In this document: positions 1 through 64,000 of the stretch, piece by piece
Layout of the letters: every line of letters begins with the position of its first letter
How positions within the stretch are numbered: position 1 is the first letter of the stretch
From: Monocercomonoides exilis PA203
Lineage: Eukaryota > Protista > Preaxostyla
Assembly (NCBI GenBank): GCA_001643675.2
Contig: LSRY02000004.1
Coordinates: forward strand, 992,001-1,056,000
Direction: 5' to 3'
DNA: 64,000 bases
Notes under the pieces: model-generated
The model's input: the letters and a program-made list of their open reading frames with translations, nothing else
What the model was told of the DNA's origin: nothing
Databases searched by the model: none
Made by a program: the position numbers and the translations under genes

Positions 1-16
1 AAAAAATATAGCACAC

Positions 17-208
17 AAGAGAATCATATATATTTCCTGGAAGTTTCTCTAAGTCAAGAATTTTAACTGCAACCAGAGTATCCAAAGAAAGGCACATGGC
101 CTTGTATACGGTTGCTGAAGCTCCTTTTCCAATCACTTCAATAAGGCTATACCTTTTTGCATTAGCAGGAAATGTTTGCTCGTCTGAATTTTCAATTTTT
201 AAGGTCAT
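17..208 (-). CDS. First exon of a STE20-family Ser/Thr kinase (OSR1/SPAK/Fray-like); gene continues off the left end
   Basis: Manual translation of the minus strand from ATG at 208: MTLKIENSDEQTFPANAKRYSLIEVIGKGASATVYKAMCLSLDTLVAVKILDLEKLPGNIYDSL. This contains the Gly-rich loop and VAVK lysine and is followed by a GT donor at 16. Absent from the ORF track. Confidence 0.85.
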
Positions 209-331
209 TAACAGAAATAAAACCGATTAATAAATGTTTCCATGATCCTTCACCTTAATATATAAAATATTTCCATTTAAGAAAATAATAAAAGGACAGA
301 TAAAAATAAATAATTAATATTTTTTCAGTAA

Positions 332-2958
332 ATGAGCAAAAAATGCAAAAATACAAATACTCTGAATAACTGCGAAGAATATGTTATTCACAAACGATTT
401 TATCTTCCAGAAAAATCAGGTGAATTATTAGAAAGAACTTTTTTTTGCGATTCATGTTCTTCAACATTTACATTTAACATCCCGAATAACTTTAGGTATA
501 ATTCGATTTTAAATGTGAAGTGCTCAAGTTTATTGTAATGCTTTTAGTTTTAATTCTGATCAATGCAAAATTCTATGCTTTTATCATAAGTTCTCAGATA
601 TATTATTTACTCGCAGATTTAGCTGTAATATTTGCTTACCCAATGAAACTGGAAGAAAAGAGTACAAAGCAATCCCTCTTGATTATGCGGATTCTCCTCA
701 TATTCTTGCTAACGAAGATATTGTTCATGTACCGTTTATTTATCTTTTAATGAATCAATCAAACAAAAGTTCTAATCAAGATCATGTGTTAATCGTAGCA
801 AATACTTCTATTCTAGCTAATTTAGCAAAAGAAGCTATTTTAAATGAAATTCCAACAATGATAAGACCTTCTCACTTTTTTGCTGTGAGAGGATTGACAG
901 ATTCAACAAAGGATCGACTAAACGCGTTACAGCTGGATATGTTAGAAAGAGGAGAATCTTTTTTGAAACAAAAAATGAATGAACAAAAAATGCCTGAATC
1001 AGATTCTTCAGAAGATATTGTTTTTGAACATAACGCATCAGAAGTTCGAGCAGAAGAACAAGAAATGACAGAAATCTCAAAGGAAGAAGAAGAAGAAATC
1101 AGAAAATTCATAGATTTTTTGGAACTTTGCAAATATGAAAGCGAATTGTTTCATGTAACATTATGCGTATGCTGCATCTATAATTATAAATGTTTACGGG
1201 ATGCCGCTGCCCTTGCAAATGCTGCAAGGGAAATTCTCGAACTTTGCAGGAATAAGATGGCAGATGAAGCTTGGATAAAAAGATTTTTGAATCAGAGAAA
1301 TAAGGATTTTTATGAAAAGGAAGATGCTTCAATTGCTGAAGAAGAAAAAGGAGAAAAAGGAGAAGATAAGAAAGATTGTATAAATGTCACATTATCCATT
1401 AAAGATCAAAACGAGAATGAGATTGGCAAAACCAAAGTTGAATCACATGAAGAAATGGAAAAGCAAAAAACATGCGCATCTATTGAAGATAATTGCTGCA
1501 ATGTGCTTTCGATGCCACAAGAAGACAAGGCAACTGACGAAAAACTTGATATTTTCAGTGAAGAGAAAGAAAACAATAATCTGATTGTAAAAGCAGAAAG
1601 TGGAAAAATTGATGAGCTCAAAGAAGGAGAAGAAAAAAAGATTGGAACAAGATCACAAGAAGATGTTGAATTAAAAGAAGAAACGCAAAAGAAGGAGAGA
1701 TTTGAGAAACGAAAAGAGAAGAAAGAAGAAAAAAAGAGAAGAAGATATGAGAGATATAATAAAACTCCCAGTCAAAACTCAAATTTTCTGAGAAAAGATG
1801 AGTTGGAATGGATTCAATTTGTTTTAAAAGAAATTGATTGGGAACAGAAAGTTAAAAATGTTGTTATATTGGAGGATCAACAAAGAATGTTTACAAAGGA
1901 GAAGGAGAATGTTAAAAGCGAAAATAATTCCAATGAAAGGACATATAGAGATGGATCAATTATTTCATTTGATGGAGAGGCAGATAAAATTCCAAGTACA
2001 GATTCTTATCTTCAAAATGAGAAAGATCCCACAGTTCAAAACAGCTCATCGAGTCAAACTGATATGGATAATATTTCATCAACTTCTCAAGGTTCAATTC
2101 CAAATGATACTACTTCATTGATATCTTCTATAACACAACAGAATAGTCTTCTTACGAATTCATCTGCTTCTTTTGCAGCTTCTACTTCATTTGATGATCA
2201 AACTGACATTTTGATGCCATCTTCTTCTTCTGTTCCATCCACTTCTACTTTGATTGATATTCCTGTTTCATCAGATACAAAATGCACAACTGATTCAACA
2301 AAAGTTTCTACTCATTCTTTCAACATTCCAATCGTTGGAATTGGATCTTTTGCAGAAAGAGTCATTTTTGCGTTTCCTCTCGTCGACACACTGTTAAATG
2401 TCTTAAGACGAACTTTGGGTTTGCTTCAATTTTTGCATCCCAATTTTCATTTGTCATTCTTATCAAAAATAATAAAATGTTTTATCTTCTTTTCTTTCAT
2501 TTTTTCCCCAAAAATGCATTTATTTGTATTTAGCTCTTCTTTGTGTTCACTTTCACATATTTTGCGAGGGATCGAACAGATTGCGAGCGTGGACTCCTCA
2601 CGTAACACTGTTTAAGAAGCCAAGTCATGGGAAAAGGACTTACAATTCGCTTCCGATGTGGCTGTGGCAGAAAGAAGGAAAAGAACAGAAACACAATCAA
2701 AGCAAAAAATGTGCTCTTCTTGAAGAAGAAGAAGAAGATGATGATGATGAAGCATTTTTAAACAAGAGAAAACGTTGTTATGATGAAGAAGCAGATGACA
2801 AACAGTTCAAAAAAAGAGAAAAGGATGAAAATGATGATGCTGAATACATTGAAAAAGAATACATTGGAGAAATGATTTCAGATAAAATTGAACTGTGCCA
2901 AATGCAAGGAAGACAAAAGGGTGAATTTTATGTTGTAAATGCAAAGGGCAACTTCTAA
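332..2958 (+). CDS. AKAP7/ASCC1-like 2H phosphoesterase with large low-complexity insertions; exons 332-495, 617-2418, 2534-2958
   Basis: GT-AG introns at 496-616 and 2419-2533 join three ORFs in frame. Two HxT motifs (LFHVTLC, WTPHVTLF), plus RPSHFFAV, IVGIGSF and DKIELCQM, match the AKAP7 2H domain in order. N-terminal CxxC...CxxC. Confidence 0.8.
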
Positions 2959-3654
2959 GGATGAAATGAGAAATGAAGATTTGCAATTTAAAAAAAAAAT
3001 ACTTGAGAATAAACTTATTCGTTTCAATGAAGATAGTTGGTGGAAATGTTGTTTCTTGAAGTTTTTATGCAATTCAATTTTACTGAAAAAATTGATGAAC
3101 TGAAATTATTATGAATAATTCATGAATTTCAATTTACACACTTGCGGATTAAAAATGAATATTAATATTTTTTTTTCACATTAAGCTGAAAGAGGCTTCA
3201 AAAATATCAGTTATTTATCCAAAAGATTGTACAATACATATTTTCTTGATTTTCATTTTTTATAAAAAAAACTAGTTTACACATAAAAACGCTGCAATAC
3301 TGAAACAATAAGAAAAAAATAACTTGAAGCATCCAAAGCGTTTTCGATTTTAAACTGATTAAGAAAGGCGGCATTTGCAATGAAGAAAAAATTGTCTGAA
3401 ATTCACAAAAGTTTGAGATAAAATGAATAAGTTGTTTTTGAAATTTTCTACTGAAATACGAACAATGATTTCGACAAAGAAGATAGATAAGTATGTTGTC
3501 AAATGCCAAATAACACAGACGAGAAATAAAATAAGAAAGAATGCCAAATTCTTAATGGAATTTTTTGTTTCAAAGAACAATTCATTTTTCACAAGAAGTT
3601 TTAAAGCAACAACAAAATGATGAAACAAATATTTGACTTATAACTTTGCGAAAA

Positions 3655-6600
3655 TCACCACTTTGAAAAAGATCGAACAGGATTGAAAGATTTTCGTGGA
3701 ATGGTCGGAGAAGCAGGTCGTCTGGAGCGAGAAGACACAGCGGCAGAAGCTTCATCAGAGGAAGAAGGAGGAGTCCGATGCGATTTGAGAAGCTCAGCGG
3801 ACGTTGGAATGGAAGACTGTTTGTGATATGAACTGAATGAAATCTTTTTAGACAAGCGAGTTGAAGAGGCAGAAGAAGAAGAAGGAGATGGTAAAGAAGA
3901 TGAACGAGAGGTGGAAAGAGACCGAAGTGCCAAAGGTGGGACAATAGATCGAGAATTGCGAGATGAGTAATTTGCCTCAGGGGTTGATGTTGGATTCATC
4001 AGAGCAGACTGTGAATGAATTTCAGAAATGAATGATGATTTTTGTGAAGAATGCGTTTGATGTGGAAGTTGAATGGATGTTGCAGAAGAAGAAACAGCGG
4101 ATGAAGTGAAAGATGGCGTTGAAGATGTTTCAGAAGAAATAGGAAATGAAGAAAGTGAATTGACAGAGTTGATAGGAAGCGATGATGTGGGTGTTGCAGT
4201 TGGGGTATTTTGGAAGATAAGATGCAACGATGAAGTGGATGGTGCGGTCAGTTGTGATTGAGAAGGGACAAGTGATGACTGAAAAGTCTGAGAAGTTGCG
4301 TTTGGATAAGGAGAAATTTGGTGTTTGGTAATATTCTCTAATAATAAAGAATTGGATTTTGCAGCTGGTTGAGAGAGAAGTGAATTAAATGAGGATGATG
4401 AAGGAGTGAAAGAAGTAAGTTGAGAATAAGTTGAAGAATTTGAAGGTGACTGAATTGAAGATCGTTTGAATTGAGTTGATGGCGTTTTTAAATCATTTGG
4501 AAGCTTTTGGCTGTCCAATCTCATGGGTTGCCTCCAAACATTATCTGATTTCTGTTCAGAAACGAAATCAAAGATTTTGCTATTGTCTGTTTGATGCAAT
4601 CTTCTTGAAGGCAAAGTCAATAACGATCGATTGTATTCTTGCTCATCTGAATTTTCTATTTCTTCTTTTCTATCAAGCACATCTTCCCTGTATTTCAACA
4701 TCATTTCCCACCCAACATTCACAAAACATGTGGAAATAAGCTTGTTCTCGTGTGCACTCAGCACAATCTCATCTTTGGCTTTTTGAAGAAGGTTATCTCT
4801 TTCATTCAATTTTCTAACTAAATCCTTCATTTCTCTCTCTGCCTCATTTCTTTGGTTTTCTAATTCTTTGATTTTGTCTGTGAGAGTGCTAAGTTGTTCA
4901 ACAAATGCTGCTTCTCTTTCCTTCTGGTAACTTTCTGACTTTTGATTTTCATTTCCTTCGACTTCTTTTCGTCTAAATGATTTATCACTTATTCTTTCTA
5001 ATTCTTCTTCTAATTCTTTTCTTTTCTTTTTTATGATTTCAATTTCTTTGTTTAATTCTTCTTTCTCCTCAATAATTGTTGCTTTTTCTTCTTCTTCTTT
5101 CATTCTCATCATTCGCTCGTTGTCCAATTCTTGTTCAAGCTGCCTCTTTTGGGCAACCATTTCATCAGAGATTTGTTGGACATCTCCTGCTGCCTTCTTT
5201 TCTTGCTCGTTCAACAAATTCTGCAAGTTCTGAATTGTCAGAAGGAGAGTTTCTTTGTGCTTTCTTTTCTGATTCGCTTCTTCACTTTCGTCATCTTCAC
5301 TGCACTCTTCAGAGTTCTTGTTAAAGTCATCTTCTTCCATTTCATTTCCTGAATTTACTGAATTTTTCTTATTTGATTGAGACTTTTCATTTAATTCCTT
5401 CAATTCATCAGCATATTTCTGTCTTTCTGCATCCATTTCTTTTGTTCTTTCTTTTTCTCTTTCTTCAAATTGTTGTGTTTGCTCTTTAAGTTGCCTTATC
5501 TCTTCCTCCATCCTCTGAGCATGCTGCAAATCAGCCTCCCACTCTTTCTCTTTGATTTTCATCTTCTCCTCCACTTCCATCAACATCCTCTGCATTTTCA
5601 TCTTTTCCTCCTCTGAATTCTTCAAATTCCCCGAAGCAACGGTGAGCCTACTGTTGAGAATCTCCATGTTCATTCTGAGTGCTTCGTTGGCTTCCACTTC
5701 ACGTTCAAGCGAAGCTTCTTTGTCTGCCAATTTCTCTCTCAGCGCTTTCACTTGCTGCGCAGCATGCAACGCTGCTTCAAGAGCAGTGCGCGACTCGTCT
5801 GCTCTTTTGTCTTTGCTTCCATTTGATTTCAAAGAACACAAATCATTTGAAGCGTCGTCAATATCAAAACTGTCATCGGTTTCCGTTTTGTCATTTATCC
5901 TACTGTTTTCTTTTTTTGTTTCGAGTTTCTTTTTCGCTTTCTGCAATTCTTCTTCCAAATGCTTCGTCTCTTCGCTTTTTCTAGCCAAATTCTTTTCCAA
6001 TCTTTCATTTTCTCTTTTCAGCACCCCAAATTCCTCTTCCATCGCTGTGTAATTCCTCAATCGCTCACGTATTTCATTAAGTTCTGTTCGACTTGCCGAG
6101 TTCTGAGCTTCAGCTGCAATTGCTTTCTCTTCGGCTTCTGCAAGAAGCTTTGTCAGCGAATCAATCCTCTGCCGGAGTCTTGCAATTTCTTTGTCTTGTT
6201 GCATGTTTTGCGGTATCTGTTCACCGCCAACAGAAATATTTGACTGAAAAGCAGAAGTATCTGATAAGTGGAGATGATCTGTATTATTATGAGTCATTTC
6301 TCCGATTTGCATGGAAGATGCCTCAAGCCCCGCCGAAAAAGAACATTGAGCATTGCTCGAAACATCACTAGGATGCAAATAATCATCTGAAAGGTCTGTT
6401 GGAAGAGGAGGTGTAGGGGTGCAAGAAAGAGAAGGGAGGAAAGAAGAACACGTTTCAGAAGAAGCAATTGCATGATGAGTAAAGTCAGACTCATCTGATT
6501 CAGCAGTTTTTTCATTTTTAGCTGCATCAGATATATTTGAAAGCGATTGAATGTGTTTTCCGTCTTTTGGAATGAAAGAAGCTGCAGCAGTTGAAGTAAA

Positions 6601-8097
6601 CGCATTCTCAGATGGAGACGAAGGAGAAAATAATGAAGATGTTCCAACAGCATCTAGCGGTTCATTGAGGGTGGAACGAGAAGCCAGTAAAGGAGACACT
6701 GGAAGAGGTTCTCCACCACACTGAATCATCGTCAAGTCATAAATCTTCCTCTTCATCTCCTCGGCCTCCTGCTGCAGCTGGGCAACCTGCCTTTGAAGTT
6801 CGTTTCGTTCTTGTCGAACCTGATGCAACCGTTCAACAGCTTCAGTAACGTGCTTACTGGATCTGTATTCTGAGTCGCAGGATTCAGAATGTTCTTGTGC
6901 ACTTTCTTTTTCTGTATTTTGCTTGCCTTTACCAGAGCTTACAAGACCCTCTTCATTATCACGTTTTGCATCATCAGATTTTTTGGGGAACATAAAACCA
7001 CCAGAAGAAGTGATTTTCGGTGATAAGCACTCATCAACAGGTTGAAAGGATGATTTGCCAAGGGATACATCAATTGACTGGTTGAGTGCAGTCACAAATT
7101 GAGAGGCAGAGAGAAGTTGTGAAGATTCATTTTCAAAGTCGGATGATTCTTCATCACATTTATTTTGTTCATACTTTCCGAAATCGCTTTCTGAGTTCTT
7201 TTCATTTTCTTCAATGCAACTGTCGTCCAAATCAAAATCAAAAGATGAACAACGTCTTTTTGGATCAAAAGCTGCTTGCTTATCGCTACAACTGTGAGAC
7301 AACTTTAGTTGCATTATCGAATCGCGAAGAGATTCAACAACATCTGCAACAGGAGATTGATGAACTTTCTGATTATGGATATTTAACTCTTTCTTCGTCG
7401 GTGTGATAGGAGGTGATGTGCTCTTTGGAATTAAATCAACAGAAACCGAATTTTCGTGAGCCTGTTCTTGTTGTGTCGTAAGCATGGGACCAATCTATTT
7501 AAAGTGAAAAATCAAATTACGCACAAATAAACAAATTGTAACAAAATACCTCTTGGAGCATGGTCATTAGAACTGTTTGAGACGCTTCTGAAAGTGATAA
7601 TATATGTGTGACACATTCTTCTTTTAGCAAAGGGTGATAGCACGAAGCAAATAATAGCAGCTGGCAAAATGAATAAACTTGATTTATGTCAAATGGAGGC
7701 TAATTTTAAAATAATAAAATTAAGACAGAATTCTTTCTTTAGAATCAAACCTTTAAGAAAGAGCTTATCGCATGTGCTTCGAAGAAAGTTGTTTGAATTT
7801 GAAAATTAAGCCGAAACTTAAAGAAATCGATTAAAGTTTTAACAAAAGTTTCAGAGGAGCATTTGTCTGTTTTTTTATTTGTAACTTGTTCCGAATCTTC
7901 TGAAGATTGAAGTCTGAATTGAATACAAAAATTTAAACGTTCATTTAAGCAACATGAAGTAAAAGCATTTCAAACAGATAATTCAAAATTTTCGAAAGTG
8001 TTTCTCCATCTTCCAAATTTTTAAGAGAAGTACACAACAGATTAAGCTGAGTAAAGGATTCTACCCATTCGCATAAGCCTTGTTCATTATTTTCCAT
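3655..8097 (-). CDS. Hook-family coiled-coil dynein/kinesin adaptor, multi-exon (large last exon 3655-~7495)
   Basis: Exon 1 from ATG 8097 reads MENNEQGLCEWVESF...LKNLEDGETLSKIL, resembling the Hook N-terminal domain. Long coiled coils follow, then ENKLISTCFVNVG resembling the Hook C-terminal EEKLIxxAWYNxG motif, and a Ser-rich tail. Confidence 0.7.
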
Positions 8098-8293
8098 ACA
8101 AAAAAGCACAATTATGTTTTGAATGGATAATAATAATAATAAAGGTTCATCAAGAAAAAAAACATAATTTATGAATTTTCTATAATAATAATTTATCGTT
8201 CAAAATATTTTTTAACTTCAATTCAACAAAAAAAAAACTGTATGGGATATTGTTATTCAGCAAAAAAATTTCGTTTCTGTTTGAAGGAAGCAT

Positions 8294-9856
8294 ATGTCAG
8301 AAGAACTCGTTAATAGCGAGGATGAAAATGGAATTTGTTTAACGACTGAGATGATAGGGCCTTGTCTTAGTCACCTCCAAGCATCAAGTTTGATATATTT
8401 TGATTATTAAATATTGAATGTCTACTGATTTGATATTGATTCAAAACATTTAAAATATATTATTAAAAAAATTTTTTCGTTATGTAGATGAAGGATTGTC
8501 GCAGGCATACACTCGATTGACAATGGTTGATATGGGAATAGAAAATATTGATATAATCAGTCAATATCGGTTTTTGCGATTTATTAATTTTTCGCATAAC
8601 TGCATTAAAGACGTTACTCCGTTGGGATCTCCTCTTTTGCGTAATATTGTTGCTTTGGATCTTTCTCGAAATAAAATTCAAAATCCAAAAATTGCCAAAA
8701 AGCCTTCTTTACAGATTTTAGACCTCAGTGAAAATAACATCAGCGAGCTTCAAGTTGATTCGTTTTTACATCCCTTTCTTACGACCCTGAACCTCAATGG
8801 AAATAAGATCTCTCGGCTAGTTGGATTATCTGATCCTTCAATTCCTCTAAGGTTTCTTGAAATAAGGGCAAACATACTAACAAACTGTGATGGACTAAAT
8901 CCAAACATCGAAGAATTGGATATGGTTTGCTTTTTCCTAATGCTTTTTAGACTTTTAAAGCATTTCTGCGTTTCAATTATTATTGCATTTTCTCTTTTAG
9001 TCAGGAAATATGATTACTAACTTGTCAGGAATTATTGGGTGCAGCAAGCTTAAGCGCTTAATTTTAGCACATAATCCTATTAGTGATCTTTCGTCATTGC
9101 CATCTGACGGGCTTCCAATGCTTGAGGAAATTGATTTATCCAGAAATAAGATTCTCGACATGAAGCAACTACCTCTTTTAAAACGAGTAAAAGGGTTAAA
9201 AAATGTTTGGTTGAAGGGGAATCCCTTTGGAATCGGACTGGAAGATGGCTATAGAGTTGAGGTACTGTCATTTATTCCGTGGCTCGAAAAGCTTGATGGG
9301 AAGAGAGTAACGGAAGAGGAGTTGCAGATGGCTGCTGAGCGGAAAGAGCAAAGAGAAGAAGAAGAAAGACAGAAAGAAGAGGAGGAAAGATTAAGAAAAG
9401 AAGAAGAAGAGCGAATTCGTAAAGAGGAAGAAGAAAGGAAAAGAGAAGAGGAAGAGCTGAAGAGGAAGGAAGAAGCTGAACTGGAAGAGCTGAGAAAAAA
9501 AGAGGAAGAAGAAAGAAGGTTGCAAGAAGAAGAGGTTTGTTACGATAAAGGATTTTTTAACAGTTTTGTGGAAACTATTGTTTTTGTATATTGTTTTTTG
9601 TGGTCTTTAAAAATGAATTGAAGTTGTTTATTGAAAGTATTCTCAATTTGATACATTCATTTATTCTTTTTGTTATTTATCTTTTAAATATCAGGAAGAG
9701 AAAGAGAAACAAGAAAGAGAAACAGAAGAAGAAATGCCAAATCAGAATGAAGAAACAGAAAACAGCGAAGAAGAAGAAACAAGAGAAGATGGGGAGGATG
9801 AAGAAGATGAAGAAGAAGAAAACGAATACGAAGACAATGAAGAAGAAGATAGTTGA
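8294..9856 (+). CDS. LRRC23: LRRC23-like leucine-rich-repeat ciliary protein; exons 8294-8387, 8488-8924, 9001-9534, 9695-9856
   Basis: In-frame GT-AG introns. N-terminus LTTEMIGPCLSHL...GLSQAYTRL...QYRFLRFINFSHN matches the LRRC23/LRGUK pattern. SDS22-type LRRs, an LRRcap (GNPF..YRVEVLSFIPWLEKLDG) and an acidic tail. No guanylate kinase domain. Confidence 0.7.
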
Positions 9857-10321
9857 AAAGATTCTTTTAGAGTATCTCACTTCGCTAATTCTCAACCATT
9901 TCATGATTTATTTATCTCTATGGAGCTTTATTTTTGCGTTATTCCACCAATTTTCCTTCTGTTTCATAAATAATTTTAAGTTTATTCAAGTGATGCGAAT
10001 GCGAAAATATTTAACAATTTATTTTTGAAAAAAAAAATACAAGGAATACATTAAAATACTTTTCTATCCAAAGACAGGGACATAAAAGGAAAGTATTATA
10101 ATGAATCAAAAACTTCAGTTTACCATTAGTTGAAATGCTTGAAAATCAAGGAAATAATACCTTGAAACTCCATCCTTCTAGTCGCTCTTTGACCAGAGAA
10201 AAAAAAATGAATAAACGACTTTTAAAAAGTGAAAGTTAACCAATGAGCTGAATAAAAATAAGAAAAGATTAACTTTGCGCTTCTTCTCTTGCACCAAAAT
10301 ACGAAGTGACCATCCTGCAAT

Positions 10322-11155
10322 TTAAACAATACAGCAAACGCCATCACTCAACGACAACTTTCTCTTTTTCGATTTCTTATATCCCAAAACGTAGCTAACT
10401 TGCTTTTTGTTAAGCGCATCTTTCCTATGTTTTCTAACCAAAGCAAGAGCATCTGCAGGGTCCATTCCAAATTCAATCAAAGCACAGCACACAAATTCTG
10501 GAGCACTGTATCAGCAAGTTTTAAGTAGTACGTTGTAAATGTGCAAAAATTGAAAACAGATGCAAATCGGTAATAAATGATTTGTGAAATGTTATTTTCA
10601 CATTTATGTGGAAATAAACAATAGCAGTGTTTTGATAATACAAAAAATTGTAGCAATGTGAATTTCTTATAAAAATCAAAACTTTTTCGTTCAAACCGTT
10701 CAAGACCTGCCGAACAATGAACAGCAATTGTTGGCTTTGAAGCACTGTCTTTCTTTGCTGCAATTGATTCAAGTAACTCAAACCACTATTAAAAAAAGAA
10801 ACAATACAACAAAACGTAAATTGTGATATTACATAAGATTTACTGAAACCTGATTAAGAAACTCTGGAGGAGGAGAATCACCATCAGGAAATGCCCAATC
10901 CTGAAAGAATTGAAAAAAAAATAGTTTTTCAAAGGATTACTCAAATGCACACATGAAACTGAACCCCATCTTTTTCAAGGTTTTCAGTTGGATACATGTC
11001 GTGCGACAATCGAACTACATGCTTTATGCTGTGCTCTGCAAGTTGACGCCCAAAGACATCAAGCAAAGTTGTCTTAGGTGTGCCAGATATGAAAAAATTC
11101 CAATATTTTGTTTCAACAAGAAACGGAGGATGCGAAAACGCTTATGTAATGATCT
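10322..11155 (-). CDS. PRL: PRL/PTP4A-type prenylated protein tyrosine phosphatase, multi-exon (start codon upstream, not resolved)
   Basis: Spliced reading: FFISGTP..HVVRL..DGVQFH / DWAFPDGDSPP / IAVHCSAGLER / APEFVCCALIEFGM..RKDALNKKQ..KKSKKRK..CCIV*. Contains CX5R, a polybasic stretch and a CAAX box. Confidence 0.85.
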
Positions 11156-11389
11156 ATTAAATCAAAAATAACTGTTATAAAAAAAAATACAACGTTAAAA
11201 CGTAAAGCATAAACCTGCATGGCAAAATAACGAGGATAAATTCCAATAAATAAAAAAAATTTAAGATTTAACTCGACTTTTATGATGCAATTGAGATAAA
11301 ACGGTTTTAAGGACTGGAGCATCTTTAAAAAGATTTATTCTGTTTTCTATAATGGTTAAAATAACCCATTAGCACTCATTTTTTCGAAC

Positions 11390-11995
11390 ATGTTTTTTAT
11401 TCTCTTCTCTTTGATTCAAATAACAGATTCTTTTCTTATTCCTGTACAAGAAGGAAAAGAATTTTGCGTTTCAGATGATTATGCAACTGAAACACTTGTT
11501 CAAGTAAAATATAAATTTGAAGTGCACAAAAATGAAACGAATCGTCGTCCTGTGGGTGTTACAGTTTCGGTTGTTGACCCTAACGGAGCTGATATTTTAC
11601 GATCCGAGCAAAAGCCAAGTGGTTTATTTTCATTTACGTCAATGGTTCCGGGGGAACATCAACTTTGCTTAGCAACTAACTCATCATTTTTGTCATCAAA
11701 AAGAACGCTTTATTTATCAATGGAAGTTAAAACAGGCTTCGGAGAATCCATTGCTGATCAAGAAGCTAACGAGGCACCTGAAGTGTTTTTAAAGCGCTTG
11801 GAATCGAAAATGCATATGATTGAAGCTGAGCAAAAATACTATCTTCAACGTCACAATGAATTAATTACAACTGAATCAAATAATGCACTGAGAATAGTTA
11901 TCTTTCATATCATTCAAATTTTAATTGTCATTGGCTTCGGTTATTTGCAACTTCGCTTCTTTATTAAGTTTTTAAAACTAAGGAAAATAATCTGA
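11390..11995 (+). CDS. p24/emp24/gp25L (TMED) cargo receptor
   Basis: Signal peptide, GOLD domain (EGKEFC...FSFTSMVPGEHQLC), coiled coil, TTESNNALRI, C-terminal TM helix and KFLKLRKII tail. Intronless, 201 aa. Confidence 0.9.
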   Translation: MFFILFSLIQITDSFLIPVQEGKEFCVSDDYATETLVQVKYKFEVHKNETNRRPVGVTVSVVDPNGADILRSEQKPSGLFSFTSMVPGEHQLCLATNSSFLSSKRTLYLSMEVKTGFGESIADQEANEAPEVFLKRLESKMHMIEAEQKYYLQRHNELITTESNNALRIVIFHIIQILIVIGFGYLQLRFFIKFLKLRKII

Positions 11996-12884
11996 ACGCG
12001 TGTTAACTCACATCAAAAATTGTCTTTTCTTTCACATCTTTTTGACAAATGTCATTTTTAACAGACATAACTTTTGAAAAATAAAAGTCAAACAAATATC
12101 AGTACATTTTTCAGATTGTTTTACAAAAATCAATAAATAAATCAATTGAAATTGTCAACGAATAAATGAATATTTTTCAATTTTGTATTTTTGTAATTTT
12201 TGTCACTTTGTTAGAGTGGACAAATAATTCAGAATTTTTTGGACAAAATAAAAAAATAAAAAAAATAAAAATAAAAATTAAGCCTTTGCGACAGACTGAC
12301 ATTTTCCAAAATGTTCGACAAGTCGACCGACAATGCAAAAATATTTCTGTAACAATTGAATTTATTTTCATTTTTTTTATTCGTTTTTTCTTTTCATGGT
12401 ATCAAAATTTTTTGATTAATAAATAGAAAAACAAACAAATCAACGATTCTCTTTTTTTTGATGGAAATGACTAATTTTTAACATTTTGCTTATATGAATT
12501 TGATTTTTCATGGTTTCGAAATTGAAAAATTATCATTAGTCCATAAAAAATAACATATTATCCTTTTTAACAAAAGATTTTGTATTTTTCATTTGTTTCA
12601 AAAATTCATTTTTTCGACAATGATCAGTCGGTCGAACAGATCAGTCGGTCGAACGGAAAAATTGATTATTTGATAGATATCATGATACAATTAACAACAT
12701 ATGAGGATTTTTTAAGAAGCTTGCCTTTGGAATTACAAAACAGTGCAAAATCAAAAGAAATCGTTTGAATTTAACATAATTCAAGTTTTGACAGAAACTT
12801 TTTCATTTCTTTTTTTTTCGAAAGAGTGCTGCATTAAGCAAAAAAATAGAAGAGCTGAAAAAATGTGATTGTTCATTTGTTGAG

Positions 12885-15836
12885 TTGGAATGTTCAAAAT
12901 CAACAAATTTTGGAAAATGTTTGATTTTTTCAAGTTTTGATCAAAAATTATATCATTTCATTTGTTTTGATTATTATCCAGTTCACAGGCATCCAAATAA
13001 CACTGGAGAAGATATAGGAAAAGTTCACTTTGAAATTCAAAAAAATTCAGTTTGGATAGCTTATACGCCTGTGAAAAATGATGGAACATTGAAAAAAGAT
13101 GGACATATTTATTATTTGTGTCCAAACAGCAAAGAAGGAGTTAATTGTGGAGTTTCCGGAAGAAAAGGATGTGATCGAATAATTAATCATCAATGTCCCC
13201 TTATGACAAATTCATCAATCGTCAAATTTATGAAGCAGAATCATCAACTCAAACAAGCAACTTATTACTCAAACAAAAAAGAAGTTCCATTTCATTTTCA
13301 ATATGATTTATTGAAAAAACAATTTTTGAGGTTAATTGGACATTGTAACTTTGCATTTTTGTCCGCTTATTCATCTGAGTTTAGCAGTTTCATTTCTTCT
13401 CTTATACAGATTTCTCAACAAAATCCATCATTTTCTCCCGAAACCATATTTCACACATTGAATTACAGAAAACTATCAGCAATAATTCATGACGAAGTGG
13501 AAGGTGCAATTAAAGAAAGGGATGCTGCAATTTTCAATTCTTCAGTCTGTATTATGATTGACAGTGGAGTTATCGCGGGCAAAAAGTACACAGCTGTTAC
13601 TGTGGTTCCGTTGAATCCAGGTGCAAAGCCAATGTTTTATAAATTAGTAAAAGTGTGCTACACTTCCTTTGATTATTCGCAACTTGCAGTCAAAATTATG
13701 ACTGAAATAAAAGATTTACACGGAGAAGTTCGGTGTTTTTGCACAGACGGCTTGCTTCCTCAGAAGCTTGCAATTCAGAGCCTTTCAGAAGAAACCACAA
13801 CAGCAAAATCTTTGTCATTTTACAAAGGAACACCACCAATTTTTATTTATTGTTGCAACCATTTATTAAACTTAGTTGTTTCTCATTTTTTCAACAACAA
13901 CGAATTCTTTCGAACACAGAAAGATGCAATTATTTCATTTACGAAACAAGCGAAGGTGATTTCCCGAAGGCAACCCTCAACACCAAAATGCCCTTCTTTC
14001 ATTGAAACAAGATGGCTTTGCATTTTTGATATTTGTTTTTTTATTAGAAAACATTTTCATGATGATATTTTTTCTGAATTACAGGAATTGATTTTTTTCG
14101 AAAATGTGATCAAATGTGAACTACAATTATTTCCCTTAAGAGAACTTCAGTTACAGTTCGAAAAAGATGAAACGAAGTTAGGAGATGTTTTCCCTCTGCT
14201 GGTGAAAGCATTTGCTCGCTACTCATGGATGCAGGACCTTGAAGAATTCTCAGAAGAAAACTGGCAATCTGGTTTATGTGATTTTATAATCCTTTTGTTT
14301 AATTTTTTTTTTGCAGGCGATAGGGGAAACCTGATCTCTTTGGCCTTTTCATTGACTCCTGGAGGGAGAAATAACTATCAAATGGGTTCTTTTTCTGAGT
14401 CTTACAACCAAGAATTGAAAAGGCTGAAAGCGAAATACGAACTTGTTTTTCGTCGTGAATCATTGGATCAAACAACGAAACACTCTGAATCAGAAACAAA
14501 TCAACAAAACTTGATTCAAAATACTTCTGAAAAAAGGAATCCATTTTACACATTTGAGCAATCAAAACATATGCCATCCGCTTCTGTTTCGTCTTCGTCC
14601 TTCGAATCCTTTTTCGATTCCTCCCCTTCGTCTTCATCTTTTTCTGATTCTTCATCAAGTTTGCCTTCAAATTCTTCATCGTGTTCTCCTTCAAATTCAA
14701 CATCAAATTCATCTATGAACGTAGGACAAATTTCATCAAATCAAGTTATCGATTATGATCCGAGAACTTTTATCTTCGAAAAGCGAAATGACCGAAAAAA
14801 AGAATTATTTTCAAAAACCTCAAAACAAATCTTTGAGTCCAGAAGTCCAATTGATAGCGATATTTTTCCAAATAAATTGTCATTCGTTTTGCCTTCTTCT
14901 TCGTCAACATACTCATCTAACCCTTTCACAATTGATTCGTTTTATTCAGCACTTCAGTCGCTTAATCCATCACTCTATGATAACTCAAATAAAGACTCAT
15001 CCATCATTCCTCCGTTAAATCAGTCTTCTTCAGCCAAAGTTTTTGAAAAAAAAGAAAGCTCATTTCCAGGATACTCTCGAATTGTTCAACTTCTTCAAAT
15101 AATAAAAGAAAACTCTTCAACAAAATGTGAAGAATCTTCTTTGTAACATGAGGAGAAAACAGATGAAACAGATGAAGATGAATATGGACTATTGCAAGCC
15201 GAAAGCGATTCTGAAGAAGATGAATATACTGAAAAATCTGAGACCTCTTCGTCAACAATGAAAGAAAATGTTATTCACAACACTCGATACAAAAGGCGAA
15301 AAGAAAATGAAGATTGTTCTGAAGAAAAAGGAAAAAATGAGACGGATGATTTGGATGATGATGAAGAAAAGAAAAATGAAGAATATGAAGATGATATTGT
15401 TTTCATCGGTTCAAATGAACAAATTGAAATTGGAACTCAAAAAAATTTGGAGCAAAAAGTTAAAGAAACAAGAAACATACAAGAGAAAATTAATATGGAC
15501 TGGTTCATAAGAATGAAAAGTGGATTTCATTGTTATATATCAAAAGTGTTTCTAAACCAAACAGAAAACTTCAAGGAAAAGCTAGAAGCTTTGTATTCTT
15601 CATTTCTTCTTGATTGCCATCAATCATATCTGCAAAATAATTTATTTGTGTTGTTTTCAGAAATAAGCAAATCTGGGATATTTCATTCGATATTTTCGAA
15701 TGTTTGCTTCGCCTTGGTTACTTTTCCGTGTTGCGAAGCTTCTTGTGAGCGCCTCTTTTCTCGACTTCGACGTATTGTTGGAGATAGAAGACACTCTCTT
15801 TCTTTAGAAACTCTCAATAATTTACTTTTTCTTTAG
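12885..15836 (+). pseudogene. hAT-superfamily transposase with one in-frame TAA (15144-15146)
   Basis: Cys/His finger, CIMIDSG, CFCTDG, YCCNHLLNL, ETRW and the C-terminal dimerisation motif CCEASCERLFSRLRRIVGDRRHSLSLETL. The two ORFs share a frame. Confidence 0.85.
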
Positions 15837-16490
15837 CTTTTTTTTTCATTTTTGTTCAATTAACGTGCTCCTTTGTTATGAATCATATAACGATTTTAAA
15901 GAAAAAGCTAAATCTTTTATTGAAAATTTGACAATTATCACTTTTTGCTTCACATCTCCACTTGTTCATAAACAAACATTTTTTTCTGATGTTGAAGTTG
16001 AATTTATTTTTCGATATGATGCATTTTCAAACAAAAATTGTGAACATTCTCTTATTTGCTCGTTCACGAACAACATCTTTCTGCAAAAACATATGTTAAC
16101 AATTTATGACGTCACACGTATGCTGACTTCCTCAACAATTTTTCCAAATATCTATCTTCCACCTTCTCTTTAGTAAAACTTTTGATCATTCCAGCAAAAA
16201 AAGTTATAATCCTTCAACTGATTGAAAAACTTCTAATTTTCTTAACTTCTCTAATAAATTATTTCAAGATGTCTCAGGTTGAACATCTCATGCGTATTCC
16301 ATGAATCCGTTTTGCACGCTTCCGCTTCTATTTTGCTTTAATTTGTTATTTCCTCCAAGCTAATTGCATCTGATACAGAAAGAATTGTCATCCCTTTTGT
16401 GAAATGAACAATAAATTCTCTTTTTTGATCCTTCAAGCTCAATCTTCTTTCAGAATAATACTGTACACATGATTTCCCAATCTCTTTCAT

Positions 16491-19400
16491 TTAACTTCTT
16501 TCAATCTTAATCATATCTGCCCTTTCTCCTTTCGTAATTTTGTCTCCAGCTATTACTGCCTCATACTCGCCAAACGGAATATCCAGTGTCAGACACTCCC
16601 ACAGCATCATGCCAACGGAGAATGCCACTGATTCCTTTGTCGCTCCCATCTTCTTGTTGATCAGCAGCTCTGGTGCCTTCCACCTCAGGCACTCTTTTTT
16701 GTAATCGTCCTCATCCTCAAACGCTGATGACGGTAGAGAGTCACTTTCATCATCATTATCACTTGCAGATGTCACAACAGTCGATGAAGAGATGGATGAT
16801 GAATCGGAATCATCAGAAGAACAGTCCGAGTGCATCGCAATGCAAATGATCATGTGCTCGGAGAACAATACAATGTGAGGACTCAGATTGGCAAGTGAAG
16901 AGAGTGGGTTGTCCATTTCATCAAATGAATGAAGAGCTCCGTTTGCCACCCAGAAAAGAATCTGAGCAGCTGTCTGTTCCCTCTCCTGAAGAGTCCCAAT
17001 CGCCATCTCCTTTGTCTTATTCCTTCCATGAAGCAGCATGAACAGCGAATCCCTCAGATCCACAATCAGCTTCTCATGGGGAGACGAGCAGGCCATTGCA
17101 TCCACCAGATTCGACATCGATGAAGTGGTTGGACACAGATCCTCCCTGCGAACAAAAGTGGATTCTGTGTCTGAAGTGTCTGTGGTTGAAGTGGATGAGA
17201 TGGATGGTGATGGTGATCTCTTTCTTGTTTCCTCCTCTTCTTTTTCGTCAACCTTCTCCAATACCCAATCAGGGATCTTGTCTGAATCTCTCCCCAAAAT
17301 GTATTCAGTGGAGCCGCACTCACTCAGCAAATGCTCGGATGATTCAGAATGTTCCATATTCGTATCATACACCCTCTTCTTTATCCTCTCTTCATTCTTC
17401 TTCTCTGCTTCCCTCTCGGCCCTTCTCCACTGCTCCTCTGGAGACATCTCCATCGTCACCATCTCAAATGCCTTCGGATCCTTCCTCACTGTGTCATTCA
17501 CAATCTCTCTCAGATCTTTTGCTTCATTCTTTGCCTTTCTCCAACGAATTGCAACAATAACAGATACAATCAGAACGATCAAAAACAAAACAACAAATAT
17601 CAGACAATCAACAACAAATAAGATTTTCCTTCTTTCCCTCCTTCAACAATCCTTTCATCTACTTTTCCAACACTTTCACTCCTGTTCTTCTTAATAACCA
17701 AATCTGTTGATGAATGAGAATCTCCTTTCCCAAACACAATCCACACACTCACTTCTGTCTCTTCTCTCACTTTCTCCAGTTCTGAACATGAAATAACTGA
17801 GTGAATCTCATTCTCTGACACAAACCCTTCTTCTTCAATCCCCTTTCTCACGAGCTCCTCTTCATCCCCGTCTTTCATGCTTATCTTCAGCGATAAGTTA
17901 CACGGAAGAAGCAGCTTCCCGCGAATGCTCAAGTCCATGCTCCCACTCGCCTGTGTTGTGTTCTTCACTTCTTCCAGAACCGGGATGAAATACGATGATC
18001 CTCTTTCTGAAGCTATCCCTCCCAATTGGCATCCTTCGTCCAATATCCACAGAGATGTGTTTTTCTCGATTCCATCTCCCCCTTTCACACTCACAATATT
18101 CAACTCCCCGTTCCCTGTGCAGATCACATTCCTTCTGGCTGATGGATATCCTTCAATTGATGGATCGTTGTCCTCAAACTTGCTGTTTTCAATCTTCACG
18201 CTTCCTCCGCTCACCCACAGCCCTCCATTTTTGCTCTTCATAACCGTTGTCTCCTTCATCTCCACATTGCTGTTTTCAATGTCAATCAACGAGCCGCTCC
18301 ATTCGCATAATTCTTCTTTTCCCTTGTTTCCCTCATTCACCGTCTCTGCTTCTTTCTCCTCTTTTTCTCCATCAAACACACATATCTCAATCCTCACATC
18401 CTTGGAATTCCTAATCTGCATCATGCTTCCCTTCTCCACCGAATTCACGCGTTTCCCAAACGAGCAGTTCAACTCACTCACCTCTTTCTCAGCTTCATCC
18501 ACCCCAATCACACTCCCATCCAACAATAGAGTCACATTCTCAACTTTCATCTCTTTCATCTCCACTTTCGCCTTCCCTCCAACACTCACAACATCTCCCT
18601 CACATTTGATATTCGATATTCTTGTTTCAACAATTGTCACATCCGATGCTTCACAAAATGAAAGAATTGATTTTGTTGAATGAATACTCTTGAATGCTGA
18701 ATCAAATATCTTCAGCTCTCCACTTTCCACATTCACAACCAAACTGTGTAGCTTCATATCCTCAGCTGTCGTTGTTGAAGATGAGAAGAATTCACATTTC
18801 TGAATTTCCATTGAACCATTCTTCACTTTCATTATGCAATTGTGAGTGGATCCAAATCCATCTTCAAACTCGAACGAGCATCTCTCCGCAGCGCTTTCAT
18901 TTATAAACTCCATGATGCAATCCTTTTCATCTTGTTTCGCTATATCCAATTTCAGCATCACAATCACCTGAGACTTTTTGTAAAAATTCACATTCATATC
19001 CGCGATGGTGCATTCGCCCGAAACAACTCCTTCTCCGTCAATCAGAATCGCATTCATCACTCTTTCCTGAATGTGATCAACCGCGCAGTTGATACTGCTG
19101 CGTGGACTGCTCTGTGCCCCGCATCGTCTGCCATCACTTACTTTACCATTCACAAACACATGAATTCCATAATAATATGTTATCAACGGAATCAGATCAA
19201 CATCTCCCTCACCCTCAATATCTCTCCCACAGATCGAGTTGTTCGAGTTCTGTGATTCCTGATTGTTGTTCAACGCAAACAGTGTTTCATTGATCTGATG
19301 AGCGATCGAGTGGCATCTGACAAATATATCTTTTCCTGCATGAGCCTCATTCATCATAAACAGGATGTTATCAATCTTGAATTTCAGAGGAGGATCCTGA

Positions 19401-19500
19401 CTTTCATTTTCATAATTCGCATTTGGATTAGTCCCATCAATAAACAGCCCTCCACTACGCTCTGATTCCGTCGAGCACTTGCAAATCGAAAAAGAGCTAT
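16491..19500 (-). pseudogene. 5'-truncated, frameshifted receptor-like (TKL-type, probably inactive) kinase gene fragment
   Basis: Beta-helix-like extracellular repeats (17600-19357), a TM segment with a frameshift at ~17590-17600, and a kinase C-lobe (LRWKAPELL..VAFSVGMMLWECLTLDIPF). Lies inside the hAT TIRs. Confidence 0.75.
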
Positions 19501-20860
19501 CATTTATTTTTCAAAAATGATTCTTAGATCTTCACCACAACTTTCATCCCTCCTTTTTCTGTGCTATAAGCACTTTTGTAACTGTTCATTGCACACTCAT
19601 CAAAAATGCGTTTTATGGAATTATCAAATGAGCCCTAAGCACTTACTCCATCCTTGTTTCATTCATTCATGTGCTCGAAAATTAACGGTCATTAACTTTT
19701 AACACAGGGATTCAATTTTTTGTTTGGCTGTTTTTTTCAATATTCTGAGTTGATGAAACGCTCATTCCTTTTTCAAGCTCAATCTCATTTATCGAAATCA
19801 TGCATCTCCTCCTTTTCCAACAATCTGATTAATTCGAAACAAAAATACAAATATCACAGTTCAACTCATATAAAAACCTTTCACAAATCACAATTATATT
19901 AGTCGCTTTTCAAAACTTCAATTCAATGTTGAAACAAACTTTTTGAACGCATTAAATTCTGAGTAACAAGGTTGGAAAATAACTATATTTTTTAATTGGA
20001 TTTTTTGCATTCGAAAAGATTTGTTGAGTTCAAAGTCTATATATAATTCTTGCTTTTTGTTTTATTATCATCGAAATGACAAGAAACTTTATTTGAAAAG
20101 AGTTTTCAAACTTCGAAAACATTAGTTTATTTAGCAGTTAAAAAAAAATCATTTTTCTGAAATATCTTTGAAAGTTTATTTTTTTGAACACAAAAACAAA
20201 AATTAAAATATTCAACAATTTGATAGAGAGAAATATTGATTTCAAAAACGTTATTTGTGCATTCTTTATTCTCAAACTAATCTTTGAAATAATGCGGAAA
20301 ATATTAAATCGAGAAATTCCAATATTACAGCGTGCTGATTTCTTGAAGTTGGAAAAAGGAAAATCTGAAGTTTAATTCATTTGTAAAATAAAGAACAAAA
20401 AGTTAATGATCAATTTATTTCGCTTTATCACTTTTTAGCCAGTTTGAAGATTCAAAAAGTTAAAATCTCACACATTTGTTTAGAATGCTTATAATTTGAA
20501 AATGCCATTCATCTGATACGAGTGTACTCAAAAATTCAGCCAGAAAGGATTATTTCTCCAACAATAAAAAGATCAATTTTGTAATTATGGTGCTTTTATA
20601 CGATAAAAATGAATACTCGAAATAGGTTATTTTTATATTTTATAATTAAAAATTAATAATGACAAAAATATTAAAAAGTCACCAAAATTTCCTAATACAG
20701 TGAAAAAATCGAAAAAATGCGATCTCAACATTGCACATCATCTTCGACCGACACATAAATCAAAAAAATCTCTTGTCGCAAAGGCTAAATAAAAAAAAAA
20801 AAAAAAACACTCACACTGTATAATAAAGAGAGACATAGTATATCAGCTATGGATCCATCT

Positions 20861-21117
20861 GGGTGATTATTTTTGAAATCATAACTTTTTTCGGGGTGTT
20901 GATTATATGAAAATTCATTATCATTTGCTGAATAATTGTCATTTAAACATTAAAAGTTTATCATTCGTTTCAAAAGCCAAAGTTTGACTTGAAATAATTG
21001 AAGCTGCATCATTATAAATAAATCAATAACTTTTCATGGTCCATTTATGAATATTCTTTTCAAATTTTCGTACCGATATTTTTGACAGAAAAAATATGAT
21101 TTCGAAAATAATCACCC
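20861..21117. mobile_element. 257-bp MITE, Sola2-like (GGG termini, 4-bp TSD atct)
   Basis: TIR gggtgattatttttgaaatcata / tatgatttcgaaaataatcaccc. TSD atct at 20857-60 and 21118-21. The empty site is visible at ~42695. Confidence 0.9.
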
Positions 21118-21550
21118 ATCTCGATTAGGTCAATCAATATTATCGATTTATGTGTATCTGATGGTTGTTATCATCTTGTATAATAAGTTGGAATAGGCAA
21201 TGATAACAAGATGGAGATCGAGAGTTATTGCTAATATTCTTAGGGGTTTCTCATGATTAGATATTCAGTGATGTTCTATAAAGAAGGAGTTATTGATTGG
21301 TGTAATCGATGTGTATCTATAGCTGACATACCATATCTCCTAGGAGAAGAATTAGCTAAAGAATTAGCTGAAAGTGTTCAAGTTGGTGAATTAGTGGTGA
21401 AATTGTGTGAAAATTGGTGTTTTCGTTGATGAAATACATGTGTTGAACATGTGTTGAATGTGTTGATGTTACCGTTGGTGAAATCATCGGTATTATCGTT
21501 TGTGAAATCGTAAATAAAAATAATTGATTTTGTTTTTTGTTTTATAGTAA

Positions 21551-21763
21551 ATGGGTCGGAAGAAGATATACGCAACTGTGGAAGAAGCGAAAGCGGCTCA
21601 ACAGAAACAAATTAAACAGTTTCAGGAAAAACGTAAAGAAGAAACTAAGTGTTACAACGAACATGTATCTGAAAAACAGAAGAAGTTGATTAAGATATTG
21701 AGGAGAAAGCTTATCGAAAGTGATGAGCTGTTAGATGAGTTGATGGAAAAAGTTAATGGGTAA
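21551..21763 (+). CDS. Small basic/coiled-coil protein encoded in the element TIR (70 aa)
   Basis: Identical to 43129-43341. MGRKKIYATVEEAKAA motif, A/T-rich upstream region and TAAATG start context. Confidence 0.6.
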   Translation: MGRKKIYATVEEAKAAQQKQIKQFQEKRKEETKCYNEHVSEKQKKLIKILRRKLIESDELLDELMEKVNG

Positions 21764-22114
21764 GTTGAATGTGTTTATTTTTGGTTGATTTCGCAGTGAA
21801 TTGTTTTGCCTGGACAGGTTAAGGTGGACAGGTGATGTGAGCGATGCTGCGGCGTGGAAATATTGGGTGAAATCTCCGTGCTGGAGAGAGGACAGGTGGA
21901 CAGGACTGGACAGGATAAATTATATTCTCCAAAATATGTGGACAAACGGGCAAACTGAGTAAAGTGGGCAAAATACATTTAATGTGAAAATTAACTGTTT
22001 CCCGTCAAAGTTCGACATCAACCTCGACGTCATCTTCCCCGTAAATGCACGTTTCAAAAATAAATCTGTTTCAAAAAATTTTTGTTATTTTTAATTTTTA
22101 TAAAATTGGCAACC

Positions 22115-22642
22115 ATGAGCAAAAGTGTAACCGAAATTATCAGTAACAACATCAAAACTGTTCAACTACTTATTAGCATGGATGAAAAAACATTGATTGA
22201 AAGAATTGATTCTTTCGTAGAAGATATATACAATTATCAAAAGCATGATGGAGGTAGTGTCTCTGTTTTTACTGGAAGAGCAGTATTGGTGAACAAAGTG
22301 CCAAATTTAACTGTTATAAACATTGACATTAACAAATCGTTAGACGACGAGTCCAAACAATCTGTTAGATCAAAGACGTTAAATAAACTGGACGAAGACG
22401 ACGTTGTTGTTCAAACAGCTTCATGGGGATTACACATTTATGCAAATACCGATGAATTTTCGCCAACTCCAACGGAATGATTAAATGTTTCACTTGCGAT
22501 GAATTTGATGTAGATATCATGACATCGTTGGATGAGAGCAAACGATCATTAATATTATGACCAAACAGTAAAGTGCGTAAGGATCATTGATCAAAAACAA
22601 ATGTTTATCAGCTTGTAAGAGGTTCGTTTGACTCAGCAATAA
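22115..22642 (+). pseudogene. N-terminal primase-polymerase part of a diverged primase-helicase gene
   Basis: FTGRAV..TVINIDINKSL..VQTASWGLHIYA aligns with HTGKAV..CVVDVDFNKSL..VQTDHGGFHIYC of the complete copy. Confidence 0.75.
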
Positions 22643-23000
22643 CCATCGTTCTTAAACCCGGTTCTTTTTCTAATACCAGGACTAAACAAAAATCTTTCAC
22701 ATTTTAATTTCTCAATCATTCCTGAAATTTGTTCATCTAATTTCAAATAATCGTTCTCAAAATTCAAACATTTGGATTTCATTGTATTTTTTAATCTAAT
22801 GTCAATGATTGCCAAAAATTGAAGAAACAACGAAATATTTCAGAAAAGACAAACAACTATATTGCAAATTGTGAAACATGAAGATATATTCTGAAACAGA
22901 TAATATGGAATTTATTTATGCTGAAACAAATTTGATCGAATGAATTTCATTTCCTTTTTTGAAATTTCATTATTTAAGTCGAAAGATCAAAACCATTAAA

Positions 23001-24497
23001 ATGACAAACCATTGCGAACTTTCTGCGTCAGACCTTCAAAAAAAATTGGTATGTGCTGAAATTAGGAAATTGGACAGCATTTCAAAGAAAATTTTTGATA
23101 TCAAAAAGAATAATGTTGTGTCACCTCGTGTGGCAACAGGATCTGGCATTATTTCGAAAGGTTCTTTGTATCGAGGAGTGAATGCCCAAAAGAATAATAG
23201 AGAAGTGGGAATCAATGGAAGACCTTCCATTATTACAGACTCAATGATTGAAACAATAGAAAATAAAAACACTTGTTATGCTGTCAGAAGGGAAGGTTGT
23301 TCGAGTAAAAGATATCTTCAAAATGGTCTGAAATGCAATTTTCTTATTTCTTTTAATTTTTTTTTATTATTTAGATGAAAGATTATTATGAAGAAAACTC
23401 TAAGGAAAAAACAAAAATAAAATTTCCATGGATTTCAGCTGCATATTATATGATCGATCATAACAAAATTCTTAAATCTGCATTATCCAAACCGATGGAA
23501 CGATCCAAAATGTTGGCACATTCACCAGATGGTATCCGTAAATGGTTTGATCAATTCAAAAATGTTTTGGATACATTCAATATAGGTGAAAACGGTATTT
23601 TTAATTTCGATGAAACATCTTTGAGATGTGGAGAAAGCTCATGCAAGCTGTGCGTGTGTTTAAAATATCAAATACCTCCGTCACATCCAATTCCCAACAA
23701 AACAACAAATTCGATTCTTTGTGTTTGCGTTTGTGCTGATGGATCGTCTTTGCCTTCTTTTCTTCTGTATTCCAGTCGAAAGCTTCCAATAGAATTTCGA
23801 ACCCTAACGTCATTCAACATACGTTTTATCTAATCATCTTCAGGATGGATAAATTCATCAATCTTTGAAACTATCATGATTTCTCATTGGATTCCTTCGA
23901 TTAAAACAAAAATGAAACTCTTGAATATACCAAAGGCTGTTTTCCTACTTGATAACCATCCTTCTCACATCAATGAAAAAGTTGAGAAATGCGCAGATGA
24001 ACAAGGAATAATTATGATGAGATTTCCTCCAAATCTCACTCATCTTCTTCAGCCATGCGACAGCAGCATATTTGCAAGATTTGAAAAGACATTTAATGAC
24101 AATTTCAACCCACCGCAACCACATTCTTCCTCTTCATTTCTAAGTGAATTAGCAAAAGTTCTTCCTGAAGCACTCACTTCTTCGACATCTCCATCAATAA
24201 TAAAAAGCGAGTTTCAGAAAACTGGTATTTGGCCTGTGATGGAAGCACCTATTCTGTCAAGAGTTTCTGGTTCACCAGTTTCGCAAAGAACAGAGAAAAA
24301 ATCATACTGGGACTCGGAGTTGTATGGAAAATTTTCTCCCACAAACAAGAGGATAAAAACAAGAAGCAGTCATATGCATAGCAGTGACATGAAGCCAGCA
24401 GAAGGTGAGAAAATATCTATTTCAAATTTTCCAGACAAAAAGGATGACAGCATTCCTGTGAAAATTCGCACGAAAAAAGTGAAGCAGTCCAGAAATC
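23001..24497 (+). pseudogene. pogo-like DDE_1 transposase (intron 23326-23374, stop at 23831; C-terminus resumes at 29058)
   Basis: IFNFDET, CVCADGSSLP, SSGWI, LLDNHPSH and FPPNLTHLLQPCD motifs. Confidence 0.85.
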
Positions 24498-27400
24498 GGC
24501 ATAGGTGTAAATTGAACCACTTTCAGTTTGTATTTTTTCAGAATTTGAATATTAATGCGTTATTCAACATAATTTAACTAAGCGATTCAAGGATGGAAAA
24601 TTCGTAATTCGTTCAAAATTTTACTTTCAAAAATATAAAATTTTGACACCCATAATTTTTTAATTTTGATCACATTTTATTAAAATATCAATTTCTTGCT
24701 TTGCAAAGTTCAAATGAATTTATCGACTCAATGAAAAAAAAAAGAAATATAGTGCTTAATGTTTGTTTTGATGAATATTTACATATATTCCTTTTTATGT
24801 TGCTTATTTATATAAATTCAATAAATTCAGGATGCTTCCGTTTTGGAAAATTAAAGTGTAATGCTTCAATAACGCCTCCGAAGCAATAGCGGAAGAAAAC
24901 ATATGAAATGGATAATGATAATTTTTAATTGATTATTAACTTTTTTTAATGCTATTTTTGCTTCTTTTTTGGTTAAATTGAATTTGAAGATGAAAGCGTT
25001 GTGCAGCACTTGAAATGGATGATATTGGGGGAGAGTTATTTGGAAAGAGGCAAATAGTGGATGAGTGGAGTGAAGGGTAATGAAAAATTTTGGAGGTATT
25101 TCATTATTGTTGCTTTATTTTCTTCATTTATCATTTTATATTTGTATTTTTTTTGATTTCATTGATGTGTGATGCGATCAGGCGTTGTCAGAGGTGTTGG
25201 GTGAGCATTAAACATGGGACATGGAAGCACTGCTTATCACATGAACATTCCTTGAAAAAACTGGGAGAAAACAGCAGCAGAAGATTGTTCGGTAGAATGA
25301 GGGAACAGAAAAAATCGAAGAGAATGGAAAAAGAAGTTTTTGTGAATTTCTTTTGCAAAAATCTTTTCGGAATCAGAAAAATAGGCAGGAAAATGGATGC
25401 AGCCACATAATGATATTTTGTGAAGCTTTGCAAAGAGGCGTGGGGAATGTGAGAAGGAAAAGGAAGAATTTTTGTAAGTGAATTGCACTGCTCCTCTATT
25501 TGCCGATTTTTCTCTTCACCTTCTATTCCTTTTGTATCCCTCTCTCATTTGACATTTTTCAACGTCTCAACAGCAAATGACTCATGTTCGCCTTCAACCA
25601 CTTCCTCGTCCCAAACAAATTGTTTGATAAATAGTTGCTCATTTTCGTCAGTTTGTGATGTGTGTGATGGTGGGATTGTTCATTCCCTCAACAACCCCTA
25701 TGCCTCTCTGACCGCTTCAAACACCTCGTTTGTTGAGTGTTGTCGGACAAAAAAAATGAAATATGAAGGAGCTGCAGAGGCACCATTGAAACCAGACAGA
25801 CAGAACGAAACATTCAATGGAGCAAATTCTTTCACATGGTGCGAGTGGAGTGGCTCGAGGACAACAGGAGAAAGTGACTCGTGCGCTGAGGAGCGTCAAG
25901 CGGAGGGGCCATTTGCGTGTACAGTCAATCGTCGGCCGCTGTTTAAGTTTCGCATTGTGCATTCAATGAATGTGTTGCGCATTGGTGCGGTGGAGGTATT
26001 AGTTGCTACAATATCAAGTCTGTTGAGATTGTGAACAACACCTTCGATTCGTGTACTGCACAAAATTATTTGGGAGGAGGGGCATTCGTTTATACGATTT
26101 CAACATGTGTTCGGATCAGCGGATGTGAATTCCAGAAATGCAAAGCCGTTTATGATGGAGGAGGACTTTTTCTCGAAAATTTTCAGGTTTCGGGAACAGA
26201 TTGTATTCCGACAGAAAATGAGGAAGGGGGAAGTGCGAGTGTGTTTGACTGCGATTTCACTTCATGTTCACTTACAAGCACTGGAGGTGGAGGCATGTAT
26301 TGTAGAACTGTTCCTGTCACATTCAAAATGAGGAGCATTCAGTTTATTTCATGTTCAGCATCTGCACTTGGAGGAGGATTGTTCTTTTCTTCATGGAAAG
26401 AAGTATTGCCATTTGACAAACTGTATTTCTTTTTCCTTTTCTTTCATAACTGCAGTTGTTCCAGTGAACCGTCTTATGGAGATGACATCCATTTCAAGAA
26501 CAGACACAACCTATGTTTGTCTTCTTATTGTCCGTTCAAAGAATGTTTCACAACAAATGAAAAAGACAAGAGAGTGTACCATGCATATGATTATTCAGAT
26601 TCAAAAAAAAGTTGATCGTATTATCACACAGAAAAAAAGGGTTGGCTGAAAAAAGGGGTTCTCAATCGGTTTGTTGCAGTGAGTGGAGGAAACACAGAAG
26701 AGTTATGTGGATTAGATGAGTCAAGTGCATGCAGAACCATTTGTGTTGCAGTTGAAAAGAGCAAGATCCAGGTGAGCCCGTCAGTCACGCTGATGAACGC
26801 GAATCACACAAGCGAGGCAACAACAAGTGAGATTGGGTCAAAGAAGATTTCAGTTGTTGGGACAAGAAAAGATAAGAGTTCGATTGGAACAGGAGTACTT
26901 TCTTTTCCATCATCAACTGGACAGCTGTTCAGTGTGACAAGAGGGCAGTTGGAGGTGTAGTATGTAGGGATCGATCACAATTCGCAAGAAATCTATTGCG
27001 GAGTGTGTTTGTGATGCCAACTGATGTTGAAATATTTTTGTTTGCAAAAATAAGGGTTAATCCTAAGTCTGAATGAGAATCCAATATTGGAATTGTCATT
27101 AGAACCTACTCCGCCACAGCTTCCAATAATAACTATTGAAAAAGAATTCGATTCAACTGCAGCCCAACAAATCACATTCCACATATATGTGGAACGTCAT
27201 TCCTGATCCAGGCAAAAACCATTTTTTGAACCGGCTTTGTTATTTTTTACCAATTATTAGAATGCGCTATTTGCACATTGCTATTATTTTATCTTTTATT
27301 TTTAAATACTTTAAAAATTATGAACAATTTAATTTATTGTTTTTTATTCCAGCGAGCTTTAACAAATTTGCACTCATTTTATATATAAGTGCGTTGGCCA

Positions 27401-29049
27401 AAATGAGCAGCTTAGCAATGCAAAAATAAAACATGTGTGCATTGTTTAAATTGCGTATGATGTGAACACCAAGCGAAAAACAGAAAAAAAGAATTTTGTG
27501 CATACAACAACGAACCTCAAATGGCATTGAACGAAAAAGAATATGAAAAAAAAGAAATTAACGATTTGAATGAAAAAAAAGGAAAATCGAGAAACTATGT
27601 TTGAAATTCCTTTGTATGAAGTTAAGATTTTTTGAAAAAAACATACTAAGATATCCCTCTCCATCCCCAACATAGCATTTTTAATTAGTCTCTTTGTTTT
27701 GCCTCCACTCTTCTCTTCATTCTTCTCGTTCTTCCACTCGATGATCTCCGTAACCCTCAATGTTCATCATTTGTTTTCTTTCCCTCTTTTTTCCAAAAGC
27801 CAACTTTCCCCGTCTCAACTTGAACGCGCTGTCAACTTCAGCATCTGCTCCATATAAAATGAGCATTTCCATTAGATCGTCTTCTTATATCACTTGAATT
27901 GAAAAATCTCATCCCTGCTTTAATTTCACTTCTTCCTTTCCTCTCGTCTTTCTCTTTCTTAACTTCTATTTGCATTTTTTGCTGTTGCTGCTCGGAAAAT
28001 CACAACCTTACAACCATCATCTTCAAAATGAACATATCTGCGATACAAATAATATAGTTGAACGTCGAAATATCTCTCATAAATATAAAACAATCTATAT
28101 AATTTGTACATCGAAAAATCTTCACTTTTTCATGCCAATTCATTTCTTTCTTTCATCTTTTCCTTTTTCATCCAACGCTTCAGAAAACCTTGTTCGATAA
28201 TGAAGTTCTAATGTACTTTGACGATTGTGTTTAATTCTCCTCGCCTTCTCATCCCTTCTGTAAGCCCAAGCTCCACTGCATATCCCAACCTCAGTCAAAC
28301 AGCTTTTCAACCTTTCATCAAGTGTGAAAGTTTCTTCAAAGTTTTCCTCCTTCAAGTCATTTCTTCTTCTTTGTCTTCGCCTCTCATTCTTTTGTCCTTT
28401 CTGATCAATCCATTTCTCTCATCAAACTCCAATGAATTAATATCATTCAGCTTCTTCATATTCTCTCCATAAATGTATTTTCGGTGCACGCTCTCTTCTT
28501 TCTCTAAAAACTTTTCTTTCTCGAAGCTTGCGTTTTATAAAATTTTCAGACGCATCTGAGATTCATCATTGTAAAAAGGCAAGATAGAAAATATTCCAAC
28601 AATTATCTTATTAATATCAATAACAATAATATTTATATATACCTACATTTTTAAATATTGTTGCATCTGTTACTGCATCGTTTGTAACATCTGCAATTAT
28701 GTGTCCATTTGTGTTTAGTCAAAACATTGAATTAGAAATGAATAACAACAAATATTATAATATAGGTGGAAATTCAATCATCCCAACAATAATAGCATTG
28801 ATTGCGATTAATTTATCGAATTACAAAGTTTCCTCGAATTTTGTGAAGCAAGAAATTGATATTTTAATAAAATGTGATCAAAATTAAAAAATTATGGGTG
28901 TCAAAATTTTATATTTTTGAAAGTAAAATTTTGAACGAATTACGAATTTTCCATCCTTGAATCGCTTAGTTAAATTATGTTGAATAACGCATTAATATTC
29001 AAATTCTGAAAAAATACAAACTGAAAGTGGTACAATTTACACCTATTCT
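24498..29049. mobile_element. Non-autonomous pack-type element with ~200-bp TIRs and 8-bp TSD (Merlin- or MULE-like)
   Basis: Near-perfect inverted repeat 24498-~24700 / ~28846-29049. TSD cagaaatc at 24490-97 and 29050-57. Removing it restores the pogo frame KQSRNQLRKLL. Confidence 0.85.
25483..26990 (+). pseudogene. Fragment of a Cys-rich, GGG-repeat (adhesin/beta-helix-like) host surface protein carried as cargo
   Basis: Frameshifted ORFs with GGGAFV, DGGGLFL, GGGGMYC, CGLDESSACRTI motifs. Confidence 0.65.
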
Positions 29050-29443
29050 CAGAAATCAATTAAGGAAATTGCTGAGCAACATTAATGAGCCAAATGAGAA
29101 GAGTTTGAATTATGTGAAAACATTAAACAAGTATGAATTGAGAGAAAGAAAAGTTATGAAAAAGCGACTTTTAATTTCGTACGATGATGATGCAAACTTT
29201 GCGAAGAATTTTAGTAATATTTTGATTTTTATTGTTCTTTCCAATTCAATTAACTTCTTGAAAAAGTGTGTGTGTTTTGTCTTTTTCGTGAATAGATAAA
29301 AAGATTGTTATTAATTTGGATGTTTTGATTTTAATTCAAAAAAGATAATTAAAATTCACTTTAAACTTAAAGAAAATTCGTGTGAATAATTAAAGAAGAA
29401 TATTCCCTAGTTTTAGAAAAAGTACCGGGTTTTAGAACGATGG

Positions 29444-30150
29444 AACACGAAATGTTAATGAAATATTAAACGATCTCTCATTGAAACTGTATTCAAAAAA
29501 CATCTGATGAAATAGATAATATTGTAAAATTAGATAACGACAATGACAATATCAGTGACGAATTAGCTAATGTTTTAGTCAATAGATTGGAGTGTTTTGT
29601 CATACATAACAATGCGGGAAATATGCCAATCAACAGAGAAGTCACGTTTTTCACACTGTTTCAGGCAATTAATTAATTACCGAATGAGTATATAGAATTA
29701 GCTTACGACAGAGTACAAAACAGTGACAATTTAACTGCTAACGCACGTAATAACTATTATGTGGCAAAACAACGATACAGATGTTTGAGAACATTGCCAT
29801 TTGTATTAGTTAAGATGTACAAAATATGGAATAATGACTTTTTCACAAACGAGATATTACCGTAACTGAGAAACGACAGCAATATCGTTAAACCATTAGA
29901 TATGTCTGATTCGTTTTCCATGACAGACATTCGAAGAAAAGCTGAGACAAAACAATATAAAAACACCGATGATGTTATAAGTGAATTGTCAAGAGTTATC
30001 AGATTTATTGAAACAGGTGCGATGTATATACAAAAAAATTTCTATATATTCGATAAAAGTTGGTGTATAACGTTTGTTACAGACACAATTATGACACTTT
30101 ATTAAAAGATGACAAAACTGTGGAAAACTGAACATAAAACAACAACAGCA
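29444..30150 (+). pseudogene. Continuation of the disrupted primase-helicase gene (central region)
   Basis: IHNNAG, LTANA, FVLVKMYKIWN and DSFSMTDIRRKA..QY align with IHNDTG, LTANA, FVLQKIVKRWN and SSFSFSEIRDKA..QY of ORF 43785. Several stops. Confidence 0.8.
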
Positions 30151-30929
30151 TATGACATTCAACTGTCTTGTTTGTCGAAACAAACCTTGCATGGTGCTAT
30201 GTTTAACGCAAAAGATACAGCTAATGTGGTTCTTTATTTTTGATATCATAAAAAAAGATTAATAATCGGAAAAAAAAAACAAAATTATGGGCTGTTGTGA
30301 TCAATCAGTTTTTTGATAAGGATAAATTGTTTTTCGAAAATATACAAAAATATCAACAAAATATCCTTTTTGCATTAATTTAAAGAAAGATATTTTTTAC
30401 CTGAACATTTTTGAATGATTCATTTTTTAAAAAAAAAACAATAAAATATTTTTTTAAAATAAGAATGGTTTTCAAATTTTTTTATCATTAAATGTTTTTC
30501 AAAAGATGTTTATTAATGAACAAAATATGACATTATTTATTTATTGATTTATTTTTTCTTCGTTCAGAGATATATATTTTTTAAGTTAAAAAATGTTTTT
30601 CAATTCAAAATCAATTTTTCTTTCATATTAGATTTCTTTGGAGGAAATATTTTTTTGAAAATAACTTATAACCTTTTATTGTTGTTAACCAACGAATAAA
30701 TAAATAATAAACAATTATTCACAGAGTTGAATTTATTTTTAATTTTGAATTATCATTTATTCAAAATAAGAGTCTTTAAATAAATATTCTAACAATGGTT
30801 TATTATCATTATTTAAAAAAAAAAGAAAGAAAATTAATTGAAAATAAAAATTTGTTTTTTTGCAATTAAGAAAATTCTCAAAAATAAATATCAAAAACAA
30901 AAATAATAAGAATTATGATTTTTCAACTT

Positions 30930-32406
30930 TTTCGATAAAACAAATGGAAGGATACCAATTTTTTGAAAAAAGGTGATTCCAATAATCATTCCGTTTTTCA
31001 GGAATAATTTCTGAAACAACATGATCATTACACTCAATAAACTTTTAAATTGAACTTGGTTTCGAAACATCTTCTTTCACAATGGCCAAAAAATGCCCTT
31101 GCTTATAAAAAACACTTGAATGAATAATACATCCAACAAATTCATAAACAACAACATCATCCACAGAACCAGAAGTTAATAATGAATCTTCAGAAAAAGC
31201 CTTTGGATCAAATATTCCTAAATCCTCAGGCCGTAACCCTGAATCAACAAAATGAATAGAAAGAGGAGGAGCAATTGCAGTGAAAAAATCATCAACGTTG
31301 AACAAAAAACTTAACACTTTTGGAAAATTCAAAAAACGAACATATTTCAAAAATTGTCTATCTCTGTGACATGTTACACACTCTCCTTCTCTCTTTTCAA
31401 CTAAAACAGAACTGCAAGTCAATAGATTTTGAAGACCAGAAACAACATCTGATCCCCTAATTGTCACAAAAAACTGATCATTCCTTTTTGAAAAAGAGTA
31501 ATCATTACAATGAACACGCATTAAAACATTTTATTAAATGATAGCAAACATATCATTTATTTCATTACAGTTTTTTGAAAGAACTTTGAGAAGTCTTTTA
31601 AAAACAACAAATAGTTCTTTTGGCTGATTCTTCCCTCCAAGATAAGTGTCGTAAAATTTATTTATTTGTCCTCCATCCCACACATTAAAATTAAACGAAG
31701 AGATTCGAAGAAGATGAAACAGCTGCTTGAATGTTTTTTGCATGCTGTTCATTGAAGAAATTTCTTCTAATTCAAGATTCAGAGAAGCCATGCATTGACA
31801 AATGGCAGAAAGAGAGCACACACTGCCATTGCTTTTCAAGCCTCTTTGAGAAGAAAGAAGAATTGAAACGCACGATTTTGAATTTACTTTTGCAGATAAT
31901 GAAGAAAAAGATGATAATGAAGAATATTGCTTTTTTGTTTGTTTTGTAATTTTGGAAGAAAAAGTCGAATGTTTTTTGCATTCCTTTGCTTCTTTTTTAT
32001 TTATGTGAAATGAAGAAGTAGCTTCAAAAGAAATACGAAAATCATTGATATGATGTGAAAATGAAAAAGAATCATTTTCTTCACTTTCTTTGATAATGTT
32101 TGTCGTAATTTGAGCAGAAGGTTGTTGCTGTTGCTGTTGCTGTTGAGTCTGGAAATTCTGCATTGATGTGATAGTTGAAGGAGTAAAAGAAGAAGAAGAA
32201 GAAGAAGAAATAGAAGAAGAAGAAATTGAAAAATCAGATTGATTGGATGATGCAACCTGTGTTTTTTGAGCAGTCTCAGAGTGATTTGCCAAAGATGTCT
32301 GTGTTTCAGTTGGAAATGAATTCGTCGTTGAAGTCTGAGACGAACTAGGCAATGGGAATGAAGCATATGAAGCACTTGCATTGGAAAGCGAAGGTTGCAA
32401 TTGCAA
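30930..32406 (-). pseudogene. Degenerate ubiquitin-specific protease (peptidase C19)-like domain
   Basis: Cys box RGLKSNGSVCSLSAICQCM, then CVTC, FPKVL, His box YEFVGCIIH..GHFLAIVK and a downstream ECND. Tandem in-frame TAA TAA at 31531-31536. Confidence 0.65.
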
Positions 32407-33708
32407 TACATCTGAAGGAGCAGATGCAGAAGATGGAGAATATGTTGAAGATGTTGAAGACGCAAAAGAAAACGAAGACGAAAAAGAAGAAGAAGAGGAA
32501 GAAGAGGAAGAAAAATTAGAGGAAGAAGGAGAAGCCTACTGTGCATGCACAGCATTCTGCCCAAAGGCAATCCTTTTCGGCGCATTCAGATGCTTGAAGA
32601 GAGAGGGAGACAGAAACGAGTGAGACTCCGGTTTCGCGTGGCCTTGCGGCACAGGCAGTAGCGAGGCAGAGGGAGGCTTCACGAGCGAAGAGCACACTGG
32701 CGGCGGAGGGGTCGGCGTGGACTGCTTGGGCAACGGGGTCTTCGGGCCGTTGGGAATTACACGAAAGCACAGGCTAGCCAGAACCTTCGGAGGCTTCGGG
32801 GCTGCATCTGCTGGAGGAGGAGGAGGCGGAACATCATCGTCATCATCATCATCGACATCGTCGTTATCATTCTCATTCTCGTTCTTGTTGGAAAAAGGCA
32901 GAGATTCGTCGAATTCTTCGTCTGTTGGTGGAGGCTGAGGCACAAAACTGAATGGCCTGCTTTCATTCTCTGGAAATATTGTGCTTTCTGCTAAATTCGC
33001 CATCGAAGGCGAATGAACTGTTGTTGTTGTGAAGTTTGAACCATCTGCTACCTTGACATTTACATAAACTGGCTGACTAACAACAATCGGTGGACTCTGC
33101 TGAATAACATCAGACGCAGCACGAGGGGCGTTCTGAATGGACGATTTAGAAACAAGATGTTCTTTCAAGGGAAAATATTGCTTTAGAGGCTTGGGCTGAG
33201 TCTGAGTCTGAGGATGAAATTGAGGTTGAAATTGGGGTTGTGATTGAAAAACAGAAATATTCAAATGTCGGAATTGGAGAGGAAGCAACTCAGGGCGTAT
33301 TGTCTTTGGCGAATTGCTCATCGCGTTTGACTGATATAAAGAAGCTGAAGTTGAAGTATTCTGAAAATCAACGAGTGGCTGGCTCGAATCCAATCTGTCG
33401 ACTCCTGAGAATGTCACAAATGATCTTTGTGTGAGAGAACTCAGCTTCGGATGCTCTGTAATCTCAATCACCGGCTGCATTGCTCCAAGCCTGGTTGTTT
33501 TCGATTTGTGAAGCGCTTCTTTTCCTAAATCGCTCTCTTTTTCGCTGTTCCAAATGGTTTTTGGGGTGTCTTACGCTGAGGTGTTGGCTCAAACGAATTT
33601 AGTGTGTGGATTGAATAATCAATCGGATTATTTTGTGTCATTTGTGAAGATGAAACAGATTGTTGAGACGGAGCTACCAGAAGCGGAGGAGGTGATGACG
33701 ATAACGGT

Positions 33709-33909
33709 GAAAAAGAAGAAAAAGAAGAAAAAGAAAAAGAAAAAGAAAAAGAAAAAGAAAAAGAAAAAGAAAAAGAAAAAGAAAAAGAAGAAGAAGAAGA
33801 AGAAGAAGAAGAAGAAGAAGAAGAAGAAGAAGAAGAAGAAGAAGAAGAAGAAGAAGAAGAAGAAGAAGAAGAAGAAGAAGAAGAAGAAGAATAAGAAGAA
33901 GAAGAAGAA

Positions 33910-33940
<31 letters not shown>

Positions 33941-33957
33941 AAGAAGAAGAAGAAGAA

Positions 33958-33988
<31 letters not shown>

Positions 33989-34005
33989 ATGATGATGATG
34001 ATGAA
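33709..34005. repeat. (GAAAAA)n/(GAA)n microsatellite encoding poly-Ser on the minus strand
   Basis: Directly visible. Confidence 0.95.
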
Positions 34006-34499
34006 AATGATAATATTTCAAACATGTCATTAATCGCTTCATCCTCTGTTTCATAAAAGCCAAATTCATTATCTGATTCCTCACTTAATTCATCCATTTC
34101 ACTTGAAGATGAATGAATTTGTGTATCACATTTTGATTCAAATAAATTTTCATTGATGGTTCAAATAATTTGTGATATATCTCCCAGTTTTTGATTGTGA
34201 TCATTTTCACAATCCTCTTCGGCTTTTTTAATTAAATGTTAAGCCACATCCTAACAATTTTCAACATCGTTTGACGGTTCGTCGTCAAGGTTCCTGAAAG
34301 CTTGTGCTTGCTGTTCGCTGTCCAATGGAGTATACATGCTTGTTGTTGCATCAAAACCAGAGTAACGAATGCCCGAGCCCTTGCCTGAAGATGAAATCAA
34401 AGAAGATAAAGGATTTGCAGAAAGCGAATTATCGGATAAATTCATATTCTTTCTTCGTCCTTCATTCAAATGAGGTTGAGTTTCTGGATCAAAAATGAA

Positions 34500-35990
34500 T
34501 TTATCATATTAATAAAAATATTTGAAATAATAAAAAGAAATCTGTTGTGAACGGTTATTCTGCATTCCTGTTCGTGTTAAGGCAAATGATAGAGCTATTA
34601 TTTCTTTTTTTGTTCCAATAAGAAAATAATTATGCAATTGTATTAAAAAGATTGAAATTATATTGAGCCAAATACCGTGATGAAAAATGGGATTTTCTGA
34701 TAAACAAATAAAAAAACCAATTGTAGTGAAAATAAAGGAAATGCATGACACAGCTTAGAGTGATTGCTCTCAAACCAAAGATGCAAGCGAAAAAATGGAT
34801 TAATAATTATTTCTAAGAAAATGATGCTCAATATATCTTTGTTACTTATAAATTTTTCGTTTCTGATAACTTCGTTGTTTTTCCTTATAAATGAACAAAT
34901 ATAAAACAAGCTAAACAATCTCGTTGGTAAAAATACAGGAATGGTTTTTCCTAATAGTTGTTTTATTCTTCTGGTATGGGCTAAATATGAAAATTCTAGA
35001 AATTTGATTTGAAGATTTGAAAGAAATGGAAATTTTCTAAAAGAAGAGGAGATAACTAAATTTGGAAGATGATTTCATCAGAAAATGCAAATAGGGGCAA
35101 TCAATGAGCACGATTAACGAGTAACGCTGTCTTTCAAACATTGGACAGAAATGTTTTCAACAGCTTTTTTTTTTGAGCAGAAAAACAATCACAGCAGAAA
35201 CTTCTCATAATTGATTTGTGGGTTGATATTTTTTTAAACAAGGCTCAAAATAAATTGTTCGTATTCATGCGCAGTTGAACATGAAGGATATAAACCCCAG
35301 AAAAATGGAGATGATCGAAGTGATAGTGTTGCAACAGTCACAACCGTATACTGTTTGTTTGCTGCAGTAGCTCCATCCAACAAAATACAAAGTCCGTTGT
35401 TTGTAATTCTTGTCTGCTTTTCCAGTTGCATTTGACTTTTTTGTTTCTGTACCATAAAACAGACTCTTCGCCTTGATAATTTTGGGAATATCGACGACAC
35501 CGGAACAGATGGATTTTTTTGACTAATCTGAATTAATGAAGATATGAAATCATTTGTTTCTTTTGACGATGCCGAAAGAAAAGAAATGTTTGATTTGCAA
35601 ATCATTTTCACATACAATTGTTCCAATTCAGATAGTTGATCCGATGAACCTGTGAAGCACTCAAAACTCAATTTTATTTGTTTTGCTCTCTGCAGTTTTT
35701 CCATCATTGTTGATATTTGATTTGTGTTAAGTATTAAGCAACGATGATTAGCAATTGTTGAATAATTTTTGCGACCTGAAACCCCACATGGAAATCCATC
35801 CCTGCTGTTTGGACATAAGCAACACTTATGCCAGTCTTTCCTGGGTTCACAGTTCTTGTCCATTTTGTTATAAGATATCCATAAGTTATCTTCCACGATT
35901 TCAAACGAAATTTTTTTCCATGAATTTGTCTGATTTCTAAAATTGTATGTAAAATTTTGCAATAAAAACTGAAAAAGTTTTTAAAAACGG
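34500..35990 (-). pseudogene. Degraded hAT-like transposase, paralog of 12885-15836
   Basis: LCPNSRDGFPCGVSGRK..ANHRC, FISSLIQISQKNPS and CILLDG, then fragments ICSFIRK, PFFRLHLWFE and LSFALTRTG that align with the first hAT. Confidence 0.8.
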
Positions 35991-36190
35991 AAATTGAAAT
36001 GTCTGTGAAAATGTATTCAACAATCATCTCACACCACAGGACGAAAATTTGAGTTACGAAGTAATTCCATTTTTATTATTTGACAGTTTGCTTTTTGAAA
36101 CTCTTGTATTTTTGCTTTATAAGCATTAGCCTTGAAAATACATTTATTATAAAACAAAAAATAATTTCGAAAACGCTTACAATAAATATA

Positions 36191-36432
36191 TGTCAAAATT
36201 TTTTTGAAAAGTTCCATTTGTTTAATTTTCAAATAAAATAAAATTTTAATATTTTGATCATATTTCCGTTCCCGCTCACCAAATTTCGCTGTCATGAAAA
36301 CAATATCTTGACATTGTTTTTATTTCCATTTGAGTGAAGTCCCGTGAGTGAGAACTGATATTTAATCGAAATATGAAATTTTTATTTTATTTTAAAATTT
36401 AACAAAATGAACTTTTCAAAAAAATTCTGACA
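36191..36432. mobile_element. ~242-bp fold-back MITE (family B)
   Basis: Long imperfect palindrome tgtcaaaatttttttgaaaagttcc...gaacttttcaaaaaaattctgaca. Other copies at 51805, 60484 and 61685. Confidence 0.75.
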
Positions 36433-37739
36433 TATATATATTTAAATGATTCAAGTCAGAATTTCTTTGAAACTCAGAAATGAGATTTTTCAATGAACGC
36501 AAAGTTAAATTGAAACAAAAAAAATATTTTTTTTTTGATTCAACCTTTTCAGATTGTTTTTCCAATAGCTCAAAAAAATATTTCTTTCAAACAATTCCTT
36601 AATCAAGAGAAGTTTTCACACTTATATCTTTTTTGAAAAAATCAAAAATGCAGCGAAACTTCGAAAATCTTAAAAGAAATATAAATAAAGTGATATATAT
36701 GTTTTTTATTATCACATTCAAACTTTCAAACAAAAGGAAAAAAAGTTTCACGAGATACAAAACATATTTATAGGAATTATATTTTCAATTGCAAACAATG
36801 ATTTTTTTCTGTAATTTATTTTTCATATAATCACAAAGAAAAAATTAAATATGAATTTATGCGCCTTGCATCGGCACACAATTCAGAAGCTAATGTTCAT
36901 ACGAAAGTCACAATACTCAAGACTGTATGTCTTGAATATTCATTTCATCAGCTGCAAGATTTTTGATTCCGCTGCACGCAAGGAAATTACAATTATTCCA
37001 AGCAAAGCAACTCTTCAACGTCTTTTGAAATATCTCATACACAAAATCCAAAAATGCCTCCTTCGAAAAGAAGTTTGCTTTTCGTATTTTTTTTTTTTTT
37101 TTTATTTTAACTTTTTTTAAAAATGAATAAGAACTTAGCAACGAAGAAGAAAAGAGATTTTCAGAATTTATTTCTGCTAATTCGACAGAATCATCTGAAT
37201 GATCACGAAGAATCATTTCTTCCAAAAATAGTTTGCAGTATTATGAAATTTTGATTAAAAGAATATTAAAATTTTGAAAAAATATTTTTTTTTTCATAGA
37301 GGTGAATTTTGCAAATGTCAATGATTTTGCGATCTTGAATGGGGAAGAAAACATGGAAATAGAGATTGATCCATTGGAAGATTATTTTCAAGAAAATTGC
37401 GATTTTGAAGAGAACATTATTATCTCTGGAACACACATCGATACACATCCAATGGTTAGCAATGTCTTTTCAGATATTAAAGAAATTTCAAGGACAAATA
37501 TTTATCTTCGAGAAGGAGATACTAATATTTCTTTGAACCATTATCAAAGTTCTCCTATTGAGAACAATTGTGGGAATAAGGAAAATGAAAAGATTTTAAA
37601 AAATCTTGATCCTTGCATACAAATGCATGCAGAAGACGACATAATCAAAAGCAATTCTTCTGAATTGATGATGGACGTTACAAACATATCGATCAGAATA
37701 TGGTTATCGATAAGGAACTTGTCATTCGTGTTAATCAAA

Positions 37740-38600
37740 ACGTAGATGAAAGAATAATTTTTTTCTGCTTGCCAAATTTTGGAAACAGCTGTTATCTGGC
37801 TTCCCATATTTCCATTTTTAGAGTAATTTTTGTTAAATGTTTAGATTTGCCTATTTAAAATGGAACGTTCACTTCTTTTTTTCTAATCTTTCACATCTCG
37901 TTTCTAAAGAAATAACTATCAAAACAAAGAATTCACAATTGAAACAAAGATGGTCACCATTTTTTCTTCGACAATTTGAAAAAAGGCATAAACTGAGACA
38001 AGGATTGCAGCAAGAATTCTATGAAACTTTATTGGATTTGTTCAATGATTTATCGATAATCATTCCGAACTGTGCGTATCAATTGAACACAAGTTTGTCA
38101 TTTCCAAGACATTGTTCAAAATATCATTGCTCTGTGAATGGTCCATTCGAGTCGACACCAATTCTTCGACCAGTTAGATCCAGTTGCACCGAAGCATTTA
38201 ATGCTTCATTCAAAATGAGAACCAGCAACAAGAATAACAGATATGCTTTTTGTGAGCATTGTCAGTCACAAACTTTTCTTTTTTGAGCATTTGAAAATGG
38301 AGCAATTTCCTCAAATTCTATCAGTGTTTTTCGAACCATAAAAAAATGAAAGAGATATCAATTAAAAAATAAACGAGACATTACCATTTTAAAGTGATAG
38401 CCATTCCACTTCTGTTGATAGCGATTTATAGAGAGGCTCAATTAACTACATACTGACAGAACTGCTTTTCCATCAAAAAGACATTCAACATGGTCATTTT
38501 TACTCAATTGTCCAAAGAAAGAAGTGTTCAAATTTTCCAAAGCAAAATTCTTATGTGTGGTGTATGTGTAATGATGATGTTATAACGACTGTTCGTGATA
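37740..38600 (+). pseudogene. USP (C19)-like domain upstream of a Sola2 transposase
   Basis: LPNFGNSCYLAS (37769), GLQQEFYE, CEHC, HGHFYSIV (~38490) and WCMCNDDVI (~38560), spread across frameshifts. Confidence 0.7.
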
Positions 38601-39209
38601 GCATAACAACAGTGATGAAAGTGCAAATAAATATGAGATCTCATTTTATCCTTTCTGTGAACAAAAAAACAGACAGCAATGTTGACTAAATTGTGACAGA
38701 CATTTTTTCGCCTAATTTGCTTTCTGTCATTTTTCGAACGATTCTTATCATTCAATCAACTATCAAAACTCTCACTCATTTCATGATGATGTTGCTTATC
38801 AAGAAAGCAATGAAGAGGAAAGGCAAAATAGAGTTCAATCACTTCATCCACATAATTCAATATCAAAAAACTTCACTTCACCAACAGATATATCACTAGT
38901 GAATCATCTTTGATAACTCAACCACTTCATTATCCTCAGGTTTCAACAGCGTCCTTCTCTTCATCATCACAATCAAAATCAAACAACACTTCAGATGAAA
39001 ATTGCGACAATTTTGCGAACATTTAATTTCATAATAAGCATATTCATCATTCTCCAACATATCGGAAAGACGCAAATGCTCCCAAAAATGCTTCGTTCAA
39101 CAATTTTGAATCAATTCATAGAAACAATTATTCTCCAAACAACATTTTCAAACATGTTCCAAATGTTTCAATCGATTCTTCAAAACAGTCATTTTCGACA
39201 AGAAATCCA

Positions 39210-40130
39210 GTGAACAACACCGATGTCAGAGAATTTGGAGTAACTCTCTTTAATTCACATGAACAAGAAAAATTCCAACACTCAAAGCAACCTGTTCGAA
39301 TTATTAACATTCCAAAATCAGAATTGCATGAAAAGTTTGTTAGTAAAACAAAGATAAAGTTGTCAAAAAGTCAATTCTACAAAAGTTCCCGATGCATAAA
39401 AAGGGCAACGAGGAGAACGGACGTCTGTGTTTTGTTTGAGGTGTACTCTTCACTAAAGAATAAGGAGAAGCTTTTATTCCAACGATCTGAACAACTTAAC
39501 AATGAAGAGAAAGCAACGAAAAGACTGATTGAAAAACACAGAATATTGGCCAACAACCAACAACAATACTTTCGACATTCGAAAAATAACTTTAAGTCGG
39601 ATGAGGTGTTATTTCTATTTGACTGCAAAGAAAACTGGTCCTTGCCAATGAGAAGGAACCAAACAAGTGGAGATTTCTTCAACAAAGTTGAAGTGTCTCA
39701 ATTCTGTGTTATCGATTACTTTAAAAATGAAAACGAAAACAAAGTGAAACACATTTTCAACTTTTTTTCTAACGTTTTGTCCCATGACTACAAGTTCACA
39801 ATAGAATGTCTACAACAATTTTTATCAAATCCGATTCTCGAAAAAAAGAAAGTATTTCGATTCATGTGTGATACAGGATCACATTTCCGAAACTCTCAAC
39901 TGATGTACTTTCTTCTTTTAAACAATTCTTTGTTTGCAAAGGATAAAACAAAATCTTTGTCATTTTTCTGTGAAAAGCACAGAATATTTGAGTGTTACTG
40001 AGAGTTTGAAAATCTGTCAAGGTGCATCAATAATAAACTGGACAATAACTGTGCTTTTATCGAAATAGACGATATTGTTGTATTTTTTGAACGAAATTCA
40101 AACAACACTCTATTCTTCAAAGAAAAGGAT
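39210..40130 (+). pseudogene. Sola2-like DDD transposase, degraded
   Basis: RRTDVC, FLFDCKENW, FSNVLSHD, FMCDTGSHFRN and FFCEKH motifs. Paralog of 56369-57301. Confidence 0.75.
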
Positions 40131-43128
40131 TTTTTCAATTGTTCCAAAACATTTCGTTGTGTTTCATGAATATTGTTCTCGATTGACATTTTTGTTTTAT
40201 TTTTAAATTTAACAAAACACTGATCCTGTAACCACAAAAAAAAAAAAAAAAAAAAGCTGTTTCAAGTTTTGCTCATTGAATCAAATTTTTGAAGCAAATA
40301 CGAAAAATAAATTTTTATCAAGAAGAAATGAAATATAATCGCATTTTCTATTATGCACATTTGTTGAAATCACATTTTTCTGTGCAAGATGATTTTTTTT
40401 CCTTTGTTATTTATTTCTCATTACATATGAGCACAATTATTAATATCAATAATTGCTCCGGTTGTAAGCAATTTTAAAAACATTATTGTATTAGAAATTA
40501 GTTTTTCCAACAAATATTTTAAGTTTCGTTGTTGTTGGAAAAAACAAATACTTAAAATAAATACGTGATAATTTTTTCTTTCAATATTGAAATATTTATT
40601 CTGATTGCGTTGAAAATATTCTAAAAAATTTTCCAACCTTGGGTCTTTTTTTAAAAAAAATTCATTTAGAAAATATTACAGGTGAAAATGAAGATTAAGT
40701 ATTTTAATCACATCCACATTCTAACTCACCAAAAATCATCAGCATAAATTCAAATACTTGACAATGTTGTTTAATCCAATCAGATGAATTTTTGTGAGTT
40801 GGAATAAAAATTTATAAATATTCTCAATTTTCATTTTCACCAATAATTTTTTCAAAGAGATTTTTTCTATTAAAGATGCAAATGTTTAATATTAATCAAA
40901 AATTTGATATTTCGAAAATGATCACTCAAATTATTTATAACTTATTTCAAAATTTCAAAAACAAAATACATGTTTCATTTTTATTTACAAATTTTTTGAT
41001 AAATATAATCAACAAACTTTCGTTTTTCACATGGGTGATAGTTTTTCTTATCGTAACTTTGTTCGAAGAATGATCTTTTTTTTCATAATTGTGGTATGAA
41101 ATGAAAAAGGCAAAAATACATGTTTATAAATGAATAGAAAAAGAATCTTGAGTGAATTTTTGAAAACCAAGTTGCCTTGAGAAAATACAAAAAAATTCCA
41201 TTATTACATTAATTTATTGAGTTATTATTAATATTTTATTTATTTGATATCACGACCTCCTACAAGTCCAGTTATTGATTATGAAAGAATATTATTTGTG
41301 TATGATAAAATGATATTACTTTTTTAATGATTCGAATTAACGATTATCTGAAAATAAATGATTGATTGATTTATAAAATTTAGAAGCGAAATAGTGAGGC
41401 TTATTATTTTGTGTTATATTTTTCAAAAAACTTTTTTTGATGCCATGAATGATTCATACTAAATTGTGAAGTTTGTGATGTCTAAGTTGAAATATTTTGT
41501 TTGCAATAATGAGATATACATATCCCAGATGAACTGGCTGACAAGAAAACAGATATTTTTTTTGAGACACAAGTGAAAAAAGAATGAGCGTGAATATCAA
41601 AAATAAATAGAGGTGTGGATAATTATTTTTTATTTCATTAATTTTTGTTAAAAAAAGATTTAATAAGGTGTTTAAAGTCAATCCGCATGCGTAATTTGAA
41701 AATAGACAGCTTTTGAAGCGAACCTGAAATGCTTGCAGAAGGCAGCAGATGAATTGCATGAAAAGGATTGAAGAAAAAAAATGAAAGAAATGAATAGAAA
41801 AGATTAAATTTGCAATGCTCATATCGCGAAACGAAAAGATGGAGTCGAAGTGATTGAAGTGAGAGAGCGAAATTGATGATAAGGCAGAAGGAGGAGTGCT
41901 GCGGAAGTTGAGAAGAAGAATGTAATTTTTCTGAACTTCAACGAAAAAAGAAAATTTGATGAAGAGAAATAAGATGAAAGAAAATTTGGGAAATGATTTT
42001 TTGAGAGATATATGAAGAAAAGTGGGAAAGGGGGAAGTGGACGAGATATAAAAGTGCGGAAGTTGATATGGAGTGCGTCTGTTAAGATGAAGGAGTAGCG
42101 GAAAAGACGATAACTATGAAAATAACGGCAACAACGACCTCGAAGAAGAAAAAGAGGAGGAGGATAAAGAAGAAGGAGAAAGTGTCAGCGCTTTTTGGCC
42201 TCTTTTTTTGCTTCTTTCAGTGACTCTGGTGGAGAAGCAAGTTTTTTCTGATGGGAGAATAGAAAAAGACCTGCCTTCAGAAAAGATCAGAGAAGCAGAT
42301 AAAACAAAGAACGATAGCAGTTTTATTCGGAAGTGCTCACACAATGTTGCACTTTCACTTCGCTTCCAACTCTTCAAGGCACCTGAAGGCACCTGAAGGA
42401 GAAGTGAATTTTCAAGGATAATTTAAGTTTCAGAGCAAAAACTATCTTCACAAAATGATGCATTTGAAGAAGCAGCAGCAAAAGAAGATGATGTTGGAAA
42501 AGCGAAACAAGCGTGTTGGACTCGAACATTGCAATAAGATTCATTGTTTCCATCACGAAAGAGAAGAATATTCTGCTTATTTGAACGTAGAAGAAAGCAA
42601 CAGCGAAACATCCAATTCTCATTCAGAATCTGCATTTTGTCGTAACATGTTAAAAGACTCTTGAACAAAAGATATGGTATATCAGCTATAGATCCATCTT
42701 GATTAGGTCAATCAATATTATCGATTTATGTGTATCTGATGGTTGTTATCATCTTGTATAATAAGTTGGAATAGGCAATGATAACAAGATGGAGATCGAG
42801 AGTTATTGCTAATATTCTTAGGGGTTTCTCATGATTAGATATTCAGTGATGTTCTATAAAGAAGGAGTTATTGATTGGTGTAATCGATGTGTATCTATAG
42901 CTGACATACCATATCTCCTAGGAGAAGAATTAGCTAAAGAATTAGCTGAAAGTGTTCAAGTTGGTGAATTAGTGGTGAAATTGTGTGAAAATTGGTGTTT
43001 TCGTTGATGAAATACATGTGTTGAACATGTGTTGAATGTGTTGATGTTACCGTTGGTGAAATCATCGGTATTATCGTTTGTGAAATCGTAAATAAAAATA
43101 ATTGATTTTGTTTTTTGTTTTATAGTAA

Positions 43129-43341
43129 ATGGGTCGGAAGAAGATATACGCAACTGTGGAAGAAGCGAAAGCGGCTCAACAGAAACAAATTAAACAGTTT
43201 CAGGAAAAACGTAAAGAAGAAACTAAGTGTTACAACGAACATGTATCTGAAAAACAGAAGAAGTTGATTAAGATATTGAGGAGAAAGCTTATCGAAAGTG
43301 ATGAGCTGTTAGATGAGTTGATGGAAAAAGTTAATGGGTAA
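43129..43341 (+). CDS. TIR-encoded small protein (70 aa)
   Basis: Three copies in the window, all with an intact ORF. Confidence 0.6.
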   Translation: MGRKKIYATVEEAKAAQQKQIKQFQEKRKEETKCYNEHVSEKQKKLIKILRRKLIESDELLDELMEKVNG

Positions 43342-43684
43342 GTTGAATGTGTTTATTTTTGGTTGATTTCGCAGTGAATTGTTTTGCCTGGACAGGTTAA
43401 GGTGGACAGGTGATGTGAGCGATGCTGCGGCGTGGAAATATTGGGTGAAATCTCCGTGCTGGAGAGAGGACAGGTGGACAGGACTGGACAGGATAAATTA
43501 TATTCTCCAAAATATGTGGACAAACGGGCAAACTGAGTAAAGTGGGCAAAATACATTTAATGTGAAAATTAACTGTTTCCCGTCAAAGTTCGACATCAAC
43601 CTCGACGTCATCTTCCCCGTAAATGCACGTTTCAAAAATAAATCTGTTTCAAAAAATCTTTGTTTTTTTTTTAATTTTTATAAA

Positions 43685-46046
43685 ATGACAAACCCCCAAA
43701 CAGACACTGGCAACGTGATCCAACAACTAATTGATTCAATTTCAACAGAACAGCAAACGCTGGGAGAACGAATGAAAGATCACCTTGTTGACTTGTTCGA
43801 CTACAAGAAATACTCTGACAAGAAGCAGGGCCAACGACACACTGGAAAAGCTGTCGATATCAGCAAATGTGAGGATTTTTGTGTCGTTGATGTTGATTTT
43901 AACAAATCCCTTCAAGCTGAACAAACGAAAACCATCAGGAATTCCATTCTCGAGTAACCCCCCCCCCCCCCCCCCCCCCCCCCGAAACGTCGGACTTGTA
44001 CAAACAGATCATGGTGGTTTTCACATTTATTGTGAGCTGTGTGGTTATCCCCTTAAATGTTTGTCACAAACCAAAGTGTTCACGAGTCCAGAGTACGATA
44101 TCGACATTTTTGCAGGCATTGGAGATCGAAAACAGAGGCTTGAAGTTCAAGCTGACTTTTCATACAGAGAGATGAAAGATGGCAAGAGAATCATCACCAA
44201 ATACATTCCCCTCAACAATTACAGACAGCTAACAGATCTTTCATCACTCGAGAGTGTTCTTGACGTTTTCGGTATTGATCTCAAAACAGAGAATACATCA
44301 GCGACAATGGCAGCTGAACCACACAATCTTCTCACACAAGATGGTGTCGTTGATTTGTCTCCAACTGTCGCTCTTGCTCTTGTTGATGGACTCAAAGATG
44401 TTGAAATACATAACGATACAGGTTCTCTGTCACTTGATTCTGAGTTAACTCTTTTACCGTTATTTGCAGCTCTCAACTCTCTCGTCAACATAAACGGTTT
44501 CGACGACCAATCGATAGATTTTCTTTACAATCAAATCAGAAAGACAGCTGCTCTAACAGCAAATGCAATCACTCACTTTGAAGAAAAACGAAACAGATAC
44601 AGAGATGACAAGTCACATCTATTTGTTCTACAAAAGATTGTCAAGAGATGGAATCCATCATTTTACAACGATGTGATCATTCCACTCCTCAGAAAAGAGA
44701 ATGAGCAAAAGGAAGAACCTCCACGAGAGATAACTGTTCATGAAATTGATCTCAACTCATCGTTCTCGTTCTCTGAAATCAGGGATAAAGCTTGTCGAAA
44801 ACAATACTCCTCACTGTCTGAAGTCGCCGAAGATCTCATAAAAGTTCTGAGGTTTGTTGAAGCAAGGATGGAATTTATTGTAAAAGAGTTTGACATTCAC
44901 TCCTCTTGTTATTCAATAACATTCAAGACAAAATCAGCAATGTACGAACTGTTCAAAACAATAAAACTGTGGCATGATGACAAAAAGACTCTCACAGTTG
45001 AGACAGCTTTCGAACAATACTCTCATGTTCTGTCGATCGATGGAGTGAAGTTCTTCTCAGATAACCCTCAAATATTCTCCCTGTTCCATGGGTTCAAATA
45101 CCAAATGGTAAACGAACAAAATGACGAAATCATCAAACCATTCCTCGATTTCACACGAGAAGTTATCGCCAATGACAACGATGAACTCTATCAATACATC
45201 CTCTGTTGGATTGCGTCAATTGTTCAAAATCCTGGTAAAAAAGCAGAAACATCACTTGTTCTCAAAGGTTTGCAAGGTATTGGAAAGAATGTCTGGACAA
45301 ATGAACTTGCTGAACTATTGGCAGGATATTCATGTTCAAATGTCACAGAGATTGCAGAACTGACAGGACAGTTCAACTCCATCGTCGAAGGGAAAATGCT
45401 CATTGTACTTAACGAATTGAAGAATGTTGGAGATGATCGAACAGCTAACTTCGATGCCTTGAAGAGTATAATCACAGATTCAACAATCAGAATCAATGAG
45501 AAGAATCAGCCAAGAAGAACAGCTGAGAATGTAGCTAATTTCATATTTGTGACAAATCACACATACCCGGTAAAGATTGAGATTGGTGACAGCAGATATG
45601 TTGTTTGTGATTGTGACTCAAAATATAAGAACAATCTCACATTCTACAAGGATTTCACTAACTCTTTCGATAATGAATTCTAAGAACAACTTCTCTGTTA
45701 TTTCATCAGCAAAGATCTCACCAATTTCAACACTAGAGCTTTTCCAACAACGGAAGCAAAGGAAGATATCATTGCAGCATCACTCTCTGTCATCGATGTA
45801 TTCTGTCAGGAGCATTACAACAAACTCAAAGAAGTGCGGGGATGTTCTGAAGCACTATGTTTCAGACCAGTTGAATACAAGAACGATCGCTCATTCCAAC
45901 TAGCAATTAAAGACAGATGTGAGAGAACACGAGTAGGTGGAAGAGGAAATCAAGTGTGGTGTTATAAACTCAAGCCAGAGTATGAACAACTCCTCAAACG
46001 ACGTGAAGATGAAGATGACATTGATTGTTCTGCGGAAATTAACTAA
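43685..46046 (+). pseudogene. AEP primase-polymerase fused to a D5-like superfamily-3 helicase; disrupted at 43955-43983 (TAA plus C26) and 45681 (TAA)
   Basis: Prim-pol motifs VVDVD and QTDHGGFHIY. SF3 Walker A LKGLQGIGKN, Walker B LIVLNE and motif C FIFVTN. The C-terminal ORF 45834-46046 is in the same frame. Confidence 0.85.
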
Positions 46047-46246
46047 ACACATTCGTTTATTTGGAATCATAAATACACAAACGATACAACTTGTGTGCCA
46101 CTGACGATTCCATGTGGCAATGTGGCAAAATGATGATACAGTCGAAAATAAATAAAAACCCTCAAAATCATGACAAATTAGGGGTAAAATGCTCATGTTG
46201 GCAGAAATAGCATGTTGGCAGCTCTTTTCAGATGAAATTAAAAGAT

Positions 46247-46278
46247 CCGGACTACCGGACTACCGGACTACCGGACTA
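46247..46278. repeat. (CCGGACTA)x4 iteron-like tandem repeat
   Basis: Directly visible, GC-rich, adjacent to the 30-bp inner inverted repeat. Confidence 0.9.
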
Positions 46279-46570
46279 CGCTTCCAGCACGGAGATTTTA
46301 CCCAATATTTCCCTTCCCCAAGCATCTCGATACTGCCACAATTTGGTATCCGGTCTGCCGGTTGACACTTTTTCAAGCTAAATACACCAAAATAAACCAC
46401 AAATCAAGTGAAAAACATCGATGTGGCAATCCACCATAATGCCATTTGTTCAAAAAATATAGGTGTTGACAATCAACTATAATGTTATCTTGACTACTGT
46501 TTGATACAATCTACGATACAACGAACGTGTGTAGTCTGTTATATTTCGTCAATTAACACATTTTACTCAA

Positions 46571-46801
46571 TCATCCCGGTGCAGGCAAATAACCATTAAC
46601 TTTTTCCATCAACTCATCTAACAGCTCATCACTTTCGATAAGCTTTCTCCTCAATATCTTAATCAACTTCTTCTGTTTTTCAGATACATGTTCGTTGTAA
46701 CACTTAGTTTCTTCTTTACGTTTTTCCTGAAACTGTTTAATTTGTTTCTGTTGAGCCGCTTTCGCTTCTTCCACAGTTGCGTATATCTTCTTCCGACCCA
46801 T
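46571..46801 (-). CDS. TIR-encoded small protein, right-TIR copy (76 aa, different C-terminus)
   Basis: Same as 43129-43341 but reads past the TIR boundary (..VNGYLPAPG). Confidence 0.6.
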   Translation of the reverse strand: MGRKKIYATVEEAKAAQQKQIKQFQEKRKEETKCYNEHVSEKQKKLIKILRRKLIESDELLDELMEKVNGYLPAPG

Positions 46802-49155
46802 TTACTATAAAACAAAAAACAAAATCAATTATTTTTATTTACGATTTCACAAACGATAATACCGATGATTTCACCAACGGTAACATCAACACATTCAACA
46901 CATGTTCAACACATGTATTTCATCAACGAAAACACCAATTTTCACACAATTTCACCACTAATTCACCAACTTGAACACTTTCAGCTAATTCTTTAGCTAA
47001 TTCTTCTCCTAGGAGATATGGTATGTCAGCTATAGATACACATCGATTACACCAATCAATAACTCCTTCTTTATAGAACATCACTGAATATCTAATCATG
47101 AGAAACCCCTAAGAATATTAGCAATAACTCTCGATCTCCATCTTGTTATCATTGCCTATTCCAACTTATTATACAAGATGATAACAACCATCAGATACAC
47201 ATAAATCGATAATATTGATTGACCTAATCAAGATGGATTTAGAGCTGATATACCATATATATTGAACATCCTGCTCCAACGACTTGCTTTTAACTCATAT
47301 TTCTTCTTCTTTTCATTCTTCTTCCTCTTGTTCTCCTTTTTCACAACATACAAATTCACATTAGTATCTGCATCAGCACGCCCAGTTCTTCAAGACACAC
47401 TCGAAGACAACTGATCTGTGGGGAAACAGCAGACACTGTCGTAGACTGTTCATCAACAACCCTTCATCCTGCAGAACTTTCTGTTCCACGACCACCTTCC
47501 TGTTTCTGAACTGCAAGCAGTTGGAAGAGTTGAATGGAAGCCCAATTTTGAAGTTTGAAAGGAGGAATGCGATTGGAAGGGAGAGCAAAGGCTGTGGTTG
47601 ATGCCATCATGATGACGACAACAATGCTGATCATAGTGAAGAGTTGGACGGAATAAAAGAAATGGATATTTCATACAATGATAATGAGAGATTAGAAGAT
47701 GCTGACGCGCTTCGTGAAGATGATGATGAATCTGGTGATCTGCATCTACCTCCGTCTGGATAGCAAACACGCTATCCGCACAAACAAAAAAATATAGCCG
47801 CTCAAGTCTTCGTCGTTATCAACAACACTATAGCTGTCACCATCACAACCATAACCGAGTAAATTCATCTGCCTCTTTATCCTTCAATCTCTTCCAGCTC
47901 ATCTTCCACTCTTTCTGCAGGAAACAGGAGCACCATCCCCGCACTCATTGCAGCATGCATCTTTAGGATCCCTTTTTGTAAGGACATACGGGTTAACCAT
48001 GCACAGTGACTGTCAAAAGCATCTTTTGCAGCAGCAGAAGAGTTCAGAAGCTGAGGAGAGAAGGAGACAATTTGCAATTCAGTTGATCCAGAAGCTAATG
48101 TTTGTGCCTCGTGCGGACGAGGGATTGGCTGCTGAGGAAGGGCTGGCTGTGGAAGACCAGATAACTGGGCAGTCAGCACAGCAGCAGCAGAACAGGATGT
48201 CGTAGATGCAGCAAAAGAGTGTGCCTAACCAGAGTGAGCAGTTTTCACTGTGCGAATACAACATTGATGACAGTCTGGTTCAAATAAGCGAAGAAGAGGC
48301 TGTGGGACTGCAAAATGGAAGCATTCAGCAGAAGATTGACGCAATGAAAAAGCATCCACTCAACAAAAACACAGAAGTCAATCCTTCGCAGTTCATGTTC
48401 CATATTTACGAACAGCCGGCGAATCTCCTACTTCATTTGCTGTGTGCGAGCTGTTTGACTAAAAAAGAAAAAGATGAAGAAGAAAATGATGGGGAGGATG
48501 AAGAAGCAAACGATGATTATGAAGAGGAATTGAAAGAAAAAGAGAAAGATGGTTCAAAGAAAATTAATGGTAAAACAACGAAATCTGCACAAAAGAGGAG
48601 ACATGAAGAAAAAAAATACTATATGGTCCATTTCCTCTCACAACGATAGTGATAATGAATCAGAACTCAGCTTTGGATCAGTCAAGATCAAAAATGGAGA
48701 AAACGGTAGCAACAACAACCAAAACTTCTTAAGAACAACGAAGACGAAGCAGAAGATGAGCAGACAGCCATTGTCATCCGTACTTCGTTTGTCTCACTGC
48801 TGCTTTCATTTCATTCTCTTTTTTGTTTTTTTCGCTTCCATATTTCATCCATTTTCTTTTTGCTTCTTCCTGTTCTGTTCGACCAGGGGTATGCTCTTCT
48901 GTCACAACTGCTGGTCTCTTTTGTGCAGCTGAAGGAGTTAATCTGCCTCCTCAGTCATGTCGATTCAGCTGACGCGCTCTAAAAGTTTCTCTCTCCAAGC
49001 GAACACGTTGTGCTTGCTCTGCTGAAGAGGCTGGTATCATCATTGGTTGATGAAGAATAAGAGGAGAAGAGGAGAGTGAGGGCAGATGAGTTCGCAGATA
49101 AGGATAGAGTTGAGAAGGAGAAGGAGAAGGAGGAGGATTAAAAATAGGAAGAAAA

Positions 49156-49834
49156 GAAGAAGAAGAAGAAGAAGAAGAAAATGATGATGATAACGAAGAT
49201 GATGATGAAGTGAAAGTTGAAAGAGTTTTCCTTCTTTCATTTCTGAGAGCAGAATAATATGTCTTGTGAGTTGATGTATTGCCTGATGGATATCTTCTTT
49301 TATCATCTTCATACCCATCATTATCATAATCATCTCCTTTTTCATTTAAACCTTCTTTTTAATCTTGACATCTTTTTTTTTTTTTGCTTTCACCTCTGCC
49401 TCTCTTTTCATCTCCTTTTTCTCTCTCTTTTCTCTTCCTTCAGCTCTTCTATCATCATTTTCACACAACTTTCATTTGAAAATTGGACAAGCGGTTTCAA
49501 GGCAGGCGAGTTGAGGAATTTCCTGCAGCAGATTAGATGGAGCGATGGAGAAGGCGAAGAAAAGAGAGAGAAAAAGGAGATGAAAAGAGAGGCAGAGGTG
49601 AAAGCAAAAAAAAAAAAAAGATGTCAAGATTAAAAAGAAGGTTTAAATGAAAAAGGAGATGATTATGATAATGATGGGTATGAAGATGATAAAAGAAGAT
49701 ATCCATCAGGCAATACATCAACTCACAAGACATATTATTCTGCTCTCAGAAATGAAAGAAGGAAAACTCTTTCAACTTTCACTTCATCATCATCTTCGTT
49801 ATCATCATCATTTTCTTCTTCTTCTTCTTCTTCT
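49156..49834. repeat. Inverted duplication, ~285-bp arms with ~110-bp spacer
   Basis: 49156-~49441 is the reverse complement of ~49550-49834; mirrored ORFs appear in the track. Confidence 0.9.
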
Positions 49835-51804
49835 TTCTTGCCTTTACAGCGCAATCAGACCAAGCTGTTTTCTCTGTGCTCTTTTCCTGCTCTGCTTCTG
49901 TCCATTTTCTCTTGATGTGTAGCAGAAAAAGCAGCAGCGCTTATCCCCTTGTCTTCTGTTATTCATCGTCTGTCTGTGCGGCAGAAGATTTCTTTGTCTT
50001 CTTCTTTTTCACTCTTCCACTACGCAGCTTCTTTGTGGATAAGGCTCATTCATTACGACCTGCCTCTGTCTCCGATATTCGGAAAGAAAAAAGAGGAAGC
50101 TTTGTTCATCTTCAAATATTCCTCTAATTTCAATCGTCAATTTGCATTTCTTCAATAATATTCATCCAATTTTCTTTTTCACTTCAGTTTCAATTTATAA
50201 CTTCATATTCTGCATTTTAAACAATATTGTTTCGCTTTATCAATTATTTGAAGGATATCTTCTTCAACTTAATCATTTATTTTTCGCTGTCTCATCTGCA
50301 ATGTTGATTTATTCTTTTCGAAATCCAATATTTATTTTGTAAATCACATCTTTTCCATTCGCATCTAATATTTCCTTTGGCTCTTTCCTCTATTTGTCAT
50401 TTTCTTTTCATCATCAACCTTCTTCCATAACCCTTCTCAAAAGCCGTATTTCCTCATCTCATATGTTCGAATAGGCTGAGAACATTTGCAAAAAGATCCT
50501 GATGTTATGAAAATTAAAATGATTGAAAAACAAAAATACACACCTCTAATTATTATTTCCCTTGGAAATATTTATTCTTCTTTCGCTGATTTTTCTGGAA
50601 AATTACGATACTTCGAATAGATAAGTTTTTAACTTCACTTTCTCTTTATGTATCATTTGCAATGCCAGTAATTCCCAAGAACTACAAAAATCGCTCAAAA
50701 TCGAATATTCCTATTTTATAACATTAATGATATTGTATAAAAAAAAACACAAAATAATAAGCCTCACTATTTCGCTTCTAAATTTTATAAATCAATCAAT
50801 CATTTATTTTCAGATAATCGTTAATTCGAATCATTAAAAAAGTAATATCATTTTATCATACACAAATAATATTCTTTCATAATCAATAACTGGACTTGTA
50901 GGAGGTCGTGATATCAAATAAATAAAATATTAATAATAACTCAATAAATTAATGTAATAATGGAATTTTTTTGTATTTTCTCAAGGCAACTTGGTTTTCA
51001 AAAATTCACTCAAGATTCTTTTTCTATTCATTTATAAACATGTATTTTTGCCTTTTTCATTTCATACCACAATTATGAAAAAAAAGATCATTCTTCGAAC
51101 AAAGTTACGATATGAAAAATAATCGCCAATATTGTTTTTCATCAATTACCATTCGAACACACAATTTATCTATCTTCACATTAAAAACAATATACATAAA
51201 GTTATATCCATAAATTGATCAATAAATTATAGGTTTATCAAACTGAAATCACAGATATTGCATAAAATATCGGACATCGCACAAAATACCGGACAAGATC
51301 GTTTTCTCAATAACAAGTCAAAGAGAAAATCAGATTATATTCCTCAAAAGATATCTAAACAATACAAACTCATTTGGCATAACAGACTTTCATTATCGTG
51401 CAGACTGAATAGTTAAGAAATAATTTTCGAAATCTCGTAAAAAAACTCGAACCTGCTTCTTTTTGATTTTGAAGATAATTTTTTTTGAAAAATACTCTAT
51501 CAACAGAAAAATGCAAGTCTGATATACCAAATGGGGGAAAATACAGACTTTCAAGCATTCTTTGCACAAGGCATTGAAAAATTGCTTCACTCATAACTTT
51601 ATTTCACTTTCTCAGATTTCAAAACAAATTCGATTTTCATATCCGAAAACAGGCATCGTTAAAATCAATACATAAAATTTTCCAACATTTCACGAATGTC
51701 ATAAAATGGACCCATCTTTAATGTGTTTTTTGACCTAAAAAGTCACGAAAAGTGCATGATTTTTGCAATGAAAATGCCTGAAGTCAAATATTTTTTCACA
51801 TATA

Positions 51805-52043
51805 TGTATATTTTTTGAAAACTTCATTTTGTTTAATTTCCAAATAAAATTTAAATTTCAAATTTTCAACAATTTTCTGTTCCCACTCACGAAACTTCAT
51901 AAAAATGGAAACAAAACCAAAACAATGATATTATTTCCATTATTGTGAAGTTTCATGAGAGAGAACAGAAAATTGATTGAAATCTGACATTTTCATTTTA
52001 TCTGAAAATTAAACAAAAGGAACTTTTCAAAAAAATTTTGACA
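51805..52043. mobile_element. Fold-back MITE family B copy
   Basis: Similar to 36191-36432. Confidence 0.65.
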
Positions 52044-52461
52044 TGTATTTGAAAAATCTTCATTAAAACGCATTTTTCACTTGCGAAATTAATTTTTTTC
52101 GTTAATACACATTATTTTAACTTTTTTGAGCACATATTTGAAAAAGCGAAAAATAGAAATTTTAGATCAAAAAATCGAGTTTTGAATGAAAAAATAACCC
52201 ATAATAATATAAAATGTGATTATATATATTTAGCCCTGTGATTATATGCGATGAAAAATGAATGAAAAATAGGCCAAAAATGTCGATGCATCGAAAAATG
52301 TGACAATATACGAATGTGATTAAATTCGACGTGATTATGTCCTGTTTTGACTGTATTTAATATTATTATTAAAGTCACTAGTTATATTATTTCAGCACTA
52401 ATGGATTATTAAAATTAATATATAAATAAATTGGATTTAAGATCATTACCATAATTAAAAA

Positions 52462-53420
52462 ATGAAAATTTATGTGGAACAAAAGAGAATTGCTGGACAA
52501 AGGAAATTACGTGCTGCAATGAAATCTTTCGATTACAGAAGGATTGACAATCGGCTGGAACGGATGGAGTGCATTGTGGTGGATGGAGTTGTCAGGATCA
52601 CAGACGCAATAAACTCCATGGAATTCTCACGCAAAAGGATTAAAAATGCTGTTCGGGCGCTGAGAAGAAAAATGGTTGTTTCAAAAGTTGGAAGACAGCA
52701 ATTTGTGATCGGCGAAAAAGAAAATGTTGTATTGGACGAAATAATAATTAAACCAAGGTCTTCAAGCTGTTTGTTAATATGGAAAGTCAGTTAAAAAAAT
52801 TATTTCACTTTTATAATTGATATAATTCTTTTTTCAAATAATTATAAAAAAAAGTATTAATGAAAAAGAAACCATTGCTTCAAATCAACAAAAAAACAAA
52901 GCATTTATGAATTGGAAAAAATGGCAAATAAAGAAATTAAAAAAAGAAGAATGTCAAGTGAAATAACTATAGAAAAGAAGGACGAACTTGTTGAGCTTTG
53001 CATTGATTAAAACAAAAGAGGATATCCATTCACTATTTATTCATTGCAAACCTACATCAACTCAACTTGTAATTTAAACATTTCCTCCTCTTTCATTCTA
53101 AAGTTTTTAAAGAATTACAATGACAAAATAAAAACTGACTTACAAAGCCAATTGAAATTAAAAGGAAAGAAGTGAAGCAATCATTGGGAAAAGAATATGT
53201 GATAGAATTGCAAAAAGTTATAAATAATGTTGAACCACAATATGTTTTCTGCATGGATGAAACACGAATACAAGAATATGCCGATGCCAAATAGAAAAAA
53301 GTTATATGCCCAAAGGAAGCAGACGATAGGAATGCCACAAACAATGTTGTTTGAGATGGAAAACTTGTTTCATTGATTGGGTGTATTCCTCTTATTGATG
53401 CTTCTGTTTTCCCGTTGCTT
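52462..53420 (+). pseudogene. Remnant of a pogo/Tc1-like transposase
   Basis: KVGRQ HTH-linker-like segment and VEPQYVFCMDETRIQ first-Asp motif (~53230-53270). Many stops. Confidence 0.5.
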
Positions 53421-53737
53421 ATAAAATAAAACTGCAACCGTTCAATCTTTGTTATTTGGTGATCTGGATGATGTTGTTTATGTTGTGTTTTAACCCCTTG
53501 TATGTGTTTTCTAAAACATTTTCTAAATTTTTGGAATAGTTTATTTGATTTTTCATTCAATATATTCGTTATTCTTTTTAAAGAGATAGCAATTATTAAT
53601 AATCAGGTTTATCGAAATTTGTTGTTTTTTCATTCATAATGGTAACACTTCTATAAAAAATACGTCCAAAACATTAACCATTTCTTTTTGAAGAATTTTT
53701 GTTATCTCATTTTATTTGATTGTTACACACATCAAAT

Positions 53738-53994
53738 GGGTGATTATATAAGTTAACGTAACTTTTTTCTGGTGCAATTTTTTCGAAAATTGTTTTGTTT
53801 TTTATAGAGATTTTGTATTTTAATGAAATTTTTTTTTTTAATCATTCCAAATACAAATGTATTGGTTGTAATAAAAATGAAAACTTCTTCAATAAAACTT
53901 TTCACTTTTCTCTATTCCTTTGTTAATATTTAAAAGAATATTTTGAACCGAAATTTTTTATTATAAAAAAATTTGATTTCAAAAATAATCATCC
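53738..53994. mobile_element. 257-bp Sola2-like MITE copy
   Basis: gggtgattat...aaataatcatcc with TSD aaat; same length as 20861-21117. Confidence 0.75.
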
Positions 53995-55249
53995 AAATCA
54001 ATTGCAAGAATTCTACAAAAAATGTCTGAATTTAAAATATCACACATATTGACTATATTTTCTTTTCGAAAAGAATCACAAATCTATTTAAGAAATAATA
54101 AAAGCATAATACTTCTTTTGATTATTCAACAAATAAATGAACACACAAACATATGAGGGGAAATTTGGTCTTTCATGCAAATTTTTCAAGAAGCAACAAA
54201 ATTACGTCATTCAAAAAACTGTATTCTTTTTTTCTCAGATTTCAAAATAAATAGTATTTTCAAATCTCAAAATAGTTGTCTTTCATATTATTGGATTATG
54301 TATTATAAAATCACATGTATTTAAAAAAAACGATTGTTTTATTTCATTTTCTAATTTGGTATTAGTAAGTTTGTCAAAAGTGTATCATATTTCAACAACT
54401 ATTTTTCAAATATCATAATTATTCTCATTTAAAAGGTATATAATAATATCACTCAATCTTTAATAAAATTCATCATATCAACAAATAAAATCCCTCAAAA
54501 ATTATAACCTAATGAATATTGACAATTAAGAAAGAATATATTAAATCATTTTCTTTCAATATCTTTCAATAAAAAACAAAATATTATGAATAAGAAATTA
54601 CTTCTTTAAAATTAAAAATAAAATTGAAAGAATGTTAAAAAAAATTTAAAATTCATTTCATATTCTTAAACTTTTTCTTACTCAATTCAAAAATTTGAAA
54701 CAATAAAGTTTTATTGTTATCGAAAATTTTTATTATATGTGAAGAAATACAAATAAAATTTAAACAAATGTCAAAATATATGCTACAATTTTTATTTGTA
54801 TTTTTTAACATTTATATATATCTAGAATTTTAAAATTTTGATATTCGAAATTCAAAAGTGTAATTATGGGAAGAAATAAATTTTAACTTATTTATTATTT
54901 TAGTTTATGTAAACGTATTGCATTTTAGATTTTTAAATGTTATGATGTTTATGACAATTTTTGAAAAGGAATTATTTATTTTCGGATAAAAACAATTAAA
55001 ATGTTAATCAATTAATATTATATTTCTTTATAAACAATTTTATAACAAAAATGAAATTTATCAGTTTTAAAATTTCGTTAATAATTTATAAGTATTACTA
55101 TTTAAAAATTTGAAAGAAAAAAGATACTTTTAAAAAAAAAGTTTTAAAAAAGAAAACAAATCTTTTTTTGAAGTTTGTTATGTTTATAAACTTGTTTGAA
55201 TTATTCCTTAATTTGTTATGTAATTATTTTGTTAATTAGAACAATTTTT

Positions 55250-57301
55250 GTTGAAATCATTACAAATCAACAAATGAGTAAATTTTTGCAACTATGGCAG
55301 CAGACAACAACAAAACGTGGCTGAGGCATTTGACAATCTTCACCAACTTCTTCAAAAAGATGAGTTGATTAATAAGGACACCTTCAATTATGTTTTAATC
55401 ACTCATTTCAAATGCCAAAAATGCAAAAAATTCTCAACACATTTCAACGAAGCTAGCAACAATGTCGTTATCAATTCATCATCTCCAAACAAAGGTCTTT
55501 CATCTCTCTTTTCTTATGAGATATTGAACGGAAAAAATGCTGTCTATTGCGATGAATGCAAGGAAAAATGCTGTGCTGCGAGATGGGAGGAAATAGCTGC
55601 ATTTCCAGAGGTGCTAGCTCTCTGTCATGAATGCACTGATTCTGCTAGTTCTGCGCCTTCGAGAACGCTTCTAATTGAAACTGATCGTGCTAACCAGCGC
55701 ACGTTCTGCAAAGGGTATTCAGAAGAAAACATTCAACGTCTTCAAGAGAGCAATAAGGAAACGATCATTTATCATCTTGTTGGACAAATTCTTTTCAAAC
55801 ATCTAAATCAACATAACGGACATCACATTGCAGTTGAGATAAGAAAGAGTGGACTCAATAGTTTTTGGGGTATTTGCAATGATGAAAGTGTTTCTGAATT
55901 CGATAGTGACAAATGGAGTTCTTCATGGAATAATCTTTACACAAAAGGTTTCACTCCTTCCCTTTCATTTTGCACAAAAGAAAATACAAAGCCAACATTT
56001 TCAACAATTCAATTTGGTGGTTCCTCTTCTTCTTCAGAAACATCAAATTATACCACTTCAAATTACATATCATCATCATCAACAACAATAACAACATCAT
56101 CATCGTCATCATCGCACATCCTCATCATTCAACTTCCATTCCACAACTATCATCATCAATTACATCTTCTTATGGATTAGAAGCTTTGAAAGAAAAAAGA
56201 AAGAAAATGGGCATCTTTTCTCCCAACGAGAAAAGATTGATCTTCAAGTTTAAGACGTAATTGTGGAAAGAGTTTTCAGAAGAAACGAACATCAAAGTTT
56301 CTCTTACCCATTTCTTCAAACTCACCACCAACTTCTCATAAGCAAAAAGAAGAACAGATCTCTGCGGCATGTGCAAAAAATTCAACTATCTGAAAAACAA
56401 GTTGAATTCATCACAAAACAAAAATGGATTTTGTTTAACAGAGTTTCATACACTCAAACTTCTTCGACAACATTATCTTGTTGCAGAAATGCAACGAAAG
56501 CATTATCAATCGACTGTCGACAATTTGAAAGAGGGAGAAGCAGTCTTCGTCTTCGACTTTAAAGAAAAATGGAAACTCCCTCTCAGAAAAAATCAACTTC
56601 AACAAGAATTCTTCAATTATCAACAGGTTTCTCAATTCACAATCATCTCTCTTCAAAAAATTAATAATCAACAAATAAAACGAACATTCAACTTTTATTC
56701 CGACTGCCTCTCAAATGATCGCAGATTTGTTATTGAGTGTCTGGAATCTGTGATCAAAAGACACTTCTTCTCAGACACTCACACTTTTAAGTTCTTTTGC
56801 GATTCGGGTCCACACAACCGAAATTGCTTCCTTCTTCACTTCATCCTCTCAAAACAATCGAAACTTCTTAAAAAGGAAAATACTCAACTCAATTTCTTCG
56901 CTGAGCACCATGGAAAAAATATCTGTGATAGTGAATTTGGTGCACTTGTGAACACAATCAACAACAATCTATCAACTGAACACATCACCACACTTCATGA
57001 CTTTATCGACATCTTCGAAAACAATATGAATACTTCGACATCAACTTCTTCAACTTCTCATTCAAACATTTTCTCAACATCATCATCAAACTCTTCACCA
57101 TCTTCAACATCTGTCAATGACTCCGTACATGAAAGGTACTTTGAAGAATATGTACCATCTCAACAAATCTCATGGCCATCATTGTCAGTTCCTCACATGA
57201 AAGACTATTTGTATTTTGAGCGCAAGGGCTCATTTGTCTATGCTTCAGCTGTTGGATATCTCTTCGACGCTCTCTGGTTGCCATCGAATTTTCGACAATG
57301 A
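55250..57301 (+). pseudogene. USP(C19)-like domain joined via a Ser-rich linker to a Sola2-like transposase
   Basis: USP part: QQNVAEAF, CQKC, CDECKE, FPEVLAL, YHLVGQI..NGHHIA, WGICNDESV. One frameshift near 56115, then RRTDLC, FVFDFKEKW, SDCLSND, FCDSGPHNRN and FAEHHGKNICDSEFG. Confidence 0.8.
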
Positions 57302-60300
57302 AAGAAAAGGTTCAACGAACAAGGAAGTCATTTCACTCTGATATCACATAATCTAACTCTTCTCTTCTTTCTCAATCTTCTCAAGATCTTCTTTCAAGGA
57401 TATTTGATCTTCTTCTTGACTCTTCTTCTTTAAATGAATCTCAAAATTGTATTTATGGTGTCCCCTATTAAGAAACTGGTTATTGTGTATACTTAGCTGG
57501 CACTCTATCGGAAGGGTGCTGGACATGACTGTTCGTATTAGATATTGCAGCCTTCGGGCTGCTTTATCCGGACTTGGATACGACGAACAGCCTCCCAGGT
57601 GCACAACAGTTAGAATCCGATTGTTTTCTTGTGGTTTTTGTCCCAATAATGTCCCTATTATAAAATTGGTTATTGTACCTATAATTATTGTATTTATCGA
57701 GATTCATAAATAGAGAGAGTTGTGAGGGAATTCATTGATCTTTGAGTGAGGTTTTTGGAAGGGAGAGTTGTTGAGAGTATGAAATGTTGTTTTATCACTT
57801 TGTCTGTCTTTTTTCTTTGTTGGATTTGTTCTTTTTGAGTTTGGACAAGAGAAATAACAGAAAGAGGAAAGTGGATGGAAGACAGAGGGAAAATAGACAA
57901 GTAAGTTTTTGAACTTTTTGTATGAGTTTTCTTTTTTGTTTGGAATTGTCTTTGAAACCTTGAATTTGTTATAATAGTACTGTTTTTTCTTATATCTTTT
58001 GTTGTTCAAAATTATTGAAATTTAGTTGATATTTGGTGAATGTTTTATGATAATGTGATTGAATTATGTTTTTTTGAAAGTTATTGAATCTGATTTGAAA
58101 ATTTCTGACTGTTTTAAATTTTTTTAATGATCAATATCATGAAGTACTTTTTGTTTTTTATGTCATTTTGATTGGTGAAGGATAACAAATTTTTAACGTA
58201 TTTTTTTTCATTTCTCTGATATTTTTTCCATTTCGAAAAAACTCAAATTCGAATATACAAACATTTTTCTGCTTGAAATTATTTTTATTTCTTCCATATT
58301 GCAAGATCAAATATTGAAAACCAACACACTCAAAAAATTCATAATATTTTATTTCAAACAGATCGACAAAAAAATTTTGACTTCAAAAAAGATCTCAATG
58401 ATCATGAAAACTTTTTTATTACGTGGAAATTTGCAGAAATCGTTATTAACCTCATGAAACACTTCAACAACATACATATATTATCTTGATACATCAAAAA
58501 AGCATTTCTGCAAATTGCAGATCAATAAAAAAATTGAAATTTGAAATGGGATTATAATGAAGAAAAAGGTTTGAAATTTTGTGTTTGATACTCTATTTTT
58601 GCTTATTTTTTGCAACTTATGAAAGCTTATATTTAATATTTCGAATGCTTTTTCTCTTTTCCTCTTCGAAATTCTTTTATTAATTTCCAACTGAATCCTG
58701 AATAGGATTTTGCTGTTTCCCGTTTCCAATGGAGTGAAAGCAAATTATGCTATGTTTGTCCTTCAAGGTATTTTATTTATTTATTTTTTTATTTTTTATT
58801 TTCTTATTTTTATTTATTTATTTATTTTTATTTATTTATTTCTTTTTTTATCATTTTGATTAATGAATGATTGATATTTTTTAAATGTTTCAAATTATCA
58901 ATTCACAAAAAATATCCAGATTGGCTAATAAAAATGATTATTAAATACTCAAACGTGTAAATGTATCCGCATGCAAAATAAATTACTAATAGTTTGTTTC
59001 ACATTGCATTTAGTAATTTGACAATAACATAAAATAATTTTTCGTTTGAACAAAAAACCCCTAAGCTCAATTCAACAAATAATAATGTATCAACTCATGA
59101 TCATAGAACAGATTCCAACACCTGCATTTTTTGCTTCTAATAGTTTATTTACATAATAGTCAATCGTTCCGAACAAAAAAATTTGCGTCTTTGAATCTGC
59201 ATCTTTGGATCAAAATTGTTACCATAATAAAAGTGAAAATTTCAGAAAATTTGAATAAATTCATTTTGAATTTGTTGATGGCTGTTTTTTCATCCCAGCA
59301 GAGTGAAGCACTAGGAAATGATAGTCATTTTCGGAAGCAGCAAGTAAAGGAGGCAATCATGCAGATAATTTATCAGTATCGGTCGAATAAAAGAAAGATA
59401 GGCCACACTTTTAGAAATGCATCAAGCATGGTTCTTTTTCTTTGTATAGTTTCTATTTTTAAATTCATCATCTTATACAGTCAAAACCGGATATAATCTC
59501 ATCGGATTTTGCACAACTTTTTGTGATTAAATCCGATTGTGATAATATACGATGTTGCTTCACACAGAAAAAAATAAACATTAATAAATTATTTAATTAA
59601 TTTTGGGTCAATTTTTTAATTTTTGGTAATTCTTTACGAAAACACTTTTTTCAATTGAAATATGAATTTTTAATGTTTCTTTATGCTATTCAGACTTATT
59701 AAAACAAAATTTTGAAAAATAAAAAAATTGAGATTTCTGATCAAAAAGTCGATTTTTCAATGAAAAATCCACCCGTAATGATAAAAAATGTGATTATATA
59801 TTTTCAGCCCTGTGATTATATGCGAAGGAAAATGAATGAAAAAGAAGCCAAAAATGTCGGTGCATCGAAGTATGTGACAATAAACGAATATGATTGTATT
59901 CAATGTGATAATAACCAGTTTTGACTGAAATGGAAAGAAAATTATGCAATTATTTATTGAACGTTTGAGTGGTATTGTTTAATCCTTGTTTTTAATAAAC
60001 AAAATAATTTTTCATTTTTTGTTCACAATAAAAAAGATTAGCAACTTGTTGTTTCATTCCGGTCTGTTGTACTACAAAATTGAAAAAAAGAATAAGATTC
60101 TTTTATTGGAGTCATTTTTGAATGCTGTGACAAAAAAAGATTTGAGCAATTCTCAATGGAATTGAACAAAAAACCTTGTTGACTGTACAAAACGGATGCT
60201 AAAACTTCACGGTTCCTCTGTTCAAAAAAGTGAAAGAAAATTATTGACAAAAATTAGAAATCGTTTGCGCTTCACTTCTTTCACTTTTGAACAGATAATT

Positions 60301-60483
60301 ATTCATTCAACTAAATCAAATTATAATTTTCAACATTGTGAATGGTGGTTAAAGCGAAATAAAACTGAAAGCAGTGAAAATGAAAGAAAATACAAAAAGT
60401 TTTTAATAAACTAGTCGGATGATGATATTGATTATCAGAACAACACATCATTCTTGACAGTTGAACGCATTTCTTTACCCACA

Positions 60484-60727
60484 TGGCCAAATTTTTTTTT
60501 AAAGTTTCTTTTGTATAATTTTCAAATAGAATAAAAAATTTCATATTTCGATCAAATATCTGTTCCCACTTTCCTTATTTCGCTGTCATGGAAACAAAAT
60601 CTTGACAATGTGAAAATTTACATACTGGTGAAAGTTGGTGAGTAGGAATAAAATTTTAAAGAAAATATTTAATTTTCATTTTCATATGAAAATTAAACAA
60701 AAGGAACTTTTCAATTAGATTTGGCCA
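60484..60727. mobile_element. Fold-back MITE family B copy (diverged)
   Basis: Similar to 36191-36432; tggcca at both ends. Confidence 0.6.
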
Positions 60728-61218
60728 TATAATTTCAACTATCCAATTCAACGAATAAGTCTTCGTAACATGCAAACGCTTTCAAATTTTAATATGTTGA
60801 ATATGATATAATATGAAAAACGATGAGGAGAAAATGAAACATCAATTCATTATCTGCTTCATCCACCTCGTCCTCCTCAGTCTTTCAACCAGCTCGCTCT
60901 ACTGCTTCATTTGATTCAATTGCTTCATCTGATTTATCTACCATGTCTGCCTCTTTGGAAACATCCGCACAGACAACACAAGAAGAACAGAAAAAAAACC
61001 GTTTTATATTCGAAATGGATTGTTTTTACTAGAACATTAATTTGATGAATGAAATAAATAAAAGAGATATTTTTTTAAGAATAATAAAAAAAATATTCTT
61101 TTCAATAAAATAAGAGACAAAATATTTGACTTCAGGCATTTATATCGAAAAATTACGCACTTCAGATTTACTTTTTGTGAACGAAAATTTTCAACAAAAT
61201 TGGTTCATTTTTCGAAAT

Positions 61219-61474
61219 GGGTGATTATTTTTGAAAACATATTTTTTCTTTCAGAATTTTCGGTTCAATATTTTCACTTTTTTATCAACAAAAGAGCACA
61301 AAAAAATGAAAAGGTTCATTGAAAACATTAACATCTTTATTTGAGCATAAACATTTATTATTTTTACTGTTGTGATAAAGACACACATAGAATACAAAAA
61401 CTCTTCCCAATGACAAACAACCTTTGAAAAATAAACACCCACGAAAAAAGTTATGATTTCAAAAATAATCACCA
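61219..61474. mobile_element. 256-bp Sola2-like MITE copy (inverted relative to 20861)
   Basis: gggtgattatttttgaaa...ttatgatttcaaaaataatcacca with TSD aaat. Confidence 0.8.
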
Positions 61475-61684
61475 AAATACATTTTATGTCACAAAACTTA
61501 ATAATAATATATATCACTTTCGTTTGTGTATAGATAGAAAAACAAATTCATTATGAAATCTGATTTAGTTCAATTATGTTATAAGTGAAACAATTTTTTC
61601 GTGCTTTGTGTATAAAAAGCTTGAAAGTCCATATTTTCCCCCATATGAACTTTGGTAAAATATGAGAATAGAAAAAAGTCTAAA

Positions 61685-61927
61685 TGTCAAAATTTTTTTG
61701 AAAAGTTCCTTTTGTTAAATCTTCAGATATATTTATAATTGCATATTTCTATCAAATTTCTGTTTCCAATCTCGAAAATTCACTAAAATGGAAATAATGT
61801 CATTGATGAGATTATGTTTTTATGACAGTTGAATTTGGTGTGTGTGAACAGAATTATGATCGAAATATGAAATTTTTATTTTTATCTGAAAATTAAACGA
61901 AAGGAACTTTTCAAAAAAATTTTGACA
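61685..61927. mobile_element. Fold-back MITE family B copy
   Basis: tgtcaaaatttttttgaaaagttcc...ggaacttttcaaaaaaattttgaca. Confidence 0.75.
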
Positions 61928-62103
61928 AATATAAGTTTTTCTCATTCTTGAAAAATGTCTAAATACATTAATAAAGCTAAAAATAGAACAGATATATTCA
62001 ATTGTTGTTATCAAAAGAATAGTTAAGAAATTTAAATGAAAACAAATGGACTTACAGATGATGAAATGGAAGTGTAATGAATTTTGATTAAGTTCGAAAT
62101 TAT

Positions 62104-62149
<46 letters not shown>

Positions 62150-62155
<6 letters not shown>

Positions 62156-62800
62156 GAAAAGTTCAACAACAATCTTTATGTACAAAAAGAAAATGACATT
62201 CTGGTTTTGCTTGACTTTAAGCAAAACTGTTCTCTTTTTTTCAAGAAGTCTCAAATATCACGAGATTTCTATGAAAAGAAAGAAATATTTCACCGTGGAG
62301 TTATTAGTTATCAATCACAACACAATAGACATTACAAATCAAGTTTCCACTTAATTCAGAAGTGCCTTTTAATGACAGTCAATATTCCATTTATTGCATT
62401 GCAAATTCTTTTAACCTTTCTTTTCAATTATCATGTTATAAACAATCACTCAAAAAATGAGCTGACTGCGGTTAGCATTTTCGAAAGTGTTTGTTTCAAT
62501 ATTTCCTCTTTTATCCTTTATCTTCCATTTTCAAGAAATTCTTTTCCACCTCGTTTTCTATTTTTTTGCAGAAGAACACAGTAAAGGAGAGTTTGGTGTC
62601 CTCTCGAGAGGATATCTTAACATCTGAAAACTCATCTCATTTTTTAAAAAACGTTATTTTGTTCATCAAAAGATGAGATTGGAAGTGTGTCAATTAATAA
62701 GCATTTTATGTCATATTTCCAAATGCTTCATGAAAGAATATCACCGAAGCTGAGGGTTAAAGATTTAAAATTAAATCTTTTATGGAGCAGCGAAAAAGGA
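62150..62800 (+). pseudogene. Remnant of a third Sola2-like transposase
   Basis: ILVLLDFKQNCSL..SQISRDFYEK aligns with the other two copies. Heavily frameshifted. Confidence 0.6.
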
Positions 62801-63390
62801 AGAATTTTTGCTTCACCGTTTCACGAAAAAAAGATAAGATGGAATGAAATAAATGTTGCTGTTTCTTTCGAAAGTTAAGAGAAACAAGCAACAAGCAAGT
62901 AATCCTCTTGCATCTCTTCACCAATTGGAAAGCAAATACTTTTACTTATTTTGTGAAGATTTGAAGAAGAAAAAGACAAATATTCAACATCAGAATTGTT
63001 TGGAAGTGGAGACGAAACAACAGAAGAAACTGAAAACTGCTATAAAGAACAAAGTCACTTACATCCAAAAAATGCTTTCAGGTGGGATTTTGCAAACAAA
63101 TTTGAAATCATATGTGTAATTTTTTATGAAAAGTCTCAAACGTTCAATTGTCGAATGATATTAAATTTTCATATTTTGCTCAAATTTTTGTCAACATTCA
63201 AGAAACTTATTTAATATGTTATCTGGAACTTGATAATGCAATTGCAAACATTCAAGTGAATTTGCATGAATGTTAACCAAAATTTGTGCTTTATAACAAA
63301 ATTTTAAATCATTTGACAATAGAAAATTTGCGACTTATCAAAAAAAATAATATATATGATCATCTCATTCAAGGTCATTTTTCAAAATTG

Positions 63391-63615
63391 TTCTTTCTTT
63401 TTCTCTCTCTTTCTTTCTTTCTCTTTCTTTTTCTTTCTTTTTCTTTCTCTCTCTTTCTTTCTCTTTCTTTCTCTTTCTTTTTCTTTCTTTTTCTTTCTCT
63501 CTCTTTCTTTCTCTTTCTTTTTCTTTCTTTTTCTTTCTCTCTCTTTCTTTCTCTTTCTTTTTCTTTCTTTTTCTTTCTTTCTCTCTTTTTCTCTTTCTCT
63601 CTCTATCTTTTTCTC
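63391..63615. repeat. CT/TTC polypyrimidine simple repeat
   Basis: Directly visible. Confidence 0.95.
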
Positions 63616-64000
63616 GTTGCATGTGGACATTATTACACAGTCCAAAAACAAACCATTATTTGAAATCTTTCATTAAATATTGTTTCAAAAATCGATATAA
63701 AAAATAACTCATTTGAGCGTCAGTGAAAATTAACAACTATTACTAATATGGATATTCACTTTCTTATTGTTTTTCACCCAATTTCAATTTTATTTGATAA
63801 TCACGTTTTAATAAGTGTTTGCAATAGATCGAATAAAATTCTTTTTTTTTCATAATAAAAGAAAAAAATATCAAACAGATATAAACGGCTAATTCAAAGA
63901 AAAAAAAAAAAATGTATTTGCTGGAGCAGAGAAAAAAGATGTCAATCTATGAAATGAGAAGATAAAAAACTACATCCCAAAAATATTCGAACAGTGAAAG

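Follow-up and report, generated by a model that had tools for sequence, protein, structure and literature searches.

In a 64,000-nucleotide window of the Monocercomonoides exilis PA203 genome (i.e., the whole stretch of DNA analysed), we characterized a compact integrated element that is probably, at an estimated probability of about 0.58, a non-autonomous, replicase-only derivative of metamonad (Trichomonas class-3-like) Mavericks that would copy itself and be integrated in trans by a helper. In the symmetric register, it spans positions 42668-47262 (4,595 bp), with one primase-helicase gene between long terminal inverted repeats (TIRs; Table 1). The reality of this element, as described in the original prediction for this DNA, was confirmed.

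Table 1. Features of the element (copy 1) and of a related copy (copy 2), in positions of the window.
Feature	Position	Strand	Basis or remark
Left target-site duplication TGAACA	42662-42667	.	sequence
Left TIR, 673 bp	42668-43340	+	terminus here decayed to AAAGATATGG
Terminal ~250-bp unit	42668-42918	.	ends form a 48-bp imperfect inverted repeat (83%)
70-aa basic/coiled ORF in left TIR	43129-43341	+	T-rich leader ending TAAATG
Left spacer	43341-43684	+	in other copies, a variable block directly interior to the TIR
Prim-Pol + SF3 helicase gene, pseudogene here	43685-46046	+	83-91% identical to intact P0001
AEP Prim-Pol domain (pRN1 ORF904/NrS-1 type)	43760-44294	+	DxD and GxH motifs
Lesion 1: stop codon, 26-C run, frameshift	43955-43983	+	sequence
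SF3 (NrS-1/D5-like) helicase module and C-terminal domain	44805-45974	+	DUF5906, E = 2.5e-21
Lesion 2: in-frame stop, private to copy 1	45681-45683	+	contig comparison
Right spacer	46047-46589	+	four times CCGGACTA; 30-bp block common to left spacer, inverted
TIR ORF, 76-aa version on the right	46571-46801	-	ORF list
Right TIR, including a second fold-back unit (47012-47262)	46590-47262	-	arm comparison
Right target-site duplication TGAACA	47263-47268	.	sequence
Copy 2, left arm	20829-22106	+	993 bp compared with copy 1, 99.5% identity
Copy 2 gene, N-terminal Prim-Pol part	22117-22644	+	decayed; parabasalid-type clade
Copy 2 gene, middle part	29458-30264	+	after ~6.8 kb of nested transposons

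Boundaries and Terminal Inverted Repeats

Repeat comparison in the window revealed inverted arms at 42666-43340 and 46590-47264 that are 99% complementary. The TIRs had been predicted as near-perfect and about 670 bp long, which agrees with 673 bp and five mismatches between the arms. These mismatches cluster at the tips, with four in the 30 outer versus one in the 643 inner positions (p = 1.6e-5). A target-site duplication (TSD) of 6-7 bp had likewise been proposed; the symmetric register gives the 6-bp duplication, and a 7-bp reading (ttgaaca) fits too because the last base of the element equals the flanking base. The probability of finding the 6-mer by chance is 0.0004 at a fixed site and 0.0037 with five registers allowed. 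The TSD is readable for copy 1 only, the right end of copy 2 being lost. As deduced from 11 contigs, the family terminus is AGAGATATGG, and its consensus end AGAGAT comprises two AG units, compared to (AG)3 or (AGT)2 in vertebrate Mavericks. Mavericks are marked by 6-bp TSDs and (AG)n termini (PMC8097293); the predicted Maverick-type TSD was recovered, and the AG terminus of the family contigs may correspond to the (AG)n end. No host ORF clearly broken by the insertion was found among the window ORFs at this site.

Likeness between the arms exceeds the family average, and the gene contains a run of 26 C, a typical site of long-read or polishing errors, as would be expected if assembly or polishing had created the inverted arms. 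We give this explanation very little credence: single-copy contigs cross both junctions with host DNA with 0 differences (left, 42463-42721 in X3 and 42227-42730 in X4; right, 47200-48026 in X1 and 47209-48500 in X2), the arm tips differ, and the TSD is exact.

Primase-Helicase Gene

The predicted combination of an AEP Prim-Pol with an SF3 (D5-like) helicase was borne out by folds, a DUF5906 match, and motifs. A model of residues 26-197 of P0001 resembled 3m1m (Z = 9.9), 1ro2 (9.5), and 6a9w (7.9), while the helicase model resembled 6k9c (26.5), SaPI5 (18.9), and vaccinia D5 (16.4). The models thereby suggest the same fold combination as in pRN1 ORF904, NrS-1, and SaPI PriRep (Z = 9.9, 26.5, and, for SaPI5, 18.9), which belong, however, to prokaryotic circular plasmids, phages, or satellites without long TIRs or eukaryotic integration. 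Prim-Pol and SF3 helicase together are enough for replication without a protein primer. Atlas clusters of PF09250 scored 0.96-0.97 for the Prim-Pol domain; the Pfam family PF09250 itself, in a listing of 25 families, matched 0 of 64 alignment members at E 0.05, and five other window ORFs were left out of the Pfam scan. In alignment A1, DxD (64/64), His (63/64), the Walker A Lys (63/64), and the Walker B NE (64/64) are conserved, columns which we take to be the catalytic residues of these motifs; for the helicase, SF3 motifs A, B, and C are all present.

Copy 1 is dead. Both stop codons of the original prediction are present, which had omitted the frameshift at the 26-C run. The first stop (43955-43957) directly precedes this run (43958-43983), whose length is unverified, as sequencing contigs are cut at the homopolymer. 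At the second stop, most of the contig depth carries another base at 45683 (3123/3336 in X1). In addition, the invariant Arg630 of the helicase is substituted. Reassignment of stop codons was ruled out, since the paralogues have different residues opposite the two stops, the second of which is private.

Origin from Metamonad Mavericks

Judging by gene neighbourhood, TvMav3 gene content, and phylogeny, the primase-helicase is a metamonad Maverick gene. At locus L161, a full-length homologue (40% identical) lies beside DUF4108, a protein-primed polymerase (pPolB; PF03175, E = 3.4e-10), and an A32-like ATPase; other loci have A32 and HNH (L082) or rve (L086) as neighbours. For the Trichomonas vaginalis cluster, identity was 43% across 99% of the query, and a Histomonas contig of 3,678 bp also contains a homologue. 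Of 1705 TvMav3 copies, 91.8% carry a 'primase' and 8.6% a 'Poxvirus D5 protein', adjoining DUF4108 (PMC12289875, supplement 1), and we infer from these names and L161, not from coordinates, that the annotated TvMav3 genes correspond to the homologues in T. vaginalis. In both trees (quick searches with SH-aLRT only; P0066 was left out of the second), the gene falls among metamonad Maverick genes, and the proposed Maverick/Polinton link thus holds for gene ancestry, given the L161 context.

TvMav3 and Mavericks of gut protists (for example L161) share with the element a homologous primase-helicase, bounding TIRs, a Maverick-type TSD and AG end, and T-rich leaders preceding the ATG. However, Mavericks measure 15-26 kb, whereas the 4.6-kb element lacks pPolB, integrase, ATPase, and capsid genes. 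The absence of these genes and of a transposase had been predicted, and ORF and profile searches detected none of the four (integrase, pPolB, ATPase, capsid) there. An rve integrase HMM, built from 40 of 120 matches, gave a best E of 0.61 in 1454 window peptides, and 34 context ORFs, including the L161 pPolB, matched only the primase-helicase. For the packaging ATPase and capsid set of 15-25 kb Mavericks, there is no room in 4,595 bp, and no matches were obtained. The 120 integrase matches listed, of 327, included no named protein from M. exilis. A non-autonomous Maverick derivative agrees with the Maverick-derived gene content (L161 context, trees) and with dispersed copies sharing their ends (at least 6-12 contigs per run, and copy 2).

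Searched with P0001, P0025, and P0031, IMG/VR yielded no relative, and the terminal motif gave 0 matches. Relatives in an alignment scan were all helicase-only with up to 35% identity (80 kept of 342), as were those in a metagenome scan (37/64 parts; 13 of 80 loci inspected). Short metagenome contigs around the gene were set aside as a sign of single-gene elements: across 55 rows, the median contig excess was 595 bp, and an integrase control gave 1,277 bp in its first 55 rows, a comparison confounded by assembly and cluster size.

One Arm, Two Replicase Lineages

A related copy beginning agagag had been placed at 20827. A related arm does exist, but it starts at 20829 (AGAGACATAG), and its gene belongs to another clade, being only ~34-41% identical to the copy 1 family. 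The arm, into which a 257-bp MITE has inserted (20861-21117), shares 957 identical bases with copy 1, an identity that could partly be a polishing artefact; the helicase part and the right TIR of copy 2 are absent from the window. One arm hence carries two unrelated replicase lineages, oxymonad-type and parabasalid-type, which is new here and suggests that co-resident gut protists exchange sequences between their Mavericks. As the same arm is joined to a gene of a different clade and the mismatches lie at the tips, the sequences are better explained by homogenised arms and exchanged replicases than by a recent insertion. Near-perfect TIRs are no sign of youth here, a warning that an insertion with near-identical TIRs may not be young.

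Copies in the Genome

According to bridges, joints, and loose ends in the sequencing contigs, the family is multi-copy and includes other compact copies; most copies are decayed, and flanks are varied. Loose ends at 42670 occurred in 12, 6, 7, and 8 contigs in X1-X4, respectively, with unlike flanks (agreement 0.50-0.58) and contigs ending in AG (best 24 of 531 loose ends). Diverged contigs bridge the gene end to the right spacer (45874-46215; X1, X2, and X4) and, in X1, the TIR to the left spacer (43264-43531). Joints connect 46092/46103 with the inverted left arm (best 15 of 52 joints). Contig depth is not copy number, and joints at 85% likeness can arise from repeats. Among protein records, about 15 M. 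exilis loci contain the gene, which thus appears to outnumber the six reported Maverick/PLV capsid (MCP) genes (Bellas et al. 2023). Lack of an intact primase-helicase had been named as evidence against the prediction, and an intact paralogue (P0001/P0099) exists in M. exilis. Only two of 16 M. exilis records are full length, probably representing one gene, and own replication is therefore inseparable from passive carriage.

This bears on a rather unlikely reading, in which the element is an internal-deletion derivative of a resident Maverick, copied by a helper pPolB and integrated in trans, with the primase-helicase as a passenger. L161 and TvMav3 have primase and pPolB together, nearly all M. 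exilis gene copies are broken according to protein records, and the sister record P0002 is a mosaic that has the private ends of copy 1 and skips the lesion 1 region, as expected if dead copies are still copied or converted. However, deletion of one parent does not give two unrelated replicase clades on one arm, and the apparent excess of gene copies over capsid genes also argues against it, as does the TIR length (673 bp), which resembles TvMav1 (500-700 bp) and not TvMav3 (100-130 bp; PMC12289875).

Proposed Mechanism and Comparison with Known Systems

For the self-copying Maverick derivative, we propose that the excised linear DNA would be copied by its own primase-helicase: the hexameric SF3 helicase would open the DNA, and the Prim-Pol would prime and extend without a terminal protein. 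The TIR, possibly its 250-bp fold-back, may serve as replication origin, a role proposed for the TIR next to the primase-helicase in the replicative end module of PLVs (accessible part of PMC11296320). The 6-bp TSD and AG...CT ends would be made by a retroviral-type (rve) integrase, presumably provided in trans by a full-size Maverick or PLV residing in the same genome; the six reported MCP genes make such elements candidate helpers in M. exilis. After insertion, copies would decay, while gene conversion may keep the arms alike except at the tips and swap arms or gene cassettes between families.

In an alternative that we consider highly improbable, the locus is copied into DNA breaks by its own AEP-SF3 protein, independently of an integrase. 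The element has none, and such a route is hypothesised for polisuvirus replicases in a preprint (bioRxiv 10.64898/2026.10.13.758929, section 13); against it, the termini are sharp and conserved across many flanks and the 6-bp TSD is exact, a signature of an integrase and not of break repair. The same section describes one AEP-only polisuvirus element and, for Bodo saltans virus, 11 additional AEP-SF3 genes, and proposes, from one contig, independently mobile AEP replicases ('moonlighting replicases'). As far as it goes, the likeness comprises a repeat-bracketed AEP(-SF3) replicase apart from capsid genes and replicase turnover; the polisuvirus case is a single contig, whereas M. exilis has a dispersed family with a TSD, conserved termini, and two replicase clades. 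The claim of an undescribed class thus stood in part: an AEP-only mobile element was already raised in this 2026 preprint, and the family is a variant of that idea. No published description of the 4.6-kb family was found in the literature covered, mostly outside subscription journals and without Repbase.

Although the original prediction called it transpoviron-like, the element does not qualify as a transpoviron. In the accessible parts of PMC5499653 and PMC3671162, transpovirons are likewise small, capsid-less, TIR-ended DNAs with a helicase, thought to be reduced, helper-dependent PLVs. However, as described there, they are ~7 kb long, have 6-8 genes, carry a helicase of the SF1 (Tlr1-like) type in fusion with an inactive pPolB, and live with mimiviruses, in contrast to the nuclear, multi-copy element with Prim-Pol, SF3 helicase, and 6-bp TSD, known here from assembled contigs.

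This family bears on the question of how replication genes are swapped among Polinton-like viruses. Possible, although still doubtful, is a self-standing class of 4-5-kb replicase-only satellites of metamonad Mavericks: linear DNAs that would be replicated from fold-back TIR origins by their own Prim-Pol-helicase, use Maverick integrase and perhaps capsids, and swap cassettes. If true, it would give the first dispersed, TSD-flanked proof of independently moving polisuvirus AEP-SF3 replicases and a vehicle for replicase turnover across Polinton-like viruses, with one cassette acquired from a parabasalid-type Maverick. M. exilis is cultured and its chromosome-scale assembly, with 35% of the genome as unclassified repeat, is published, which makes the idea of a mobile replicase directly testable.

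Terminal Unit, TIR ORF, and Spacers

The terminal ~250-bp unit is predicted to fold back as single-stranded DNA (z = -6.2; 0/200 shuffles equally stable); Rfam gave 0 matches. Its own 48-bp inverted ends, and the abundance of DDE_1 and hAT remnants and MITEs in the window, would suit a composite or Pack-type origin, in which a host DDE family provided the unit as one of its MITEs, an inverted pair captured a Maverick gene, and a host transposase moved it. We regard this as improbable, as the TIR extends 420 bp farther and there holds an ORF preceded by a T-rich leader of Maverick type, and as depth over the unit is, as a rough guide, about twice what the two gene families have in sum, with a nearby true MITE far above. 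A 70-aa ORF had been predicted in each TIR, which holds for the left one; the right version has 76 aa. The ORF had no Pfam or PHROG family and no counterpart in the fetched loci, its best Atlas score was 0.85 (a lead only), and M. exilis MONOS_17995 was the sole homologue found. The variability of the left spacer is based on joints, located on the identical arm in copy 2, that link 21750-21766 with 21845-21924. The right spacer is common to copies with another gene 3' end, as seen from loose ends before 46098/46104 (best 24 of 531).

Structure and coding content of the element

The near-perfect TIRs of about 670 bp and the TSD of 6–7 bp in the original prediction were both recovered, and the latter was fixed at 6 bp once the ends were set in symmetric register. 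A matching 6-mer would arise by chance with a probability of 0.0004 at a fixed site, or 0.0037 with five registers. The predicted short ORF was found in each TIR, but with 70 and 76 aa instead of 70 aa in both. The two predicted stops in the central gene were confirmed, and a frameshift in a 26-C run was added to them. The second stop is private to copy 1, as sequencing contigs carry another base in 3,123 of 3,336 depth units; Arg630 is also gone from the copy 1 protein. Consistent with the predicted lack of integrase, protein-primed PolB (pPolB) and capsid, an integrase HMM (built on 40 of 120 hits) reached a best E of only 0.61 among 1,454 peptides from the window, and the 34 ORFs of Polinton-context loci matched the primase-helicase alone. 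Besides this gene and the TIR ORFs, no further coding sequence was detected in the element.

Features of the window (window positions)
Feature	Position	Remarks
Inverted repeat arms	42666-43340 and 46590-47264	99% complementary
Element (copy 1), symmetric register	42668-47262	4,595 bp, 673-bp TIRs
Target-site duplication		TGAACA, 6 bp, flanking both element ends
Single long gene between arms	43685-46046	broken
Lesion 1	43955-43983	stop and 26-C run with frameshift
Lesion 2	45681-45683	second stop
Copy 2 left arm	from 20829	split by 257-bp MITE; the 993 bp beyond it match copy 1 at 99.5%
Copy 2 gene pieces	22117-22644 and 29458-30264	nested transposons, about 6.8 kb, in between
257-bp MITE	20861-21117	in copy 2 terminus; ends GGGTGATTAT...ATAATCACCC; 4-bp duplication ATCT
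Ends related to 257-bp MITE	41031/51130, 53739-53995, 61212-61473
TIR element of about 6.8 kb	~22642-29446	interrupts copy 2 gene
DDE_1 (pogo-like) transposase	22944-24577	decayed, E 1.4e-12; in 6.8-kb element
4.5-kb element	24501-29046	211-bp TIRs; within 6.8-kb element; host-like beta-helix gene fragments
Inverted repeat pair	41031-51130	392 bp, 98%; spans 10 kb including copy 1
Palindrome	49157-49835	679 bp, near-perfect; within the 41031-51130 pair
hAT-like transposase	12792-15836	decayed, Dimer_Tnp_hAT E 2.4e-4
N-terminal fragment similar to it	near 35234-35980
Self-inverted repeats (MITE-like)	36186-36458, 51800-52056, 60483-60750, 61665-61948	about 250 bp, 72-81% alike
Related ORF pair	39027-40001 / 56342-57301	RRTDVC / RRTDLC motifs; decayed transposase look

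Primase-helicase protein

The predicted AEP prim-pol and SF3 (D5-like) gene was corroborated by a structure model of the homologous M. exilis record P0001 (mean pLDDT 87), whose alignment comprised 64 of 98 protein matches. Residues 26–197 resemble the primase-polymerase of pRN1 (Z 9.9, rmsd 3.3, 151 aligned; also Z 9.5) and the Prim-Pol of NrS-1 (Z 7.9), and residues 368–757 match the helicase of NrS-1 (Z 26.5) as well as SaPI5 PriRep (18.9) and vaccinia D5 (16.4). Prim-Pol clusters were hit at 0.96–0.97 in the protein cluster resource Atlas, with PF09250 on 13–33% of their members; the Pfam scan itself made no PF09250 call on the primase-helicase. In an alignment of 64 primase-helicase proteins, the DxD, Walker B NE, motif C Asn and Arg pair were each conserved in all 64, and the His and the Walker A Lys in 63.

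A dispersed family in M. exilis

Screening 7,995 candidates by protein search yielded 98 matches. M. exilis leads these with 11 clusters, to which five more members were added; behind it come T. vaginalis with one cluster of 198 members, Histomonas meleagridis, Streblomastix strix with 14 records, and numerous proteins from gut metagenomes. Only P0001 and P0099, probably one gene, are full length among the 16 M. exilis records. Another record, P0072, represents a third lineage, which shares about 40% identity with family 1.

Four DNA sequencing runs of one sample (X1–X4) contain the stretch. In X1, contig depth is 31–37 on single-copy flank contigs and 1,283–11,435 over the element; in X2–X4 it climbs from about 3–11 to 37–307. 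Being no copy number, this depth is read only as a sign of many copies. At 42670, 12, 6, 7 and 8 contigs leave the element into dissimilar flanks (agreement 0.50–0.58), with AG as final letters, and 11 contigs give the family terminus AGAGATATGGTATATCAGCTATAGAT. Both host junctions of copy 1 are crossed by single-copy contigs with 0 differences. The element is real, and inverted arms that are an artefact, despite their near-identity, are highly improbable.

Possible conservation of the compact form and probable exchange of cassettes

Conservation of the predicted 4.6-kb form was partly established: bridges and joints of other compact copies were found, and no whole copy lay within one contig among the assembled contigs of X1–X4. 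Diverged contigs join the gene end to the right spacer (45874-46215, 37 differences; X1, X2, X4) and the TIR to the left spacer (43264-43531; X1). Opposite-strand joints (43488-46092, 43561-46103, 43502-46576, 43566-46554, 43570-46550) point to other copies with a right TIR of 820–900 bp, some beginning about 50 bp past the stop codon, and the right spacer is also attached to different gene ends (loose ends before 46098/46104). These joints and loose ends are the best 15 of 52 and the best 24 of 531, respectively, at 85% likeness, and are thus indicative. That the element is a passive deletion derivative of a Maverick appears rather unlikely.

The second left arm, placed by the original prediction at 20827, exists but starts two bases further on. 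It shares 957 consecutive identical bases with copy 1, a run ending at the start codon. The copy 2 gene is only 34–41% identical to family 1, versus 45–57% to parabasalid and gut proteins, and its protein (X at breaks) groups with the parabasalid type, i.e., T. vaginalis, Histomonas and the metagenome locus L161 (enclosing forks 93 and 98), its exact place therein being without branch support. This gene family is also multi-copy (contig depth 418–958, which is no copy number). As a rough guide, the outer TIR unit has a depth of about 6,300–10,900, close to double the combined depth of both gene families; over the stretch of the 70-aa ORF, depth is roughly threefold higher, and additional elements could be concealed there. 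Mismatches between the copy 1 TIRs cluster at the tips (4 in the outer 30 positions versus 1 in the inner 643; Fisher p 1.6e-5, bins post hoc), the outer 32 bases of copy 2 show 4 differences, and the sister record P0002 agrees fully with copy 1 at either end of the gene and to about 90% between them. From the tip-clustered mismatches, the copy 2 arm identity and the P0002 mosaic, we infer that recombination may homogenise arms and gene ends, that copy 1 would have inserted earlier than the likeness of its TIRs implies, and that replicase cassettes were probably exchanged between families. Polishing artefacts may account for part of these identities.

Relation to Mavericks and putative propagation

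At L161, a gut contig placed in a bacterial MAG, the full-length gene adjoins DUF4108, an 837-aa pPolB (PF03175, E 3.4e-10) and an A32-like ATPase (E 0.0023). Helicase-only relatives adjoin A32 and HNH (L082), rve (L086, E 1.8e-4) or DUF4108 (L085). Such a neighbourhood corresponds to the gene complement of T. vaginalis class-3 Mavericks. Of their 1,705 copies, 91.8% have a primase and 8.6% a ‘Poxvirus D5 protein’ according to the accessible text of PMC12289875; these Mavericks are also covered in the accessible part of PMC7845603. In quick trees, the M. exilis gene and S. strix formed one clade (SH-aLRT 100 and 90) within a metamonad set containing Maverick-context loci. Both element ORFs and most L161 genes have T-rich leaders ending AAATG, a weak sign of origin that could be a host trait.

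In contrast to autonomous Mavericks, the element lacks pPolB, integrase and capsid and is not one of them. The transpoviron-like label was dropped, as transpovirons carry an SF1 helicase and are associated with mimiviruses (available portions of PMC5499653 and PMC3671162). No published description of the family was found in the literature searched; the available main text of the M. exilis genome paper reports 35% unclassified repeats and names neither Maverick nor virus (PMC8767320; excerpts of 10.1101/2024.03.23.586382 and PMC6431247 served as background only).

Given the observed folds, ends, TSD and dispersion, we favour, at a probability of roughly 0.58, a Maverick-derived replicase element that copies itself and is inserted in trans by a helper integrase; by analogy, it may work like a Maverick satellite. 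An intact copy would make a hexameric helicase-Prim-Pol, which would copy excised linear element DNA with no need of a terminal protein. Each TIR is predicted to fold back over its outer 250 bp, through a 48-bp inverted repeat (z −6.2) and with the 3' end pairing almost flush, and this unit may act as origin or primer; no hairpin-resolving nickase is encoded in the element. A helper's rve integrase would then insert it, leaving the 6-bp TSD, a length typical of Mavericks (PMC8097293, accessible part). The six MCP matches reported for M. exilis (820 for S. strix; PMC10120064, accessible part) mean that candidate helpers exist; no named M. exilis integrase appeared among 120 listed of 327 integrase matches. 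A mobile replicase that does without integrase is improbable next to a Maverick-type TSD. Equally doubtful is a composite moved by a host transposase.

Additional observations

L161 (9,384 bp) and L162 are Maverick-like protist DNA inside bacterial and archaeal MAGs. In the pPolB of L161, QIDS stands where the catalytic DTDS is expected. Near the rve integrase of L086, a 546-aa ORF without family match (4364-6001) is a possible capsid protein. Within the window, copy 1 might itself lie inside a bigger Pack-type transposon bounded by the 41031-51130 repeats. At the ends of the 257-bp MITE, contig depth is very high, and this MITE has many different flanks.
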